64,000 bases of DNA from Clostridia bacterium (lineage in GTDB: Bacteria; Bacillota; Clostridia; Oscillospirales; CAG-272): positions 12,265 to 76,264 of the forward strand of contig JAGASL010000063.1 of the NCBI GenBank assembly GCA_017621755.1, read 5' to 3'. The notes below the pieces were generated by a model. The model was not told the origin of the DNA and did no database searches. It saw only the letters and a program-made list of their open reading frames with translations. The position numbers and the translations under genes were made by a program. How positions within the stretch are numbered: the stretch's first letter is position 1; each line of letters begins with the position of its first letter. This document shows, in pieces, positions 1 through 64,000 of this stretch.

Positions 1-2
1 TG

Positions 3-431
3 GGGCTGGTTCTGACACAAGAGCTGACAGCGGCAGAAGCGCTGACTCTGCGCTTCCGTTCCAGAATAGATGCCTACCGGGGCAAGCCCTACGATATTTT
101 GACCATCGGCGGAAAGACGCGAAACGGCGCTGTCATATTTGCCCAATATGACGAGGAAAGCAAGCAGGATCATATGTGGGTGCAGGTGGCAGGGGAAAAG
201 CCGGTAAAACTTTGCGCCTTCCGCCTGCGGGAATGGAATGCGTTTGAGGTGGTGATCGGCAAAAAGGAGATCGCCGTGAATTGTAATGGCCATCGGGCAA
301 TCTATGCGGTAGAGGCCCTGCGAAAGCTCTCCTTTGGTGGGTTGTATCGCAAGCCTGCCTGGCCCTACTATGAGGTGGCTGCCTCGCGGGTGCTTTTAGA
401 AAAGGCTTCCTTGGAGTTGTGTCAGCCATGA
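3..431 (+). CDS. hypothetical protein, 5' end outside the window
   Basis: Frame 3 is open from nt 3 to TGA at 429-431. The listed ORF 99..431 merely starts at an internal TTG. A hairpin plus T-run follows. No recognisable motifs. Confidence 0.45.
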   Translation, partial: GLVLTQELTAAEALTLRFRSRIDAYRGKPYDILTIGGKTRNGAVIFAQYDEESKQDHMWVQVAGEKPVKLCAFRLREWNAFEVVIGKKEIAVNCNGHRAIYAVEALRKLSFGGLYRKPAWPYYEVAASRVLLEKASLELCQP

Positions 432-463
432 TCGCTTTTAGCGTAAAAAGAAATAAGAGCAGA

Positions 464-501
464 AGAGGAGCGAAAAGCTTTCGTTCCTCTTTTGTTTTTT
501 T
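464..501 (+). terminator. intrinsic terminator
   Basis: agaggagcgaa / ttcgttcctct stem (one G-U pair) followed by tttgttttttt. Confidence 0.6.
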
Positions 502-541
502 GTGTGAATTTTCTGAAAAGCATGAAATTTTCAAAAACTTC

Positions 542-570
542 TTGACAAATTATGCACGATTTGCTATAAT
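542..570 (+). promoter_or_regulatory. sigma-A type promoter of the T-box/ABC operon
   Basis: TTGACA (542-547), 17-nt spacer, TATAAT (565-570). Confidence 0.6.
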
Positions 571-589
571 ACTTGCATATTTATAAGCG

Positions 590-860
590 TTTGAGCAGAA
601 ACCAGTATCCGTTTTCCTGGCGGGCAGAGAGTTGCCGGGTGGTGCGAGGCAATCGTGCAGGGGCGGGGAATTCCTTCTGCGAGCTGTGGGCTGAAGACGG
701 CGTTGCGTAGGCCTTACCGGGTGCGACCGTTATATCGCGCGGGTGTATTGGCACCTAACGAGGCTCTTTTTGCGAGAAAAGAGCGAAGCAGAGTGGTAAC
801 ACGGCATGGCTGTCCCTGTTTCTTTCCGGTTGACGGAAGGAGCGGGGCTTTTTCTTTTGT
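590..860 (+). promoter_or_regulatory. T-box leader (tRNA-sensing transcription attenuator)
   Basis: Stem I base helix gcagaa (595-600) / ttctgc (675-680) with flanking GA (K-turn-like) residues. AGUA/GAA S-turn elements. AG bulge cAGAGAG (625-631). Distal loop GGUGGUGCGA. T-box core GAGUGGUAACACGG (790-803). Terminator helix 814-848 followed by cttttt-cttttg. Confidence 0.75.
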
Positions 861-912
861 AATTTTGCGGCAGAGCCGCGGAATGATATATTTTTTTAAG
901 GAGCTTACGAAC

Positions 913-1839
913 ATGAAAAAGGCATTATCTCTTATCCTGGCGCTGGTGCTTTGCGCCCTTTCCTGCGTTTCGCTTGTCGCCTGCGGCAACGGGACCGATT
1001 ACACCGTTGGCGTTTGCCAGCTGGCAGTACACCCCTCGCTGGATGCGGCGACCAAGGGCTTTCAGGATGCCCTGACGGCCGAAATGGAAAAGGCCGGCAA
1101 GACCATTACGATCGACGTGCAGGTGGCTGGTGAGCCCAACCTGTGCAACGCGGTAATCAACACCTTTACCGCTAAGAACGTGAATCTGATCATGGGCAAC
1201 GCAACCCCCGCGCTACTGGCTGCCGCCAATGCCACCTGGGATATCCCTGTGCTGGGCACCTCGGTAACCGACTATGCCGATACCTTTGCCGGCAATATTC
1301 CCAGCAACGTTTCCGGCACCTCGGATGCCGTTCCCTTTGACGAGCAGGCACAGATGATGATCGACACCCTTGACCTGGTGGCAGGTGACGTGGTTGGCGT
1401 GCTTTACTGCGCAAACGAATCCAACTCCCTTCTGCAGTACGAGGCTGTAAAGGCACTCTTTGAGGCAGAGGGCATCGTGGTAAAGGCATACACCTTCTCT
1501 GAAACGACCGAGCTGCAGGCGCTGGTAAACGGCCTGGTGACTGAGTGTAAGGCGCTCTACATCCCCTCGGATAACACCGTAGCACAGAACGATACCATCG
1601 TGGGTACCATTTGCAGCGAGAACAACATTCCGGTTTACACCAGCTATGCCAGCACGGTCTGCTACGCCAGCCTGGCTATCGACTACTACCAGCTCGGCTG
1701 GGAGACTGGCTTGATGGCAGCACAGATCCTGACCGGCGAGAAGCAGGTCTACGATTTTGCGATCAAGACGCTGGAGCCCTCTGTCGTATTCAACGAGGAA
1801 CTTTGCGCACAGCTGGGTATTGAAGTACCTGAGAACTAA
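913..1839 (+). CDS. ABC transporter substrate-binding lipoprotein (COG2984/BMP-like family)
   Basis: AAGGAG RBS at 898-903. Signal peptide with lipobox LVAC-G. First gene of an SBP-permease-ATPase operon. The ORF stretch upstream of 913 is occupied by the T-box. Confidence 0.85.
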   Translation: MKKALSLILALVLCALSCVSLVACGNGTDYTVGVCQLAVHPSLDAATKGFQDALTAEMEKAGKTITIDVQVAGEPNLCNAVINTFTAKNVNLIMGNATPALLAAANATWDIPVLGTSVTDYADTFAGNIPSNVSGTSDAVPFDEQAQMMIDTLDLVAGDVVGVLYCANESNSLLQYEAVKALFEAEGIVVKAYTFSETTELQALVNGLVTECKALYIPSDNTVAQNDTIVGTICSENNIPVYTSYASTVCYASLAIDYYQLGWETGLMAAQILTGEKQVYDFAIKTLEPSVVFNEELCAQLGIEVPEN

Positions 1840-1865
1840 TTTCCTTTTGAGGTAAACGATCTATT

Positions 1866-2798
1866 ATGGCTTTTTTGAACGCATTGCCCGGCGCGGTAGC
1901 GGAAGGGCTGATCTGGGGATTGATGGCCATTGGCGTCTATATCTCCTATAAGATCTTAGATATTGCCGACCTGACCGTTGACGGCTCGATCTGCACGGGC
2001 GGCTGTGTTTTCGCGGTGCTGCTGGCCGCCGGCATGCCGGTCTGGCTGAGCGTGCTGATCGCCTTTTTGGCTGGGGCTCTTGCCGGTGTGATCACCGGTC
2101 TGCTGCACACGGCCTTAGGCATTCCCTCGATCTTGGCCGGTATTCTGACGCAGCTGCTTCTCTATTCGGTCAATCTGGCTATTCTTGGCGGTCGCTCACT
2201 GGTAGCGATCGACCCGCGCGCCAACCGGCTGCTGCTACACATGAGCAACAACCCCATGGCCGTGGTAACGGCCGGCTTGATCATTGTGGCCACGATCGTG
2301 GTTTTGTGGCTCTTCTTCTACACCGAGGTAGGGCTTACGCTGAAGTCCACCGGTGACAACCCGGATATGAGCCGTGCACAGGGTGTCAACGTTAAGTTTA
2401 ACAAGGTGCTTGGCCTGGCCATTTCAAACGGTATTGTGGCGCTGGCCGGCTCGCTGCTGGCGCAGTACAAGGGCTCTGCCAATATCAACGATGGCCGTGG
2501 CGCCATCGTCATCGGTTTGGCCGCCATCTTTATCGGTCTTTCTGTTTCTATGAAGATCAAGCCGAATTTCGTTGTCAGCCTGACGGGCGTTATCGGCGGT
2601 GGCGTGGTCTATTACATCATTTACAACTTCGTCATTCTGCTGGGGCTGAAGACCGACTATCTGAAGATGCTTTCGGCCATTATCGTAACGCTGTTCTTGG
2701 CGGTCCCTTACCTCAAGGGCGAGTATTTTACCAAGCAGAAATCCATTCTGCCGGCACCGACAGGCGAGGAAGAGGCAGGGGGTGAAGAGCATGCTTAA
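1866..2798 (+). CDS. ABC transporter permease (COG4120-like)
   Basis: 310-aa polytopic hydrophobic protein. Sits between the SBP and ATPase genes and overlaps the ATPase start. Confidence 0.85.
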   Translation: MAFLNALPGAVAEGLIWGLMAIGVYISYKILDIADLTVDGSICTGGCVFAVLLAAGMPVWLSVLIAFLAGALAGVITGLLHTALGIPSILAGILTQLLLYSVNLAILGGRSLVAIDPRANRLLLHMSNNPMAVVTAGLIIVATIVVLWLFFYTEVGLTLKSTGDNPDMSRAQGVNVKFNKVLGLAISNGIVALAGSLLAQYKGSANINDGRGAIVIGLAAIFIGLSVSMKIKPNFVVSLTGVIGGGVVYYIIYNFVILLGLKTDYLKMLSAIIVTLFLAVPYLKGEYFTKQKSILPAPTGEEEAGGEEHA

Positions 2799-3588
2799 GA
2801 TCACCAATCTGCAAAAGACCTTTAACCCCGGCACGGTCAACGCCAAGGTGGCGCTCAGCGGCTTTGACCTGACGATTGAGGATGGGGATTTCGTTACCGT
2901 GATCGGTGGTAACGGCGCCGGTAAGAGCACCATGCTGAACGCGATCTGCGGCGTGTGGCGCCCGGATTATGGCAGCATCGAGATCGACGGCGTAGACGTT
3001 ACGAATATGCCTGAGCATAAGCGGGCTAAGTTCCTTGGTCGCGTGTTCCAGGACCCGATGAAGGGCACCTCGCCGGATATGGAGATCGCTGAAAATCTTT
3101 CCATTGCGGCGCGCCGCGGCACCAAGCGCAAGCTGATCTGGGGCTGCCCGCGCAAGGAGCGCGAGAGCTATAAGGCACTCCTTGCTCAGCTGGAGCTGGG
3201 GCTTGAAAACCGTCTCTCCACCAAGGTTGGTCTGCTTTCCGGCGGCCAGCGCCAGGCAGTGACCCTGCTGATGGCCACCCTGCGCAAGCCCAAGCTGCTG
3301 CTGCTTGACGAGCATACCGCCGCCCTTGACCCGAAAACGGCGGCCAAGGTGCTGTCTATTACCGACAAGCTGGTAACCGAAAATAAGCTGACCACTCTGA
3401 TGGTAACGCATAACATGTATGATGCCATCAAGTACGGCAACCGCCTGATCATGCTGCACGAGGGGCGTGTGGTGGTGGATATTAAGGGCGAGCAAAAGAA
3501 GAGCCTCACGGTTGAGGATCTCCTTGCCCTCTTTGAGGCCGGCAGCGGCAGCAAGTTTGCAAGTGATAAGGAATTGCTTTCTAAATAA
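2791..3588 (+). CDS. ABC transporter ATP-binding protein (COG1101-like)
   Basis: Walker A GGNGAGKST, signature LSGGQRQ, Walker B LLLLDEHTAALD. The ATG at 2791 overlaps the permease stop (ATGCTTAA). GTG at 2782 is an alternative start. Confidence 0.9.
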   Translation: MLKITNLQKTFNPGTVNAKVALSGFDLTIEDGDFVTVIGGNGAGKSTMLNAICGVWRPDYGSIEIDGVDVTNMPEHKRAKFLGRVFQDPMKGTSPDMEIAENLSIAARRGTKRKLIWGCPRKERESYKALLAQLELGLENRLSTKVGLLSGGQRQAVTLLMATLRKPKLLLLDEHTAALDPKTAAKVLSITDKLVTENKLTTLMVTHNMYDAIKYGNRLIMLHEGRVVVDIKGEQKKSLTVEDLLALFEAGSGSKFASDKELLSK

Positions 3589-3589
3589 G

Positions 3590-3622
3590 AAAAAATCGAG
3601 CTGCTTGCAGCTCGATTTTTTC
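3590..3622 (+). terminator. intrinsic terminator of the ABC operon
   Basis: atcgagctgc-tt-gcagctcgat perfect stem followed by tttttt. Confidence 0.75.
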
Positions 3623-3686
3623 TCTTTCTATATTGACTTTTTTGGCATGCCGTTGTAAAATGAAGAAAAACAAAAAGGGGGGAACG

Positions 3687-4703
3687 ATGATGATACCTTG
3701 TTTAGAGCCGGATCATATTTTAGAGCTGAACCGCGATTTAGAGCCCTTTATTATTCAGGGTAGTGTGGGCAGATCACGCTTTTGGGGGGATGCCTACAAG
3801 CCGCTGCAGTTTGTTCATCTTTCGGATATCCACACCCGCTCAGATCTTTGGAACCGCATGGTGGATTTCGTTAACCACTATCAAAATTTTATTTCCTTTG
3901 CCCTGCACACGGGCGACTATTGCGGCGCCAGTCAGCTGAGCTATAACGATCTGTACGCCATGCAGGAGGTGCCCTGTGCCAGACCGATCCTCAACTGTGT
4001 GGGCAACCATGATTGTGAGGCCAATTCGGATTGGGCAAAGGGCACGCCCTGCTTTGCCACGCAGGAATCGGTGCATCGCCTGCTTTTTAACCATACCGAG
4101 GATTGGGGCGTTACCTTTATGCCGGGAGAAACGCCTACCTCGTATTATCAGGATTTTCCCGAGGCGAATATCCGCCTGATCGTGCTTGATCTGTATAATG
4201 AGAAGGAAGCACACACGGCTTGGCTGAAGGGTCTTTTGGATGAGGCGAAGGAAAAGGGCTTGCACGTGGTCACCGCCATGCATCAGATGTCGGCCGGCTT
4301 GTCGACCGTGCCGGAGAGCACCTTTACCACCTACCACGATTACGAGGCGCGCTTTGGCAAAAAGGGGAAAACGGTATACGAGGATACGATTGCGGAATTT
4401 ATCGCTGGCGGCGGTATTCACGTCTGCAACCTGGCAGGGCACGAGCACCGCGACTATTTCGGCATCACGGCCGGCGGGGTACTGAACGTAACGGTGGAAT
4501 GCGCTACCGCCTGGCATGACTGGAGCGATGGTGTTCGTATTCCCGGTTCCCGCACCTTTGATTGCTTTAACGTGGTATCCGTAGACGTGAACGTTGGTAT
4601 GCTGAAGCTGCTGCGTGTGGGGAACAATTGCGACCACCTGCTGAGAGCTAAGCGTGCGCTTTGCTACGATTACGTGAATAAAAAAGTTGTTTTTAACGGT
4701 TAA
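3687..4703 (+). CDS. metallophosphoesterase (calcineurin-like)
   Basis: Motifs HLSDIH, HTGDY, GNHD and GHEH. Start chosen at the ATG 4-5 nt after AAGGGGGG; ATGs at 3633 and 3660 lack an RBS. Confidence 0.7.
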   Translation: MMIPCLEPDHILELNRDLEPFIIQGSVGRSRFWGDAYKPLQFVHLSDIHTRSDLWNRMVDFVNHYQNFISFALHTGDYCGASQLSYNDLYAMQEVPCARPILNCVGNHDCEANSDWAKGTPCFATQESVHRLLFNHTEDWGVTFMPGETPTSYYQDFPEANIRLIVLDLYNEKEAHTAWLKGLLDEAKEKGLHVVTAMHQMSAGLSTVPESTFTTYHDYEARFGKKGKTVYEDTIAEFIAGGGIHVCNLAGHEHRDYFGITAGGVLNVTVECATAWHDWSDGVRIPGSRTFDCFNVVSVDVNVGMLKLLRVGNNCDHLLRAKRALCYDYVNKKVVFNG

Positions 4704-4741
4704 AAAGAACCGGCAGCATGTGGTGCTGCCGGTTCTTTTTT
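4702..4741. terminator. bidirectional intrinsic terminator between convergent genes
   Basis: A-run, gaaccggcagc / gctgccggttc stem, T-run. Overlaps both stop codons. Confidence 0.65.
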
Positions 4742-6146
4742 ATGCGTCCTTTTGCTCTTTTTTTGCCTTGCGCTCTGCCTTACTTTGGGCCATATATTCG
4801 TTCAGCGCACGCACAGCCTTGCCGGAAAGGGGAATGATGGCGATCGCGTTGATCACGGTGCAAAGGGCAATGCCGATATCACCCAGGTCCCAAACAAAGG
4901 TATAGGCAGCGAGGCCGCCGATGAAAAGCATGACAAGGTACAGGATCTTACAGCATAGCTGGGCTATGGTGCGGTTGCCAAACAGATAGGCAACGTTGGG
5001 GCGGGCATAATACAGCACCCCAAGGAAGGTAGAGAAGCTGAACAGCCAAAGAATGATGGCTATAAAGATGACCCCGGCTTGGCCAAAATGGTACTGCATG
5101 GCCGTTTGCAAAAGAGGCATGCCCTCCAGCCCGGCTAACAGATCCTCCGGAACCAGCAGCATGATCATGGCGGTGCAGGTGCAGATGATGATGGTATCGA
5201 TAAATACGCCCAGCGCCTGATACAGGCCGGCCTTGGCCGGGTGGCTGACATCAGCCGAGGCAGCGGCGCAGGGGGCAGAGCCAGAGCCGGCCTCGTTTGA
5301 AAACAGACCGCGCTTGACCCCGTTCATCAATGCGGCGCCAAAGCCGCCGGCCACGACCTGCCGCAGGCCAAACGCCTCTTCAAAAATGCGAGAGAAAACA
5401 ACGGGCAGCTGGCCAACATTTTTCACAATGATAAAGATGGCAGCCACAAAATAGATGCCGGCCATGATCGGCACCAAAATATCCAGCACCTTCACGGTGG
5501 CGTTTTTGCGCAGCACGATCACGGCTGAAAGCGCTACTAAGATCACGGTAGAAACGATAGGCGGGATGTGAAAGGCGTATTCAAAGGCCGAGGAGACAGA
5601 GTTGCCGATCACCTGGCTGATGCCGCCCCAGCAAAGCAGGCCGGAAAGGGCAAACAGAATAGCCAGTATGCTGAATCTTCGCTTGCCGCCAAACAGGTGG
5701 TGGATGTAGTGTGCCGGGCCACCGCGATAGCCGCCGTACATCGGGTCAGGCTCCTTGTGCATTTGTGCCAGGGTTGCCTCAATATACGCGGTAGAGGAGC
5801 CGATCAGCGCGGTGACCCACATCCAGAACACGGCACCGGCACCGCCAGCAGAGAGGGCGGCTACTACGCCTACCAGGTTGCCCATGCCTACGCGGGTAGC
5901 GGTAGAGACCATCAATGCCTGTACACCGGAAATAGCACCGGCCTTTGTGGTCTTTTTTTCTGCGGTGATGCGCAGCATTTCGGGGAAGCAGCGAACCGGC
6001 AAGCATTTGGTGCGCACGGTAAAATACAGCCCCATGGGGATCAGTATCAAAACCAGCAGAGAAATGCCGACAGAGGAGCCGCCCGGCAGCGGAATGGTGA
6101 ATAGATCCCCCCACAAAAGATTGTAGATAAAATGAAATACCTGCAT
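4740..6146 (-). CDS. sodium:alanine (amino acid) symporter, AGCS family
   Basis: N-terminal pattern GISLLVLI...YFT.R, GAISGVQALMVSTATRVGMGNLVGVA and GGPAHYI, typical of alanine/glycine:cation symporters. ATG at 6146 has a GAGGTG RBS; the ORF's GTG at 6152 is less likely. Confidence 0.88.
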   Translation of the reverse strand: MQVFHFIYNLLWGDLFTIPLPGGSSVGISLLVLILIPMGLYFTVRTKCLPVRCFPEMLRITAEKKTTKAGAISGVQALMVSTATRVGMGNLVGVVAALSAGGAGAVFWMWVTALIGSSTAYIEATLAQMHKEPDPMYGGYRGGPAHYIHHLFGGKRRFSILAILFALSGLLCWGGISQVIGNSVSSAFEYAFHIPPIVSTVILVALSAVIVLRKNATVKVLDILVPIMAGIYFVAAIFIIVKNVGQLPVVFSRIFEEAFGLRQVVAGGFGAALMNGVKRGLFSNEAGSGSAPCAAASADVSHPAKAGLYQALGVFIDTIIICTCTAMIMLLVPEDLLAGLEGMPLLQTAMQYHFGQAGVIFIAIILWLFSFSTFLGVLYYARPNVAYLFGNRTIAQLCCKILYLVMLFIGGLAAYTFVWDLGDIGIALCTVINAIAIIPLSGKAVRALNEYMAQSKAERKAKKEQKDA

Positions 6147-6173
6147 AAGCACCTCGCATTGTTAACTTTGAAT

Positions 6174-6202
6174 AGTATACTATATTTTTTCTTGCCTGTC
6201 AA
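6174..6202 (-). promoter_or_regulatory. promoter of the symporter gene
   Basis: Minus strand: TTGACA (6202-6197), 17 nt, TATACT (6179-6174). Confidence 0.55.
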
Positions 6203-6206
6203 TAGC

Positions 6207-6243
6207 AAAAGCCAACGGTGAATTTCCATCATCGTTGGCTTTT
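6207..6243 (-). terminator. intrinsic terminator after the acyl-CoA ligase gene
   Basis: aaaagccaacg ... cgttggctttt stem flanked by A/T runs, just past the stop at 6248. Confidence 0.65.
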
Positions 6244-6247
6244 ATCA

Positions 6248-7963
6248 TTAGTCGATCGTGCGATCCAGCTTAAAGCGGGTGATCTTGCGCAGGGTGTTCT
6301 TGGGGAATTCCTCGGTGCGTACGCGGATCAGGCCGATCTTTTTGTAGGGAACGGCGGTGCGGTTGTACCTATCAACGTAGGGACGCAGGTAGGCCTCGAA
6401 ATCCTCGATGCCCTCACGCTTCACGTACTCCTCGTCCGGGAACACCTCCAGCACGATGGCATTGTTCTCAACGCCACGGCGGCTAATTCCCTCGTAAACA
6501 ACAAGATCCTTGATGCCTTCTACCATGTCCGAGATCTGGCTTTCGATCTCCTCGGGATATACGTTTTTACCGTTAGAGAGGATGATCAGGTTCTTCAGGC
6601 GGCCGGTAATATACAGGCGCCCCTCCTTATCCAGGCGGCCGATGTCACCGGTGTGAAAGTAGCCGTCCGGATCGATGGCGGCCACGGTGGCTTGTGCGTT
6701 TTTGTAGTAGCCCATCATTACGTTCGGGCCCTTTACGCAGATCTCACCCTCGCCGGTCTCGGTGGGGTTCATGATCTTTACATCTACGTCCGGAATGGCA
6801 ACGCCTACCGAGCCGGGCGTGCGGAAGCGCAGACGGTTAGCTGCGATCAGCGGTGCGCATTCGGTAATGCCGTAGCCGTTGACCACGGTCACGCCAAGCG
6901 CGTCAAACCCGTCTACGATCTCCTGGCTGATCGGTGCGCCGCCGCTAACGGCCATGCACAGCTCGCCACCAAAGGCGGAAAGCACGCTTTTTTTGAAGAA
7001 GGTGGCGCGCATATCAATGCCCACCCTGCGCAGCGCCTCGCTGGTCTTGATCATCTTGCGCAGCAATTCGTCCTTGCCGCCCTCCTTGGCGCTGGCCCAA
7101 ATGCGGCGCCAGAAGGTCTCCAGGTACAGCGGCACCAAGATCAGGTATTGTGGCTTGTGCTCGCGCAGCTCCTGCAGGATATAGCGCAGGCCGGAGGAGA
7201 TATACATGTTCGAGCCACCGCATACGGTGGCTAAAATGCTGATGGTAGAGCCAAAGGTGTGGTGCGGCGGCAACAGGCCGATGGTGCGCGGGAAAACGCG
7301 AAGCACCTTGTAGGCACCGTAGATGTTGTGCAAAAGGGCCTGCTGGTTGTGCATCACGCCCTTGCCCTGGCCGGTAGTGCCGGAGGTGAATACCAGCAGC
7401 GCCAGGGCGCGGGGGTCGATGGGGGCGGTATCAAAGCCGGTATCACCGTCAGCGATGAGCGTCTCACCCTCCTCGCGGTAGGTGGCAAGCGGCTTTGTCC
7501 ACTCTGCGCCGAAGCACACGGGCGCCTCAATGCCGTTTTCACGGCAGATGGCCTCGGCCTTCCTTTGCAGGTCGCCATCGCAGAAAAGGTGGGTGCATTC
7601 CGCACGCTTCACAGTATCAACCAGATCGGCCTCCGTCCACTCTCGGTCTAAGGGCACCAGCACGGCGCCGATCGAAAGCAGGGCAAAGTAGCAGCAGATC
7701 CAATCGTAAGACAGGCGGCCGATCAGGGCGCAATGCCGGCCGGTCAAGCCATCGGCCAGCGCGTGGGTGCCAATGGCACGCACGTCTTGATAAAACTGGC
7801 GAAAGGTGATGCGCTGCGGCTCCTTATCGCTACCGCTTATGCGGTAGGTAAAGGCGATCCGGTCGGCAAATTTCTCGGTGCTGACCGTTAAAAGCTCCCG
7901 TATATCACGAAAGAGCGGAATACCCTTTTCCAGGGGGTAATTATGATTCAAATTACTGTTCAT
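6248..7963 (-). CDS. long-chain fatty acid-CoA ligase (AMP-binding enzyme)
   Basis: AMP-binding motif FTSGTTGQGKGV, plus GYGITEC, YFHTGDIG and GRLKNLIILSNGKNVYPEEIE. Start at internal ATG 7963 (RBS AAGAGGA) rather than 8026. Overlaps the marR stop by 11 nt. Confidence 0.85.
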   Translation of the reverse strand: MNSNLNHNYPLEKGIPLFRDIRELLTVSTEKFADRIAFTYRISGSDKEPQRITFRQFYQDVRAIGTHALADGLTGRHCALIGRLSYDWICCYFALLSIGAVLVPLDREWTEADLVDTVKRAECTHLFCDGDLQRKAEAICRENGIEAPVCFGAEWTKPLATYREEGETLIADGDTGFDTAPIDPRALALLVFTSGTTGQGKGVMHNQQALLHNIYGAYKVLRVFPRTIGLLPPHHTFGSTISILATVCGGSNMYISSGLRYILQELREHKPQYLILVPLYLETFWRRIWASAKEGGKDELLRKMIKTSEALRRVGIDMRATFFKKSVLSAFGGELCMAVSGGAPISQEIVDGFDALGVTVVNGYGITECAPLIAANRLRFRTPGSVGVAIPDVDVKIMNPTETGEGEICVKGPNVMMGYYKNAQATVAAIDPDGYFHTGDIGRLDKEGRLYITGRLKNLIILSNGKNVYPEEIESQISDMVEGIKDLVVYEGISRRGVENNAIVLEVFPDEEYVKREGIEDFEAYLRPYVDRYNRTAVPYKKIGLIRVRTEEFPKNTLRKITRFKLDRTID

Positions 7964-8426
7964 ACGCGGTATCCTCTTTGTCCATATTTGTGGCAATGGC
8001 AATGAGCTTGTCGCGAAGCTTTTCAAACGTGGTGTAAAACTGTAGCAGCTCCTCTTTTGTTATATCGTCGCTTGCCATGTGCTGCACGGAAAGCGCGGCA
8101 TCTGCGATCTGATCGGCGATCGCGTTGCCCTTGGCGGTCAGGCGCAGCCGCGCGTTGTAATTCTTGCCACCGCACAGCTTGGCCTCCACCAGCCCCTCGC
8201 GCTTCAGATCATCCATCTCGCGTGAGATCAGCGAGCGGTCTACCATGCGGCGATTCGCCAGCTCGGTGGCGGTAAGCCCCTCGGGGTGCATTCTTAGCTC
8301 GTGTAGCCAAAAAATATGCACGCTTTTTACGCCAAAGAGCGGGGCAAAATGCTGCTCGATCTTCTTAATGCATTTTTGTGTCGTATCAACCACCTGTGTG
8401 AAGTGAATAAATCGTTTTGAATCCAT
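7953..8426 (-). CDS. MarR family transcriptional regulator
   Basis: 157 aa with a winged-HTH core (LTATELANRRMVDRSLISREMDDLKREGLV). RBS AAGGAG. Co-oriented with the acyl-CoA ligase gene. Confidence 0.85.
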   Translation of the reverse strand: MDSKRFIHFTQVVDTTQKCIKKIEQHFAPLFGVKSVHIFWLHELRMHPEGLTATELANRRMVDRSLISREMDDLKREGLVEAKLCGGKNYNARLRLTAKGNAIADQIADAALSVQHMASDDITKEELLQFYTTFEKLRDKLIAIATNMDKEDTAYEQ

Positions 8427-8443
8427 GCTTTGCTCCTTTTTGA

Positions 8444-8500
8444 TGTTGACCTGTCAACAACTGCTGATTATTATACAACATATTTGTTGACCTGTCAACA
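8444..8500. promoter_or_regulatory. two copies of a 16-bp palindrome, candidate MarR operators
   Basis: TGTTGAC-CT-GTCAACA at 8444-8459 and 8485-8500, identical, 41 bp apart. Located in the divergent marR / SGNH intergenic region. Confidence 0.5.
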
Positions 8501-8568
8501 TCTTTTTGAAAAAATTTGAAAAAAAGAGCAGAAACAGCAAGAGGGAAGGGATAAATCAAGAAAAACCA

Positions 8569-8598
8569 TTGCTTTTTCACGTTTTTCTATGGTATAAT
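8569..8598 (+). promoter_or_regulatory. extended -10 promoter of the SGNH gene
   Basis: TTGCTT (8569-8574), 18 nt, TGgTATAAT (8590-8598). Confidence 0.5.
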
Positions 8599-8634
8599 AT
8601 CAGTATATTATCCTATATCGTTTCGAGGTGCTTT

Positions 8635-9699
8635 ATGCGTATTGATGAAATTGATCGTAATTTACATGTAGAGAGTAATATTACCGAGCCGGATATCATC
8701 TGGCTGGATGCCAGGCAGGCTCCCATCGCCATTTTTGGCCTGCAGTATGATGAGGGGCAGGGCTGCTTTGTTCGTATGCCACAGGCCGTGGCCGACACGG
8801 TGAACGACGGCGTTGCCTACCTGAATCGCAATACCGCCGGCGGGCGTGTGCGCTTTCGCACCAATTCTACGTTTATCGGCATTCGCGCCGTCATGAAAAA
8901 CGAGAATATGATGTCACACTTTACGCTGGCCGGTCAATCCGGCTTTGACCTGTACCGCAGTGTAGCAGGCGAGCAATCGAAGTACGTTGGCACCTATATT
9001 CCACCGATTGGGATCAAGGAGGGATATTCCTCTTCCCGCTGGGTAGATGGGCAGATGGCCGATTATACCATCAACTTCCCGCTCTATGATCGCGTAGAAG
9101 CGCTTTACATCGCCCTGAAGAAGGATGCCCTGATCGAGGCGCCCACCGCCTACCGTAACGAGCTGCCCGTGGTCTACTACGGCTCCTCCATCACCCAGGG
9201 CGGCTGCGCCTCTCGCCCCGGCAACTGCTACCAGGCCATTCTGTCACGCCGCCTGGATATTGACTATACCAATCTCGGCTTCTCCGGCAGCGCCCGCGCA
9301 GAGGAGAGCATGGTGAAGTACCTTGCCTCGCTGCCTATGTCGGTATTCGTTTCTGATTATGACCACAACGCCCCAACGCTTGAGCACCTGCAGGCAACGC
9401 ACGAGCCGCTGTACCGCGCTGTGCGCGCCGCACAGCCCGATCTGCCGATCATTCTTATTTCCGCGCCGGACGTGCTATATAACCCTGCCTTCTACGCGCC
9501 GCGCCGTGAGGTGGTTTTAGAAACCTACCGCCGCGCAAGGGAGGCGGGGGATGAAAACGTCTACCTGGTAGACGGCGCAGACCTCTTTGCCGGCGAGGAT
9601 GCAGATAGCTGCACCGTAGACGGCGCTCACCCGAACGATCTTGGCTTTTACCGCATGGCGCTTGCCATCGAAGCGGTGCTGGCCAAGCTGATTAAATAA
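8635..9699 (+). CDS. SGNH/GDSL hydrolase with N-terminal GxDLY-type domain (probable carbohydrate esterase)
   Basis: SGFDLY motif, block I YYGSSITQG, GFSGSA, and DGAHPNDLG (catalytic D..H). Start at ATG 8635 after GAGGTG; the upstream ORF part covers the promoter. Confidence 0.75.
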   Translation: MRIDEIDRNLHVESNITEPDIIWLDARQAPIAIFGLQYDEGQGCFVRMPQAVADTVNDGVAYLNRNTAGGRVRFRTNSTFIGIRAVMKNENMMSHFTLAGQSGFDLYRSVAGEQSKYVGTYIPPIGIKEGYSSSRWVDGQMADYTINFPLYDRVEALYIALKKDALIEAPTAYRNELPVVYYGSSITQGGCASRPGNCYQAILSRRLDIDYTNLGFSGSARAEESMVKYLASLPMSVFVSDYDHNAPTLEHLQATHEPLYRAVRAAQPDLPIILISAPDVLYNPAFYAPRREVVLETYRRAREAGDENVYLVDGADLFAGEDADSCTVDGAHPNDLGFYRMALAIEAVLAKLIK

Positions 9700-9713
9700 A
9701 AAAGGAATTGCTT

Positions 9714-10490
9714 ATGCGAATTGTTATTAAGATCGGTACTTCCACCCTGGCTTATCCGACCGGCCACCTGCATATTCGCCGCACCGAGGAGCTTTGCCGC
9801 ACGGTAAGCGATATGAAGAACGCCGGGCACGAGATTGTTCTCGTCTCCTCCGGCGCTATCGGCATGGGCGTTGGTAAGCTGGGGCTGAAGAACCGCCCCA
9901 CCGATATCCCTACCAAGCAGGCCGCAGCCGCCGTTGGCCAATGCGAGCTGATGTATACCTATGACAAGCTGTTTGGGGAATACAACCATACCGTAGCGCA
10001 GATCCTGCTCACGGGGGATGATTTTCACCATGCCGACCGGCTTGAAAACTTTACCAACACCATCGGCCGCTTGCTGGAGCTGGGGGCATTGCCAATCATT
10101 AATGAAAACGATAGTATCGCTACCGAGGAGATCAAGGTGGGGGATAACGATACCCTGTCTGCCTACGTTGCCGTTAATACCGGGGCAGATCTGCTGATCT
10201 TGCTTTCGGATATCGATGGGCTGTATACGGCAGACCCGCACACCGATCAAAGCGCCCGCCTGATCGAGCGAGTGGATGGGATCACCGACGAGATCCGCGC
10301 GCTGGCAGGGGGCGAGGGCTCCTCTCTTGGCACGGGCGGCATGCGCACCAAGCTGCGCGCGGCCGAAATCTGTAACGAAAAGGGCTGCGATATGGTGATC
10401 GCCAACGGGGCAGACCCTGCCGTTTTGTATGCCATCATCAATGGCGAGGGGGCTGTTTGCACCCGCTTTTACGCAAAGGGGGCGCAGTAA
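9714..10490 (+). CDS. proB: glutamate 5-kinase (short form, no PUA domain)
   Basis: [21 protein letters not shown], and [21 protein letters not shown]. First gene of a proB-proA-proC array. Confidence 0.9.
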
Positions 10491-10500
10491 ATTGGACGCA

Positions 10501-11751
10501 ATGCTGGATATGCTTACCCGCGCCAAGGCGGCTGCGCTGCGCTTAGCCCTACTTGGCACAGAGGAAAAAAACAAGGCGCTGCTGCATATGGCCGCCTGTC
10601 TGCGCGCCGGCACCAAGGAGATCCTTGCTGCCAACGCAGAGGACGTGGCCGCCGCACGCGCCCACCTGGGCGACGTGATGGTAGACCGCCTGCTGCTAAG
10701 CGAGGCGCGCATTGCCGCCATGGCCAAGGGGATCGAGGAGGTCGTGGCCCTACCTGACCCCGTGGGTATTACGGGCGAGACGGTCGAGCGGCCAAACGGC
10801 CTTTCGATTACGCGTGTTTCGGTGCCGCTGGGCGTGATCGCCATTATTTATGAAAGCCGGCCAAACGTGACCTCAGATGCGGCCGCCCTCTGCTTAAAGA
10901 GCGGCAACGTATGCATTCTGCGCGGTGGCAAGGAGGCGTTTCGCACCTCCTCGGCCATTATCACCATCCTGCGCCGTGCGTTAGAGGAATGTGGCCTGCC
11001 GGCCGATTTTATCAATATGCCGCAGGATACCTCGCGCGAGAGCGCTGCCCGCTTGATGGGGGCGGTTGGCTACGTGGATGCGCTGATCCCGCGCGGTGGC
11101 GCCGGCCTCATTCGTGCCTGCGTAGAGCAGGCGCGTGTTCCCTGTATTCAAACCGGCACTGGCATTTGCCATATCTACGTGGATGCCGAGGCGGATCCCG
11201 ACATGGCGCTTTCCATTGTAGAAAACGCTAAAACGAGCCGCCCCTCGGTCTGCAACGCGGCCGAGGTGTGCCTGGTGCACGAGGCGGTGGCGGCTGCCTT
11301 TTTGCCCCGCCTGCAAAAAAAACTGGTGGATGACCGCCGTGCGGCCGGCCTTGTGCCGGTAGAGCTACGGCTTTGCGCCCGCGCCGCCGCCCTGATCAAC
11401 GGCACGCCGGCAGGCGAGAGCGATTTTGATACCGAATTTCTTGATTATATTCTGGCAGTTCGCGTGGTGGGTAGCCTTGACGAGGCTGTGGCGCATATTG
11501 CCGCCCACAGCACGCACCACAGCGAGGCGATCGTGACCGCCAATAGCGAAACGGCGGCGCGCTTTACACGCGCGGTCGATAGCGCCGCCGTGTATCACAA
11601 CGCCTCTACCCGGTTTACCGATGGCGGCGAGTTCGGCCTGGGCTGCGAGATCGGTATCTCCACGCAAAAGCTACACGCCCGTGGGCCGATGGGGCTTGCG
11701 GAGCTGACATCCTATAAATACGTGATCCGCGGTAGCGGACAGATACGGTGA
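10501..11751 (+). CDS. proA: glutamate-5-semialdehyde dehydrogenase
   Basis: [36 protein letters not shown], and [14 protein letters not shown] at 10492 is an alternative start. Confidence 0.9.
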
Positions 11752-11761
11752 GGTAAACGCT

Positions 11762-12556
11762 ATGAAATATGAGATCGGATTTATTGGCTGCGGTAACATG
11801 GGTGGCGCGCTTGCCCGCGCGGTAGCCAAGGTGCTGCCGGGCGAAAAGATCGCCCTGTGCGACCTGGATGAAGCAAAGGTCATCACCCTTGCCGCTACGC
11901 TTGGTGCCTGCGCGGTGGATCTTTCTACCCTCGTGCGGGAAAGCCGCTTTGTGGTGCTGGGCGTTAAGCCGCAGATGCTTTCTGGCACGGTCAAGGCATT
12001 TCGCAGCCTGCTGCAGCCTGACCAGGTGATTATTTCTATGGCGGCTGGTGTCTCTATTGCCACGCTGCGTGATGATTGCGGGGCAGATGCCCGCATTATT
12101 CGCATCATGCCCAATACGCCCGCCTCGCTTGGCGAGGGGGTGATCCTGTACGTGGCAGACGGTACCACCGCCGCCGAGGAGCAGGATTTTCTTACCTACT
12201 TTGCCGGTGCCGGCATGATCGACCCGATCGAGGAGAGCCGCATTGATGCGGCCAGCGCACTTTCCGGCTGCGGCCCGGCCTTTGCCTATATCTTTGCCGA
12301 GGCGATGGCAGATGCCGCGGTGGAATGCGGCATCCCGCGTGATAAGGCCATTGCCTACGCAGCGCGCACGCTGTGCGGCGCCGCCCGCATGGTAGAGGAA
12401 TACGGCAACCCCGCTACGCTAAAGGATGCGGTCTGTAGCGCCGGCGGCAGCACCATTGCCGGTGTGCACGCGTTAGAAAAGGGCGGCCTTCGCGCCGCCG
12501 TCATGGATGCCGTGACCGCCGCCTACCACCGCACGGTAGAGCTTGGTAAAAAATAA
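11762..12556 (+). CDS. proC: pyrroline-5-carboxylate reductase
   Basis: IGFIGCGNMGGALA Rossmann motif, RIMPNTPA, and SAGGSTIAGV. Confidence 0.9.
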   Translation: MKYEIGFIGCGNMGGALARAVAKVLPGEKIALCDLDEAKVITLAATLGACAVDLSTLVRESRFVVLGVKPQMLSGTVKAFRSLLQPDQVIISMAAGVSIATLRDDCGADARIIRIMPNTPASLGEGVILYVADGTTAAEEQDFLTYFAGAGMIDPIEESRIDAASALSGCGPAFAYIFAEAMADAAVECGIPRDKAIAYAARTLCGAARMVEEYGNPATLKDAVCSAGGSTIAGVHALEKGGLRAAVMDAVTAAYHRTVELGKK

Positions 12557-12572
12557 AAGGGGAAAGAAGTAA

Positions 12573-14732
12573 GTGGATATTCATGCATTATTAAAACGGA
12601 TGACGCTAGAGCAGAAGCTTGCGCAAATGTCACAATATGGCACCAGCTATCTGATGGCCACCGCCAAGGATGACGTAACAGGCCCGGCGCGAGCTCTGGG
12701 GCTGAATGGTGAGCAGGTCGCCGCCGTTGGCTCTACGCTTGGTAGTGCTCAAGCAGCAGACGTGATCGCCATGCAGCAAAACCATCTGGCAAACGATCCT
12801 AACAAGATTCCTCTGTTGTTCATGCGAGACGTGATTCACGGTTACCGCACCATATATCCTATTCCGCTGGGTATGGGTGCTACCTGGGATGAGGGGCTGG
12901 TTTATGATTGCTGTCGCATGGCGGCGAAGGAGGCTGCCGTTTCCGGTATTCAGGTCAATTTCTCGCCCATGGTAGACTTGGTGCGTGATTGCCGCTGGGG
13001 CCGGAATATGGAGTCCACAGGCGAAGATCCTTGGTATAATAGCCGCATGGCTGCCGCTATGGTAAAGGGGTACCAAGGGGATGATGATCTGCAGGGAAAA
13101 TATGATATTGCCGCTTGCGTGAAGCATTTTGCGGCCTACGGCGCAGCCGAGAGCGGGCGTGATTACAACACCACCGATATGAGTGAGCATACCCTGCGTG
13201 AATACTATTTGCCTGCCTACCGTGCGGCGGTGGATGCTGGGGTAGAGATGGTGATGACCTCCTTTAATGCGCTGAACGGCATTCCCTGTGCCGGGAACAG
13301 CCGTCTTGCTGCCGACATCTTGCGCAACGAGTGGGGCTTTGACGGCGTGGTGATCTCTGATTGGAACTCCTTCCATGAAATGGTGAACCACGGCTACGCG
13401 GCAAACGATCGCGATGCTGCCGAAAAGGCGATCCAAGCCGTAACGGATATTGAAATGATGTCTACCTGCTATCTGCGTTATATGCGTGCCCTCATCGAGG
13501 AAGGGAAGGTTAGTGAGGAGCAGATCGACCAGGCGGTTTTGCGCATTCTTCGCCTAAAGGAAAAGCTGGGTATGTTTGAAAACCCGCTGCGCGCTACCTC
13601 GGTAGAGGAAGAGGCAAAATATTGTCTGTGCGAGGAGCACCGTGCGCTTGCCCGTCGCGCAGCAGAGCAGGCTGCCGTGCTGCTTAAAAACGATGGGGTG
13701 CTGCCCCTTTCCGAGAATATTGGCAGCATTGCCGTGATCGGCCCGTTTGCCGCGTGCGGCATGAACGGCTGGTGGAGCTGCCAGGGTAAAACGGATGAAT
13801 CGGTTTCCGTTGCTGCCGGATTGCGTGCGGCTTTGCCGCAGGCAACGATCACGGTGGCTGCCGGCTGTACGGACGGATTGCATGATCCGCTTGACCCTGC
13901 TATGCTGGAGGCAGCGCTGGATATGGCCCGGGCGTCTGAGTCGGTCGTGCTCTGCCTTGGCGAGCAGGAGGGCTGGAGCGGCGAGGGCAACTCGCGCGCA
14001 GACGTAGGTCTGCCGGCGGCACAGAAGGAGCTTTTGCGCCGTGTTGCCGCGGTTAATCCGCGCACGGTCGTTCTGCTGTTTAACGGCCGCCCGTTGGCAC
14101 TTGGCGACGTGATCGATGCCGCGCCTGCCTTCTTTACGATGTGGCAGCCTGGCACCGAGGGTGGCTCTGCCGCGGCTAATCTGTTGCTGGGGCGTGTGAA
14201 CTTCAGCGGCCACCTGACCATGAGCTTCCCGTACCACGTTGGCCAGGCACCCATTTACTATAACAGCATGCGCACCGGCCGCCCGAAGCCGGGGGATGAT
14301 TCTACAATGGGCTATGTGAGCCGGTACGTGGATTGCCCCAATGCACCGCTGTTCCCGTTTGGCTACGGCCTTTCCTATACCGACTTTACCTACGGCAGGC
14401 CTACCCTGAGCGCCACGCAGATAAAGCGGGGCGAAAGCTTGACCCTATCCCTAACGGTGAAAAACACCGGCAAGATGGCCGGCAGCACCGTGGTACAGCT
14501 GTATATTCACGATCCGGTTGCCTCGCTGGTTCGCCCGGTGCGTGAGATGCGCGATTACGCGCGCGTTACGCTTGGCGCCGGGGAAGAGAAAGAGGTACAA
14601 TTCAAGATCGATGAGGCGATGCTGGCCTTCTATACGGCTGAGGGGCGCTACGAGGCCGAGCCCGGCTGCTTCCGTGTCTGGGCCGCGCCCGATGCCGCCT
14701 CCGGCGAGGCGCTTAGCTTCACGCTTCTGTAA
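12573..14732 (+). CDS. glycoside hydrolase family 3 beta-glucosidase-like enzyme
   Basis: GH3 motifs RDCRWGRNMESTGEDP, KHFAAYG and VISDWNS, plus a C-terminal Fn3-like tail. GTG start after AAAGGGGAAAGAAG. Confidence 0.88.
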   Translation: MDIHALLKRMTLEQKLAQMSQYGTSYLMATAKDDVTGPARALGLNGEQVAAVGSTLGSAQAADVIAMQQNHLANDPNKIPLLFMRDVIHGYRTIYPIPLGMGATWDEGLVYDCCRMAAKEAAVSGIQVNFSPMVDLVRDCRWGRNMESTGEDPWYNSRMAAAMVKGYQGDDDLQGKYDIAACVKHFAAYGAAESGRDYNTTDMSEHTLREYYLPAYRAAVDAGVEMVMTSFNALNGIPCAGNSRLAADILRNEWGFDGVVISDWNSFHEMVNHGYAANDRDAAEKAIQAVTDIEMMSTCYLRYMRALIEEGKVSEEQIDQAVLRILRLKEKLGMFENPLRATSVEEEAKYCLCEEHRALARRAAEQAAVLLKNDGVLPLSENIGSIAVIGPFAACGMNGWWSCQGKTDESVSVAAGLRAALPQATITVAAGCTDGLHDPLDPAMLEAALDMARASESVVLCLGEQEGWSGEGNSRADVGLPAAQKELLRRVAAVNPRTVVLLFNGRPLALGDVIDAAPAFFTMWQPGTEGGSAAANLLLGRVNFSGHLTMSFPYHVGQAPIYYNSMRTGRPKPGDDSTMGYVSRYVDCPNAPLFPFGYGLSYTDFTYGRPTLSATQIKRGESLTLSLTVKNTGKMAGSTVVQLYIHDPVASLVRPVREMRDYARVTLGAGEEKEVQFKIDEAMLAFYTAEGRYEAEPGCFRVWAAPDAASGEALSFTLL

Positions 14733-14743
14733 ACACGCCATAG

Positions 14744-14785
14744 AAAAAAGGCCGAGAATTTTTCAAAAATTCTCGGCCTTTTTTT
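14744..14785. terminator. bidirectional intrinsic terminator
   Basis: A-run, ggccgagaatt / aattctcggcc stem, T-run, between convergent genes. Confidence 0.75.
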
Positions 14786-14811
14786 GCTGCTAGATATTGC
14801 TTTCTTGTTAA

Positions 14812-16257
14812 TTATTTTCGATATAAAAAGCGATACGGTCGCTGCTTGAATAGGATGACATTGTTATTGGCATTGGTAACGTCAAGGGCAACACCGCCGG
14901 TCGTAACTCTTTCGGTCACCTTGTACCACCCCTCTGTATTTTCAAACGTTACCGTCTGTAAATAACCGTTGCCTGAAAAGGCTGTAAGCTCGAGCCACTT
15001 CACGCTGGCCGGGATCGTGATATGGCGCAGCGGTGTTGCCATAAAGGCAGCAGCCTCGATTCGGACAAGTGTATCCGGCAGATCGATCTCGGTTAGTGCA
15101 TCGCATCTTATAAACGCGTTTCTACCAATCGTTACGGCACCGCCTAAGGATAGCCGCGCAAGGCTATAACAAGAATGAAAGGACGCGCCGCCGATCGTTT
15201 GACAGCTTTGCGGAAGAGAAACCCTTACCAAGCTGGTGCATTTGAAAAACGCCATTTCTTCAATGGTAACAACCCCCTCCAGCACGGTCAGCCCGGTGAT
15301 CCCCGTTTCGGCAAAAGCCTTTTCACCGATGGCAGTTACCGTATATTTCCCGATCTCACCGGGGATGCAGATATCTAAATCGGTGCAGGTGCCCAGGCCG
15401 GTGATCGTGCAGGTCTTTTTATCGGGATTGACCACGTAGGCAAGCCCGGCAGAGGCGCTGGTGGCCTGCATGTAGCGATCACGGTAGTAGTCGCCGCACA
15501 CGCCGCAGGTAAATTCCGTATACCCCTGCTTGACCGATGTGGCCGGTATGACGTGCTCGGTATATTGGTGGCCGGGCGCCGGAATGGGCTGCGTGCGCAG
15601 ATATGCGCCGCACACGGCGCAGCTTAGATTGCGCTTGCCCTCATACGCGCAATGCGGCTCGGTCTCTGTTGTCCATTCCCCCTCGGTATGTGCCACGGTG
15701 GGAATGCTCAGCTCCTCGACCAGCTGGCCGCAATCATCACAGCGCATGCCGCCCTTGCCCTCTTTTTCGCAGGTGGCCGCTTCAAAGACCTCCATCGTTA
15801 CGCGCGTGTGGGCGCGCATCGGGATGGCGCGGGTGTCCGTATATCCGCAGGCTTGGCAGCTTCGTGCCTCCTTTCCCTCTGCCGCACAGGTGGCGGCTAC
15901 GGTCTCTGCCCACTCGCCGTAGGTATGTGGGAGTGCCGGAATCTCCTCCTCGGCCAGGCTGGTGCCGCATACCGTGCAAAGCTGCACCCTCACGCCCGCC
16001 TGTGAGCAGCTGGCTGCCACGGCAGGGGCAAAGACACCCGGTGTGTGGGCAAGCTGGTCGATCGTTTTCGTTTCTACAAAGCCGCATACGGTGCAGGTGC
16101 GCGTCTCCTTGCCGGGGGCGGCACAGGTGGTGGCCTTTGCTTGTACCCATTCGCCGTAGGTATGCACCTCGCAGGGCGCTTTCTCACAGGCGGCAAGGGT
16201 GGTGAGCAGCAAAAGACCAAGCAGTAGGGTCAATACCGCTTTCATTCCATAGCGCAT
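14812..16257 (-). CDS. surface lipoprotein: six Cys-rich repeats plus C-terminal BspA-type leucine-rich repeats
   Basis: Signal peptide with lipobox LAAC. About six ~40-aa repeats (HT.GEW...ATC...G...R.C..CG....IP). C-terminal LRR pattern (I.IP.SV..I...AF..C..L..V). RBS AAAGGAGA. Confidence 0.75.
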   Translation of the reverse strand: MRYGMKAVLTLLLGLLLLTTLAACEKAPCEVHTYGEWVQAKATTCAAPGKETRTCTVCGFVETKTIDQLAHTPGVFAPAVAASCSQAGVRVQLCTVCGTSLAEEEIPALPHTYGEWAETVAATCAAEGKEARSCQACGYTDTRAIPMRAHTRVTMEVFEAATCEKEGKGGMRCDDCGQLVEELSIPTVAHTEGEWTTETEPHCAYEGKRNLSCAVCGAYLRTQPIPAPGHQYTEHVIPATSVKQGYTEFTCGVCGDYYRDRYMQATSASAGLAYVVNPDKKTCTITGLGTCTDLDICIPGEIGKYTVTAIGEKAFAETGITGLTVLEGVVTIEEMAFFKCTSLVRVSLPQSCQTIGGASFHSCYSLARLSLGGAVTIGRNAFIRCDALTEIDLPDTLVRIEAAAFMATPLRHITIPASVKWLELTAFSGNGYLQTVTFENTEGWYKVTERVTTGGVALDVTNANNNVILFKQRPYRFLYRK

Positions 16258-16477
16258 ATTGTCATTCTCCTTTTATGATATAAAATTATTGGAAATATTA
16301 TAGCATATACGTCCACAAAATGCAATAATTCTCAAAAATTTTATGTTTGTTTGATTAAAATATTAAAATAAAAACGGTTTGCCGCACAAGAAAAAGAAAA
16401 ATCTGCCAGAGAGTAGACAAAACCGAAAAAAAGTGGTATAATAACAAAATAGTATAAAAGAGAAAGGGAGAGCGGGT

Positions 16478-17101
16478 ATGAAGATAGAGCGTTATGGCGG
16501 CCGTGGCTATGAATCTAACTGCTACCTGATCGTGGATGATGAAGAAACGCAGGCCCTGGTGCTTGACCCGGCTATCGATTTTCACACGGTGTTTCGACAG
16601 CGGGGAAAAAGTGTACCGCCGGTAGCGGCCATTCTGCTTTCCCACGCGCATTTTGACCACATGCTGGAGGTAGACGATTGGCGCGAGAAAACAGGCGCGC
16701 CGCTTGCCGTACATGCGGCAGATGCCCCTGCGCTGGGGGATGGCGAAAAAAACGTCTACCGTCTCTTTACCGGGCATGACGGGGGCACCGCCCCGGCCGA
16801 GCGGCTGCTGGCAGAGGGCGACGTTGTGCGGGTAGGCAGCGAGGCGCTTACCGTGCTGCACACACCGGGGCACACGCCCGGCTGCATCTGCCTGTACACC
16901 CCCGGCATCCTGCTTTCGGGCGATACGCTTTTTGCCGGCGACATTGGCCGTGCCGACCTGCCCGGCGGGCGGGCAAGCGTGCTGATGGATTCGCTGCACA
17001 GGCTGGGCAAGCTGCCGCCCGAAACCAAGGTCTACCCCGGCCACGGGCCGATGACCACCATAGAACGAGAGAAAAAATACAACCTGTATATAGGAGATTG
17101 A
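16478..17101 (+). CDS. MBL-fold metallo-hydrolase
   Basis: LLSHAHFDH (HxHxDH) and HTPGHTPG, 207 aa. Confidence 0.8.
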   Translation: MKIERYGGRGYESNCYLIVDDEETQALVLDPAIDFHTVFRQRGKSVPPVAAILLSHAHFDHMLEVDDWREKTGAPLAVHAADAPALGDGEKNVYRLFTGHDGGTAPAERLLAEGDVVRVGSEALTVLHTPGHTPGCICLYTPGILLSGDTLFAGDIGRADLPGGRASVLMDSLHRLGKLPPETKVYPGHGPMTTIEREKKYNLYIGD

Positions 17102-17107
17102 GGATAC

Positions 17108-18772
17108 ATGGAAGAGACGAGATCCAATTTTATTCACGACATCATAGACGAGGATCTGGCAAAGAACCCCTCGCTGAAGATCCATACCCGCTTCCCGCCG
17201 GAGCCGAACGGCTATCTGCACATTGGCCATTGCAAGGCGCTGGTTATCGATTTTGGTACGGCACGCAAGTATCAGGGCCTGTGCAACCTGCGCATGGATG
17301 ATACCAACCCCGCGAAGGAGGATACCGAGTTTGTTGACGCCATCCAGGAGGATATTCATTGGCTGGGCTTTGACTGGGATGATCGCTTCTTCTACGGCTC
17401 AGACTATTTTGAAAAGGACTACGAGCTGGCCGTTGGCCTGATCAAGAAGGGCCTGGCCTACGTGTGCGAGCTGAATGCCGAGCAGATGCGCGACCCACAG
17501 TACTGCGGCGACCTGACGCACCCGGCCGTTTCCCCCTACCGTGACCGCCCGATCGAGGAGAGCCTTGACCTGTTTGAAAGAATGAAGAACGGCGAATTCC
17601 CGGAAGGGCGTTACACCCTGCGTGCTAAGATCGACCTTGCCTCCGGCAATTTCTGCATGCGCGACCCCGTGCTTTACCGCATTCGCTATATCGAGCACCA
17701 TCGCCAGGGGAACAAATGGTGCATCTACCCGATGTACGATTTTGCACACCCGATCCAGGATGCCTTAGAGGGGGTTACCCACTCGCTCTGCTCGCTGGAA
17801 TATGAGATCCACCGCCCGCTGTACAACTGGGTGATCGACAACGTAGATCTCGAATACCCGGTCGTCAAGCCGCGGCAGATCGAATTTGCCCGCCTGAACA
17901 TGACCTACACCATGATGAGCAAGCGCTTTCTCCGTCACCTGGTGGAAAGTGGCCTGGTTGACGGCTGGGATGACCCGCGTATGCCCACCCTGTGCGGCCT
18001 GCGCCGCCGTGGCTATACTGCCGCCTCGATCCTCGATTTCTGTGACCGTATCGGCGTTGCCAAATCGAATAGCATGGTCGAGCTGGGGCTGCTGGAGGCC
18101 TGCATCCGTGACGAGCTGAACCGCACCGCCCCCCGCCGTGTGGCCGTCCTGAACCCGATCAAGGTGGTAGTAGACAACTACCCGGCCGACAAGGTAGAAT
18201 ATTTCAATCTGCCCAACAACCCGCAGGATCCCGAGGCGGGCACCCGTGCCGTGCCCTTCTCGCGTGAGCTGTATATCGATCAGGATGATTTTGCGCTGGT
18301 ACCGCCGCCGAAGTTCTTCCGCCTCAAGCCCGAGGGTGAGGTTCGTCTGATGGGTGCTTATATCGTCCGCTGCGGAGAGATCCTGCAGAACGAGGATGGC
18401 AGCATTCGCGAAATCCACGTCACGGCTGATCTTGAGACCGGCTGCGGCAACCCGGCCGACGGGCATAAGGTCAAGGGCACCATTCATTGGCTTTCTGCCC
18501 CGCACGCCATCGATGCTACCGCCGTGCTCTACGATCGTCTCTTTACCGTGCCCGACCCCGGCAACCTGCCCGAGGGCCAGACCTATGATGACGTTATGAA
18601 CCCCGATTCCCGCATCACGCTCAGCGGCGCGAAGTTTGAGCCGGCGCTGGCCGATGCCAAGCCGGGCGACCACTTCCAGTTCGTGCGCACGGGCTATTTT
18701 ACGGTAGACACCAAGAATGAAAACACCTTCAACCGCACCGTTGGCTTGAAGGACAGCTTTCCGAAGCAGTAA
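17108..18772 (+). CDS. glnS: glutamine--tRNA ligase
   Basis: Class I motifs FPPEPNGYLHIGH and TMMSKR. Length and C-terminal anticodon-binding region are typical of GlnRS. Confidence 0.9.
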   Translation: MEETRSNFIHDIIDEDLAKNPSLKIHTRFPPEPNGYLHIGHCKALVIDFGTARKYQGLCNLRMDDTNPAKEDTEFVDAIQEDIHWLGFDWDDRFFYGSDYFEKDYELAVGLIKKGLAYVCELNAEQMRDPQYCGDLTHPAVSPYRDRPIEESLDLFERMKNGEFPEGRYTLRAKIDLASGNFCMRDPVLYRIRYIEHHRQGNKWCIYPMYDFAHPIQDALEGVTHSLCSLEYEIHRPLYNWVIDNVDLEYPVVKPRQIEFARLNMTYTMMSKRFLRHLVESGLVDGWDDPRMPTLCGLRRRGYTAASILDFCDRIGVAKSNSMVELGLLEACIRDELNRTAPRRVAVLNPIKVVVDNYPADKVEYFNLPNNPQDPEAGTRAVPFSRELYIDQDDFALVPPPKFFRLKPEGEVRLMGAYIVRCGEILQNEDGSIREIHVTADLETGCGNPADGHKVKGTIHWLSAPHAIDATAVLYDRLFTVPDPGNLPEGQTYDDVMNPDSRITLSGAKFEPALADAKPGDHFQFVRTGYFTVDTKNENTFNRTVGLKDSFPKQ

Positions 18773-18790
18773 TTCTGAAGGAGAAGGATT

Positions 18791-19399
18791 ATGAAGATCT
18801 TATTTCAGGGTGATAGCATTACCGATGCCGGCAGAAACAGAGAGGATCCTCACCATTTAGGTGCCGGCTACCCCAAGTATGCCGCCGCGCTTATCGCGGC
18901 CAACCATCCCGAGATCGAGTTTGAGTTTGTAAACCTTGGCATCTCCGGCAATCAGACCAAGGATCTGGTCGCCCGCCTGGAGACGGATTTTGTAGACGTG
19001 CAGCCGGATATCGTATCGATTTTGATCGGTATCAATGACGTGTGGCACCACGCCGGCGACAAAAGCTGGATCCCGAACGAGGTGTTTGAGGAGCGGTATC
19101 GCACCGTTTTGACCGCCATTAAGGAAAAGACGAACGCCAAGATCATGATGATGGAGCCCTTCCTTATCCCGATCGAGGATAAGCTCTTCTTCCGTGAGGA
19201 TCTGGCACCGAAGATCGAGATCGTGCGCAAGCTGGCACGCGAATTTGCCGACGTGTATCTGCCTACCGACGGCCTGCTTGCCTCGGCCTTTATTGGTGAC
19301 GATCCGCTTTCCTACGCAGGGGACGGTGTTCACCCCAGCGAAAAGGGCCGCATCTTCATCGGCAAGCTGTATGCACAGTATATTGAGAAACTGATCTAA
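18791..19399 (+). CDS. SGNH/GDSL hydrolase
   Basis: FQGDSITDAG (block I), GINDV, DGVHPSEKG. Confidence 0.8.
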   Translation: MKILFQGDSITDAGRNREDPHHLGAGYPKYAAALIAANHPEIEFEFVNLGISGNQTKDLVARLETDFVDVQPDIVSILIGINDVWHHAGDKSWIPNEVFEERYRTVLTAIKEKTNAKIMMMEPFLIPIEDKLFFREDLAPKIEIVRKLAREFADVYLPTDGLLASAFIGDDPLSYAGDGVHPSEKGRIFIGKLYAQYIEKLI

Positions 19400-19407
19400 T
19401 AACAAGA

Positions 19408-19445
19408 GGCCCTGGCTGTCCATGAGCAGCCAGGGCCTTTTTTTA
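19408..19445. terminator. intrinsic terminator between convergent genes
   Basis: ggccctggctg / cagccagggcc stem followed by ttttttt. Confidence 0.65.
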
Positions 19446-20183
19446 TTTTTCCATCTCGCGGCGCACGCGGTTAAAGGTGCGTACCGATTGAAAGCCGCTG
19501 TCAAGCGCCGCCTGCGTGACGGTCACGCCGCCGCGCGAGAGCCGCGAAAGGGCATCCTCTAAGCGATACTGGTTGACCAGATCGCGAAAGTTCATTTGAA
19601 GTGACGTGCGAAATACGCGAGAGATATATTGCTTGTGGTAGCCAAGCGCCGTGGCCAGCGTGCTCTCGGTGATCGGCTCGGTATAATGCTCCTCTACGTA
19701 ACGGATGATCGAAAGCACCAGATCGTCCGTTTTCTTTTTCGGCGCAAAGGTGGCCACGGTGAGAAAGGCACCCGCCAGAAGATAGAGAGAGGCGCGCAGG
19801 GTATAGGCCTCCGGTGTGCCGGTATAAAAAAACCGATCAGAAAGAAAGGCGCGCAGCTCGTCATCCGGCCTGAAGATTGGGCTTACAGGGCTTTCCTTTT
19901 GGGCCCGGCTCCACAGCTCCGGCACGTATTCGCCGGAAAAGACAGCCACAAACAGCGCCGTGCCACTCTCCACACGAAAGGCGTGCGATTCATAGGGAAA
20001 GACCAGGCAGCACTCGCCCTCGCGCAGGCGATACGGCTTTTCCTTTACGAATATGGTATTCGCCCCTTTCTTGGCGTACAGCAGCTCAAAGCTCTTATGA
20101 AAGTGGGCAGGGTAGCAGGCATCGGTATACAGGGCGGCATTGTAAATGTGCGAGCCAAAGGTGTTGTGTGGCTGGTGAAACAT
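19443..20183 (-). CDS. AraC family transcriptional regulator (cupin sensor plus HTH)
   Basis: N-terminal cupin-like region (HFHKSFELLY). C-terminal AraC HTH (LATALGYHKQYISRVFR...AALDSGFQSVRTFNRVRR). Confidence 0.85.
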   Translation of the reverse strand: MFHQPHNTFGSHIYNAALYTDACYPAHFHKSFELLYAKKGANTIFVKEKPYRLREGECCLVFPYESHAFRVESGTALFVAVFSGEYVPELWSRAQKESPVSPIFRPDDELRAFLSDRFFYTGTPEAYTLRASLYLLAGAFLTVATFAPKKKTDDLVLSIIRYVEEHYTEPITESTLATALGYHKQYISRVFRTSLQMNFRDLVNQYRLEDALSRLSRGGVTVTQAALDSGFQSVRTFNRVRREMEK

Positions 20184-20284
20184 AACATCTCCCTAAAAGG
20201 TTTATTTTTGTCTTATATTATACAAGAAAAGTCTATATTTTGCAATCCCTTTTTTCTATAATGAAAGTGAAAAGGGGTGATTTT

Positions 20285-21118
20285 TTGAAAGGCAGAATAT
20301 TTTCCATTGAGGAATTCAGTATTTTTGATGGGGATGGAATCCGCACCACCGTTTTTCTAAAGGGCTGCCCCTTGCGCTGCGCCTGGTGCCACAGCCCAGA
20401 GGGGCAGAAATTTGAGATGGAATACCTGCGCTCGCCAAACGGCTGCCTTTCTTGCGGCGCTTGCCTTGCCGCCGGCGGCGGCCGTCTGACAGCGGCATCT
20501 GTTGATGCCTGCCCGCGCAATCTCGTTCGTGCGGCGGGTGAGGACGTAGAGCCAGAGCAACTCTATCGGCGCCTTTCTCGCCATTTTGATATGCTGAATC
20601 ACGCCGGCGGAGGGGTTACCTTTTCAGGTGGTGAGCCGCTTGCGCAGCCGGAATTTCTGTATGAATGCCTGTGCCTCTTGCGTGGCAGGACTAACCGAGG
20701 CCTGCAGACCTCAGGCTACGCCACCAACGCCATTTTTTCTCGAATATTGGGCGAATGCGATCTGCTGCTCTTTGACCTGAAGCTGATTGACGAAGCCACG
20801 CATAAGCGCTATACCGGCGTCTCAAGCGAGCCAATTCTCGACAATTATCACACGGCAGCAGCCAGCGGCAAGCGCCTTTTAACCCGTATACCTCTAATTC
20901 CCGGCGTGACGGATACGGAAGAAAATGTAACCGCCATCTGCCGTGTCATGCAGGAAAGCAACGTTGCCTATGCCGAGCTGTTGCCCTATAACCGTCTGGC
21001 GGGCAGTAAATATCCGCTGGCTGGGCGGGTATACGATCCCCCATTCAACACAGAGCAGGTGCCTGCCGTGCGGCAAGAGATCTTTGCCGCCCACGGTATT
21101 CAGACTAAAATTTTGTAA
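20285..21118 (+). CDS. glycyl-radical enzyme activating protein (radical SAM)
   Basis: GRIFSIEEFSIFDGDGIRT N-terminus. CPLRCAWC (CX3CX2C). One ferredoxin-like CLSCGAC...CP insert. GGGVTFSGGEP. TTG 20285 follows AAAGGGG; ATG 20261 overlaps a TATAAT box and TTG 20240 lacks an RBS. Confidence 0.82.
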   Translation: MKGRIFSIEEFSIFDGDGIRTTVFLKGCPLRCAWCHSPEGQKFEMEYLRSPNGCLSCGACLAAGGGRLTAASVDACPRNLVRAAGEDVEPEQLYRRLSRHFDMLNHAGGGVTFSGGEPLAQPEFLYECLCLLRGRTNRGLQTSGYATNAIFSRILGECDLLLFDLKLIDEATHKRYTGVSSEPILDNYHTAAASGKRLLTRIPLIPGVTDTEENVTAICRVMQESNVAYAELLPYNRLAGSKYPLAGRVYDPPFNTEQVPAVRQEIFAAHGIQTKIL

Positions 21119-21132
21119 AAGGAGAAAAAACG

Positions 21133-23136
21133 ATGACAGAGCTGGTTCAATCCTTTCTCGACTATTTTCGCACAAGAGCCTACCGCAAGGAGCGGCGCAC
21201 GTTGCCGCCGATCACCTTTGATGCAGTAAAGGACCGCTATCAGTACTTTCCCTACGTCTTTTCCCGCATCTGTGAGGAGGAGGTGCCCGTTTTACGTCAT
21301 CCGGGCGACGAGTTCGGCTTCAACCGCACCGTGCACGTGCAATTCGCCGGAAATGGATGCATGAACAATCACACCCCCGACTATGCCTGGGCGCTAAGCA
21401 ACGGCTTTGAGGAGATCCTTGCCGATCTTGCCCGACGCGCGGACGGCGCCGATGAAGAGGGCAAGGCTTTTTACCGGGCAGCTACCGACAGCATCCATAC
21501 CCTGCTTACCTTTTGCGAGTGCTACCGCGCCGAAGCAGAGCGTGCCGGCTGTGACAAGCTGGCGCGGGCGCTGGCGACCGTGCCGCGCAAGCCTGCCACC
21601 ACCTATTATGAGGCGCTGCTCTTCATGAAGCTTTTGATCTTTGCGCACCGTGCCTCGGGTGTCAGCCATCTGACGCTCGGCCGCTTTGACCAGTATATGT
21701 ACCCCTATTATCTCGCTTCGCAAAAAGCCGGCATCACCGAGGATGCGCTGCTGGAGGAGACGGAGCTGTTCTTCATTTCGATCAATATGGATACCGATAT
21801 CTACACCGGTGTCCAGCAGGGCGACAATGGGCAAAGCCTGGTGCTTGGCGGATGCACGCCCGAATGCGAGGACGTATTCAACGAGCTGAGCGAAATGATC
21901 CTGACAGCCTCGGAGGAGCTATGCCTGATCGATCCGAAGATCAATCTTCGTGTCTCTGCCAAAACACCACTTGAGCGCTACGTGCGCGCCACGCGCCTGA
22001 CAGCTAAGGGACTCGGCTTTCCGCAATACTGCAACGATGATATTGTAATTCCCGGCCTTGTGAGCCTTGGCTACGCTTATGAAGATGCCTGCAACTACGC
22101 CGTGGCGGCCTGCTGGGAGTTTATCGTACCGGCGGTGGCATATGACATTCCCAACATCCGCACGATGAATTTCCCCTTGGTGGTTCGCAAGGCGACCATG
22201 GAATGCTTAGAGGGCTGTGACACCTTTGAAGACTTCTTTTCCGCTGTAAAGCACCATATCCTTGCCTATTTTGATGAACGCAGGGTGGCCACCTCACAGT
22301 ACGAATGGTCGAAACGGTTCCACCCCAACCCGTTTGGCTCGCTTTTTCTTACCGATTGCCGCGAGAAGGGGCGCGATGCCTTTGCCTTCGTTACAAAATA
22401 TAAGAACTTTGGCATACACGGCCTTGGTGTAGGGCCGGCGGTAGACGCGCTGATGGCGATCTGCCGCACGGTCTATGAGGAAAAGAGCATCAGCAAGGCA
22501 GAGCTGCTTGCGGCGCTGGAAAACGACTTCCGCGATGCTGAGCCCTTGCGCCGCCGTCTGCTTGCCTGCCCGAAGCTGGGCAGCGGCGACGAGGAATGCG
22601 AAAAGCTGATGGTGCGCATGCTGCACTTTTATGCCGGTGCGGTCAACCATACGCCGAATGGGGTTGGCGGCATCTGGCGTGCCGGTACGGGCGGCTCTCA
22701 GGATTACGTAACCATGTCACGCGACGTAGGCGCCACGGCCGACGGCCGGCACGCGGGCGAGCCCTACCCCTCCAGCTTCTCCCCCTCGATCGGTGTGCGC
22801 GCTGCCGGCCTGCTTTCGGTCATCGAGGCGTTTACCAGACCGGATATGAAAACGCTGATCAACGGCGGCCCGCTGACGATCGAGCTGCACACCAACGTAT
22901 TCCGAAACGAGGAGGGAATTCGTAAGGTAGCGCTGCTGGTGGCTGAATTTATTCGCCGCGGCGGGCACGAGCTGCAGCTTAACGCCCTGCATCGCGATAC
23001 GCTGATAGAGGCACAAAAGCACCCCGAGCAATATCCCGACCTGATCGTGCGCGTCTGGGGCTGGAGCGGCTATTTCTGCGAGCTGGATCTCCCATTCCAA
23101 AATCAGATCATCTCCCGCACGGATTATCAGCTGTAA
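21133..23136 (+). CDS. glycyl radical enzyme, PFL-like superfamily, unusually short (667 aa), function unknown
   Basis: GRFDQYMYPYY, NELSEMIL, GFPQYCNDD, Cys loop AVAACWEF, and C-terminal glycine-radical motif VRVWGWSGYF...QNQIISRT. Confidence 0.85.
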   Translation: MTELVQSFLDYFRTRAYRKERRTLPPITFDAVKDRYQYFPYVFSRICEEEVPVLRHPGDEFGFNRTVHVQFAGNGCMNNHTPDYAWALSNGFEEILADLARRADGADEEGKAFYRAATDSIHTLLTFCECYRAEAERAGCDKLARALATVPRKPATTYYEALLFMKLLIFAHRASGVSHLTLGRFDQYMYPYYLASQKAGITEDALLEETELFFISINMDTDIYTGVQQGDNGQSLVLGGCTPECEDVFNELSEMILTASEELCLIDPKINLRVSAKTPLERYVRATRLTAKGLGFPQYCNDDIVIPGLVSLGYAYEDACNYAVAACWEFIVPAVAYDIPNIRTMNFPLVVRKATMECLEGCDTFEDFFSAVKHHILAYFDERRVATSQYEWSKRFHPNPFGSLFLTDCREKGRDAFAFVTKYKNFGIHGLGVGPAVDALMAICRTVYEEKSISKAELLAALENDFRDAEPLRRRLLACPKLGSGDEECEKLMVRMLHFYAGAVNHTPNGVGGIWRAGTGGSQDYVTMSRDVGATADGRHAGEPYPSSFSPSIGVRAAGLLSVIEAFTRPDMKTLINGGPLTIELHTNVFRNEEGIRKVALLVAEFIRRGGHELQLNALHRDTLIEAQKHPEQYPDLIVRVWGWSGYFCELDLPFQNQIISRTDYQL

Positions 23137-23144
23137 CGCATAAC

Positions 23145-23182
23145 AAAAAAGCCGATATGGAAAACCCATATCGGCTTTTTTT
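23145..23182. terminator. bidirectional intrinsic terminator
   Basis: A-run, gccgatatgg / ccatatcggc stem, T-run, between the GRE gene and gdhA. Confidence 0.75.
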
Positions 23183-23214
23183 GCAGCAGAGTTGCTGCCC
23201 CTTGTACGTATCGG

Positions 23215-24567
23215 TTAGCAGATGCCCTGCCACTTCATGGCCTCGGCCACCTTCAAGAAGCCCGCGATATTAGCGCCGGCTACCAGGTCACCCTCCATGC
23301 CGTATTCCTTGGCGGCCTTAACAGAGCTGCTGTAGATGTTCTTCATGATCATCTTCAGCTTCTCGTCAACCTCCTCGGCCGTCCAGCTGTAGCGCATCGA
23401 GTTCTGAGACATTTCCAGGCCGGAAACGGCAACGCCGCCGGCGTTTACAGCCTTCGAGGGGGCAACGACAAGCCCCTCTGCCTTCAGGTATGCCATGGCC
23501 TCGTTGGTGGTAGGCATGTTCGAAACCTCAATGTAGTACTTCACACCGTTGGCAACGATCATCTTGGCATCCTCTACGTCTACCTCGTTCTGGGTAGCGC
23601 AGGGCATGATCACGTCAACCTTTTCGCACCACGGCTTCTTGCCAGCGAAGAAGGGAACGCCAAACTTATCGGCATAATCCTCTACGCGGTTGCGGCAGGA
23701 GTTACGCATCTCCAGCATAAAGTTGATCTTTTCCTCAGTGGCAATGCCATCCTTATCATAAATATAGCCGTCCGGGCCGGAGAGGGTAACGACCTTGCCG
23801 CCCAGCTCGGTGATCTTCATAACCGTGCCCCATGCCACGTTGCCGAAGCCGGAAACGGCAAAGGTCTTGCCCTTTACCTCTTCACCAAAGGACTTCAGCA
23901 CCTCTTGCGTATAGTAAACGGCACCAAAGCCGGTTGCCTCAGGGCGGATCAGCGAGCCGCCGGAGGAAATGTGCTTGCCGGTCAGCACGCCGGTAAACTC
24001 GTTCCGCAGTCTCTTATACTGGCCAAAGAGATAGCCAACCTCGCGTGCGCCAACACCGATATCACCGGCCGGCACGTCGGTATCCGGGCCGATGTGCTTA
24101 GAAAGCTCAGTCATAAAGCTCTGGCAGAAGCGCATAACCTCCCCATCAGACTTGCCCTTCGGGTCAAAGTCAGAGCCGCCCTTACCGCCGCCCATGGGCA
24201 GAGAGGTAAGAGAGTTCTTGAAGGTCTGCTCAAAGCCGAGGAACTTAATAATGGATGCGTTTACCGAGGGGTGGAAGCGAAGGCCGCCCTTGTACGGGCC
24301 GATGGCAGAGTTAAACTGTACGCGGAAGCCGCGGTTTACCTGTACCTTGCCTGCATCGTCAACCCACGGAACGCGGAAGGTAACCATGCGCTCCGGCTCT
24401 ACGATTCTTTCAAAAATGCCAGCCTCTACCAGATCGGGGCGGCGCTCTGCAACCGGCTCAAGAGATTCAAAGACCTCGTATACCGTTTGCAAAAATTCCT
24501 TTTCGCCGGGGTTTCTTTTCTCGGTCTTTTCATAGACGCTAAGAAGGTATTCGTTTGTTAATGCCAT
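23215..24567 (-). CDS. gdhA: NADP-specific glutamate dehydrogenase
   Basis: GPYKGGLRFHPSVN and LPMGGGKGGSDFDPKGKS signature, 450 aa. Confidence 0.92.
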   Translation of the reverse strand: MALTNEYLLSVYEKTEKRNPGEKEFLQTVYEVFESLEPVAERRPDLVEAGIFERIVEPERMVTFRVPWVDDAGKVQVNRGFRVQFNSAIGPYKGGLRFHPSVNASIIKFLGFEQTFKNSLTSLPMGGGKGGSDFDPKGKSDGEVMRFCQSFMTELSKHIGPDTDVPAGDIGVGAREVGYLFGQYKRLRNEFTGVLTGKHISSGGSLIRPEATGFGAVYYTQEVLKSFGEEVKGKTFAVSGFGNVAWGTVMKITELGGKVVTLSGPDGYIYDKDGIATEEKINFMLEMRNSCRNRVEDYADKFGVPFFAGKKPWCEKVDVIMPCATQNEVDVEDAKMIVANGVKYYIEVSNMPTTNEAMAYLKAEGLVVAPSKAVNAGGVAVSGLEMSQNSMRYSWTAEEVDEKLKMIMKNIYSSSVKAAKEYGMEGDLVAGANIAGFLKVAEAMKWQGIC

Positions 24568-24599
24568 AGCTCATTCTCCTCAAAGTTGAATATGCTATT

Positions 24600-24628
24600 A
24601 TTATATACGGAGAAATGCCGTTTGTCAA
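24600..24628 (-). promoter_or_regulatory. gdhA promoter
   Basis: Minus strand: TTGACA (24628-24623), 17 nt, TATAAT (24605-24600). Confidence 0.6.
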
Positions 24629-24692
24629 TAGGAAAGATGCATAAAAAGATAGGAAAATCAAAAAAAATGAGCGAAAATGAAGCGAAATGAAT

Positions 24693-27119
24693 TTAGTCCT
24701 GCAAAGCAGGGGCCTCTTTTGCCGCTTGGCATGCATCAAAGCAAAGCCCCCCATCCTTGACACGCAAATGCACGCTATCGCCGCGCTGCAGGGCGCCTGT
24801 CAGCAGTCGGTCGGAAAGGGCATCCTCTACCTCTGTCATCACCGTTCGGCGTAGTGGGCGCGCGCCGTAGGCGCGGTCATAGCCGCGCTCTGCCAACAGG
24901 GCAAGCACCCCTTCCTCATAGGTCAGAGAAATGCCGGCCTCAGCCGCGCGGGCGCGGCTTTCCTCCAAAAGCCGGCGAACGATGGCCATGCAGGCCTCTT
25001 TGTCCAGCGGGTGAAAGGGAAGAATATCGTCAATGCGGTTGAGAAATTCCGGGCGAAAGTAGGCACGCAGGCTTTCGTGCAGGCGCGCGCGGGCATCCTC
25101 AGCCTCCTGCCCGCCAAAGCCCAGATGATGGGTATCCTTGCCGCCCACGTTGGTGGTCATAATGATCACGGCGTTTGAAAAATCAGCCCGCTTACCGTGC
25201 GAATCGGTTAGACTGCCGTCCTCTAAGATCTGCAGCAGCAGGTTCAAAACGTCGGGGTGGGCCTTTTCTAATTCATCAAACAGCAGCACCGAATAGGGGC
25301 GGCGGCGAATGGCCTCGGTCAAAATGCCCCCCTCCTCATAGCCCACGTAGCCGGGCGGGGCGCCGATCAGGCGTGAGACACTATGCTTTTCCATATATTC
25401 AGACATATCCAGACGAAACATCGCCTGCCGTTCGCCGAACAACAGCTCGGAAAGGGCGAGTGAGAGCGCCGTTTTTCCCACCCCGGTGGGGCCAAGAAAG
25501 AGAAAGGAGCCAACCGGCCTGTGCGGGTCACGTAGGCCAAGGCGGCTGCGCCGTATGGCGGCCGCCAGTCGGTGAACCGCCTCCCTTTGGCCGATCACAC
25601 GCTGGTTCAGCTCCTCCTCCAGCCTGGCCAGCCTACTGCTTTCTTCCTCGCAGATCGCTTGGGTGGGGATCCCCGTCCAGGCGGTCAGTGTTTCGGCAAT
25701 ATCCTCGGGTGTGACGCTGGGCGTGCGCGTGCGCTCGCGCCAGGCGGCGGCCTGCGCCTCGCGCTCGGCATGCAGGGCGCGTATGCGGTCGCGTGCTGCG
25801 GCTGCCCCTTCAAAGTCCTGCTGCCGGATGCACGCCTCCTTTTCTTCCTCCACTTGCTGCATCTGGTGGCGTAGCTCGCCAAGCACGGCTGGCTGTGTTT
25901 CTGCCTGCATATGCAGGCGCGCCGCCGTTTCATCCAACAGATCTAAGGCCTTATCCGGCAGGTAGCGATCCGGCAGGTAACGGCGGGAAAGGGATACCGC
26001 TGCGCGCAAGGCCTCCTCCGAAAGCTGTAGCCCGTGGTGAAGCTCATACCGTGGGCAAAGCCCGCGCAGGATCTCTAGGGCCTCCTCCTCGGTCGGCTCC
26101 TCAATCATAAGGGGTTGAAAGCGGCGTGCCAGCGCCGCGTCCTTTTCAATATGCTGGCGGTATTCCGTCATGGTGGTGGCGCCAATGACCTGAATCTGCC
26201 CACGCGAGAGCGCCGGCTTCATAATATTGGCGGCGTCAACGGCCCCCTCGGCAGCACCGGCACCAACGATGGTGTGCAGCTCGTCGATAAACAGAATAAT
26301 TTCCGGGTGCGCCACCGCCTCGGCCATGGCGTTTTTTAGCCGCTCTTCAAATTCGCCGCGGTATTTTGCCCCGGCGATCATCGAGCCAAGATCCAGCGAA
26401 ACAATCACCTTGCTTTGCAAGGAAGCAGGCACGTTTCCCTCGGCCAGCAGCAGGGCAAGCCCCTCTACCACGGCGGTCTTGCCAACGCCCGGTTCTCCTA
26501 CTAAGCAAGGGTTGTTCTTTTGCCGGCGGGAAAGAATGCCGATCAGCCGCTCGCTCTCCCGCTCGCGGCCGATCACAGGGTCCAGCCTTCCGCATCTGGC
26601 GGCAGCTGTCAGATCATGGCCGTAGCTTGCCAGCGTAGGGGTGGCGGATAGGGTGCTTTTTTCCCCCTCACCCGGCTTGCTCTTCTTCGCGGGCAGGATC
26701 AGGGCGCTCAGCTCGTTTTTCAACTCGCCCGGTGGGAGGCCCTGTGAGGCAAGCAGCTTGTAGGCAGCAGAACCGCTTTCCTCGGTGATGCCGTATAGGA
26801 GATGCTCACTGCCGATATAGACCGCCCCAGCCTGTATGGCCGCTGCCGCCGCGTGCTCAATCAGCGCGCGCAGGCGCGGTGTCATATCCTCGGCCGAAAC
26901 GGGGTAGGGGCTGCCGCTGCCGGCTGCATCTAAAATAGCCACGCGCAGCCGCTCGGCGCTGATGCCGTGCCCGGCAAGCAGACTACCTGCTGCGCATCCC
27001 TCCTCCTCTACCATAGCCAGCAAAAGATGCTCGCTGCCTACGTAGGTATGGCCAAATTCCCGTGCCGCTGCCAGGGCGCCGTTCAAGATGTTTTCCGCTT
27101 TTTTGGTAAATCTATCCAT
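24693..27119 (-). CDS. clpC: ATP-dependent Clp protease ATP-binding subunit, ClpC type
   Basis: Two Clp_N repeats. Walker A GEPGVGKT and GPTGVGKT. UVR-like QDFEGAAAARD linker. Start at ATG 27119 after AGGAGA rather than 27170. Confidence 0.88.
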   Translation of the reverse strand: MDRFTKKAENILNGALAAAREFGHTYVGSEHLLLAMVEEEGCAAGSLLAGHGISAERLRVAILDAAGSGSPYPVSAEDMTPRLRALIEHAAAAAIQAGAVYIGSEHLLYGITEESGSAAYKLLASQGLPPGELKNELSALILPAKKSKPGEGEKSTLSATPTLASYGHDLTAAARCGRLDPVIGRERESERLIGILSRRQKNNPCLVGEPGVGKTAVVEGLALLLAEGNVPASLQSKVIVSLDLGSMIAGAKYRGEFEERLKNAMAEAVAHPEIILFIDELHTIVGAGAAEGAVDAANIMKPALSRGQIQVIGATTMTEYRQHIEKDAALARRFQPLMIEEPTEEEALEILRGLCPRYELHHGLQLSEEALRAAVSLSRRYLPDRYLPDKALDLLDETAARLHMQAETQPAVLGELRHQMQQVEEEKEACIRQQDFEGAAAARDRIRALHAEREAQAAAWRERTRTPSVTPEDIAETLTAWTGIPTQAICEEESSRLARLEEELNQRVIGQREAVHRLAAAIRRSRLGLRDPHRPVGSFLFLGPTGVGKTALSLALSELLFGERQAMFRLDMSEYMEKHSVSRLIGAPPGYVGYEEGGILTEAIRRRPYSVLLFDELEKAHPDVLNLLLQILEDGSLTDSHGKRADFSNAVIIMTTNVGGKDTHHLGFGGQEAEDARARLHESLRAYFRPEFLNRIDDILPFHPLDKEACMAIVRRLLEESRARAAEAGISLTYEEGVLALLAERGYDRAYGARPLRRTVMTEVEDALSDRLLTGALQRGDSVHLRVKDGGLCFDACQAAKEAPALQD

Positions 27120-27159
27120 GCTTTTTCTCCTACTTGCCGCCCAGGGCGGTATGCTGTTT

Positions 27160-27684
27160 TTATTTCGCATGCACGCGGCTGCATTTCCTGCTTTGGTAAT
27201 CTCTTGTCAGCCGTGCCCAGCTTTCTTCATCTAAAATGCCAGAGGTGGGAAGGTGACACTGTCCCTGATAGGCGCGTAGCGCGCGGCCGGTCTCGATATC
27301 AAAGTGCCCGCTTTGGTGCAGGGGTGGTATTCCCGGCATGGTCTCGCGCATGCCGTTTAACAGCACCTGCAGAAGCAGCACCTCGTTGCCGCTGGCGTGC
27401 AGGGCAAGCGGTAGGCTACCGGGCGGCAGCAACAGAGGAGCTCCCACACGCGCCTCACGCGCGGCGGCAAATTGCCGGTAGATCTCCTGCCAGGTGGCAA
27501 GATCCACCTCGCCGCTTTGCGTAAGGCCGTTGCGTGCCTGAAACTGTGTCACTACCGCGCGTGTCTCGTCGCCGTAGATGCCGTCAATAGAAAGATGGGG
27601 AAGTCCCTCGGTCGCATACGAGATCTCCAGCAGGTAGCGCTGCAGCTCGGCGATGGCGTTTCTTTGGTCGGTCAGATTGTACAT
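27160..27684 (-). CDS. peptidoglycan-binding (PG_binding_1) domain protein
   Basis: Two repeats of the G.YG..T..AV..FQ...GL...G.....TW pattern. Confidence 0.72.
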   Translation of the reverse strand: MYNLTDQRNAIAELQRYLLEISYATEGLPHLSIDGIYGDETRAVVTQFQARNGLTQSGEVDLATWQEIYRQFAAAREARVGAPLLLPPGSLPLALHASGNEVLLLQVLLNGMRETMPGIPPLHQSGHFDIETGRALRAYQGQCHLPTSGILDEESWARLTRDYQSRKCSRVHAK

Positions 27685-27699
27685 ACGCTTCCTCGCTTT

Positions 27700-29097
27700 C
27701 TAATTCAAGGTGTAGCCTGGGCTTTGCCCCTCACTTGTCTGGTGGGAAAGGTAAAGATCATCGTATACCCGCGCAATGGCGTTCCATACCGCGGCGTTGA
27801 CCACGTCGCGCGCATCAGGCAGGCCGAATTGCTCTTCAAAGGCATCGATCGCCCTGGCCGTGGCCGGGCCGAACACACCGTCTGCCTCCACGGTGGGAAT
27901 GGTTTGGTAATCGCGTGCGATATAATTCAGGTATTGCTGCAAGGCGCGCACCTCGTCGCCTGTGTCGCCCTGCTGCAGGATGCGACCGGGAAAGGGAAGC
28001 GCCAGACCGTCCAGCTCGGCATACGAGGTGGCATCGTTAAAGCCAAGATACACGTTATATAGTCTGTTCCATGTCAGCTCGCCAACTACGCCGTCCGGCG
28101 TGAGCCCATAGGCTGATTGAAAGGCGCGAACGGCCTCCTCGGTTGAGGGACCAAAGCTGCCGTCTACTGTGACGGTGGGTACGGTAGGCAGAAATTGCGC
28201 CACGTAGCGCAGATAATATTGCAGCACCTCTACCCCCTGTCCGGTAGAGCCAAGAGAAAGCGATTCCGGGTATTGGGTAGAAACGTCTTGCAGCGTAAGC
28301 CCCTCGGAATACAGCTCGCTTAGCCGCTTGACGGCATTGTAGATGTATTGTATGCGGTACCAGGTCGCTTGCCCAACGATGCCGTCCACCCCCAGCCCAA
28401 ACACGCGCTGAAAGGCGCGAACGGCTTCCTCGGTCGTTTCACCAAAGACCCCATTGGTGGGGTATATTTTCGGTATGGCGGGGTAATTGGTCGCAATGCG
28501 GTTCAGGCGGGTCTGGATCAGCTGCACGTCCGGCCCCGAGCTGCCGCGCTGCAGGGGCACGGGCGGCACGCTGGCGGTGATGCCGCGCACGTCATCGGTG
28601 CTGACGATATCGATATCGTCGCCATAATAGTAGGTAAGGATCTCGTAGGGGGTGTAGCCCTGCTGGGCAAGAGAAAGCGAGCCCCATTGCGAAAGCCCCG
28701 CGCAGGTAACGCGGTCCCCATCACAGTATTGTGCAAAAAGCGGCTCAATAAACCCCTGCCGTACAAGATAGCGGTTAAAAATTTCATCTACGATGTCGGA
28801 AATGTTTTCGAAGATGTCGCGCCCATAGACAAAGGATTGGTCAAAGGCGGTGGAGCTGGTAATATCAAAGGGGTAGCCGCGAGAGCGGTAGTATTCGGTA
28901 TAGACCCGGTTCAGGGCAAAGGAGATCTGCGCGTAGATATTGGCGCGCAGGGCACTTTCCGGCCAGGTGGGGTAGATCTCGCTGGAGGCTACGTTTTTGA
29001 TATAGTCGGGAAAGCTGAGCGTGACGTTCTGCGCCGGCTCGCTTGGTGCGCCTAAATGCACGGTGATCGTTTCGGGTATGTAGGGTGTGTTTGGCAT
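27700..29097 (-). CDS. SpoIID-like domain protein with three peptidoglycan-binding domains
   Basis: N-terminal ASSEIYPTWPESALRANIYAQISFALNR, DQSFVYG and LSQWGSLSLAQQGYTPYEILTYYYG resemble SpoIID/LytB motifs. Three PG_binding_1 repeats follow. Confidence 0.68.
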   Translation of the reverse strand: MPNTPYIPETITVHLGAPSEPAQNVTLSFPDYIKNVASSEIYPTWPESALRANIYAQISFALNRVYTEYYRSRGYPFDITSSTAFDQSFVYGRDIFENISDIVDEIFNRYLVRQGFIEPLFAQYCDGDRVTCAGLSQWGSLSLAQQGYTPYEILTYYYGDDIDIVSTDDVRGITASVPPVPLQRGSSGPDVQLIQTRLNRIATNYPAIPKIYPTNGVFGETTEEAVRAFQRVFGLGVDGIVGQATWYRIQYIYNAVKRLSELYSEGLTLQDVSTQYPESLSLGSTGQGVEVLQYYLRYVAQFLPTVPTVTVDGSFGPSTEEAVRAFQSAYGLTPDGVVGELTWNRLYNVYLGFNDATSYAELDGLALPFPGRILQQGDTGDEVRALQQYLNYIARDYQTIPTVEADGVFGPATARAIDAFEEQFGLPDARDVVNAAVWNAIARVYDDLYLSHQTSEGQSPGYTLN

Positions 29098-29105
29098 AGT
29101 ATCTC

Positions 29106-29522
29106 CTAACTGTTGAGCTGCTGCTCAGAGGTAAAATCGGTGTTCTGCGTAGGCTGAATATCCTCGCTTTCGTAGGGCGGGCGGGGAAGCAGCTCTACCG
29201 GCTGCACCGAATTAACGCCGGCAAACAGCGGCACCATGCTGTTTTCGTTGGTGTAAAAGCCCTCCTTCTCAGTACGAATGCTGTAAACGGCGTAGGGGCG
29301 TGCGCCTCCTGGGGTCAGAGAGGCAGAGGCGGGGGGCGTCTCCAGGATCAGGGTGGGGGCGCGCCCGCTTTCATCGGTGATTACCGTGCGGCTAAAATTG
29401 CCCTCCTCTTCGGCTGCGCTGACGGTTACGTAGGCACCTGGCACAGGCAGGGCGTTGCCGGCGGTGTGCACTACCACAGTCAGGGTGCCGGTGGCGTGGG
29501 GGCCTTTGGTAGGGGTTGGCAT
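29106..29522 (-). CDS. hypothetical protein (carboxypeptidase-regulatory-like beta-sandwich suspected)
   Basis: 138-aa ORF with GTLTVVVHTAGNALPVPGAYVTVS. RBS GAAAGGAGAGAAG. First gene of a co-oriented four-gene string ending in clpC. Confidence 0.5.
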   Translation of the reverse strand: MPTPTKGPHATGTLTVVVHTAGNALPVPGAYVTVSAAEEEGNFSRTVITDESGRAPTLILETPPASASLTPGGARPYAVYSIRTEKEGFYTNENSMVPLFAGVNSVQPVELLPRPPYESEDIQPTQNTDFTSEQQLNS

Positions 29523-29629
29523 GCTTCTCTCCTTTCGTGAAAAACGTTCAATATAGCATATGCGGGGCGTGCGGATTGGTTATTATCGACAAAAATTGCA
29601 CCTCCTGTGCGAAAAACCGCGTACGGTGC

Positions 29630-29658
29630 TTGACTTGCGAGAAGAAAACTGCTATAAT
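29630..29658 (+). promoter_or_regulatory. prs promoter
   Basis: TTGACT (29630-29635), 17 nt, TATAAT (29653-29658). Confidence 0.6.
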
Positions 29659-29722
29659 ATACATGGTTTAGCCCCCAAAGGGCAGGAAAGACAAAAGAAT
29701 ATAGTGTAGCGGAGGAAAAAAC

Positions 29723-30847
29723 ATGAAGGAATCCCAGTTCGGAGAATTGAGTATTATCGGTATGAAGGGCTGCGAGGGGTTTGTCGATCAGGTCAACGCT
29801 TATCTGACCGAATGGCGCCGCCACGACGGTGATGCCTCTTATGTCATCAATGCAGATTGCCCGCGCTTTGGCAGTGGTGAGGCAAAGGGCCTGATCCACC
29901 AGTCTGTGCGTGGCAACGATCTCTACATCATTTCCGATGTGTTCAATCACGGCGTTACCTACACCATGTACGGCAAAGAGGTGCCGATGAGCCCGGATGA
30001 CCATTATCAGGATCTAAAGCGTATTATTCAGGCTGCCGAGGGTAAGGCACGGCGTATCTCCGTGGTGATGCCCATGCTGTATGAGGGCCGTCAGCACAAG
30101 CGCTCCAGCCGTGAGTCGCTTGACTGTGCCGTAGCGCTGCAGGAGCTGGTGAACATGGGCGTGAGCAACATCATCACCTTCGATGCGCATGACCCGCGTG
30201 TGCAAAACGCCATTCCGCTTTCCGGCTTTGATAACGTGCGCTCCAGCTATCAGATGATCAAGGCACTGCTGCGTGAGTATCCGGATGTGGATTTCGACCC
30301 CGAAAAGATCATGATCGTGTCTCCCGATGAGGGCGGCATGGCAAAATGCATGTACTATTCCTCCATGCTTGGCATTCAGCTTGGCATGTTTTACAAGCGC
30401 CGTAACTATTCCATCATTGTAAACGGTAAGAACCCCATTGAGGCGCACGAATACCTTGGTCGCGACCTGAAGGGGAAGGACGTTATTATCGTAGACGATA
30501 TGATCTCCTCTGGTGATTCGATCATTGACGTAGCGCTGCAGCTGAAGGAAAAGGGCGCTAACCGTATCTTTGTGTTCGCTACCTTCGGCTTGTTCTGCAA
30601 TGGTCTTGAGAGAATGGATGAGGCTTACGAGAAGGGGCTCTTTACCCGTATCTTCACCACCAACCTGGTGTACCAGACCCCCGAGCTGCTGGCACGCGAA
30701 TGGTATGGTGACGTAAATATGTGCAAATACGTGGCTTACATTATCGATACCCTGAACCACGATCAGACCATCAGCGGCCTATTGGATCAGTCTAAGCGTA
30801 TCCACACCCTGGTGAACAAGCACAAGGAAAAGTTGGGAGAGAAATAA
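29723..30847 (+). CDS. prs: ribose-phosphate diphosphokinase (long form)
   Basis: PRPP-binding loop VIIVDDMISSGDS and the MPMLYEGRQHKR region, 374 aa. Confidence 0.82.
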   Translation: MKESQFGELSIIGMKGCEGFVDQVNAYLTEWRRHDGDASYVINADCPRFGSGEAKGLIHQSVRGNDLYIISDVFNHGVTYTMYGKEVPMSPDDHYQDLKRIIQAAEGKARRISVVMPMLYEGRQHKRSSRESLDCAVALQELVNMGVSNIITFDAHDPRVQNAIPLSGFDNVRSSYQMIKALLREYPDVDFDPEKIMIVSPDEGGMAKCMYYSSMLGIQLGMFYKRRNYSIIVNGKNPIEAHEYLGRDLKGKDVIIVDDMISSGDSIIDVALQLKEKGANRIFVFATFGLFCNGLERMDEAYEKGLFTRIFTTNLVYQTPELLAREWYGDVNMCKYVAYIIDTLNHDQTISGLLDQSKRIHTLVNKHKEKLGEK

Positions 30848-30855
30848 TGCGCCGC

Positions 30856-30890
30856 GGTGCGGCGGCCACCCGGCCGCCGCACCGTTTTAT
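30856..30890 (+). terminator. intrinsic terminator after prs
   Basis: ggtgcggcggcc / ggccgccgcacc perfect 12-bp stem followed by gttttatcttctttt. Confidence 0.6.
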
Positions 30891-30953
30891 CTTCTTTTCA
30901 AAAAGAGTTTACAATTTTTCTTGGAAATGGAGAGCAAAGTGCCCAAATTTCTC

Positions 30954-30982
30954 TTGACAAAATCCGTCTATTGTTGTAAAAT
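30954..30982 (+). promoter_or_regulatory. promoter of the large LRR lipoprotein gene
   Basis: TTGACA (30954-30959), 17 nt, TAAAAT (30977-30982). Confidence 0.6.
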
Positions 30983-31067
30983 GTTATATGTATATTTTTG
31001 TACCTCACGCGCGCGTGGGGTATGGTGCGCGTGACCCCCACGCAACTCTTACACCAAGGAGGAAATT

Positions 31068-33953
31068 ATGAAATTCAGCAAGATCGTGCTCGCCCTTCTT
31101 CTGATCCTGGCGATTACGGCCGCTTGCTTTGCCTGTGCACCCGCAGGCGAAGACAATCCGCCGGATGAAACGCCCGGTGGCGAAACACCCGGTGGTGAGA
31201 CCCCTGGTGGCGAAACGCCCGGCGGTGAGACCCCCGGCGGTGAAACGCCCGGTGGTGAAACGCCCGGCGATGAGGAGCCGGATCCTACCGGTGAGTTCAG
31301 CATCGTTTTTCAGCGCGGTAGAACCGGTGAGTGCGTTGTAGCCGGCTTTGTCGGCAGAGGTGAGGGCGAGATCGTCATTCCCTCTACTTACCTGCTCGAG
31401 GGAGATGAGGAAGAGAGCATCGTTGTCGGTATTGCGGCCGGTGCCTTCCGCAATTGCAAGTACATCACCTCGATCGTCGTGCCGGATTCGGTAAAGACCA
31501 TCGGTCTTGGCGCCTTTGAGGGCTGTGCAGCGTTGGAATCGATCACCCTTCCCTTTGTGGGCGGTGCTCCTACGGCGAATACCTATATCGGCCACATCTT
31601 TGGTGCACAGACCTTTACCGAGAATGCAGCCTTTGTGCCTGCCTCGCTTGCAACCGTAAACCTTAGTGAAGCCTGCACTGCAATCGCCCCCTTCGCCTTT
31701 GATGCCTGCACGGGTGTTAAGGCTGTTCATATGGGGAACGCGATGGCAACCATTGGCGCGTACGCCTTTGCCCGCTGCGGCATTACCGAGGTGAACCTGC
31801 CTGATTCGGTTACAACGCTTGGCGTTGGTGCGTACCTGGAATGCCCGGTTGAGAAGGTGGTACTGCCCTTTGTAGGTGCAGATAACACCGGTGCTATCGG
31901 TTACTTAGGTCATATGTTCGGTGCTGCGAATTATGCGCAGAACAAGGATTTCGTTCCCGCCACGCTGAAGCAGCTTTCGCTTAGCACGGTCTGCACCACC
32001 ATCGGTGCCGGTGCCTTTAACGATTGCGTAGCGTTGGAGGAAATCGACCTACCGAACACCATTACGAATATTGGCGAGAACGCTTTTACGAACACCCCGT
32101 ATTTCGATGCTAAGCCGGATGGCCTTGTATACGTAGACACCGTTCTGTATACGTATAAGGGTGAGATGGGTGAGGCTACCGATATCGTGGTAGAGCCCGG
32201 CACGATCGCGATTGCCGCCGGCGCCTTTGACGGGCTGCCGATCACCTCGATCAGCATTCCGGATTCGGTTGTTAACATCGGTGCTGCCGCCTTCCGTGGC
32301 AGCAAGCTGGTAGACATCACGCTGCCCTTCATTGGCGAAAACGTGGCTGCTCCTGCCAACAATTATCTTGGCTATATCTTCGGTGCCGCTTCGGCTGAGG
32401 AGAACGCTTCCTGCGTGCCCGAAACGCTGAGAACTGTAACGCTGTATGACGGCTGTACCACCATTGCCGCCCGCGCCTTCTACGGCTGTGCGAATCTGAC
32501 GGCTGTTAACATTGGCAGCGGTGTTACCTCGATCGCCAAGGATGCCTTCTTTGATTGCAGAGCCCTGGCTGATATCACCATTGATACAGAAAACGCAAGC
32601 TATAAGAATGATAGCAAGCTGGTTTATAACGTAGCAGGTGACGATCTGATCGCCGTTCCTATGGCGGTGAAGGGCGATATCACCCTGCTGAACATTACCG
32701 AGATCGCTGAGGGGCAGTTCCGCAACTGCACCGGCATTACCTCGGTCGTCCTGCCCGAAACGCTGATCAAGATCGGCGACCAGGCCTTCTACGGGCTGGA
32801 GGGGCTGGCAAACGTCAACTTCCCAGAGTCTCTCGTTGGCGTTGGCGCTGGCGCATTTGAGGGTACCGGCTGGTACAACAGCCAGCCTGACGGTGTTGTT
32901 TATACCGGTAACGTGCTTTATAAGTTTAAGGGTGAGTCCGGCTCTGAGATTAAGGTGCTGGATACCGTAACCGGTATTGCTGCGGGCGCATTTGCCAACT
33001 GCAACATCGTATCGATTGATATTCCCGCCTCGGTTACCAACATTGGTGAGGGTGCCTTCCAGAACTGCCAGCTGCAGTCGATCACCGTTCCCTTTATCGG
33101 TGCCGATGCAACGGATGAGACCAAGTCTTACCTGGGTTACCTCTTTGGCGCTCCCTCTTCCGCTGTGGCTGGCAACTTCGTTCCCGCTACGCTGAAGTCG
33201 GTTACGCTGCTGGATGGTTGTGCTTCTATCGGCCCCGGTGCCTTTAACGGTTGCGCTAACGTAGAAGAGCTGAATATTCCTCAGTCTGTTACCTACGTAG
33301 CTGGCGAGGCGCTGAATCAGACCGCCTGGTTCAAGAGCCGTGAGGCTGGTGTGGTTTACGTTGGCCGTGTTGCTTATGCCTTTGTGGCTCCCGAAAAGAC
33401 TCACCAGGAATACCTGGATGAGATTGCAGCCCTGCCTGAGGATGCAGAGCCGATCGTAAGCCCCTATGAGGTCGTTCTGCGCGCTGATACCACCGCCATC
33501 GCTGATAAGGCCTTCTACCGTGCCGAGATCGTTTCTATCCGTATTCCGGATACCACGATCTACATCGGTGACAGCGCCTTCTACAACTGCCTGGCGCTGG
33601 CTAAGCTGCGTATGCCCTCGTTCCTTGAGACGCTTGGCGAATACGCCTTCTATAGCTGTAAGGCCCTGACTGAGGTTTACATCCCCGGTACGGTTGTTGA
33701 TATTCCGCAGTTTGCCTTCTACAACTGTGATGCACTTCGTTCCGCTACCTTCGGTGAGGGTATCAAAACGATCGGTGCCTCCGCCTTCTCCAGCTGCGAT
33801 GCCTTCTACACCTACTCCTACACCGGCAACAAGCCCGATTGGGACGAGGTTGTAAAGGATGACTCGAATAAGGACCTCTTCAACGTAAGAACGCCTAAGT
33901 ACGGTGTTCTCTACACGCCGGAGCCCTTTGAGATCGTAGAGGAAGAAGCGTAA
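31068..33953 (+). CDS. large surface lipoprotein with BspA-type leucine-rich repeats
   Basis: Signal peptide with Cys-containing lipobox region (ITAACFAC). (PGGET)n linker. More than 15 LRR units of the pattern I.IP.SVT.IG..AF..C..L..I.. Confidence 0.8.
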   Translation: MKFSKIVLALLLILAITAACFACAPAGEDNPPDETPGGETPGGETPGGETPGGETPGGETPGGETPGDEEPDPTGEFSIVFQRGRTGECVVAGFVGRGEGEIVIPSTYLLEGDEEESIVVGIAAGAFRNCKYITSIVVPDSVKTIGLGAFEGCAALESITLPFVGGAPTANTYIGHIFGAQTFTENAAFVPASLATVNLSEACTAIAPFAFDACTGVKAVHMGNAMATIGAYAFARCGITEVNLPDSVTTLGVGAYLECPVEKVVLPFVGADNTGAIGYLGHMFGAANYAQNKDFVPATLKQLSLSTVCTTIGAGAFNDCVALEEIDLPNTITNIGENAFTNTPYFDAKPDGLVYVDTVLYTYKGEMGEATDIVVEPGTIAIAAGAFDGLPITSISIPDSVVNIGAAAFRGSKLVDITLPFIGENVAAPANNYLGYIFGAASAEENASCVPETLRTVTLYDGCTTIAARAFYGCANLTAVNIGSGVTSIAKDAFFDCRALADITIDTENASYKNDSKLVYNVAGDDLIAVPMAVKGDITLLNITEIAEGQFRNCTGITSVVLPETLIKIGDQAFYGLEGLANVNFPESLVGVGAGAFEGTGWYNSQPDGVVYTGNVLYKFKGESGSEIKVLDTVTGIAAGAFANCNIVSIDIPASVTNIGEGAFQNCQLQSITVPFIGADATDETKSYLGYLFGAPSSAVAGNFVPATLKSVTLLDGCASIGPGAFNGCANVEELNIPQSVTYVAGEALNQTAWFKSREAGVVYVGRVAYAFVAPEKTHQEYLDEIAALPEDAEPIVSPYEVVLRADTTAIADKAFYRAEIVSIRIPDTTIYIGDSAFYNCLALAKLRMPSFLETLGEYAFYSCKALTEVYIPGTVVDIPQFAFYNCDALRSATFGEGIKTIGASAFSSCDAFYTYSYTGNKPDWDEVVKDDSNKDLFNVRTPKYGVLYTPEPFEIVEEEA
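31166..31270 (+). repeat. 7 x 15-bp in-frame tandem repeat (GAAACNCCCGGNGGY) encoding (ETPGG)n
   Basis: Seven consecutive 15-nt units read directly; copies differ only at synonymous or wobble positions. Confidence 0.9.
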
Positions 33954-33962
33954 CGCTTATAC

Positions 33963-34007
33963 AATAAAAAACGGAAAGAAATAGAGCGGTACTCTTAAGG
34001 ACAGTTT
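33963..34007 (+). repeat. left arm of a ~45-bp inverted repeat bracketing AT-rich islet 1
   Basis: aataaaaaacggaaagaaatag is the exact reverse complement of 38040-38061. The next 23 nt match 17/23. Confidence 0.85.
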
Positions 34008-34010
34008 TTC

Positions 34011-34047
34011 AAAAAACGGCATATCTCGAAAGAGGTATGCCGTTTTT
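34011..34047 (+). terminator. intrinsic terminator after the LRR gene
   Basis: A-run, cggcatatctc-gaaa-gaggtatgccg stem, ttttt. Confidence 0.65.
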
Positions 34048-34090
34048 GCTTTTGTGTCTACAAAAGCAGTGCTTGTCAGGAAAATTGACA
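34048..34090 (+). repeat. 43-nt repeat, copy A (two small hairpins)
   Basis: gcttttgtgtcTAcaaaagcagtgcttgtcaggaaaattgaca is 41/43 identical to 44772-44814. Weaker similarity continues about 20 nt further. Confidence 0.85.
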
Positions 34091-34153
34091 GAAGCGTAAA
34101 CGAACAAAGAGACTATCACATTAAGAAAGTCTTTTTGTTCCTTCTTTGCCCTA

Positions 34154-36301
34154 TTATTTTGCAAACACCCCGTAAATCAACGTCGAATATTTGTCGTTAT
34201 CGGCGGAAAAGCTTACGCTTTCGACCGTGTCCGAGGAATCAACGGTAATATCGAGGCGGTTGGAAACATATATCTCAAAGTTTTTGTCATATCCAAACGT
34301 CGCAAATCTTCCCGATTTTGTGGCGATCGGATCGATCTTCGACGAGCCTTTGAGTGCAAATGCCGTAGTTATATGAACACCGTTTTTCAGGGATATTGTT
34401 TCCGTTTTGCCGCTCTTATAGTTTATACTTACACAGCAAGCATCCTCACCGTATGTCCCGCCGAGAGGATAGCCCGACGTTATCGACGTGAGCCCTATGA
34501 TCGAAATGATATCGGCGCGACGTCCAAGCTTAAATGAAAAATTCCTTTCCGAAGATACAACCACGGGGATCTTATCTATCGACCCGCCCGATTCAAATAT
34601 CGGTCCCGTCTTTATCTGCCTCGCTCTGATTCTATGCTTCTCGTTAACGTCGATCTTCGTAACAAGCTCAAAGAATCTGTCATCTTTCGGAGATTCAAGT
34701 TTTATATAATCCGACATGTCGGAAAATGTTTCAGATTCGTTTATCCAAAAAGCGACATCATTTTGATCGGCATTTTCGTCAAAAAGCCTGAGTCCCTCGC
34801 AAAAAGCGTTGAAAATAAGATTCGGATGTCTGTATTTATCGACGAGAGCCTCCATAAGTACGCCGTCAACGCACGCTGGTCTGCCACGGTTATAGTCGTT
34901 GACCTCGGCAAAATACCAGAAAAACGCGCCGGCAAGTGCGCCGTCATCGGAGTTCGCATCGTAAAGCATTTTCATTTCACTCATAAAATCAAGAAGCAGA
35001 TGAGGATTGTCGTAAACGTGATAACCGCCCCACTCACTGAACAAAAGAGGCTTATCGTGAAGGATCTCCGCGCTTGTTTTTGATCTCTTAAACGTATCGG
35101 AATACGGGTGCATCGTATAAAAATCAAATTCACATTTATTATAATGATAAAGCGTTTCCTCGTTCGTCATACAGTTCGCGCCCGAAACGAGCCTTGTTGG
35201 ATCGTATTTACGGCATACGGCAGCACTGTCAGCCAAAAACTTCTCCGTAAATTCGCATTCGTTGAAGCAAAGCCAAAACACAATGCTGGGGTGATTGCGG
35301 TCACGAAGTATCGTTCGCCGAAGAACCTCCAGACTGCCGTTCGCGACCTCAGGGAGAGAAGTATCCGACCACCAGAGTCCCGGCTCCTCCGAAACCATAA
35401 GACCGAGCCTGTCCGCGATCTCCAAGATCTTTTTATTATGCGGATAATGAACGAGCCTTACGAAATTACAACCCATTTCCTTTATCATACGCATATCGTT
35501 TTCCATCTCGGCAACGGATGGAGAATGTCCGCTATCGCCAACCATTTCGTGTTTGCAAACGCCCTTCAAAAACAAATGTTTACCGTTTAAAACAAATCTG
35601 TGGCGGTCGCACAAAAATTCTCTGAAGCCGACGTCAGCGGTGTAAACGTCACGGACCTCGCCATCGCAAATAAGGCTTACCGCAAGCGAATAAAGCCTCG
35701 GTGTGTCGGGCGACCAAAGCTCCACTCCGTTCACATGAGCGGTAACGGTTTCTCCTGCTTTTTGCGTGTATGACGAAACAAGCTCGCCGCCCGAGAAAAG
35801 CTCTATCTTAAAACGCGCATCCGACGGACATTTTGCGCTTATATCTATTGACATATCCGCATTTGCGTAATTATCGCAAAGACTCGACTTGAAAAATACG
35901 TTTTCTATATAATATTTGCCCCGAAGCTCAAGATAAACGTCGCGTATGATCCCACCGAAATTCTCCCATCCGTTACTCGGTCCGAACGCTCTGTTAATAT
36001 CCTCAAGCACGACGGTGAGCGTGTTTTCCTTTTGCTTCACTATCTCCGTCACGTCAAACTCGTATTCGCTGTACGGAAGCATTTCCCCCAAAACCACGCC
36101 GTTGAGCATAACCTCTGCATAATAGGTTATTCCGTCAAATTTCAAAAATATGTTATCGGAAAGCTCAAGCATATCAAATTTCTTAACACACTCCGAGCGA
36201 CCGACAGGCAAACGGGAGAAAGGAACGCTTATGTCCGAAAAATCCCCGAATCCCACTCTGTATTTCCAATTCCCGTTAAGAGATACCGTTTTCATCTTCA
36301 T
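34154..36301 (-). CDS. glycoside hydrolase family 2 enzyme
   Basis: N-terminal sugar-binding pattern (LNGNWKY), HYPHN, acid/base FNECE, nucleophile region LFSEWGG. Start ATG 36301 after AAAGGAAA. Confidence 0.82.
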   Translation of the reverse strand: MKMKTVSLNGNWKYRVGFGDFSDISVPFSRLPVGRSECVKKFDMLELSDNIFLKFDGITYYAEVMLNGVVLGEMLPYSEYEFDVTEIVKQKENTLTVVLEDINRAFGPSNGWENFGGIIRDVYLELRGKYYIENVFFKSSLCDNYANADMSIDISAKCPSDARFKIELFSGGELVSSYTQKAGETVTAHVNGVELWSPDTPRLYSLAVSLICDGEVRDVYTADVGFREFLCDRHRFVLNGKHLFLKGVCKHEMVGDSGHSPSVAEMENDMRMIKEMGCNFVRLVHYPHNKKILEIADRLGLMVSEEPGLWWSDTSLPEVANGSLEVLRRTILRDRNHPSIVFWLCFNECEFTEKFLADSAAVCRKYDPTRLVSGANCMTNEETLYHYNKCEFDFYTMHPYSDTFKRSKTSAEILHDKPLLFSEWGGYHVYDNPHLLLDFMSEMKMLYDANSDDGALAGAFFWYFAEVNDYNRGRPACVDGVLMEALVDKYRHPNLIFNAFCEGLRLFDENADQNDVAFWINESETFSDMSDYIKLESPKDDRFFELVTKIDVNEKHRIRARQIKTGPIFESGGSIDKIPVVVSSERNFSFKLGRRADIISIIGLTSITSGYPLGGTYGEDACCVSINYKSGKTETISLKNGVHITTAFALKGSSKIDPIATKSGRFATFGYDKNFEIYVSNRLDITVDSSDTVESVSFSADNDKYSTLIYGVFAK

Positions 36302-36842
36302 TATTTTCCTTTCCATTTTTCATATCAAGTCTTATGTAAGCCGAAATAACAGAAATAATTCCGAACGTCTCGCAAAATATTCCGCCGAGCGAAAATACAA
36401 AGCAGTTATATATAAGCCAGCAGGGAGAATTGATAAATCCGCAAATACGTATCGCCCTTGAATCTTTCATTGAAAGCCCGACGGTCATAGCCCCCATTCC
36501 TATAAGCGGAAGAATTTCGATCAGAAGATTAAACGCAGTCGGTTCTTTTTTAAATACGGCGAAAATGAGGGCGTATGACGCCAGATACAGCGCCATAAAT
36601 ATGCCGTTCACGAGCTTTACGGGTATTTTTAGGCGATCCTTATTGATATACACAATGGCGCGCACGATCCCGACAACATTCAGCAGTCCGCCCATAAGTG
36701 CGTCGAGCATAAACATATTCACGGCAAAAAGCACCGAACCCACAAGCTGGCAAAGTATCACGATGCGCCTATTTTTAAACTGATACGCAGCAACGTTTGC
36801 CACCATCGCGAATATTCCTATTATCTGTGCTGTCAGTGTCAT
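36276..36842 (-). CDS. YgjV-family inner membrane protein (possible small-solute/sugar carrier)
   Basis: 188 aa with about six TM segments. N-terminal QIIGIFAMVANVAAYQFKNRR and C-terminal PCWLIYN...GG resemble my recollection of E. coli YgjV. Confidence 0.6.
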   Translation of the reverse strand: MTLTAQIIGIFAMVANVAAYQFKNRRIVILCQLVGSVLFAVNMFMLDALMGGLLNVVGIVRAIVYINKDRLKIPVKLVNGIFMALYLASYALIFAVFKKEPTAFNLLIEILPLIGMGAMTVGLSMKDSRAIRICGFINSPCWLIYNCFVFSLGGIFCETFGIISVISAYIRLDMKNGKENNEDENGIS

Positions 36843-37870
36843 GCGTTTTTCCTCTTTAAAACATAAGGGTACGCCTCGATAGCAAGCCTTGCAGCGCCAA
36901 ACGCCGCGTTTCCTATGTTTTTTGCGCTTATTTTAGCGGTAGCTTGCTTTATGACTGTATCATTGTAGCTTTTTTCGATCGACGGAATGATAACATCCTC
37001 ATATTTCGTGATCTCTCCGCAAATAATGATCTCGTCAAGCGAGATCATATTGCAAAAGTTCCCGAGCGCGATGCCAAGCTGTTCTCCTGCAAGTGTAAGA
37101 GCTTTTTGCCTATCGTCAGCCGACAAGCCGTCGATATAACTTACGTCTGAAAGTTCAAAAAGTCGTTTTCCGCTACCTATCGCCGTGTATCCAAGCTCAA
37201 GAAGCCCACCGTTAAAAAATCCGTTGAATCTATATATAGCTGCACCAATAGCCTTGTCAATTCTCAGAAGCATCTTGCTTTCCTTGCTTTCATCATCCAT
37301 ACAGCCGAGAAGCATACAGTTAGGGTCGTGCTCAACGACCGCAGAAATATTCAGATGTGACGCAATGTCGTTTTCAAAATTAATTTTTATATTATTTGAA
37401 AAGCTCCAACACCCCGAACCCGCGTCCTTGATTCCTTGCATAGCAAAACCGGAAATACATATATCGGGAAATTTATTTTGCATTTTTGTCACCGCAGAAA
37501 ATACATCACGAAGCAATTCACCTTTGCCGTCTGTGCTCAAAGAAGAATTACACTCGTAAAGCTTTTCGCCTGCAAGAGAGCAAACGCAGCAAGAAAGTCC
37601 GTTTTTGTTTATGTCAACACCAAGAATTTTTTTGCAGTCAGAAAGAGTTAGAATCGATGGAATTCTTCCCTTAGCATCAGAGGGCGGTAGCTTCTCCTCT
37701 ATAACCGTACCATCGGCGACAAGCATTCCTATAAGCTCCGAAATGCATCCCCAACTGAGCGAAAGTCTTGATGCAAGCTCACGTCGTGTTATATGCCCCT
37801 TCGAGCGTATAATCTTAAGAATTGCAGAAAGATTGTCGAATCGCTCCGCAGCTTGTTTTTCACTTGGCAT
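36839..37870 (-). CDS. ROK family transcriptional regulator
   Basis: N-terminal wHTH (ILKIIRSKGHITRRELASRLSLSWGCISELIGML) plus a ROK sugar-kinase-like fold. Start ATG 37870 after AGGAGG. Confidence 0.8.
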   Translation of the reverse strand: MPSEKQAAERFDNLSAILKIIRSKGHITRRELASRLSLSWGCISELIGMLVADGTVIEEKLPPSDAKGRIPSILTLSDCKKILGVDINKNGLSCCVCSLAGEKLYECNSSLSTDGKGELLRDVFSAVTKMQNKFPDICISGFAMQGIKDAGSGCWSFSNNIKINFENDIASHLNISAVVEHDPNCMLLGCMDDESKESKMLLRIDKAIGAAIYRFNGFFNGGLLELGYTAIGSGKRLFELSDVSYIDGLSADDRQKALTLAGEQLGIALGNFCNMISLDEIIICGEITKYEDVIIPSIEKSYNDTVIKQATAKISAKNIGNAAFGAARLAIEAYPYVLKRKNA

Positions 37871-37899
37871 ATACTTCCTCCTGATATTTTTCAACCGTT

Positions 37900-37938
37900 G
37901 ATATAATTGATTATATCACAGATATTTGTCCTTGTCAA
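37900..37938 (-). promoter_or_regulatory. ROK operon promoter with overlapping palindrome (candidate operator)
   Basis: Minus strand: TTGACA (37938-37933), 17 nt, TATAAT (37915-37910). The palindrome GATATAAT-tg-ATTATATC (37900-37917) overlaps the -10 box. Confidence 0.5.
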
Positions 37939-37954
37939 TATATAAATATAAAAC

Positions 37955-37990
37955 ATAAAAAACCGCAGATTTTTCTGCGGTTTTTGCTTT
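37955..37990 (-). terminator. intrinsic terminator after the GT4-CsaB gene
   Basis: aaaccgcaga-tttt-tctgcggttt stem flanked by A/T runs. Confidence 0.7.
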
Positions 37991-38016
37991 TTTCACCCGG
38001 TAGGTAATATACTGCC

Positions 38017-38061
38017 AAACTGTCCTTTAGAGCACAACCCTATTTCTTTCCGTTTTTTATT
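38017..38061 (-). repeat. right arm of the inverted repeat bracketing islet 1
   Basis: Reverse complement of 33963-34007. Overlaps the TAA stop (38057-38059) of the GT4-CsaB gene. Confidence 0.85.
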
Positions 38062-40201
38062 CAGACGTATTAAAAAATGAAAGAAAAGAGAAGTGCTCGC
38101 CCGGCGCGCGCATGGCGGCAAGCAGCCGGCGGCCCTGTTCCTTGCTTTGCGGTGCAGAAAGCATGCGGCGGATAGCGGGCAGGGGCGCGTTGCATGGCTC
38201 GCCCGGCAGGCAGAGAATCGGCGTTTCCTGTGTAGCGCAAGAGGCCGCGTAGGCGGCAAAGGCGCTGATCTTGCCGCCATCCTCTACCGTAATGGCGGGT
38301 GTGCCGGCTGCCACTGCAAAGATCAGCATATGCAGGCGCGTGGTGATCACCAAGCGGCAGCGGTTGGCAAGAAAGGCAACCGTCTCTTCGGCAGATAGGT
38401 GTGGTAGGATCTGTGCTGCGGGCACGCGCAGGCAACCTGCATGCGCCAGGGCTTGGTCCTGCCCCTCGTGCATGCAGGCAAAGGCCAGGCGAAGCCCTTC
38501 GTGCCGCGCAATGGCGGCGCAGGCATCGATCAGGGGCTTTGCTATGCACGCTGGGGTTTGACCATGCAGCGCTATAAGGAGCACGTCTCCTTTGGGTAGA
38601 TTGCTTGGCAGAGCGGTGGCTGGGCGTATCCATAGCGCGCCATCCGGCAATAGGCGTGTGCGCAGGGCGGGGGAGAGCTGCTGCGCATAAGCTATGTCCT
38701 GTGGGGTCCTACCAAGAAAGCCGTCTGCCAGCGGCAGTATACGGCAAACGAGGCGTTCGCCCGCCGTGTCTAAGCACCCTATTCCACCTACCAAAAAAAT
38801 GCGGCATCCACACCGTTTCGCAAAACGAATGACCTGCGTATAATATAGCAGGGAGCGGCGGCTGGTCTCGTTCTGTAAAAGATTGCCACCGCCCAGCAAA
38901 AAAATGCCGCGCTCGGCACCCACCCGGCGTATGGCAGAAAGAGAAAAGCGAGGCTCGGCTGCTACGTGGTGGCGCTCACTCGTTTCGCCCGGCCGCGCAG
39001 AAAGAACGGTTATGCGGCTAAAGCCCTCGCGCCGCAGGCGTAAAAGCAGATCGCCAAGCACCGCCTCGTCCCCCATGTTATGAAAGCCGTAGTAGCCGCA
39101 TATGATCATGGGTGGGCGCGGCCCTTTTTCTGCCAAGGCTCGATATACGCGAAAGGCATCCTCTACCATATCTTCGATGCTGTAATGGCGGCACACGTAG
39201 TCCCGGCCGTAGGCACCCAGCCGGCGGCGTAGCGGCTCGTCGCGCAGTAGCGCTGTCAGGTCGTCAAGCAGCCGCTCTTCCTTTAGCGCCTCTTCCCCCC
39301 GGCAGCAAAAATTGCTGCGCTCTGCCGCTTCAGCCACTGCTGACGAAAAGATAGAAAGGTACCCCTCGTCCCCGGCAAGCACCACCGCCAGGCCGCAGGC
39401 CATGGCCTCTAAGGCCGCTCGCGAAACACCGATAAACACATCCCCCTCCCGTAAAAGCGGCGCAATATCCGTTTGCGCGCCCGGCATGCGGATAAAGGGC
39501 TTGCCCAGCGCCTGGTTGATCCTTTCTGCCTCACGGTATAGCGGCGCAAAGCACTTGCCGTCACCTACGATCGTTAGCGAGGTGGCTCCCGCCGCCATCA
39601 GCGCCGGTGCCAAGGAGATCAGCGCTGTGGCGGCCGCCGCACGCCCCTCGTCCAGTCGGCTAACGTGTATCAGGCGGCGGCCATGGCCGCTGCCTGCGGC
39701 TGGGGCAAATCGGGTGGTGTTGATGCCGTTTTTCGTCACGGTAATGTCCCGCGGTGAGAGACGGTATTCCTTGATCAGATAGCGGCGAATATCCTCGCTC
39801 ACGGCAAGCGTGTGGTCGCCCCAGCGGCTCATGCGCCCACGCCAGCCATCGGCGCGAAAGACCCAATGCGCGGTGGTTACAAGAGGTATGTGCAGCTGCC
39901 GGCATAGCTTAGCAGCCAGGCAGGCTGGTATTCGTGCGTGGGCATGCACCAGCGTGTAACCGCCCTGTGATAGTAGCGTCTCTAACTGCCGCTTGGCGCG
40001 CACCAAGGCCAAGGGGCTGTGTGTTGCCCAGTTGATCTGAACGTGCTTCACCCCCTCACGTATCAGCCTTTGCGCGTAGGCACCGCCTGCGCTGGCGATC
40101 TCTACCGCCACACCGCGTGCAAGCAACCCGTGTATCAGCTCATAGATGTGTGTTTCAGCCCCGCCAAGGGCAAGGCGGTCTGTCAGCATCAGTATTTTCA
40201 T
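38057..40201 (-). CDS. fusion protein: GT4-type glycosyltransferase plus polysaccharide pyruvyl transferase (CsaB-like)
   Basis: N-terminus MKILMLTDRLALGGAETH (GT4 hallmark). From about aa 375, MIICGYYGFHNMGDEAVL (pyruvyl transferase N-terminal hallmark). Confidence 0.72.
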   Translation of the reverse strand: MKILMLTDRLALGGAETHIYELIHGLLARGVAVEIASAGGAYAQRLIREGVKHVQINWATHSPLALVRAKRQLETLLSQGGYTLVHAHARIPACLAAKLCRQLHIPLVTTAHWVFRADGWRGRMSRWGDHTLAVSEDIRRYLIKEYRLSPRDITVTKNGINTTRFAPAAGSGHGRRLIHVSRLDEGRAAAATALISLAPALMAAGATSLTIVGDGKCFAPLYREAERINQALGKPFIRMPGAQTDIAPLLREGDVFIGVSRAALEAMACGLAVVLAGDEGYLSIFSSAVAEAAERSNFCCRGEEALKEERLLDDLTALLRDEPLRRRLGAYGRDYVCRHYSIEDMVEDAFRVYRALAEKGPRPPMIICGYYGFHNMGDEAVLGDLLLRLRREGFSRITVLSARPGETSERHHVAAEPRFSLSAIRRVGAERGIFLLGGGNLLQNETSRRSLLYYTQVIRFAKRCGCRIFLVGGIGCLDTAGERLVCRILPLADGFLGRTPQDIAYAQQLSPALRTRLLPDGALWIRPATALPSNLPKGDVLLIALHGQTPACIAKPLIDACAAIARHEGLRLAFACMHEGQDQALAHAGCLRVPAAQILPHLSAEETVAFLANRCRLVITTRLHMLIFAVAAGTPAITVEDGGKISAFAAYAASCATQETPILCLPGEPCNAPLPAIRRMLSAPQSKEQGRRLLAAMRAPGEHFSFLSFFNTSE

Positions 40202-40270
40202 AGGCCTTCCTTGTTTGAAAGAAAAAACCGCCGCGGCAGAGCAGGCTGCCGGGCGGTGGCGTTTTATTTG

Positions 40271-40585
40271 TTAAAGGAGTGCGCCTTCCTCCTGCATGGC
40301 GGCCTCCTGGCTCGCCTCTACCTCGGCGGCGGCAAGCTGCACGTGATAGGCGTCTATCACGGCGTTTTCCAGCTCTGCCCGGAAACCGGCGTTGATGGGG
40401 TGAACGATATCGCGGTAGGTTCCATCCGGGTTCTTACGGCTGGGCATCACGATAAAAAAGCGTTCGCGTGCGTGAATGACCTTGATGTCATGTACGGCAA
40501 GTGCATCGTCAAAGGTGACAGAAACAACGGCCTTCATCGGGCCTTCGTCAAAGAATTTTCTGATCTTGATATCGGTGATCTGCAT
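40271..40585 (-). CDS. spoVG: septation protein SpoVG
   Basis: MQITDIKIRK...MKAVVSVTFDDALAVHDIKVI...FIVMPSRK. Start ATG 40585 after GAGGAAGGA. Confidence 0.9.
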   Translation of the reverse strand: MQITDIKIRKFFDEGPMKAVVSVTFDDALAVHDIKVIHARERFFIVMPSRKNPDGTYRDIVHPINAGFRAELENAVIDAYHVQLAAAEVEASQEAAMQEEGALL

Positions 40586-40772
40586 AGGCTTGTCCTTCCT
40601 CGTCGTTTGTATTTTTTGGATTTGTGACAAATACAGTATAAAAGAAAAATGTGAATACAGTTGTAATAGAAAATGTGAGTTTTGTTAAACATATTTGATC
40701 GATATATTACCAATTGAGGAAGAAGGTTGTTTGAATTTGTCGCTATCGAATACTTTTTCGCACCCCGCCTCG

Positions 40773-42182
40773 ATGCGGGCGGTTTTTTGCCGTCACCCAC
40801 GGTTGTTCTTTGTCGGAATTGGCGGTATCGGCATGCAGGGGCTTGCTATGCTGCTCTTTCGCCGCGGCTTTGCCGTTGGTGGCTCTGACCGTGCCGCCAG
40901 CCCGGCAATAGACCGTCTGCGTGCCATGGGCATACCCGTTACGATCGGCCACCGGGCAGAAAGCATCCGCGGCTACGACGTGCTGATCTACACCCTGGCA
41001 GCTGACCGCGAAACGCCCGAGCTGGCCGCCGCCAGGCGTGCCGCACTACCATGCTTTTCACGCGCCGATCTGCTTGGTTATCTGATGGCCGAATACCCCA
41101 TCCGTATCGGTGTGGCCGGCATGCACGGCAAAAGCTCTACCACCGCTATGTTAGCCGCCGTGCTGCGGGAGGGCGGCTTAGCGCCAACCGTTGCCTCGGG
41201 TGCTGCCATTGACCCCAGTGGTGCCGTGGTGCAGGAGGGGGGTAGGCAGGTCCTTTTGTGTGAGGCCTGCGAATACCGCGATTCCTTTCTCTGCCTGCAC
41301 CCCAGCATTGCCGTGGTGCTGAATTGCGAATGGGAGCATACCGATTATTTTAAGAGCCTGGCGCAGGTCAAGGCCTCCTTTCATACCTACATAAAGCGAG
41401 CCAGGACAGTAGTCCTGCCGGCTGATTGCTGCCAAAGCAGCCTGCCCCCCACCGCAGGCATGCGCGTGCTGCGCTTTGGCCTTTCACCGGTGGCGGATGC
41501 TCGTGCGGTGAATATCACCTATCGGGCAGGCTGTGCCTCGTTTGATTACCTGTTTTGTGGCATACATTGCGGTCGCGTTACGCTGGCGGTGCCGGGCGAG
41601 CACAACGTGCAAAACGCGCTGGCTGCCTTGGCGGTGGCCGAGGCCTGCCGCGTGCCGTTTGCTGCCTCGGCACGGGCGCTTGCCGCATGCCAAGGGGCAG
41701 ACCGCCGTCTATCGCTGCGCGGTGGCTGGCGCGGTATGGCAGTTTATGAGGATTATGCCCATCACCCCACCGAGATCCGTGCCTCGCTTGCCGCCTTGCG
41801 CCGCATCTTAGCCGGGCAGGCAAGGGAAGAGGGGAAGGAAAGGCCACGCCTGCTGTGCGCCTTTCAGCCGCATACCTATTCCCGCACCGCCGCTTTTTTT
41901 GATGCCTTTTGCGAAAGCCTCAGCATGGCTGACCGGGTCTGCCTGCTTGATATTTACGCCGCGCGAGAGCAGAATGAAAGCGGCGTTAGCGCGGCCGCGC
42001 TGGCCGCGGCGATACCCGGCGCCCACTATGCGGCCAATATGGATGAGGCGCGCGCCTACCTGGCAAAGATCGGGCACCCGGGGGATCTGTTGGTGGTGAT
42101 GGGCGCCGGGGATATTTCTCGCCTTTTGGAGGGAATGCCCCTGGCCACCTCTTGCAAAACCGAAGGGGATGTGGTACAATAA
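40773..42182 (+). CDS. murC: UDP-N-acetylmuramate--L-alanine ligase
   Basis: FFVGIGGIGMQGLA and GVAGMHGKSSTTAM. Start ATG 40773; TTG 40803 is possible. Confidence 0.86.
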   Translation: MRAVFCRHPRLFFVGIGGIGMQGLAMLLFRRGFAVGGSDRAASPAIDRLRAMGIPVTIGHRAESIRGYDVLIYTLAADRETPELAAARRAALPCFSRADLLGYLMAEYPIRIGVAGMHGKSSTTAMLAAVLREGGLAPTVASGAAIDPSGAVVQEGGRQVLLCEACEYRDSFLCLHPSIAVVLNCEWEHTDYFKSLAQVKASFHTYIKRARTVVLPADCCQSSLPPTAGMRVLRFGLSPVADARAVNITYRAGCASFDYLFCGIHCGRVTLAVPGEHNVQNALAALAVAEACRVPFAASARALAACQGADRRLSLRGGWRGMAVYEDYAHHPTEIRASLAALRRILAGQAREEGKERPRLLCAFQPHTYSRTAAFFDAFCESLSMADRVCLLDIYAAREQNESGVSAAALAAAIPGAHYAANMDEARAYLAKIGHPGDLLVVMGAGDISRLLEGMPLATSCKTEGDVVQ

Positions 42183-42204
42183 AAGAAAAAAGGAGGGGAA
42201 AAGC

Positions 42205-43470
42205 ATGACGGATGTTTCTATAATGGGCAAAAACCTGTGTTTTTCTCTTCCCACACAGGTGCATATGGTGCTTGATCGCCTTGCCAACGCCGGGCACGAG
42301 GCCTTTTTGGTAGGCGGCTGCGTGCGTGATTTCTTGCGTGGCGTGGTGCCGCATGATTATGACCTGACCACCAGCGCGCAGCCCGAGGAGATGCACGCCG
42401 CCTTTGCCGGCTTACGCACGATCGATACCGGCATTCAGCACGGTACGATCACGGTGCTGATCGACGGTATGCCCATTGAGGTTACTACCTATCGGGTAGA
42501 TGGGGATTACCACGATAACCGACACCCGGATGCGGTGACCTTTACCACCAGCCTGCGCGAGGACGTGGCGCGGCGCGATTTCACCATGAATGCGCTGGCC
42601 TATCACCCCGCCATAGGCATTTGCGATTATTTTGGGGGCTGTGCCGATATCGCCGATCGCCGTATTCGCGCGGTGGGCGAGCCGCATCGCCGCTTTGAAG
42701 AGGATGCGCTGCGCATCCTGCGCGCATTGCGCTTTTCGGCCGTGCTTGGCTTTTCTATCGAAGAAAAGACCGCCGCCGCCGCGCGGGATCGCGCGCATCT
42801 GCTTGCCAACGTATCGGCCGAGCGTATCCATGAGGAGCTGACAAAGCTGCTCTGCGGCCAAAACGTGCAGGCCGTGCTGCATGAATATGCCGGTGTGTTA
42901 GCCGCCGCGCTGCCGGCCTGGTACCGGGCGGCACGCGATGATATCGCACCGCTTGCCAAGCGAGTCGGCGCTATGCCAAGTGACCCGGTTGCTCGCTTCA
43001 CAGCCTTTCTTTCGCCGCTGGCAGAGATGCCGGGTGAGGCCGACCGGGTGATGGCTGACCTGCGCTTTGACCGCCGCACGCGCGAGCGGGTGGGCAAGCT
43101 GCTTGCCCATCAAACCGACCCCTGCACGGGAGATCTGCCTACGCTACGCCGCTTTGTAGCCGGCCTTGGTGCCGGGGATGCCCGCCTGATGCTGGCCATG
43201 CACCAAGCCACCGCCACGCTCACCGGGGATGAAGAAAGGCAAAACGCGCTTGCCACCGCCCACGAGACGATTGATGCGCTTTTGCAGCAAGGGGCCTGCT
43301 GCTCGGTGCGTGATTTAGCTATTGGCGGTGCCGATCTGCTGGCGCTTGGCTGTGCGCCCGGCAAGACCATGGGTCTTTGCCTGCAGCGCGCATTTTCTGC
43401 CGTGTTAGACGGCGGGGTAGAGAACGAAAAAAACGCCCTGCTTGCCTACTGTAAGCAGCATTTGCTATAA
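42205..43470 (+). CDS. cca: CCA tRNA nucleotidyltransferase
   Basis: FLVGGCVRD...DYDLTT and ERDFTMNA motifs. Start ATG 42205 after AAGGAGGGG. Confidence 0.85.
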   Translation: MTDVSIMGKNLCFSLPTQVHMVLDRLANAGHEAFLVGGCVRDFLRGVVPHDYDLTTSAQPEEMHAAFAGLRTIDTGIQHGTITVLIDGMPIEVTTYRVDGDYHDNRHPDAVTFTTSLREDVARRDFTMNALAYHPAIGICDYFGGCADIADRRIRAVGEPHRRFEEDALRILRALRFSAVLGFSIEEKTAAAARDRAHLLANVSAERIHEELTKLLCGQNVQAVLHEYAGVLAAALPAWYRAARDDIAPLAKRVGAMPSDPVARFTAFLSPLAEMPGEADRVMADLRFDRRTRERVGKLLAHQTDPCTGDLPTLRRFVAGLGAGDARLMLAMHQATATLTGDEERQNALATAHETIDALLQQGACCSVRDLAIGGADLLALGCAPGKTMGLCLQRAFSAVLDGGVENEKNALLAYCKQHLL

Positions 43471-43516
43471 AAAGAAGGAGAGACCTTGGCGTACCTGCGA
43501 TAAAGCAGTATTTTAC
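43464..43516 (+). repeat. L arm: inverted-repeat partner of 45077-45127, overlapping the cca stop
   Basis: gctataaaaagaaggagagac (43464-43484) is the exact reverse complement of 45107-45127. ataaagcag and ttttac blocks are also shared. Confidence 0.85.
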
Positions 43517-43633
43517 TTTTTATTGATGTAAAGTACTGCTTTATCTATTTAACAATGAATTGATAATTGAAAAAAAGAAAAATTATACTATAATAAAATC
43601 GTAAGCTTACAAAATTTATTTTGGAGGTACGAT

Positions 43634-44740
43634 ATGAACATTAAAATAGGTGCGATTATAAAAAAACTTCGCCAAGAAAATAATATCACACAGGACACCC
43701 TTGCCACCGCTATAGGCGTTACGCCTCAAGCGATATCTCGTTGGGAATCCGAAGGAGGTTATCCCGACATAGAACTTCTTCCGCCGTTGGCAGACTTTTT
43801 CTCGGTCAGCACGGATGAGCTTCTTGGATATAAGCTGTCGGAGCGAGAAGAAGAACTTGCAAATATCAAGAAAGAATTGCGCCGTTTGGCAGAAGTGGGA
43901 ACACATCAAGAAAAGCTTTCTTTCGCGCGCGATGCGTTTGTAAAATTTCCTAACGATTTCAAAATCAAAGTTTATCTTGCAGCCTGTTTGTCGGACGAAT
44001 GGAGCAATACACACGAGAAATCTCTGATTCATGAATCTGAAACCCTCTGTTTATCGGTAATTGACGACTGTCATGATGAAGATATACGTTATGAAGCAAT
44101 TTGCACATTAAGCAGTATTTATAACGAATTGGGAGAAATAAAAAAAGCGCGAAGTACTTTAGAATTGCTCTCTCCTATGAAGTACTGCCGCGAAACTGCT
44201 CTTGCTTGCGGAATAGGTGACGGAAATACAGAATTGTATATTCAAGACGAGATCGATAAATTTACAGATGGCTTGGGATTGTCTATCCACAATCTTGCAC
44301 TACATGAAGATTTGCCGGACGATTCATCTACTTGGAATAAAAAAATTGAAATGCTTACCATTTCCAATCGTTTGTATAAGATGATATACGGAGATAACCT
44401 TATGTTTTATCATACACGGCTTTCAAGAAACTATTGGTTATTCTCCACCTATCAGATTGCGCAAGGCAAAAATGCGGAAACGCTTGAATCTCTTGAAAAA
44501 ATGTGTTATCACGCTATTGAATATGATAAAGCGTATATCAATGACCACGGTAAATATTTTACGTCAATTCTTACCGACAAATTGATTTATCCTGAACCGA
44601 GCAAAGATTTTCACGAGTGTACAGAACACACAGAATGCTATCATATTCTTAAAAAAATGAAGCATCCTCGATATGATTGCATCCGTCAAGATTCCCGTTT
44701 TATTTCAATTGTTGAGAAATTGAATCAATATTCGAAATAA
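43634..44740 (+). CDS. XRE-family HTH regulator with helical-repeat (TPR-like) C-terminal domain
   Basis: N-terminus IKKLRQENNITQDTLATAIGVTPQAISRWESEGGYPDIELLPPLADFFSVSTDELLG. RBS GGAGG. AT-rich codon usage. Confidence 0.75.
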   Translation: MNIKIGAIIKKLRQENNITQDTLATAIGVTPQAISRWESEGGYPDIELLPPLADFFSVSTDELLGYKLSEREEELANIKKELRRLAEVGTHQEKLSFARDAFVKFPNDFKIKVYLAACLSDEWSNTHEKSLIHESETLCLSVIDDCHDEDIRYEAICTLSSIYNELGEIKKARSTLELLSPMKYCRETALACGIGDGNTELYIQDEIDKFTDGLGLSIHNLALHEDLPDDSSTWNKKIEMLTISNRLYKMIYGDNLMFYHTRLSRNYWLFSTYQIAQGKNAETLESLEKMCYHAIEYDKAYINDHGKYFTSILTDKLIYPEPSKDFHECTEHTECYHILKKMKHPRYDCIRQDSRFISIVEKLNQYSK

Positions 44741-44771
44741 GTTATCCTTGCCCCGCCTTGCGCGGGGCTTC

Positions 44772-44814
44772 GCTTTTGTGTCCGCAAAAGCAGTGCTTGT
44801 CAGGAAAATTGACA
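44772..44814 (+). repeat. 43-nt repeat, copy B
   Basis: 41/43 identical to 34048-34090. The two differences fall in the loop of hairpin gcttttg-N6-caaaagc. Confidence 0.85.
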
Positions 44815-44995
44815 AGGCATAGATGAACATAAAAGAAAGGCTCCCTTGTGTAAAGGGAGCTGACGCCGAAGGCGGCTGAGGGATTGTGTTACGATGAAAT
44901 TTTTTCTTTTTACAATCCCTCCGTCACGCTAACGCGTGCCACCTCCCTTTGCACAAGGGAGGCGTATTGCCACCCGACAGTACGCCTAAAAGGTG

Positions 44996-45127
44996 TAACA
45001 CACTATACCTTGCGAGGTAAGGAGTGTGAAAAGGAGTACGAACGAAAATGTTCATACTCCTTTTGCTTTTCGTCAGGTAAAACCTGCTTTATGGGAGGCA
45101 CCCGTTGTCTCTCCTTCTTTTTATAGC
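44996..45127. repeat. convergent-junction module, copy 1 (E element plus R arm)
   Basis: taacacactatacc..gtgtgaaaagg, a variable terminator hairpin, then gtaaaacctgctttatgggaggcacccg. Alignable to 58478-58621. Confidence 0.75.
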
Positions 45128-46050
45128 TTGTTTTCATACCGCTCGGCGGTGATGATGCCGTCCTTCACCTGCAGGCGGCAGGCGCGTGCAGTGCGCTCCT
45201 CGCGGTAGCCGCTGCCATCCTTGGGGGCGTAATCACGCCCGTGGTAGATGGCGTAATACTCGCCCCGCCATTTGATCACGCTGTGGTGGCCGGTGCCCTC
45301 CTCAAACTCGTTTTTGATCAGCACCGGGGCAAAATGCCCGTCCTTTGTGTGCTTTTCAAGATCGAGCTTGGTCAGGTCGGTCTCGCCGGTCTTTGCCGCC
45401 GCATAACCGATGTGGTAGGTGTCATCCTGGTAACAGCCGCCGCTGTACATCACATACTGCCATTCCCCCTCCTGGAACCAAAAGGCACCCTCAATGGTGT
45501 GCCAGTTGCGTTCGGGCGTGCACTGCGGGGTAAACCACTCCTCGTCAAAGGTGGGAACGATCATCTCGCGCACCTCGTTTGCGGGCGTGTAAGGGTCAAG
45601 CAGACGATCAATGCATACCCGCGTGCCAACGCGTTCGCAAGCAAGATTATCCTGCGCAAACCACAAAAAGAGCCCGGCATCGGTTTTCACCACGTGAGAA
45701 TCGATTGAAAATCGATGATAAAGCCGCTTTTCGTCGGTAAACGGCCCAAGCGGCGAGGTGGCGCGCGCTACGTGCATATGCTCATTGCAGGCCTCGCCGT
45801 CAATGCTTCGATAGCAGGAAACGTACATGTAATAAATGCCCTCATGCTTGATGACCGAGGGTGCCCAAAAATCCCGTCCGTCTGCAAAGGCGGTCACCAC
45901 GCCCTCATAGTGCCACACGTCGGTCAGGTCGGTGGCGGAATAGGCCTCAACCCCCTCGCTACCGGTCACGTACAGATATAGCCTGCCGTCATCCTCAAAA
46001 ATAAAGGGATCCGGCTGGGTTCTTCCACAAACGTCAAATTTCAGCTTCAT
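45121..46050 (-). CDS. glycoside hydrolase family 43 enzyme
   Basis: DPFIFEDDG, FWAPSVIKHEGIYYMY, IDSHV, and EGAFWF, typical of the GH43 five-bladed propeller. Confidence 0.8.
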   Translation of the reverse strand: MKLKFDVCGRTQPDPFIFEDDGRLYLYVTGSEGVEAYSATDLTDVWHYEGVVTAFADGRDFWAPSVIKHEGIYYMYVSCYRSIDGEACNEHMHVARATSPLGPFTDEKRLYHRFSIDSHVVKTDAGLFLWFAQDNLACERVGTRVCIDRLLDPYTPANEVREMIVPTFDEEWFTPQCTPERNWHTIEGAFWFQEGEWQYVMYSGGCYQDDTYHIGYAAAKTGETDLTKLDLEKHTKDGHFAPVLIKNEFEEGTGHHSVIKWRGEYYAIYHGRDYAPKDGSGYREERTARACRLQVKDGIITAERYENKL

Positions 46051-47045
46051 TCTGCCTTCTCCATCTTCTTCAGCAGATTTTCCGCGTATGCGAAAAATCC
46101 GGCATCGTTCGGATGCAGCTCCAGATCACCAAACAGCGCCTCATCGGGCGGCACAAGTGGCATGCCCTTGATCACGCGCACGGTGGGGTAGGGCTTACAG
46201 ACCGTCTCGATCATATCGGCCAGCTCTGCAAACGTGCCAAAGGGCGGCACGGCTTCGTGATTCTTACGCCAGATGGGTGTGACGGCATAGATCGGCACGC
46301 CGGGGTACTGCTTGACCAGATTTTCAAAAAATCCGGCAGCATTGGCAGTCAGCGTCGGGCGGTCTTGGTATCCCCAATCGTTTGTGCCGTAGGCAACCAA
46401 GATCATATCGGCATGCACACCGCTTGGTGCCGCGCTCATGGCAGGGTCAAAGATCGCGCCGCCCAGGCTCTTGTTATGCAACGCCATGCCCAGCGCATCG
46501 GCCACACGCATGGCGTAGGTGTTACGCGGATGTAGGGCATCATACCCCTGGGTGATCGAATCGCCGTAGGCGACCAGCGTTTTTTCACGCTTAACGGGAG
46601 TAACGTAGGTGGCTCCCATCACGGTCAGCTCAGAAAGCTCTGCTTGTACCGAATGCGGCAGCAGGATGCGTATCGTTTTTTCGCCCTCGCTGAGCGCCAT
46701 CTCCTCAGAAAAGCTGCCTAAGGGGTATACGCCCCAGGCGTAGTTGCCAACGGCATCCTCATCCTTCAGGTTGGAAAAAGAGGCGATCAGTCTATCGTTT
46801 TCTAAAATATCAAAGGCATAGTAGCTTCGCACACCGCTTTTTTCGGTGTTGCGACCGGCAATGCGCAGGGCGGTGCCGTCTGTCTGAAAGGACAGCTGCA
46901 CACCGGCAGGATAGTAGAGGTTTGGATTGTCGATCACAGCCGTCTCCTGCTCGGTAAAGCGCAGAAAGCGGGTATAGCCGTCTACCTCGATCACGTCAAA
47001 GGCACCTTGCGTGACCGCCTTGATCTGTTCTAAGCAAAGTTGCAT
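46047..47045 (-). CDS. SGNH hydrolase with N-terminal beta-sandwich (probable acetyl esterase)
   Basis: AYGDSITQG, AYGTNDW, LHPNDAGF. ATGA overlap with the GH43 gene. Confidence 0.75.
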   Translation of the reverse strand: MQLCLEQIKAVTQGAFDVIEVDGYTRFLRFTEQETAVIDNPNLYYPAGVQLSFQTDGTALRIAGRNTEKSGVRSYYAFDILENDRLIASFSNLKDEDAVGNYAWGVYPLGSFSEEMALSEGEKTIRILLPHSVQAELSELTVMGATYVTPVKREKTLVAYGDSITQGYDALHPRNTYAMRVADALGMALHNKSLGGAIFDPAMSAAPSGVHADMILVAYGTNDWGYQDRPTLTANAAGFFENLVKQYPGVPIYAVTPIWRKNHEAVPPFGTFAELADMIETVCKPYPTVRVIKGMPLVPPDEALFGDLELHPNDAGFFAYAENLLKKMEKAE

Positions 47046-47090
47046 CGTTTTTTCCTCCGTTGGTTCGGTGGGGACTTGGTGGTTGTGTTC

Positions 47091-47119
47091 ATTCTATCAT
47101 ATTTTGTTGGTGAAATCAA
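47091..47119 (-). promoter_or_regulatory. promoter of the SGNH-GH43 operon
   Basis: Minus strand: TTGATT (47119-47114), 17 nt, TAGAAT (47096-47091). Confidence 0.5.
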
Positions 47120-47180
47120 GACACGCGGGCCTTTTTATTTGAGGCAACGTCTCAACATCGTTCATTTGTGTCGCAAGTAG

Positions 47181-47345
47181 CAATGAAGTTCTCGGCGTTC
47201 TGCTTCAGATGAAATGAAATGTACCTTCATTGCCTGTTGCAAGACAGATTTCATCGCAAAGCGATTTCATCCACCGCAGGTGGATTTCTTCCGCCATCGG
47301 CGGATTTAGTTGAAAAAAGCACTTGCTTACGCAAGTGCTTTTTTC
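47181..47345. repeat. word-plus-hairpin array 1 (word ATTTCAT and its complement ATGAAAT) ending in a bidirectional terminator
   Basis: Hairpins at 47234-47247, 47255-47263, 47271-47283 and 47291-47303, each followed by ATTTCAT/ATTTCTT/ATTTAGTT. Tandem ATGAAATGAAATG at 47209-47221. Terminator at 47312-47345. Confidence 0.7.
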
Positions 47346-47431
47346 TGGCTGTTACGAACCATTTAGATGTCAAGTTAATGTTGGAGCATTACAAAGCAAA
47401 AGCTTCGTCTTTCATCCGTATAGGATAAACC

Positions 47432-48472
47432 TTACTCATTTTTATAATAATAAGCTACTGTTCTATAATGATCTTGTCTGAAAAAGTTAATGTAACCACT
47501 TAAATCGGAAGGTTCTCTTTTGTAAATGTGATGCACATCGCCGTCATCGTAAGTAGCAAGCAAAATGGGGGCTTTGTTATCTATAAGCGGTTTCACCTTA
47601 TCAAATAGACCACCGCCCATTGCTTGAAGTTCTACTTTAATATCCTCTTTAAAGAAGATAGGGTCATTCGTGTGAAAACGGTACATTGAAACAGAATTGC
47701 CAACACGACTTACACAACCTTGTGAAGCATTTATGAACTCACCGAGTTCCCAAGCCGAGCCGACGTAATCCTCCGCACCTGTACCGGCTAATGTTGGGTA
47801 TTTTTTGTCACCGTCAATAAATATTTTTACTTCGCCTTCGCCCCACCAAAGATCGCCGTATTTTTCATTGTTTGGGATAACGGCAATATTTGCTCCTAAA
47901 AATCTTCCCTCACCTTTTGTGTTTAAAATTTCTACGTTATCTTCTAATTCGTTTTCTAATTCATGAAAGGAAGCGAAAAAAAGCATATCGTCTTGTTGTA
48001 AAGTTTCCAATGTTAAGTTAATATCGTAAAAAAGGTTATTGATATATTTTCCTGTTTTGTTGTGAAGAACAATTTTTGCATGCTTTTTAAAGGGCATTGG
48101 AATAAAACAAGAAAAAGAACGGCCCTCTGCTGTAGAAAAAAATTGGTTTTCAAAGCTACGCATATAGCCAAGCCCCATACAAAAAAAGTCACCAATAGGA
48201 ACGTCAACTTGCGGTACAGGAGAATTATCCCAAAACATTTTAATATAAACGTTTTGTAAGGTGTGTATATCGCGGTCACTTAAGGTAATCCAAATTCTTC
48301 TAATAACGCCTTGACCGTCAAAGTCGCAAAGCACCTTTTCTTCGTCAATGTAAAAATGCTCCCATGCGTGTCCTTTAGCACCACCGTTTTCGGTTGCACC
48401 TTTGCCTTTTTCACCCTTTGGATTTTCAAAGTTTATCCAACGAGGTTCACTCTTTTTAAATTGATAAAACAT
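47432..48472 (-). CDS. DUF2961 / GH172-family glycoside hydrolase-like protein
   Basis: GVIRRIWITL, FWDN...VP.GDFF, and GAEDY patterns recalled for DUF2961. AT-rich relative to the flanks. Confidence 0.75.
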   Translation of the reverse strand: MFYQFKKSEPRWINFENPKGEKGKGATENGGAKGHAWEHFYIDEEKVLCDFDGQGVIRRIWITLSDRDIHTLQNVYIKMFWDNSPVPQVDVPIGDFFCMGLGYMRSFENQFFSTAEGRSFSCFIPMPFKKHAKIVLHNKTGKYINNLFYDINLTLETLQQDDMLFFASFHELENELEDNVEILNTKGEGRFLGANIAVIPNNEKYGDLWWGEGEVKIFIDGDKKYPTLAGTGAEDYVGSAWELGEFINASQGCVSRVGNSVSMYRFHTNDPIFFKEDIKVELQAMGGGLFDKVKPLIDNKAPILLATYDDGDVHHIYKREPSDLSGYINFFRQDHYRTVAYYYKNE

Positions 48473-48683
48473 ACCTATCCACCAAAATATAAGATTTGAG
48501 TTTTTACTATATTATATTATAAAAGCATTTATTTAGCAAGACACGAAACTTGTTTTTTCGGTTTGCATCAATTTAAACGGAGGTTTTTTTGATATTAGAG
48601 CCGCCAAGGCGGCGGCAAGGGGCACTTTTGTGTAGTAGAAATTGTAAATCGAGCAGGCTGACACAGCGGATGCGGCTCTCACC

Positions 48684-48716
48684 AAACAAAAAAGGCATCC
48701 TGCAAGCAGGTGCCTT
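48684..48716 (-). terminator. intrinsic terminator after the tRNA genes
   Basis: Minus strand: ggcacctgc-tt-gcaggatgcc followed by ttttttgtttgg. Confidence 0.6.
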
Positions 48717-48724
48717 TCTTTGCT

Positions 48725-48809
48725 TGGTGGGGGAAGATGGATTCGGACCATCGAAGTCAGTGACAACAGATTTACAGTCTGCCCCCTTTGGCCACTCGGG
48801 AATTCCCCC
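48725..48809 (-). tRNA. tRNA-Tyr (anticodon GTA), class II, CCA encoded
   Basis: Hand-folded. Acceptor GGGGGAA/TTCCCCC, anticodon loop CTGTAAA, long variable arm, T stem GATGG/CCATC, 3' ACCA. Confidence 0.88.
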
Positions 48810-48845
48810 ATATGAAAGTGAGAGCTCAGGCCGGTGAACTCTCAA

Positions 48846-48920
48846 TGGAGCTGGTGAACGGAGTCGAACCATCAACCTGCTGATTACAAATCAGCTGCTC
48901 TGCCATTGAGCCACACCAGC
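48846..48920 (-). tRNA. tRNA-Thr (anticodon TGT), CCA encoded
   Basis: Hand-folded. Acceptor GCTGGTG/CACCAGC, D stem GCTC/GAGC, anticodon stem GCTGA/TCAGC, loop TTTGTAA. Confidence 0.9.
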
Positions 48921-48943
48921 ATATCTGGCCTTCAACGAATGAT

Positions 48944-48972
48944 ATTATACCACGCCCTTTAGAAAATGTCAA
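48944..48972 (-). promoter_or_regulatory. promoter of the tRNA-Thr/tRNA-Tyr unit
   Basis: Minus strand: TTGACA (48972-48967), 17 nt, TATAAT (48949-48944). Confidence 0.65.
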
Positions 48973-49042
48973 GCCCTATTTTCAAAAAAATGAAAAAAAC
49001 TTTTCGCCGGGAGCAGGGAAAGCCCCCGGCGAAAAAGCGCTT

Positions 49043-50479
49043 TTAGGAAATAGAATATTTGTGCTCTACCTCGCTATTCAAAACGGCGCATACGTGCAGC
49101 GTATAGAGGAAGTAGATGCCGCACAGGGCAAATACGACCAGCCAAAACCAGCCGTACACCGGCAGGATCACACCGCCCATTACCTCGCCGGCACCGTCTG
49201 CTGCGCCCTGCTTATATCGTTCGGTAATGCGGCGCAGGAACACGTCTGCCGTGGTGGCAGCCGAAGCCAGGGTGCCAAGGGCGGCCATGATCACCGCCTT
49301 GCGGCAGAGAGCCTTGTGCAGGGGAAGATGGGAGGAATAGTTGTGAACGTTATCGGCCCGGTAGCCGGTCTCCTCACGAATCAGCGCACACAGCATGTAG
49401 CAGATTGCCGCACAAAGGGCACCGACCAGCACCGTCTCTAAGACCGAGAAGGTGGAAAGAGAGTTGTACAGCCCATCTGCCTCTATAATGCGGCCAAGAG
49501 CCTCGTAGCTGTAGTTCATAAAAAAGATGTGGCGCATGCAGTAGGTAGCCACTGATGCCGGCAGCGCGAGACAGGCAGCCACCAGCGCAACGCTTGCCTC
49601 GCGCCTGACCAGCGGGCGCAGCAGCAGGGCCGCTATGCCTAGCAGCAGGATGCCAACGGCATCTGGCAGGTAATTGATGCCATCTAACACCGCATCGATC
49701 ATAAAGAAGGAACCAAGCGAAAGACACCAGGTGGCATAGCGTACGCGCTTCATCCGTTCGCCACCCCGCAGGGGTAGACTCTCCTCTCGCAGGTCACCCA
49801 GCAGCTTCTCAAGCGCTTCATCCCGCCGCAGCGCGCGGCAAAGCGGTATAAAGCCAATGAGAAAGCCAATGCCAAAGCCCAGCCCAATCACAAAGGCAAA
49901 CAGTGTAAGCATAGGCCGGAAGGATGCGATATCCCGCCCGGTGGTGGTCACCGTGCCCAGCATATCGTAGCTGGAGAGCAGAGAAAACTCAGGCAGCACC
50001 GCTAAGATCAGCTTGGCGGGCAGGGCTATGTAGGCCGCCTGGCGTGCCCTGGCTAAGCAGGATGCCTGGCGGTACGAGGGGGTAGCTACGATCGAATCAA
50101 TGCCGTATCGCTCGGCTAAATAATCCATACCGGCAAACAGCTCGCGCAGGAAGGGGAAAAGCCAGATCAGCTCTACCACCGTAAAGGAGAAGCATACCAG
50201 CGTAAACATCACGCGCTGCCGCTCGTCTCCGGCGGCAAAGGCGCTTACCCAAAGAAAAGAGGGAGCCTTTAAGGCGGTGATAAGCAATAGCTTCTTTGCC
50301 TGCTGGATGGCACTATCAAAATGCGGCACCAGCGGTGCCACGCCGTGCAGGGCACCTATGATGCATAAGTAAGCGATAAAATCCGGCAGAACGTCCAACG
50401 TAGAGATAAAAGGGTTGGCGAGCAGAATGGCAGCTGCCAGCAAAAGCCCCGGCCGCAGAACGCGGGTGTGATGCTTCAT
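49043..50479 (-). CDS. polytopic membrane protein, unknown function
   Basis: 478 aa with many hydrophobic segments. LPDFIAYL and LPDAVGIL motifs. ATGA overlap with the upstream gene. Confidence 0.6.
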   Translation of the reverse strand: MKHHTRVLRPGLLLAAAILLANPFISTLDVLPDFIAYLCIIGALHGVAPLVPHFDSAIQQAKKLLLITALKAPSFLWVSAFAAGDERQRVMFTLVCFSFTVVELIWLFPFLRELFAGMDYLAERYGIDSIVATPSYRQASCLARARQAAYIALPAKLILAVLPEFSLLSSYDMLGTVTTTGRDIASFRPMLTLFAFVIGLGFGIGFLIGFIPLCRALRRDEALEKLLGDLREESLPLRGGERMKRVRYATWCLSLGSFFMIDAVLDGINYLPDAVGILLLGIAALLLRPLVRREASVALVAACLALPASVATYCMRHIFFMNYSYEALGRIIEADGLYNSLSTFSVLETVLVGALCAAICYMLCALIREETGYRADNVHNYSSHLPLHKALCRKAVIMAALGTLASAATTADVFLRRITERYKQGAADGAGEVMGGVILPVYGWFWLVVFALCGIYFLYTLHVCAVLNSEVEHKYSIS

Positions 50480-51210
50480 GATTTGGTACCCCCCTTGTCA
50501 TTCTTATGCCTTGCACGATATTTTTCCTCGCGCTTGCGATAAATATCGGCCAGCGCCTTCTTTTTTTCTTCCTGCGCCGCTTCCTCACGCTTGTCCATCT
50601 TTTCGTTCAGCTCGTCTAAAAATCCAATGCCGGTCTTTTTTCGCTTCATATCTAAGTCCTCCGGCATGCAGATCCACATATAGCAGGAATAGATCAGCAT
50701 GGCGTTCAGCACCGTGGCGATCAGGCGGCAAAGCAGCACCGGCACAAAGGCGTGCACGGTGGCCGCAATAAACCAATCAGCCCCGATAGGCAGGGAAAAG
50801 AAGATATAGGCGAGATAGGCAATGGCAGAAAACACCAGGTTGCGCCGCGCGCGGTAGACCAGCTTGGGCAGCCCGGTCTCCTTGGCCAGTGCGCAGATGC
50901 CGCAAAGCAGCCGCCAGGTAAACAGCAGAAGCGCCACCGGCATCATGATCGAAAGCGGCGTGTTGATGGCATCAAACTGCGCCTGGCGCAAGAGGCTAAG
51001 CATTCGCAAAAGCTCTAACACGAACGAGCAGAGAGAAAGCAGCAGCGTAGGCCACAGAAGGAGGTAGGCCTCCTTCAGCGGGCGGTTAAAGCGGCTAAGC
51101 GACAGCATGCCGCGCAGCATCAGCACCACGGCGATCGGCATGGTGAGTGCGCTGTAGACCAAAAAGTTCAGGCTGACAACGTAGCCCAAGAATAAATAAC
51201 CAAAGCCCAT
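50476..51210 (-). CDS. polytopic membrane protein with charged C-terminal tail, unknown function
   Basis: About six hydrophobic segments followed by a Lys/Glu-rich tail. The ATG at 51210 lies 2 nt after the secA TGA; TTG 51216 would overlap it. Confidence 0.6.
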   Translation of the reverse strand: MGFGYLFLGYVVSLNFLVYSALTMPIAVVLMLRGMLSLSRFNRPLKEAYLLLWPTLLLSLCSFVLELLRMLSLLRQAQFDAINTPLSIMMPVALLLFTWRLLCGICALAKETGLPKLVYRARRNLVFSAIAYLAYIFFSLPIGADWFIAATVHAFVPVLLCRLIATVLNAMLIYSCYMWICMPEDLDMKRKKTGIGFLDELNEKMDKREEAAQEEKKKALADIYRKREEKYRARHKNDKGGTKS

Positions 51211-51212
51211 GG

Positions 51213-53954
51213 TCAAGCCTCGCTCTTGCCGGCGCCGCAGCAGCGCTTGTAGCGCTTGCCGCTGCCGCAGGGGCAGGGGGAGTTGCGGCCGATCTGCACG
51301 CCGTTTGCGGTGCGCACCACCTTGCCGCGTGCCGGGGCATTCCCTTCGCCCGAGGTCTCTAAGGGATTGGCCGTCTGTACACGAACGACCTTTTCCTGCG
51401 GCACCACCGAAAGCAGGCGGCGTGCGGTGGTATCGCGAATGTCGGCCACCATCTCCTCAAACATCTGCATACCGCCAATGCGGTATTCGTTGACCGGGTT
51501 GCGCTGGGCATAGGCATTGAGTGAGATAGAATCACGCAAGTCATCCATGGCATCGATGTGGTCCATCCACTTTTCGTCAACCGTGCGCAGCAGCACGGCA
51601 CGCTCTACCTCGCGCATCTGCTCGGCACCAAAGAGCTCGTCCTTGCTTTGGTAGATCTCCAGCGCGCGGGCGATCAGCTCCTCGCGCATGGCGGCAATCT
51701 CCTTGTGCGAAAGGGCAGCGGCCTCCTCCTCGGTAAAGTGATAGGAATCCGGCCTGCAAAGCGTACCCATAAAGTGCTGGCGAAGCTCGTCAAAGCTGCG
51801 CTCGTCATCGGTGATAAAGGTATCAAAGGCCGCGCCTACCGATTCGGTGATCATGCCGGTCAGCGTGTTGCGCAGGTCGGCATCGTTCAGCACCTCGCCG
51901 CGTTGCTTGTAGATAATGTTACGCTGCTGGTTCATCACGTCATCATAGGTCAGCACGTTTTTACGGCGGGTGAAGTTAATGTTTTCGATCTTCTTCTGCG
52001 CGCCCTCAATGGTGCGGGTGATCAGCCCCATCTCCAGCTGCAGATCGCCGTTTTTATCGTTATTGATCAGGGAAAGAACGCTGGAATTGGCAAACAGCCG
52101 CATCAGATCGTCCTCAAACGAGATATAGAACTTGGATTCACCCGGGTCGCCCTGGCGGCCGGCACGGCCGCGCAGCTGGTTATCAATACGGCGGCTCTCA
52201 TGCCGCTCGGTGCCCAGAATATACAGGCCACCCGCCGCGCGAACGCGGTCAGCATCCGGCGCGATCTCCTCACGGCAGGCGCGCAACGTCTCGGCAAAGG
52301 CGCGGCGGGCCTGTAAAATCTCCTCGTCCTCTGTGGTGGCAGAGCTGATGGCAGCGGCGATCATCTCGGGGCTGTAGCCCTCCTCGCTCATGCGCTGCTT
52401 GGCCATATATTCGGCGTTGCCGCCCAGCATGATGTCGGTACCACGGCCGGCCATGTTGGTGGCGATGGTAACTGCGCCCCATTTGCCCGCCTGGGCAACG
52501 ATCTCTGCCTCGCGCTCGTGGAACTTGGCGTTCAGCACCACGTGGGGGATCCCCTCGCGGCGCAGCATGTTAGAAAGCTCCTCGGATTTATCAATGGCTA
52601 CCGTGCCTACCAGGACGGGCTGCCCCTTTTCGTGGCAGGTGCGGATCTGCTCTACGATCGCCTTCAGCTTCGCCTCACGGCGGAAGAATACGGCATCGTT
52701 CTGATCCTTGCGGATCATGGGCAGGTTGGTCGGCACCTCTACCACGTCAAGCGAATAGATCTCGCGGAACTCCTGATCCTCGGTCAAGGCCGTACCCGTC
52801 ATACCCGAGAGCTTTTTATACATACGGAAATAGTTCTGGAAGGTGATCGAGGCCAGCGTGCGGTTCTCGGCCGCTACCTTGACGTGCTCCTTGGCCTCAA
52901 TGGCCTGGTGCAGGCCATCGGAATAGCGGCGCCCCGGCATCAGGCGGCCGGTAAAGGCGTCTACGATAATGACCTGATCGTCCTTCACCACGTACTGCAC
53001 GTCGCGCTTCATCAAGCCGTAGGCGCGAATGGCCAGGTTGATGTGGTGCACGATGGTGGCGTTTTCGGGGTCAGAGAGGTTTTCGATATTGAAATATTCC
53101 TCCACGCGGCGAACGCCGTTCTTGGTTAAGAAGGCGGAATGTGCCTTCTCGTCTACCACGTAGTCCTCCTCGTACTGGTCGTTGGCCTTTTTATCATCCG
53201 TCTCGCGGATCACCTTTTTGCTCAGCCGGCGTGCCAGCACGTCTGCCTTTTCATAAAAATCGGTAGATTTGGTGCTGTTACCAGAAATGATCAGCGGCGT
53301 GCGCGCCTCGTCGATCAAAATCGAGTCTACCTCGTCCACAATGGCAAAGAAATGCCCGCGCTGCATCATCTGCGAGCGATAGATCACCATGTTATCACGC
53401 AGGTAGTCAAAGCCGAATTCGTTGTTGGTGCCGTAGGTAATGTCAGCCTGGTAGGCGGCACGCTTTTCTTCGGCCGGCTGGCGGGGAACCACCAGGCCGG
53501 TGGTCATACCAAGAAAGCTGTATACACGCCCCATCTCCTCACTGTCGCGGCGGGCAAGATAATCGTTCACCGTTACCACGTGCACGCCCTTACCCGGCAG
53601 GGCATTCAGGTAGGCGGGCAGGGTAGCCACCAGGGTCTTACCCTCGCCTGTCTTCATTTCGGCAATGCGCCCCTGGTGCAGCAAAATACCGCCCAGCAGC
53701 TGCACGTGAAAGGGCCGCTTGCCCAGCACGCGATGGTCTGCCTCGCGCACGGCGGCAAAGGCATCCGGCAGCAGGTCATCCAGCGTCTCGCCGGCGGCCA
53801 GGCGGGCGCGCAGCAGCGCGGTAGTGCCGCGCAGCTCCTCGTCGGTCTTTTCGGCATATACCGGGCCAAGCGCCTCGATCCTCTCTGCAATCGGCTCGAT
53901 TTTTTTGATCTGGCGCTGGCTGTATGTTCCAAACATCTTTTCGGTTAATTTCAT
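51213..53954 (-). CDS. secA: preprotein translocase ATPase SecA
   Basis: RPFHVQLLGG..LHQGRIAEMKTGEGKTLVATLPAYLNAL, DEVDSILIDEARTPLIISG, and C-terminal zinc motif CPCGSGKRYKRCCG. The N-terminus MKLTEKMFG aligns with the SecA consensus, so the start is 53954, not 54290. Confidence 0.92.
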   Translation of the reverse strand: MKLTEKMFGTYSQRQIKKIEPIAERIEALGPVYAEKTDEELRGTTALLRARLAAGETLDDLLPDAFAAVREADHRVLGKRPFHVQLLGGILLHQGRIAEMKTGEGKTLVATLPAYLNALPGKGVHVVTVNDYLARRDSEEMGRVYSFLGMTTGLVVPRQPAEEKRAAYQADITYGTNNEFGFDYLRDNMVIYRSQMMQRGHFFAIVDEVDSILIDEARTPLIISGNSTKSTDFYEKADVLARRLSKKVIRETDDKKANDQYEEDYVVDEKAHSAFLTKNGVRRVEEYFNIENLSDPENATIVHHINLAIRAYGLMKRDVQYVVKDDQVIIVDAFTGRLMPGRRYSDGLHQAIEAKEHVKVAAENRTLASITFQNYFRMYKKLSGMTGTALTEDQEFREIYSLDVVEVPTNLPMIRKDQNDAVFFRREAKLKAIVEQIRTCHEKGQPVLVGTVAIDKSEELSNMLRREGIPHVVLNAKFHEREAEIVAQAGKWGAVTIATNMAGRGTDIMLGGNAEYMAKQRMSEEGYSPEMIAAAISSATTEDEEILQARRAFAETLRACREEIAPDADRVRAAGGLYILGTERHESRRIDNQLRGRAGRQGDPGESKFYISFEDDLMRLFANSSVLSLINNDKNGDLQLEMGLITRTIEGAQKKIENINFTRRKNVLTYDDVMNQQRNIIYKQRGEVLNDADLRNTLTGMITESVGAAFDTFITDDERSFDELRQHFMGTLCRPDSYHFTEEEAAALSHKEIAAMREELIARALEIYQSKDELFGAEQMREVERAVLLRTVDEKWMDHIDAMDDLRDSISLNAYAQRNPVNEYRIGGMQMFEEMVADIRDTTARRLLSVVPQEKVVRVQTANPLETSGEGNAPARGKVVRTANGVQIGRNSPCPCGSGKRYKRCCGAGKSEA

Positions 53955-54155
53955 AGTATAGACGGTACCGGGGGTACCCCTCCTGTCTCTCTCCGCCGCG
54001 AAACCGGCAGAGCACATGTTATCTATTCTATTATACATGAAAGTAAGTACAAATACTATAATAATTTGTAAAATTTTTGTCTTTGTTACCGTTCTTGCTT
54101 GACGAAAGAGGCATTTGGGTGTAAAATAAAGCATCAAACGAATAAGGAACGCATC

Positions 54156-54653
54156 ATGCAAAAGATCAATATTGTTCTCTACCAACCCGAAATTCCGCAA
54201 AACACCGGCAACATCGCCCGCACCTGTGCCGCTACGGGGGCTGCCTTGCATCTCATTCGTCCGCTTGGCTTCGTGATCGATGACCGCCACCTGAAGCGTG
54301 CCGGGCTTGACTATTGGGATAAGTTAGATATCACCTATTACGAAAACGCCGATGAATTTTTTGAAAAGCACGGCGATCAGCCGCTTTATTGCTTCAGCAC
54401 CAAGGCGCCTCGCTCGTATACCGCCGTCACCTACCCGGATGAGGTGTGGCTGGTCTTTGGGCCGGAGAGTCGTGGCCTGCCGGAGGATATCATCCGTCGC
54501 TATGGCGAGCGGGCTGTGCGCATCCCTATGCGCCCCAACCTGCGCAGCCTCAATCTTTCCAATTCGGTTGCCGTAGCCGTATACGAGGTGCTGCGGCAGG
54601 GTGATTTTGCCGGCCTTTCGGATGTCGGCGCACCTACTACCTTTTCTTGGTAA
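54156..54653 (+). CDS. trmL: tRNA (cytidine/uridine-2'-O-)-methyltransferase TrmL (SpoU family)
   Basis: IVLYQPEIPQNTGNIARTC, LVFGPESRGLP, LNLSNSVAVAVYE. Confidence 0.85.
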   Translation: MQKINIVLYQPEIPQNTGNIARTCAATGAALHLIRPLGFVIDDRHLKRAGLDYWDKLDITYYENADEFFEKHGDQPLYCFSTKAPRSYTAVTYPDEVWLVFGPESRGLPEDIIRRYGERAVRIPMRPNLRSLNLSNSVAVAVYEVLRQGDFAGLSDVGAPTTFSW

Positions 54654-54722
54654 CTGTTTTCTTGTGCATATTCTGCCGCCTTTTGTGATAGGATAAAAGA
54701 AAAACAAAAAGCGGAGGCCACC

Positions 54723-55952
54723 ATGAGCGAGAGCATACAGCCCGTCCTACTGGGAGCAGATTTGAACTGTTACAGCATGGCACGGGCTTTTTTTGCGGCC
54801 TACGGCACCCCCTCGGTGGCGTATGGGCAGGTGGCGCTTGGTGCCACGCAGCATTCTCGCTATATCCAATTTACCGAGGTGCCCTCGCTTGGCAAGCGGG
54901 AGGTGCTGCTTTCGTGTCTTGCTAAGTATGCCAAGCGCTTGGGGCGGGGAACACGGGCGATCTTAATTCCTTGCACGGATGAATACACCCGCCTGCTGAT
55001 CGAGGAGCGAGAGCGGCTTTCTGCCGCTTTTCTCGTTCCCGTGCCGCCGGCATCGGTGCTGCCGCTGTTTGAAAAGGATGCGTTTTACGCCGCCTGCCAA
55101 GCGCAGGGCATCCCCTATCCCGAAACCCTGGCGGTTTCTTCTATGCCGTCTCTTTTTGCCATTCGTGAGGCAGGGGAGCGATTAGGGTACCCCTTTATCA
55201 TCAAGCCCTCTTCCTCGGTTGACTATTGGCACCATCCCTTTGCGGGGATGGAGAAGGTGTACCTTGCGCATAATAAAAACGAGGCGGAATGTGTGCTGGC
55301 CGGCATATTCGGCTCTGGCTACCCGGGCCGGGTGCTGCTGCAGCGCTATATTGCCGGTGGTGATAGCGCCGGGTACGTGCTAACGGTGTATATCGACCGC
55401 CACGGCGTGCCGCGCATGCGTGCCTGCGGCCGCGCGCTGCTGGAGGAGCATACCCCCTGCGGAAAGGGGAATTATGCCGCGCTGGTAACGGTGCCTATCC
55501 CCCCAATCGCCGAGCCGCTTTGCCGCTTGCTTGCCACGGTTGATTATCGCGGATTTGCGAATTTTGATCTGCGGCAGGACGAGCGAGACGGCCGCTTCTA
55601 CGTGCTGGAGCTGAACCCCCGTCTTGGCCGCAGCAACTATTTTCTTACCGCCGGCGGCAAGAACCCCGCCGCCCTGCTGGCAGAGGATCTTGTTCAGCAA
55701 AAACAACTAAAAAATGAAGATATGTGCCAGCAGATTTTGTTTCGCACCATTCCTTTTTCTACCGTTTGGCACTATGCAGAGCAGGATGAGGATGCGCTTC
55801 TTGCGCGGCAATTGCACAAAAACGGGCAGGATGCCTGCCCGTTTTACGATAAGCAAGATCTTGCCGCCAACCCGTTGCGCGCCCTCTACGTGTGGGAGCA
55901 TATGCGGCGGCAAAAGCAAAAGTTTCACCATTACTGCGCGCGTATGAGATAG
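54723..55952 (+). CDS. ATP-grasp ligase resembling D-aspartate ligase (Asl family)
   Basis: LLGADLNCYSMARAF N-terminus, PFIIKPSSSV, and GFANFDLRQDERDGRFYVLELNPRLGRSNYF. Recognised from memory of the E. faecium Asl sequence. An Asp racemase gene lies adjacent. Confidence 0.65.
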   Translation: MSESIQPVLLGADLNCYSMARAFFAAYGTPSVAYGQVALGATQHSRYIQFTEVPSLGKREVLLSCLAKYAKRLGRGTRAILIPCTDEYTRLLIEERERLSAAFLVPVPPASVLPLFEKDAFYAACQAQGIPYPETLAVSSMPSLFAIREAGERLGYPFIIKPSSSVDYWHHPFAGMEKVYLAHNKNEAECVLAGIFGSGYPGRVLLQRYIAGGDSAGYVLTVYIDRHGVPRMRACGRALLEEHTPCGKGNYAALVTVPIPPIAEPLCRLLATVDYRGFANFDLRQDERDGRFYVLELNPRLGRSNYFLTAGGKNPAALLAEDLVQQKQLKNEDMCQQILFRTIPFSTVWHYAEQDEDALLARQLHKNGQDACPFYDKQDLAANPLRALYVWEHMRRQKQKFHHYCARMR

Positions 55953-55960
55953 GAAAGACG

Positions 55961-56776
55961 ATGGCAAAAATAGGTATGACGCTTGGCATTTTGGGTGGCT
56001 GTGGCCCGGCAGCCGGTGCCCATTTTTATACCAGGCTGGTTGCCTTGACCCGGGCAGAGAAAGACCGTGATCACGTAGACGTGCTGCTTGCCGGCCGTGC
56101 CTCTACGCCGGATCGCACGGCATATTTGCTTGGCAGTGGCGAAAATCCGGGGGCTTATCTCGCGGCAGATGCCAAATGTCTACAAAACAGCGGTGCTGAC
56201 CTATTGGTTCTTCTTTGTCACACGGCGCATGCCTTTCTTGCCGAGATTCGGGCAGCCGTTTCGATTCCCGTGCTGGATATGGTGTCACTAACGGTAGATT
56301 ATGCCGCCGCACGGGGGCTATCTACGCTTGGCATTCTTTCCACACAGGGCACCCACCACGCCCGTCTTTACGATCGTGCGGCAGCACCGTACGGCATGCG
56401 TGTGATGTACCCGGCGCCTGAGACACGCATGCTCGTGCAAAGCTGCATTTATAGCTTCTTAAAGCAGGGCAGACAGGATGGCGGCGCTGCTATTCGTACC
56501 GCGTGCGCCGACCTGGGCGCACGCGGCTGCCCCGCGGTGGTGCTGGCCTGTACCGAGCTTTCTTTACCAATCGCACAGCCGCGCGCGCCGCTTTATTACC
56601 GCAGAAGAGAGCCCGTAGCCTTTTTGCCGCAGGTGTTGATCGACCCGCTTGAAATTCTCGCCCGCCGCGCCATTACCCTGTGCGGCAAACAAGTCAAGGA
56701 GGAGGAACAGGATGCTGCTGCGTTTTTTGCTTGCGGCGCTACCCGCTGTCAGGCTGCCGGAAACCGGCATGGATGA
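55961..56776 (+). CDS. aspartate/glutamate racemase family protein (aspartate racemase-like)
   Basis: LGILGGCGPAAG, the LCHTAH and LACTELS Cys motifs. Start ATG 55961 after AGGAAAG. Confidence 0.8.
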   Translation: MAKIGMTLGILGGCGPAAGAHFYTRLVALTRAEKDRDHVDVLLAGRASTPDRTAYLLGSGENPGAYLAADAKCLQNSGADLLVLLCHTAHAFLAEIRAAVSIPVLDMVSLTVDYAAARGLSTLGILSTQGTHHARLYDRAAAPYGMRVMYPAPETRMLVQSCIYSFLKQGRQDGGAAIRTACADLGARGCPAVVLACTELSLPIAQPRAPLYYRRREPVAFLPQVLIDPLEILARRAITLCGKQVKEEEQDAAAFFACGATRCQAAGNRHG

Positions 56777-58226
56777 GGAGATCGATACCATCGTCAGCGA
56801 TTCAAGACAGGCTGGCCCGCGCATGCTGTTTGTGGCGCAGCGCGGGCCAGAGCAGGATGGCCACGCCTACGCGCGGCAGGCCTATGATCGTGGCTGCCGC
56901 GCCTTTGTGTGCGAGTATCCACCCACGCTGCCGCCGGATGCCGCCGTTGCCTACGTGCCGGATAGCCGCCGTGCTCTGGCCGCTCTTGCAGCCAAGCTGT
57001 ACGGGTATCCGGCGCACCGCCTGACCCTTGTCGGCATTACCGGCACCAAGGGAAAGACCACCACCGCCATGATGATCTATCATCTCTTAACCTGCCTTGG
57101 TATCCCTGCCGGGTATATTGGCTCGGGTGGCGTGCAGTATGCCGGCATGCAGGAAAAAACAGACAACACAACGCCCTCTGCCTTGGACCTTCATCGGATT
57201 TTTGCAGATATGTGCCGTGCCCACGTGCGCGTTGTGGTGATGGAGGTATCCTCCCAGGCCATCGTCTGGCAACGAATAGCGGGGCTCACCTTTCCCATTT
57301 GCCTCTTTACCAACCTGGCCTCTGATCACATCGGCGAGGGCGAGCACCCAGATTTTGCGCACTACCGTGATGCCAAGGCGCGCTTGTTCTCTGACCATGG
57401 CTGCGCGACCATGATCACCAATCTTGATGATGGATCCGCCAGTTATATGGTGGCAGATTCTACTGCCAATCGCATTATCACCGTTTCCTGCCAATGCAAC
57501 GAGGCGGCGCTGTTTGCCACCCGCATACGGCCAACGCGGCAGGGGGAGGCTTATGGCACGTCCTTTTTGCTATGCACCGAGACTGAGGGTGAGATCCCGG
57601 TTTCGATCGCCCTGCCGGGGGAATGCAACGTCAGTAACGCGCTGCTGGCGCTTTCTGCCGTGCAGGTCTATTTATTGGAATATCAGCCGGCTGCTGACGC
57701 ACGCTTGCGCAGCTTGGCGCCGCTTCTTTCTGATCTACGCATCCCCGGCCGCTTTGAGCCGGTAAAAACCGTGCAGCCTGGGGTAGATTATCTCATCGAC
57801 TACGCGCACAACGGCTATAGCCTGCGCGCCGCGCTCACCGCCCTGCGCGCCTATTCGCCTAGGCGACTGGTCTGCCTCTTCGGCTCTGTAGGGGCGCGCA
57901 CCTATTCCCGCCGCACCGAGCTGGGCGAGGCCGCCTGCGAGGCGGATTTTTGCATCGTGACCACCGACAACCCAGGTATCGAGCCGCCCGAGGATACCAT
58001 GCGCGAGATCTGTCGCGTGCTGGAGGAGCAGGGACGCCCATATATCGCCATTCCGGATAGGGAAAAGGCCATTCGCTACGCGGTCATACACGCCCACCCG
58101 GGGGACCTGATCCTGTTGGCCGGCAAGGGGCATGAGGATTACCAGCTGATCGGGGAGGTCAAGATCCCGTTTTCCGAACGCAAGCTCCTGCTTGCCGCCG
58201 CCGAGGAGGCCGTGCCGGTGGTATAA
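56712..58226 (+). CDS. murE: UDP-N-acetylmuramoyl-L-alanyl-D-glutamate ligase (MurE family)
   Basis: IVSDSRQ..PRMLFVA, GITGTKGKTTT, DYAHNG, and TTDNPG. Start ATG 56712 after AGGAGGAGGAA. Overlaps the racemase ORF by 65 nt. Confidence 0.85.
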   Translation: MLLRFLLAALPAVRLPETGMDEEIDTIVSDSRQAGPRMLFVAQRGPEQDGHAYARQAYDRGCRAFVCEYPPTLPPDAAVAYVPDSRRALAALAAKLYGYPAHRLTLVGITGTKGKTTTAMMIYHLLTCLGIPAGYIGSGGVQYAGMQEKTDNTTPSALDLHRIFADMCRAHVRVVVMEVSSQAIVWQRIAGLTFPICLFTNLASDHIGEGEHPDFAHYRDAKARLFSDHGCATMITNLDDGSASYMVADSTANRIITVSCQCNEAALFATRIRPTRQGEAYGTSFLLCTETEGEIPVSIALPGECNVSNALLALSAVQVYLLEYQPAADARLRSLAPLLSDLRIPGRFEPVKTVQPGVDYLIDYAHNGYSLRAALTALRAYSPRRLVCLFGSVGARTYSRRTELGEAACEADFCIVTTDNPGIEPPEDTMREICRVLEEQGRPYIAIPDREKAIRYAVIHAHPGDLILLAGKGHEDYQLIGEVKIPFSERKLLLAAAEEAVPVV

Positions 58227-58276
58227 CAAAAGAGAGCAGCTGCACGGCGACCTGCGATAAAGCAGGTCTGCCGAAC

Positions 58277-58447
58277 GATGCTTGCCCTTACGGGCAAGTG
58301 ATGTCGGCTTCGCCTAATGATGTAGCCTACGGCAATGATGTTGTGCCTTCGGCACAGTGGGCAAGCATCACATCATTGCGACCAACGGGAGCAACATCAT
58401 TACGAACGAAGCGAGTAACATCACTTTTGCGTAAGCAAAAACATCAC
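58277..58447. repeat. word-plus-hairpin array 2 (word ATGATGT, then its complement ACATCAT)
   Basis: GATGT words at 58300, 58319 and 58337, each followed by a small hairpin. ACATC words at 58370, 58394, 58418 and 58441, spaced 23-24 nt. Confidence 0.7.
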
Positions 58448-58477
58448 TTATATTCCTTCCGAAAACAAAATATCGTA

Positions 58478-58621
58478 TAACACACTATACCTTGCAAGCA
58501 AGATCGTGTGAAAAAGGGGCGAGAAAATCTCGTCCCTTTTCTGCTTTGATATAAAACTGCTTTACGGTAGGTGCCCGCAAAGCTGCTCTCTTTCATGCTT
58601 TTTGCCAAACCAAAGAGTTGT
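58478..58621. repeat. convergent-junction module, copy 2 (E element plus R-like arm)
   Basis: Alignable to 44996-45127. The 18-nt start is identical. The inner hairpin and terminator differ by paired substitutions. Confidence 0.75.
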
Positions 58622-60652
58622 TTAGTCGATATACAAAATACGGTAGCCGTAGGCGCCAAGCGAGAAGGTGAAGGGGAGCGTTTCGTTTCGCTCCATATCC
58701 CGCACACTCGTCACGCATTCGGGGAAGGAGAGCGTGACCTCCTCGACCGGGGTGGCCGAGATGTTGACGGCAAAGGCAAGCAACTGCTCCTTGCCTGACA
58801 GCGTGGTATAGCGGTAGTAGCTGACCTTGACCTTTTCGTGCGTGCTCTCTGCCTTGTTTTCCCAATAGGGCATCCATTCGGCCTGCGCGATGGGAAAGGC
58901 GTCAAAGATCTGCCAAACGCGGCTCATTAGCGTAAGCGGGTGGCCGATATCGTTCGGCCGTGGGAGAATGCCGTGCAGGATCGAGCAAGCCAGCGCCTGC
59001 TCAAAGGTCCACAGCGGCCGGTTTTCATACGCGATAAACTCTACCGGGGCGCCGATATTGCGGCCGATATACTCCGCGCGGAAGTAGTCAAGATTCAGGT
59101 CGGCGTTTTGTCCCTTCATCAGCGCAAACTGCAGCGTCTCGCCATACCAGTTTTGATGGATGTAGGGAATGGCGGTAAAGTTGATAAAGCCGTAGCCATG
59201 CACGTTGATCATGCCGCCGCGAGATTCCACCACGTCATAAAGCCGCTTGAAGAGCGAGCGCACCGCGCGAATGGGATAGTGGCCATGCAGGTTGCCCTGC
59301 TTATCATAGCGGCCGCAGCCGTGGGCCGTGTTGGTGCAGCAGCGCAGGTGGTGCGTGCCATCGAGATACACGCCGTCGGTGTGGCACTCGTCCATGATCC
59401 TTTCAACACCGTTGATAAAGATATCCTGGTATTCCGACTGATAGCAAACGACGTAATCACGCTGGAAGGGAACACGCCACCAGCCACCCTCGGTCTTGCC
59501 CTGCGTGTTCTTAAAGAGCACGCGATCCTTCATGCGGCTCCATTCGGGCGCCATGCTGGAAAACTCGTAGCCAAAGTAGGTCAGCACCTTGATGCCGCGC
59601 TTATGGCACTCGTCTGTGATATAGCAGACCTGCTTTTTGGTAAACTCCGAAAGCTCAAACCAGTTCTGCGATTTGTTCCACTTCTCGTGCAAGATCAGCG
59701 TGGTAACGCCCATCTCCTTCAGCTTATCAAAGCGGTTTTCAGCCGAGAGAAAGTCGATATAGTTGCCCTTGATCTTGATGCCGCAATCCAGGTGGAAGGT
59801 GTTGCTGATGTAGGGGTTCTTCGGAAAAGGCTTGACAGGCGTGGCATGAAAGCCGAAATGAAAATCTATCGGCCGATAGGTCAGCATGCCGCGGGCAGGG
59901 TCGCTATCCCATTCTGCCGGCTGTGAATCTAACAGGCGCAGGCGCAGGATCAGCTGATCCCCCTCTCGCACCAGCTCAATGGCCTTGTTCTGCTCGGCCG
60001 GCTGCCAGTAGAAGTCCTCTTCCGAAAAGAAGCCAAGACCGCGCTTTTCATCTCCCAGCCACAAAAGCGCCTTAAAGGGTACTGCTGAGGAAACGGCAGG
60101 AACACGGCCGCTGGTAGACATATCGTGCATGGGCAGCACGCTACCATCTGCCAGGTACATAGCGCTGTTGGGGTACATGTGGTAAAAGGGCATCGCCTCG
60201 GCGCGCAGGGGCAGCTCGATCCACAGCTGATCCAGCTTGAACAGGGTGGGCTTAGTCTCGGCAATGCCAAAGACTTGGGCCACCGTCTGCCCACGGGGCA
60301 TGACCTTACAATCGATCTCCATACAGCCATCGTAATCAATGGTATAGCAGGTATCCACAATAAAGCGGTCGGATTGCAGAGCCCCGCAGATGGTGATCTG
60401 CTCGTCGCTGCGTGCCTGCACAAAGCTTTCACTTTCGTTGGTCTCATAGCTTGTATCCCAGTGCGAGGGGGCACCATCCTCTATGGCTACCACGCGCATA
60501 GGGCCAGCCAGCAGCTCTACCCCCTGCGAACGGATCGAGGTAAGCATGCCGTCAATACCAACGGTATAATCGCGGTCAATGATGTGTACGGTATGAGCCC
60601 CATCCGCGCTTTCTGCGCGCAGGGGAATAAAGGGGTGTGGGATCTTCATCAT
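58622..60652 (-). CDS. putative glycoside hydrolase (beta-sandwich plus TIM-barrel-like), family uncertain
   Basis: 676-aa ORF with an RBS (AAGGAGAG; the ATG at 60649 is better spaced). The central region (TLILHEKWN...VLTYFGY...DGVYLDG) looks like a (beta/alpha)8 hydrolase. I cannot assign the family. Confidence 0.45.
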   Translation of the reverse strand: MMKIPHPFIPLRAESADGAHTVHIIDRDYTVGIDGMLTSIRSQGVELLAGPMRVVAIEDGAPSHWDTSYETNESESFVQARSDEQITICGALQSDRFIVDTCYTIDYDGCMEIDCKVMPRGQTVAQVFGIAETKPTLFKLDQLWIELPLRAEAMPFYHMYPNSAMYLADGSVLPMHDMSTSGRVPAVSSAVPFKALLWLGDEKRGLGFFSEEDFYWQPAEQNKAIELVREGDQLILRLRLLDSQPAEWDSDPARGMLTYRPIDFHFGFHATPVKPFPKNPYISNTFHLDCGIKIKGNYIDFLSAENRFDKLKEMGVTTLILHEKWNKSQNWFELSEFTKKQVCYITDECHKRGIKVLTYFGYEFSSMAPEWSRMKDRVLFKNTQGKTEGGWWRVPFQRDYVVCYQSEYQDIFINGVERIMDECHTDGVYLDGTHHLRCCTNTAHGCGRYDKQGNLHGHYPIRAVRSLFKRLYDVVESRGGMINVHGYGFINFTAIPYIHQNWYGETLQFALMKGQNADLNLDYFRAEYIGRNIGAPVEFIAYENRPLWTFEQALACSILHGILPRPNDIGHPLTLMSRVWQIFDAFPIAQAEWMPYWENKAESTHEKVKVSYYRYTTLSGKEQLLAFAVNISATPVEEVTLSFPECVTSVRDMERNETLPFTFSLGAYGYRILYID

Positions 60653-60780
60653 GGCTCTCCTTTTTTGAAAGAGGTTGTGAGATTATTGTAGCAGATATAG
60701 CGGGAAAAGTAAAGCATCTTTTTTTGGGTAAAAGATATCATTTTATCATCTGCTACCGCATCACTTTTTATAAAATATAT

Positions 60781-60809
60781 GGGCGCACCTGCTAAAAACA
60801 GGTGCGCCC
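60781..60809 (-). terminator. hairpin after glk (probable terminator)
   Basis: gggcgcacctg-ctaaaaa-caggtgcgccc perfect 11-bp stem. The downstream U-tract on the minus strand is weak. Confidence 0.5.
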
Positions 60810-60840
60810 GTATGCTTTGTTTTTTATCTTAAGCCGAGAA

Positions 60841-61785
60841 TTACATGCCAAGGCAAGCGGCACCGATGATGCCGGCATCGTTGCCCAGCTCAGCAATCTT
60901 CAGCTCGGTGGCCTTTACCACGCCGCCGCCGTAGCTTTCGGTCAGCATCAGCGGGCGCAGCGGAGCCAGCAGATTCTCCTTCTCGCCAGAGATACCGCCG
61001 CCGATAACCAGGATCTCAGGCTGGAAGATGTTGATCAGGTTGCCGATGCCGCAAGCAAGGTAGGAAATATACGTATCCACAACCTCTTGCGCGGCCTTGT
61101 CACCCTCGCGGCTCATGTCAAAGGCCGTGCGACCGCTGACCTTGCCATCCTTCTGTACGCGCTCGTGCATCTTGCTATCCGGGCAGGCTGCCAGCTTTTC
61201 CTTGGTCATGCGGATCAGACCGGTGGCCGAGCTGTATGCCTCCCAGCAGCCCTTACGGCCGCAGGTGCAGGGGTAGCCGTTCTTCTCAATAACGATGTGA
61301 CCAAGCTCACCTGCCGCGCAGTTTGAGCCCATGTATACCTTACCGTCAATGATAATGCCGCCACCTACGCCGGTACCCAGCGTGATCATAACCGAGTTCT
61401 TGGTGCCACGGGCAGCGCCGGCCTTTGCTTCACCCAGGGCGGCTGCGTTGGCATCATTTTCCAGATAGACTGCCTTCAGCGGGATCTTATCCATCAGCAG
61501 CTTGGAAAGCGGAAAATGCTTGAAATTGATGTTGTTGGCATACACCACCTCGCCTGCCTCGCGGTCAACGATGCCGGGGCTGGCAATACCCGCATAGGCC
61601 ACGTCATCAAACGAGATGCCTGCCTCCTTTACCAGCTTGCTGCAGAGGTCTGCCATAGCTTGTACGATGCCCTCCGGGTCATTTGCCGGGGTAGGGGTGC
61701 TGCCCTTGCGAACGAGCTGATAGCTTTCGTCCATAATACCGATGGCGACGTTGGTGCCGCCGAGATCTACGCCAATATAATACAT
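60841..61785 (-). CDS. glk: ROK family glucokinase
   Basis: IGVDLGGTN, ENDANAAALGE, and zinc motif GHIVIEKNGYPCTCGRKGCWE. Start ATG 61785 after GGAGGA. Confidence 0.85.
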   Translation of the reverse strand: MYYIGVDLGGTNVAIGIMDESYQLVRKGSTPTPANDPEGIVQAMADLCSKLVKEAGISFDDVAYAGIASPGIVDREAGEVVYANNINFKHFPLSKLLMDKIPLKAVYLENDANAAALGEAKAGAARGTKNSVMITLGTGVGGGIIIDGKVYMGSNCAAGELGHIVIEKNGYPCTCGRKGCWEAYSSATGLIRMTKEKLAACPDSKMHERVQKDGKVSGRTAFDMSREGDKAAQEVVDTYISYLACGIGNLINIFQPEILVIGGGISGEKENLLAPLRPLMLTESYGGGVVKATELKIAELGNDAGIIGAACLGM

Positions 61786-62087
61786 GATGTGATCCTCCGA
61801 TCTTTTATTTTCCACCTTCCATTATAATGGTAAAAACGCGGCTTGTCAATTCTGTATAGGGAAATTTTTGTTTTTTTCTTTTTTTGCCTTGTTTTTTCCT
61901 CGGTTTTTCTTGTGGCAAAAATCGCGCAAAGCAGACAAAAAGAAGCAGGGCTTTGCCGTGTGCGACAGCCTCGTCGCACCTTCTTGCTTTTTCGCCCCTA
62001 TGGTTTTTATGGGGCGGGTGGAAAACCGACGCCATCCGACACCACTTGTCGGGTAGAATATAGAAAAAGAAAAAAACAGGAGACTGT

Positions 62088-63983
62088 ATGAACAGGATGG
62101 ATAATGCTTTATCGGAATACCTCTTTCATCAGGGCACCAATTTTCATGCCTATGCCTATCTTGGCTGCCACGCTTCATGCGTGGCTGATGGGTGGGAATA
62201 CGTGTTTCGCACCTGGGCGCCCAACGCGGCCGGTGTGGCGGTGGTTGGTGATTTTACAGATGCCTGGCAGGGCGCCATTCCTTTAGAGCGGATAAGCGAA
62301 AAGGGAATTTGGCAGGGGCGGTATCGTTCCCCCGCTTCCTTGGCGGGGCAAAAATATAAATTCCGCATCACGGCGCAAGATGGCACCGTGCGCCTGAAGG
62401 GTGACCCCTACGCCTTTTCGTCAGAGGGGGGCAGCGGTGGCGCCTCTCTCGTTTGCCACGAAAGCGAATTCGTCTTTTCAGATGGCGAATGGATGGAGGG
62501 GCGGCATGCGGCACTGGGCAACGGAAATATGGATCTGCCGATCAATATCTACGAAATTCACGCCCCTTCCTTCGCAAGGCACCATGACGGGCGCTATTAT
62601 TCTTACCGTGAACTGGCCGAGGTGCTGGTGCCCTACGTCAAATATATGGGCTATACACACGTAGAGCTGATGCCGCTTTGTGAATACCCCTACGATGGCT
62701 CGTGGGGCTATCAGATCGGCGCCTATTACGCCCCAACCAGTCGCCTGGGCACGCCGGACGATCTTCGCTATTTTGTCGATCGCTTGCATACCGCCGGCAT
62801 TGGTGTCTTGATGGATTGGGTGCCGGCGCACTTTCCCAAGGATGCCTGGGGACTATATGAATTTGATGGCATGCCGCTATATGAATACCAGGGCTATGAC
62901 CGTATGGAATCGCGTGGGTGGGGAACCCGGTTTTTTGACGTTGGGCGGGAAGAGGTGCAGAGCTTTTTGGTCTCAAACGCGCTTTACTGGCTGCGCGAAT
63001 TTCATATGGATGGGCTGCGTGTCGATGCCGTTGCCTCTATGCTCTACCGGGATTATGACCGCGAGGCAGGCGAATGGTTCCCTAATTCTATGGGTGGGCG
63101 TGAGAATTTAGAGGCGATCGCTTTTTTCCGCAAGCTGAACAGCGCCGTGCAGGAGGAAATGCCGGACGTGCTGATGATCGCCGAGGAATCGACCGCCTTT
63201 CCCGGCGTGACCGCCCCGGTGATCGAGGGCGGGCTTGGCTTTCGCTTAAAGTGGAATATGGGCTTTGCCAATGACTTTTTTGAATATTTGCAAAAGGATC
63301 CACTATATCGCCGCTATCACCATAATGCGCTTACCTTTCCCATGATGTATGCGTACAGCGAAAAATTTATCCTGCCCATCTCGCATGACGAGGTGGTGTA
63401 CGGCAAGGGCTCCCTGTACCGAAAATGCTTTGGCAGCCATGAAGAAAAGCTGGAAACAATGCGTGCTGCCCTCACCTTTATCATGACCTTCCCCGGCAAG
63501 AAGATGCTGTTTATGGGTACCGAATTCGGGCAGGAAAATGAATGGTATTACGAGGTGGGGATCGATCTTCACCTGCTGGAGCGAGAGGATCACCGCTCCT
63601 TGCGTGATTTTACCGCCGCCCTGAACCGGTTTTATCTTGCGCACCCCGCACTGTGGGAGCGTGATTTTACGCCGGATGGCTTTTCCTGGATCGAAGTAGA
63701 CCGGGCAGATGATAATACCGTTTCCTACTGCCGCAAAAGCAGCAGAGAGGAGCTGCTGGTGGTGGTAAGCTTTAGCGGGCGGACGATCGAGGATTATCGG
63801 TTAGCTGTGCCGTCTGCCGGGGTTTATGACGTGGTTTTCTTCTCTGGCAGCTGGGGCGAGCAGTATGAAAAGACCCTGCAGGCCGGGACAGACGAGCAGG
63901 GCTGCGCGCTTCGCCTCCGCTTGCCGCCGCGCACGGCCGTCATTCTTTCTCGCCGTGCCGAGGGGGTAGCACTTACGCTTTGA
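62088..63983 (+). CDS. glgB: 1,4-alpha-glucan branching enzyme
   Basis: GH13 regions DWVPAHF, GLRVDAVASMLY, AEESTAFP and SHDEVV. RBS CAGGAG. A new ATG at 63996 after CAGGAGA starts the next gene at the window edge. Confidence 0.92.
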   Translation: MNRMDNALSEYLFHQGTNFHAYAYLGCHASCVADGWEYVFRTWAPNAAGVAVVGDFTDAWQGAIPLERISEKGIWQGRYRSPASLAGQKYKFRITAQDGTVRLKGDPYAFSSEGGSGGASLVCHESEFVFSDGEWMEGRHAALGNGNMDLPINIYEIHAPSFARHHDGRYYSYRELAEVLVPYVKYMGYTHVELMPLCEYPYDGSWGYQIGAYYAPTSRLGTPDDLRYFVDRLHTAGIGVLMDWVPAHFPKDAWGLYEFDGMPLYEYQGYDRMESRGWGTRFFDVGREEVQSFLVSNALYWLREFHMDGLRVDAVASMLYRDYDREAGEWFPNSMGGRENLEAIAFFRKLNSAVQEEMPDVLMIAEESTAFPGVTAPVIEGGLGFRLKWNMGFANDFFEYLQKDPLYRRYHHNALTFPMMYAYSEKFILPISHDEVVYGKGSLYRKCFGSHEEKLETMRAALTFIMTFPGKKMLFMGTEFGQENEWYYEVGIDLHLLEREDHRSLRDFTAALNRFYLAHPALWERDFTPDGFSWIEVDRADDNTVSYCRKSSREELLVVVSFSGRTIEDYRLAVPSAGVYDVVFFSGSWGEQYEKTLQAGTDEQGCALRLRLPPRTAVILSRRAEGVALTL

Positions 63984-64000
63984 CAGGAGAATGTTATGTT

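Follow-up and report, generated by a model that had tools for sequence, protein, structure and literature searches.

In Clostridia, the large serine recombinases TnpX and TndX mobilise the integrative transposons Tn4451/Tn4453 and Tn5397, mobilisable or conjugative elements that excise as circles and use a GA core. Mobile insertion cassettes such as MIC231 of Bacillus cereus, and bacterial MITEs, have passenger genes, or none at all, enclosed by IS-type inverted repeats and are mobilised in trans; non-autonomous elements of DDE transposases are a familiar class. Hairpins serve as targets for IS1397 and ISKpn1, which insert in the loops of REP palindromes, and for class C group II introns, which insert after terminators. 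TnpX alone suffices for Tn4451 transposition, according to the title of reference 55 in PMC5704250, and DUF4368 large serine recombinases form a multi-targeting clade with relaxed specificity (Durrant et al., bioRxiv 10.1101/2021.11.05.467528); the words ‘terminator’ and ‘palindrome’ are absent from the text of bioRxiv 10.1101/2021.11.05.467528, which describes no non-autonomous cassettes. CIMEs, derived from ICEs and IMEs, have lost integration and transfer genes and kept attL and attR; they are decay products, each arranged in tandem with a newly arriving ICE or IME at a single specific site (PMC5704250). Non-autonomous elements for large serine recombinases were not described in the literature searched, and a 2024 review of prokaryotic MITEs nowhere mentions serine recombinases.

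The window, by which we mean the whole 64,000-nt stretch analysed, comes from a Clostridia bacterium (Oscillospirales; CAG-272; GCA_017621755.1, contig JAGASL010000063.1, positions 12,265-76,264, forward strand). Within it, a host BspA-type leucine-rich-repeat (LRR) gene of 961 aa (31068-33953, plus strand; Pfam LRR_5, E = 1e-116) converges on an insertion site with a host GT4 glycosyltransferase gene fused to a CsaB-type pyruvyl transferase (GT4-CsaB, 714 aa, 38057-40201, minus strand; Pfam). A preliminary description of the locus reported that 33963-33984 and 38040-38061 carry the same 22-mer in exact reverse complement and that the right arm overlaps the TAA stop codon of GT4-CsaB (38057-38059), and both statements are correct. 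The 22-mer occurs twice in the window (expected in shuffles, 0). A repeat finder returned arms of 45 nt, 89% complementary and 4,009 nt apart, which differs from the earlier count by at most one base. The enclosed DNA is also lower in GC, as had been claimed from spot counts: 0.438 in the islet compared to 0.556 in the remainder of the window, with a windowed profile of 0.41-0.48 within and 0.55-0.63 without, and sharp steps at ~33.9 and ~38.05 kb. GC3 follows the same division (0.41-0.51 in the islet, 0.63-0.67 outside), and the composition of the islet is foreign.

Sister strains provide the uninterrupted site. In four assemblies, the closest 97-98% identical, the junction is empty and its hairpin intact (L005, L006 and L007, GT protein 97%; L008, 87%), as the preliminary description had envisaged for relatives. 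Synteny of the GT4-CsaB gene extends to these strains and to a relative whose protein is 57% identical. The empty site reads GT stop, AATAAAAAACGGAAAGAA-AT-TTCTTTCCGTTTTTTATT, LRR stop, and is a 38-nt palindrome within 48 intergenic nt; the LRR gene also adjoins it in L005. The reconstructed site, as in L005 and L007, folds at -21 kcal/mol on either strand (z = -6.7 and -5.6), pairing 17 bp in the stem and leaving a loop of 4 nt. With an A-tract, a GC-containing stem, a T-tract and convergent genes on either side, it has the make-up of a bidirectional intrinsic terminator. The breakpoints lie at 33982/38042, where the BLAST matches overlap by 2 nt, and the single AT of the empty site is present twice in the occupied one, proving duplication of AT. 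Specifically, the insertion is a 4,059-bp segment (33983-38041) at the centre of the host hairpin loop, with the duplicated AT on its flanks. The 45-nt arms are therefore composite, the outer 18 nt and the common AT coming from the host and the inner 25-26 nt from the insert. The preliminary description had offered two alternatives, foreign cargo placed in a terminator loop or a non-autonomous element bounded by terminal inverted repeats of 22-45 bp. Both apply: the islet is cargo of foreign origin in a terminator loop and, at the same time, such an element. Its own repeats measure 25-26 bp rather than 45, the exactly matching outer portion of each arm being host terminator.

From left to right, the left half of the split host terminator (A-tract and stem AATAAAAAACGGAAAGAA, 33963-33980), contiguous with the right half in L005 and L007, is followed by the left AT (33981-33982), which is a target duplication or a recombinase crossover core, and then by the L-end terminal inverted repeat (AGAGCGGTACTCTTAAGGACAGTTTT, 33983-34008, plus strand). 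Its partner at the R-end (AGGGTTGTGCTCTAAAGGACAGTTT, minus strand, 38017-38041) precedes the right AT (38042-38043) and the right half of the terminator (TTCTTTCCGTTTTTTATT, 38044-38061), which covers the GT4-CsaB stop. The two repeats, paired as inverted repeat I1, are proposed attP half-sites, and homology to the cassette copy at L010 stops at both. Inside the L-end lies hairpin B, a bidirectional terminator of the element (34012-34047; a 16-bp stem with a T-run in the terminator scan, and a fold), the sequence of which is conserved across L-ends of the cassette family described below. It is followed by a 43-nt subterminal motif (GCTTTTGTGTCTACAAAAGCAGTGCTTGTCAGGAAAATTGACA, 34048-34090, plus strand) that opens the L-end module of the family, is kept in family L-ends and also occurs near one type of R-end; the motif has no match in Rfam. 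The counterpart at the R-end is hairpin A (37958-37985; terminator scan, both strands), whose sequence AAACCGCAGA...TCTGCGGTTT is conserved in one type of family R-ends, accompanied by a subterminal motif (ACCTACCGGGTG, 37994-38005, minus strand; family consensus ACCTACCGACAG) found at 65 R-ends of the family. A second islet in the window (islet 2, 43488-45104) splits another terminator likewise, with a repeat that is related but different; its positions 44772-44814 are 95% identical to the 43-nt motif.

Coding content is limited to three cargo ORFs, all on the minus strand, and Pfam agrees with the gene content first read from the letters: LRR_5/BspA and GT4 fused to a CsaB-type pyruvyl transferase outside, GH2, Imp-YgjV and ROK with HTH inside. 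The GH2 glycoside hydrolase (720-aa ORF, 715 aa as called in L001; 34154-36316; Pfam GH2 domains) has beta-galactosidases, beta-glucuronidases and a beta-galacturonidase as its nearest named relatives, all below family cut-offs. It is preceded by a YgjV-like inner-membrane protein of 188 aa (36276-36842; Pfam Imp-YgjV, E = 7e-30) and a ROK-family regulator with an N-terminal winged HTH (36839-37894; Pfam ROK and HTH_24), which is NagC/Mlc-like, with weak NCBIfam NagC/Mlc matches below cut-off. The islet's own promoter and terminators, also anticipated, are recovered as a predicted sigma-70 promoter on the minus strand (37910-37938; TTGACA, 17 nt, TG-TATAAT with the TG extension, 12/12 consensus) and the two bidirectional hairpins. 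Overlapping the -10 box is a 9-bp inverted repeat (TGATATAAT/ATTATATCA), a possible operator; it is mostly retained in the other three cassette copies (L010, L011 and L012), in which recognisable promoter boxes are retained. Neither ORF nor Pfam analysis found a recombinase or transposase gene in the islet, as had been reported, and no serine recombinase gene occurs within the 64-kb window. A search of 33000-46000 against Rfam gave four weak sub-threshold matches (E >= 0.07, below gathering scores) and no intron or mobile-element RNA, so that a group II intron or known structured RNA finds no family match here.

The same cargo cassette is present at four different loci. At L010, a copy with 92.6% identity over window positions 38043..33980 ends at identical nucleotides, with other neighbour genes and another split hairpin, and L011 and L012 are two more contexts. 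A wider search for the repeat with other cargos was also rewarded: scanning species-representative genomes for the repeat core yielded at least 120 stretches, nearly all from Clostridia MAGs among the matches listed, including 39 complete elements of 0.37-4.06 kb with varied cargo. In viral contigs, the repeat 18-mer gave only seven matches, none with family features. An A-run occurs in the outer flank of 159 of 166 ends compared to 333 of 2,000 random positions, and the two flanks are complementary at 16/24 or more in 20/39 complete elements versus 1.6% of mismatched pairs. In 35/39 elements the two flanking dinucleotides are direct repeats at a single offset (other offsets, 0-10/39), and wherever they are AA/TT they read TT in the L-to-R orientation (22/22). 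The cassettes constitute a large and apparently undescribed family in uncultured gut Clostridia, almost every member of which splits a terminator of the A-tract/stem/T-tract type; among the cargo genes examined there is no transposase. The islet itself has the features of a non-autonomous element, namely terminal inverted repeats, a flanking repeat, no enzyme and presence at many unrelated loci.

The family can be compared with known systems. Like a CIME, the islet keeps attL/attR-type ends without integration or transfer genes; however, origin by decay and cis movement does not apply, the islet being solitary in the window and in L001 and its family present at many sites, and the cassettes, dispersed and modular (promoter and terminators), look designed for movement in trans. 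MIC231 and MITEs are similar in size range and copy number, but are dependent on DDE transposases. IS1397, ISKpn1 and class C introns likewise use extragenic hairpin targets and avoid gene damage, whereas their enzymes and end structures are different and they carry no cargo cassettes. The parallel with integron cassettes extends to small size, mostly single-gene and varied cargo, the absence of an own recombinase and a hairpin-symmetric recombination site; unlike these, the cassettes here are single, dispersed and often equipped with their own promoter, and there is no attC, IntI or array, the ends being inverted repeats split around a host hairpin.

A candidate enzyme emerges from larger relatives. 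In 13 elements of more than 10 kb, compared at the L-end, the same repeat lies 64-72 nt past the stop codon of a serine recombinase gene. Three of these ends (L062, L129 and L131) are adjoined by a large serine recombinase with Resolvase, Recombinase, Zn_ribbon_recom and DUF4368 domains, and all ten of the closest metagenome relatives of the recombinase (84%, 65-66% identity) have the repeat past the recombinase gene; it is absent at recombinases 62% identical or less. Outside that repeat, 9/10 continue with TT (L-to-R) and then a different stem and T-run, while in L136 the repeat is degraded and there is no such flank. In three elements scanned the recombinase stands beside ParB-like genes, and L135 and L142 also have a MobA/VirD2 relaxase. 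Only the larger relatives encode a large serine recombinase; with none in the islet or window, the islet is at most a non-autonomous satellite of the Tn4451/Tn5397 kind. These putative autonomous relatives share the enzyme architecture of Tn4451/Tn4453 and Tn5397 and, in those scanned, a relaxase or ParB-like gene. The cassettes, for their part, resemble the same transposons in their 2-bp direct repeat flanks, imperfect inverted-repeat ends and many targets. In contrast to Tn4451/Tn5397, the core here is TT or AT and the targets are terminator hairpin loops, and the window element, without recombinase, relaxase or oriT, is one of very many small cassettes with common ends. The A-run/TT/T-run profile of the cassette ends fits the DUF4368 clade as described by Durrant et al. 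(bioRxiv 10.1101/2021.11.05.467528).

Because the recombinase-bearing relatives end in the same repeat, we infer that such a recombinase mobilises the islet in trans. The preliminary description had left its movement to an unseen mechanism; the lack of an enzyme in the islet stands, and a strong candidate is now the DUF4368 large serine recombinase clade on larger elements with the same repeat. We therefore consider it probable that the islet is an enzyme-less mobile cassette moved by a DUF4368-type recombinase from those elements. The cassette carries a ROK-YgjV-GH2 operon that is complete in itself, predicted promoter included, and has a bidirectional terminator inside each end; the enzyme would be a multi-targeting, TnpX/TndX-like large serine recombinase supplied by larger integrative mobilisable elements. 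In the putative circular intermediate, the two repeats would be joined around a dinucleotide as an attP of ~54 bp, attB would be the 38-bp palindromic terminator, and crossover would take place at the 2-bp flanking dinucleotide. The dimensions at the locus are in keeping with such a reaction (a 2-bp crossover-type dinucleotide at both junctions, half-sites of 25 and 26 bp, a joined site of 53 bp and a target of 38 bp); neither the loci compared nor viral contigs yielded a joined-ends (attP) junction or a circular form. Integration into the AAUU loop of the terminator serving the convergent LRR and GT4-CsaB genes left one AT on each side; the LRR transcript and the cargo operon would now stop at hairpin B and the GT4-CsaB transcript at hairpin A. 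Serine integrases normally recognise attB by sequence, whereas the terminator stems at the insertion sites vary freely; recognition would therefore rest on A/T tracts, the loop or DNA structure, possibly on A-tract/loop/T-tract geometry or extruded cruciform DNA rather than stem sequence.

Like the lack of a serine recombinase gene in the window, the flanking dinucleotide speaks against this recombinase model, in that the window cassette and ten others have a palindromic AT core, while the recombinase-bearing ends have TT (L136, without such a flank, excepted); a separate enzyme may serve the AT subfamily. The best-surviving alternative, which we nevertheless regard as unlikely, is a different site-specific recombinase, for example a serine recombinase for the AT-core subfamily or a hairpin-recognising enzyme, with the terminus common by ancestry only. 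The end variants AGAGCGG/AGGGTTG of the window element and the related but different repeat of islet 2 would suit this alternative, but AT-core and TT-core elements have the repeat core and L-end hairpin in common, and two recombinase subclades, only 65% identical, retain the same terminus. Slightly less likely again is that the islet, as a MITE-like element or mobile insertion cassette, owes its movement to an unseen DDE transposase, one that duplicates 2 bp of target and prefers palindromic sites, as in IS30-like elements. Repeats of 25-26 bp, a 2-bp flanking repeat, insertion at a dyad centre and a multicopy family with varied cargo are all compatible with such an enzyme; however, no DDE transposase was seen within or beside any of ~170 ends, the sole recombination enzyme travelling with the terminus is the serine recombinase, and the invariant orientation of TT would not result from a symmetric staggered cut. 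With no transposase and an orientation-dependent dinucleotide, the islet does not qualify as a derivative of a DDE-transposase IS. Finally, that there was no insertion at all, the operon being ancestral and precisely deleted in sister strains or the locus an assembly chimera, could draw on two contigs (L002 and L004) whose ends fall in hairpin A, 81 nt beyond the GT gene, but is highly improbable and already contradicted by an empty site that is a perfect, functional-looking terminator even in the relative with the 87% identical protein, by the intact but different hairpin that occupies this position in that with the 57% identical protein, by the inability of deletion between inverted repeats to restore a terminator, by foreign composition (0.44 vs 0.56), by independent assembly of the occupied junction in L001 and L003, and by the same cassette at other loci.

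Extending the DUF4368 model to the whole family, we see an even chance that the dispersed cassettes, cargo units furnished with promoter and terminators, and empty 0.37-kb miniatures, with DUF4368 attP half-site ends, are moved in trans into bidirectional terminator loops. Such a system would be for serine recombinases what MITEs and integron cassettes are elsewhere, with transcriptional insulation built in, and no description of it was found in the literature searched. If the mechanism is true, accessory genes, glycoside hydrolases, regulators and transporters among them, would be spread among uncultured gut Clostridia at a low-cost site, low in cost because it lies between convergent genes and the cassette hairpins replace the split terminator. 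Multi-targeting DUF4368 recombinases are under development as genome-integration tools, for which the family offers a proposed natural target (A-tract, stem, TT or AT loop, stem, T-tract) as well as the proposed attP of ~54 bp. The cassettes are probably also one source of small low-GC islets, and of contig breaks, in MAGs from these lineages.

The lower-GC islet claimed in the preliminary description is clearly delimited by composition: GC falls from 0.55–0.63 to 0.41–0.48 between ~33.9 and 38.05 kb, with 0.438 in the insert against 0.556 in the rest of the window, and third-position GC is 0.41–0.51 in the three inner genes against 0.63–0.67 in their neighbours. Pfam upholds the gene content proposed there, namely a GH2 gene (34154–36316), an Imp-YgjV gene (36276–36842) and a ROK regulator with HTH (36839–37894), all on the minus strand, between an LRR_5/BspA gene (31068–33953, plus strand) and a gene for GT4 and a CsaB-type pyruvyl transferase (38057–40201, minus strand). 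The start of GH2 is called shorter in the protein collection than the 720-aa ORF. The islet's own promoter and terminators were also located, as a perfect extended sigma-70 consensus (37938–37910, minus strand) and two bidirectional terminator-like hairpins (34012–34047, hairpin B, and 37958–37985, hairpin A). The 22-mer at 33963–33984 is the exact reverse complement of 38040–38061, with no third copy in the window and none expected by chance; a repeat finder extends the pair to 45-nt arms of 89% complementarity, separated by 4,009 nt.

The preliminary description had also proposed that relatives be searched for an empty site with an intact hairpin, and such a site is present in sister strains. 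The exact GT4-CsaB protein occurs in a few metagenome assemblies, where the islet is likewise present (L001, L003), and three contigs (L005, L006 and L007) encode a 97% identical protein (P0001). On L005 and L007, 48 nt separate the GT gene from the end of an LRR gene, the same one of 961 aa as in the window; the L006 contig stops within the hairpin. The empty intergenic sequence (...GAATAAAAATAAAAAACGGAAAGAAATTTCTTTCCGTTTTTTATTGTATAAGCGTTA...) includes a perfect palindrome of 38 nt. RNA of both strands forms a 17-bp stem capped by an AAUU loop, with a folding energy of –21 kcal/mol (z = –6.7 and –5.6). The same hairpin begins in an 87% identical relative (L008), and in a 57% identical one (L009) the corresponding convergent junction has a different hairpin. 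When L005 and the window are aligned by BLAST, the alignments break at 33982 and 38042 and overlap by 2 nt, which places the insert at 33983–38041 (4,059 bp, AGAGCGG...CAACCCT); the empty site has a single AT, and the insert is flanked by one on each side. The 45-nt pairing thus stands, but the arms are composite: their inner 25–26 nt (AGAGCGGTACTCTTAAGGACAGTTTT and AGGGTTGTGCTCTAAAGGACAGTTT) belong to the insert, as imperfect terminal inverted repeats, and each outer stretch of 18 nt is one half of the host terminator. In the empty-site strains, the terminator A-tract is set off from the GT4-CsaB stop codon by a further six bases (AAAATA; window 38057–38062 versus L005 10141–10152), so the cassette strain is the only one whose stop codon falls within the hairpin arm. 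Two independent contigs (L002 at 10226 and L004 at 5667, window ~37976) break off at one and the same base of hairpin A, 81 nt beyond the stop codon of GT4-CsaB, which could reflect an assembler break at the palindrome or repeat, or a population of mixed occupancy.

The insert forms a discrete mobile unit. Close homologues of its GH2 protein at 94, 84 and 78% identity all lie within the same ROK-YgjV-GH2 operon, which there occupies three further genomic contexts, in every case between convergent genes. In L010, nucleotide homology (92.6%) runs from window position 38043 to 33980 and no further, and the flanks are again the two halves of a hairpin, T-run included: AAGCCACGGC-AT-[element]-AT-TGCCGCGGCTTTTTT. 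L011 retains both repeats with AT on either side, and L012 has lost one end. Cassette GC is ~0.435 in three hosts with GC of 0.44–0.56, and 0.485 in the decayed L012 copy.

An exact scan for the repeat core (TDCTCTWAAGGACAGTTT), with one genome per species, returned at least 120 stretches. Among the matches listed, nearly all were from MAGs of uncultured Clostridia (Oscillospiraceae, Acutalibacteraceae and ‘Eubacteriales’) of ruminant and human guts; several MAGs had more than one match, and many matches lay at contig ends. The same pattern gave seven hits in a control scan of the viral collection, all chance-like in character and none with family features. The family targets terminators: among the matches listed, an A-run occupies the outer flank of 159 of 166 ends, compared with 17% of random positions. 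The 39 complete elements among these matches range from 372 to 4,059 bp, the window's element being the largest, and their flanks, read inward, are typically identical over 9–20 nt, as expected of split palindromes. At least 16 of 24 flank positions match in 20 of these 39 elements, compared with 1.6% of mismatched pairs. Members at L027 (4930–4975), L034 and L122 (7820–7864) lie in terminators directly 3′ of an apparent tRNA 3′ end (...GGGTCACCA, then an A-run), and tRNA-downstream terminators may therefore be among the targets used.

Conservation begins 9 nt outside the core, the L-end (the 33983 side in the window) reading TT-AGAGCNGTACTCTAAAGGACAGTTTT and the R-end (the 38041 side) AA-TGGGNCGTACTCTTAAGGACAGTTTT or AT-AGGGTTGTACCCT..., with the R-type pattern (A/T)GGGNCGTACTCTWAAGGACAGTTT. 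The flanking dinucleotide is a direct repeat in 35 of the 39 elements at one offset only (AT 11, TT 11, AA 11, TA 2), as against 0–10 of 39 at neighbouring offsets. When dinucleotides are combined with end types, all 22 AA or TT cases read TT in the L-to-R orientation. The staggered cut of a symmetric transposase is expected to yield both orientations, and a core dinucleotide that travels with the element is characteristic of serine recombinases; given the one fixed orientation, the flanking dinucleotide reads as a recombinase crossover. Of the other mechanisms considered, IS3-type insertion into palindrome loops was rejected for want of TG...CA ends and of a 3–4-bp duplication, and IS200/IS605 elements in view of the terminal inverted repeats and the flanking repeat. 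No evidence was found for a protelomerase-type or hairpin-telomere process.

A candidate serine recombinase is encoded by larger elements with the same terminus. In L062, L129 and L131, the 3′ end of a gene for a 553–570-aa protein (Resolvase, Recombinase, Zn_ribbon_recom and DUF4368 domains), adjoined by a ParB-like gene, lies just inward of the L-end hairpin. Among the 80 relatives obtained in a metagenome scan with this protein, all ten at 65–84% identity have the family repeat 64–72 nt beyond the stop codon, and in nine the repeat is followed by the dinucleotide (TT in the L-to-R orientation) and then by a stem with a T-run that differs in each; L136 has a degraded repeat without this flank. 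No relative at ≤62% identity has the repeat. Because the outside sequence differs at each locus, the repeat is a terminus of the recombinase-bearing elements and not a landing site, and this terminus is common to them and the cassettes. Among those scanned, L135 and L142 carry a MobA/VirD2 relaxase gene, and L142 also ParB-like and ParM-like proteins, which identifies integrative mobilisable elements of the Tn4451 kind, >10 kb in size. Weighing against this candidate, the window has no recombinase gene, and its cassette has an AT core versus TT in all recombinase-linked ends.

Neither loose repeat searches nor tblastn of element genes against the loci of the first scan found the far end of any recombinase-bearing element, and no complementary terminator half was found upstream. 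From a 466-aa protein encoded upstream, a walk ended at a small, unrelated locus with a TnpV gene and without repeats. A widespread 449-aa protein (289 homologues at E ≤1e-60), also encoded in the recombinase-bearing L142, lies next to a TnpV (PF14198) gene in L215–L219 (e.g. L215 9694–11765), in a block between GH43 and pyruvate:ferredoxin oxidoreductase genes whose flanks are free of family repeats. On viral contigs, the recombinase scan gave only 61–62% identical relatives; the downstream sequence of L133 has no repeat, and L134 ends just beyond the match. The joined-ends pattern had no hits in viral contigs, and no joined ends were found among the fetched loci.

MITEs and mobile insertion cassettes are non-autonomous derivatives of DDE elements. 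CIMEs are the corresponding derivatives of ICEs and IMEs (PMC5704250), and TnpX is described, in the title of a work cited there (reference 55), as the sole transposon protein needed for Tn4451 transposition. The DUF4368 clade, including the TndX-like transposase subfamily, is ‘multi-targeting’ (bioRxiv 10.1101/2021.11.05.467528). The kind of enzyme and its multi-target behaviour are already known, and both this behaviour and the sufficiency of TnpX fit a serine-recombinase picture. In the open-access literature searched, we did not find serine-recombinase half-sites as the boundaries of small cargo cassettes or of miniatures, bidirectional terminator loops as a natural target, or built-in replacement terminators.

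We propose that a mobilisable element, either resident or newly arrived, would provide the recombinase in trans. This enzyme would synapse the joined ends of a circular cassette (...GAGCACAACCCT-AT-AGAGCGGTACTC... for that of the window) with a terminator, cut both sites at the central dinucleotide, rotate and religate; each side of the insert would then have a copy of the dinucleotide and one terminator half. The putative attP would consist of the two repeats (25 and 26 bp) around the dinucleotide, ~53–54 bp in total, and attB of the 38-bp terminator, sizes that also fit such an enzyme. The cassette hairpins lie inward of the repeats, by 4 nt at the L-end and 31 nt at the R-end, from where they may serve as replacement terminators for the two host transcripts and insulate a cargo with its own promoter and regulator.

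The L-end comprises a conserved terminator hairpin and a conserved module. R-ends are of two types: (i) ACCTACCGACAG, a hairpin and a TG-extended –10 box facing the cargo, or (ii) a hairpin and the 43-nt motif that the window's element carries near its L-end (34048–34090). The cargo is varied, mostly one to three genes. When 161 ORFs inside or beside repeats were clustered and the large and recurrent ones scanned, these had housekeeping or accessory functions and none was a transposase, in line with the reported lack of one in the islet. The L-end module (window 34048–34090 and 44772–45104; L-ends of L024–L126) spans 200–300 nt, from the 43-nt motif through GGCTCCCTTGTGTAAAGGGAGC... to GAGGGATTGT...ACAATCCCTC. 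An Rfam search of 33–46 kb gave no match to it, and its interpretation as a structured RNA was rejected: the module represents the flanks of a nested 122-aa DUF559 gene (Vsr-like nuclease fold), enclosed in ~10 of 29 copies (about one third), the remaining copies consisting of palindromic flanks alone.

One of these remaining copies is in a second islet (43488–45104; 1.6 kb, GC 0.395), which carries a gene for a 368-aa HTH_3/RstR-like repressor and is absent from L005. There, an intact hairpin (AAAAGAAGGAGAGAC-CTT-GTCTCTCCTTCTTTT, –33 kcal/mol) lies between the genes for a CCA-adding enzyme (poly(A) polymerase family) and GH43, and the islet interrupts this hairpin at the loop, flanked on each side by TT (or TTG). 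The islet has the 43-nt motif and the longer L-end module in common with the main family, and an inverted repeat (core ATAAAGCAG..TTTTAC) related to but distinct from the family's; among the fetched loci, the core motif occurs solely in contigs of the window organism. A third low-GC stretch (0.40; 47000–49000), with a GH172 gene, is present in both strains, and at its edge (47122–47182) the two strains have unrelated segments of 61 nt (window, with a degenerate copy of the 43-nt motif) versus 143 nt. Element ends and intergenic regions also contain short arrays in which a 7–9-nt unit, different in each array (e.g. GTGAAGTT, GTTATGA, TCGATAT and CATGAATTG), alternates with small hairpins. Such arrays occur in R-ends of L036, L086, L093, L097 and L132 and at L005 936–1076, a 141-nt block absent at window position 48672; in L011, a block of ~290 nt (5065–5340) splits the cassette's own R-end hairpin.
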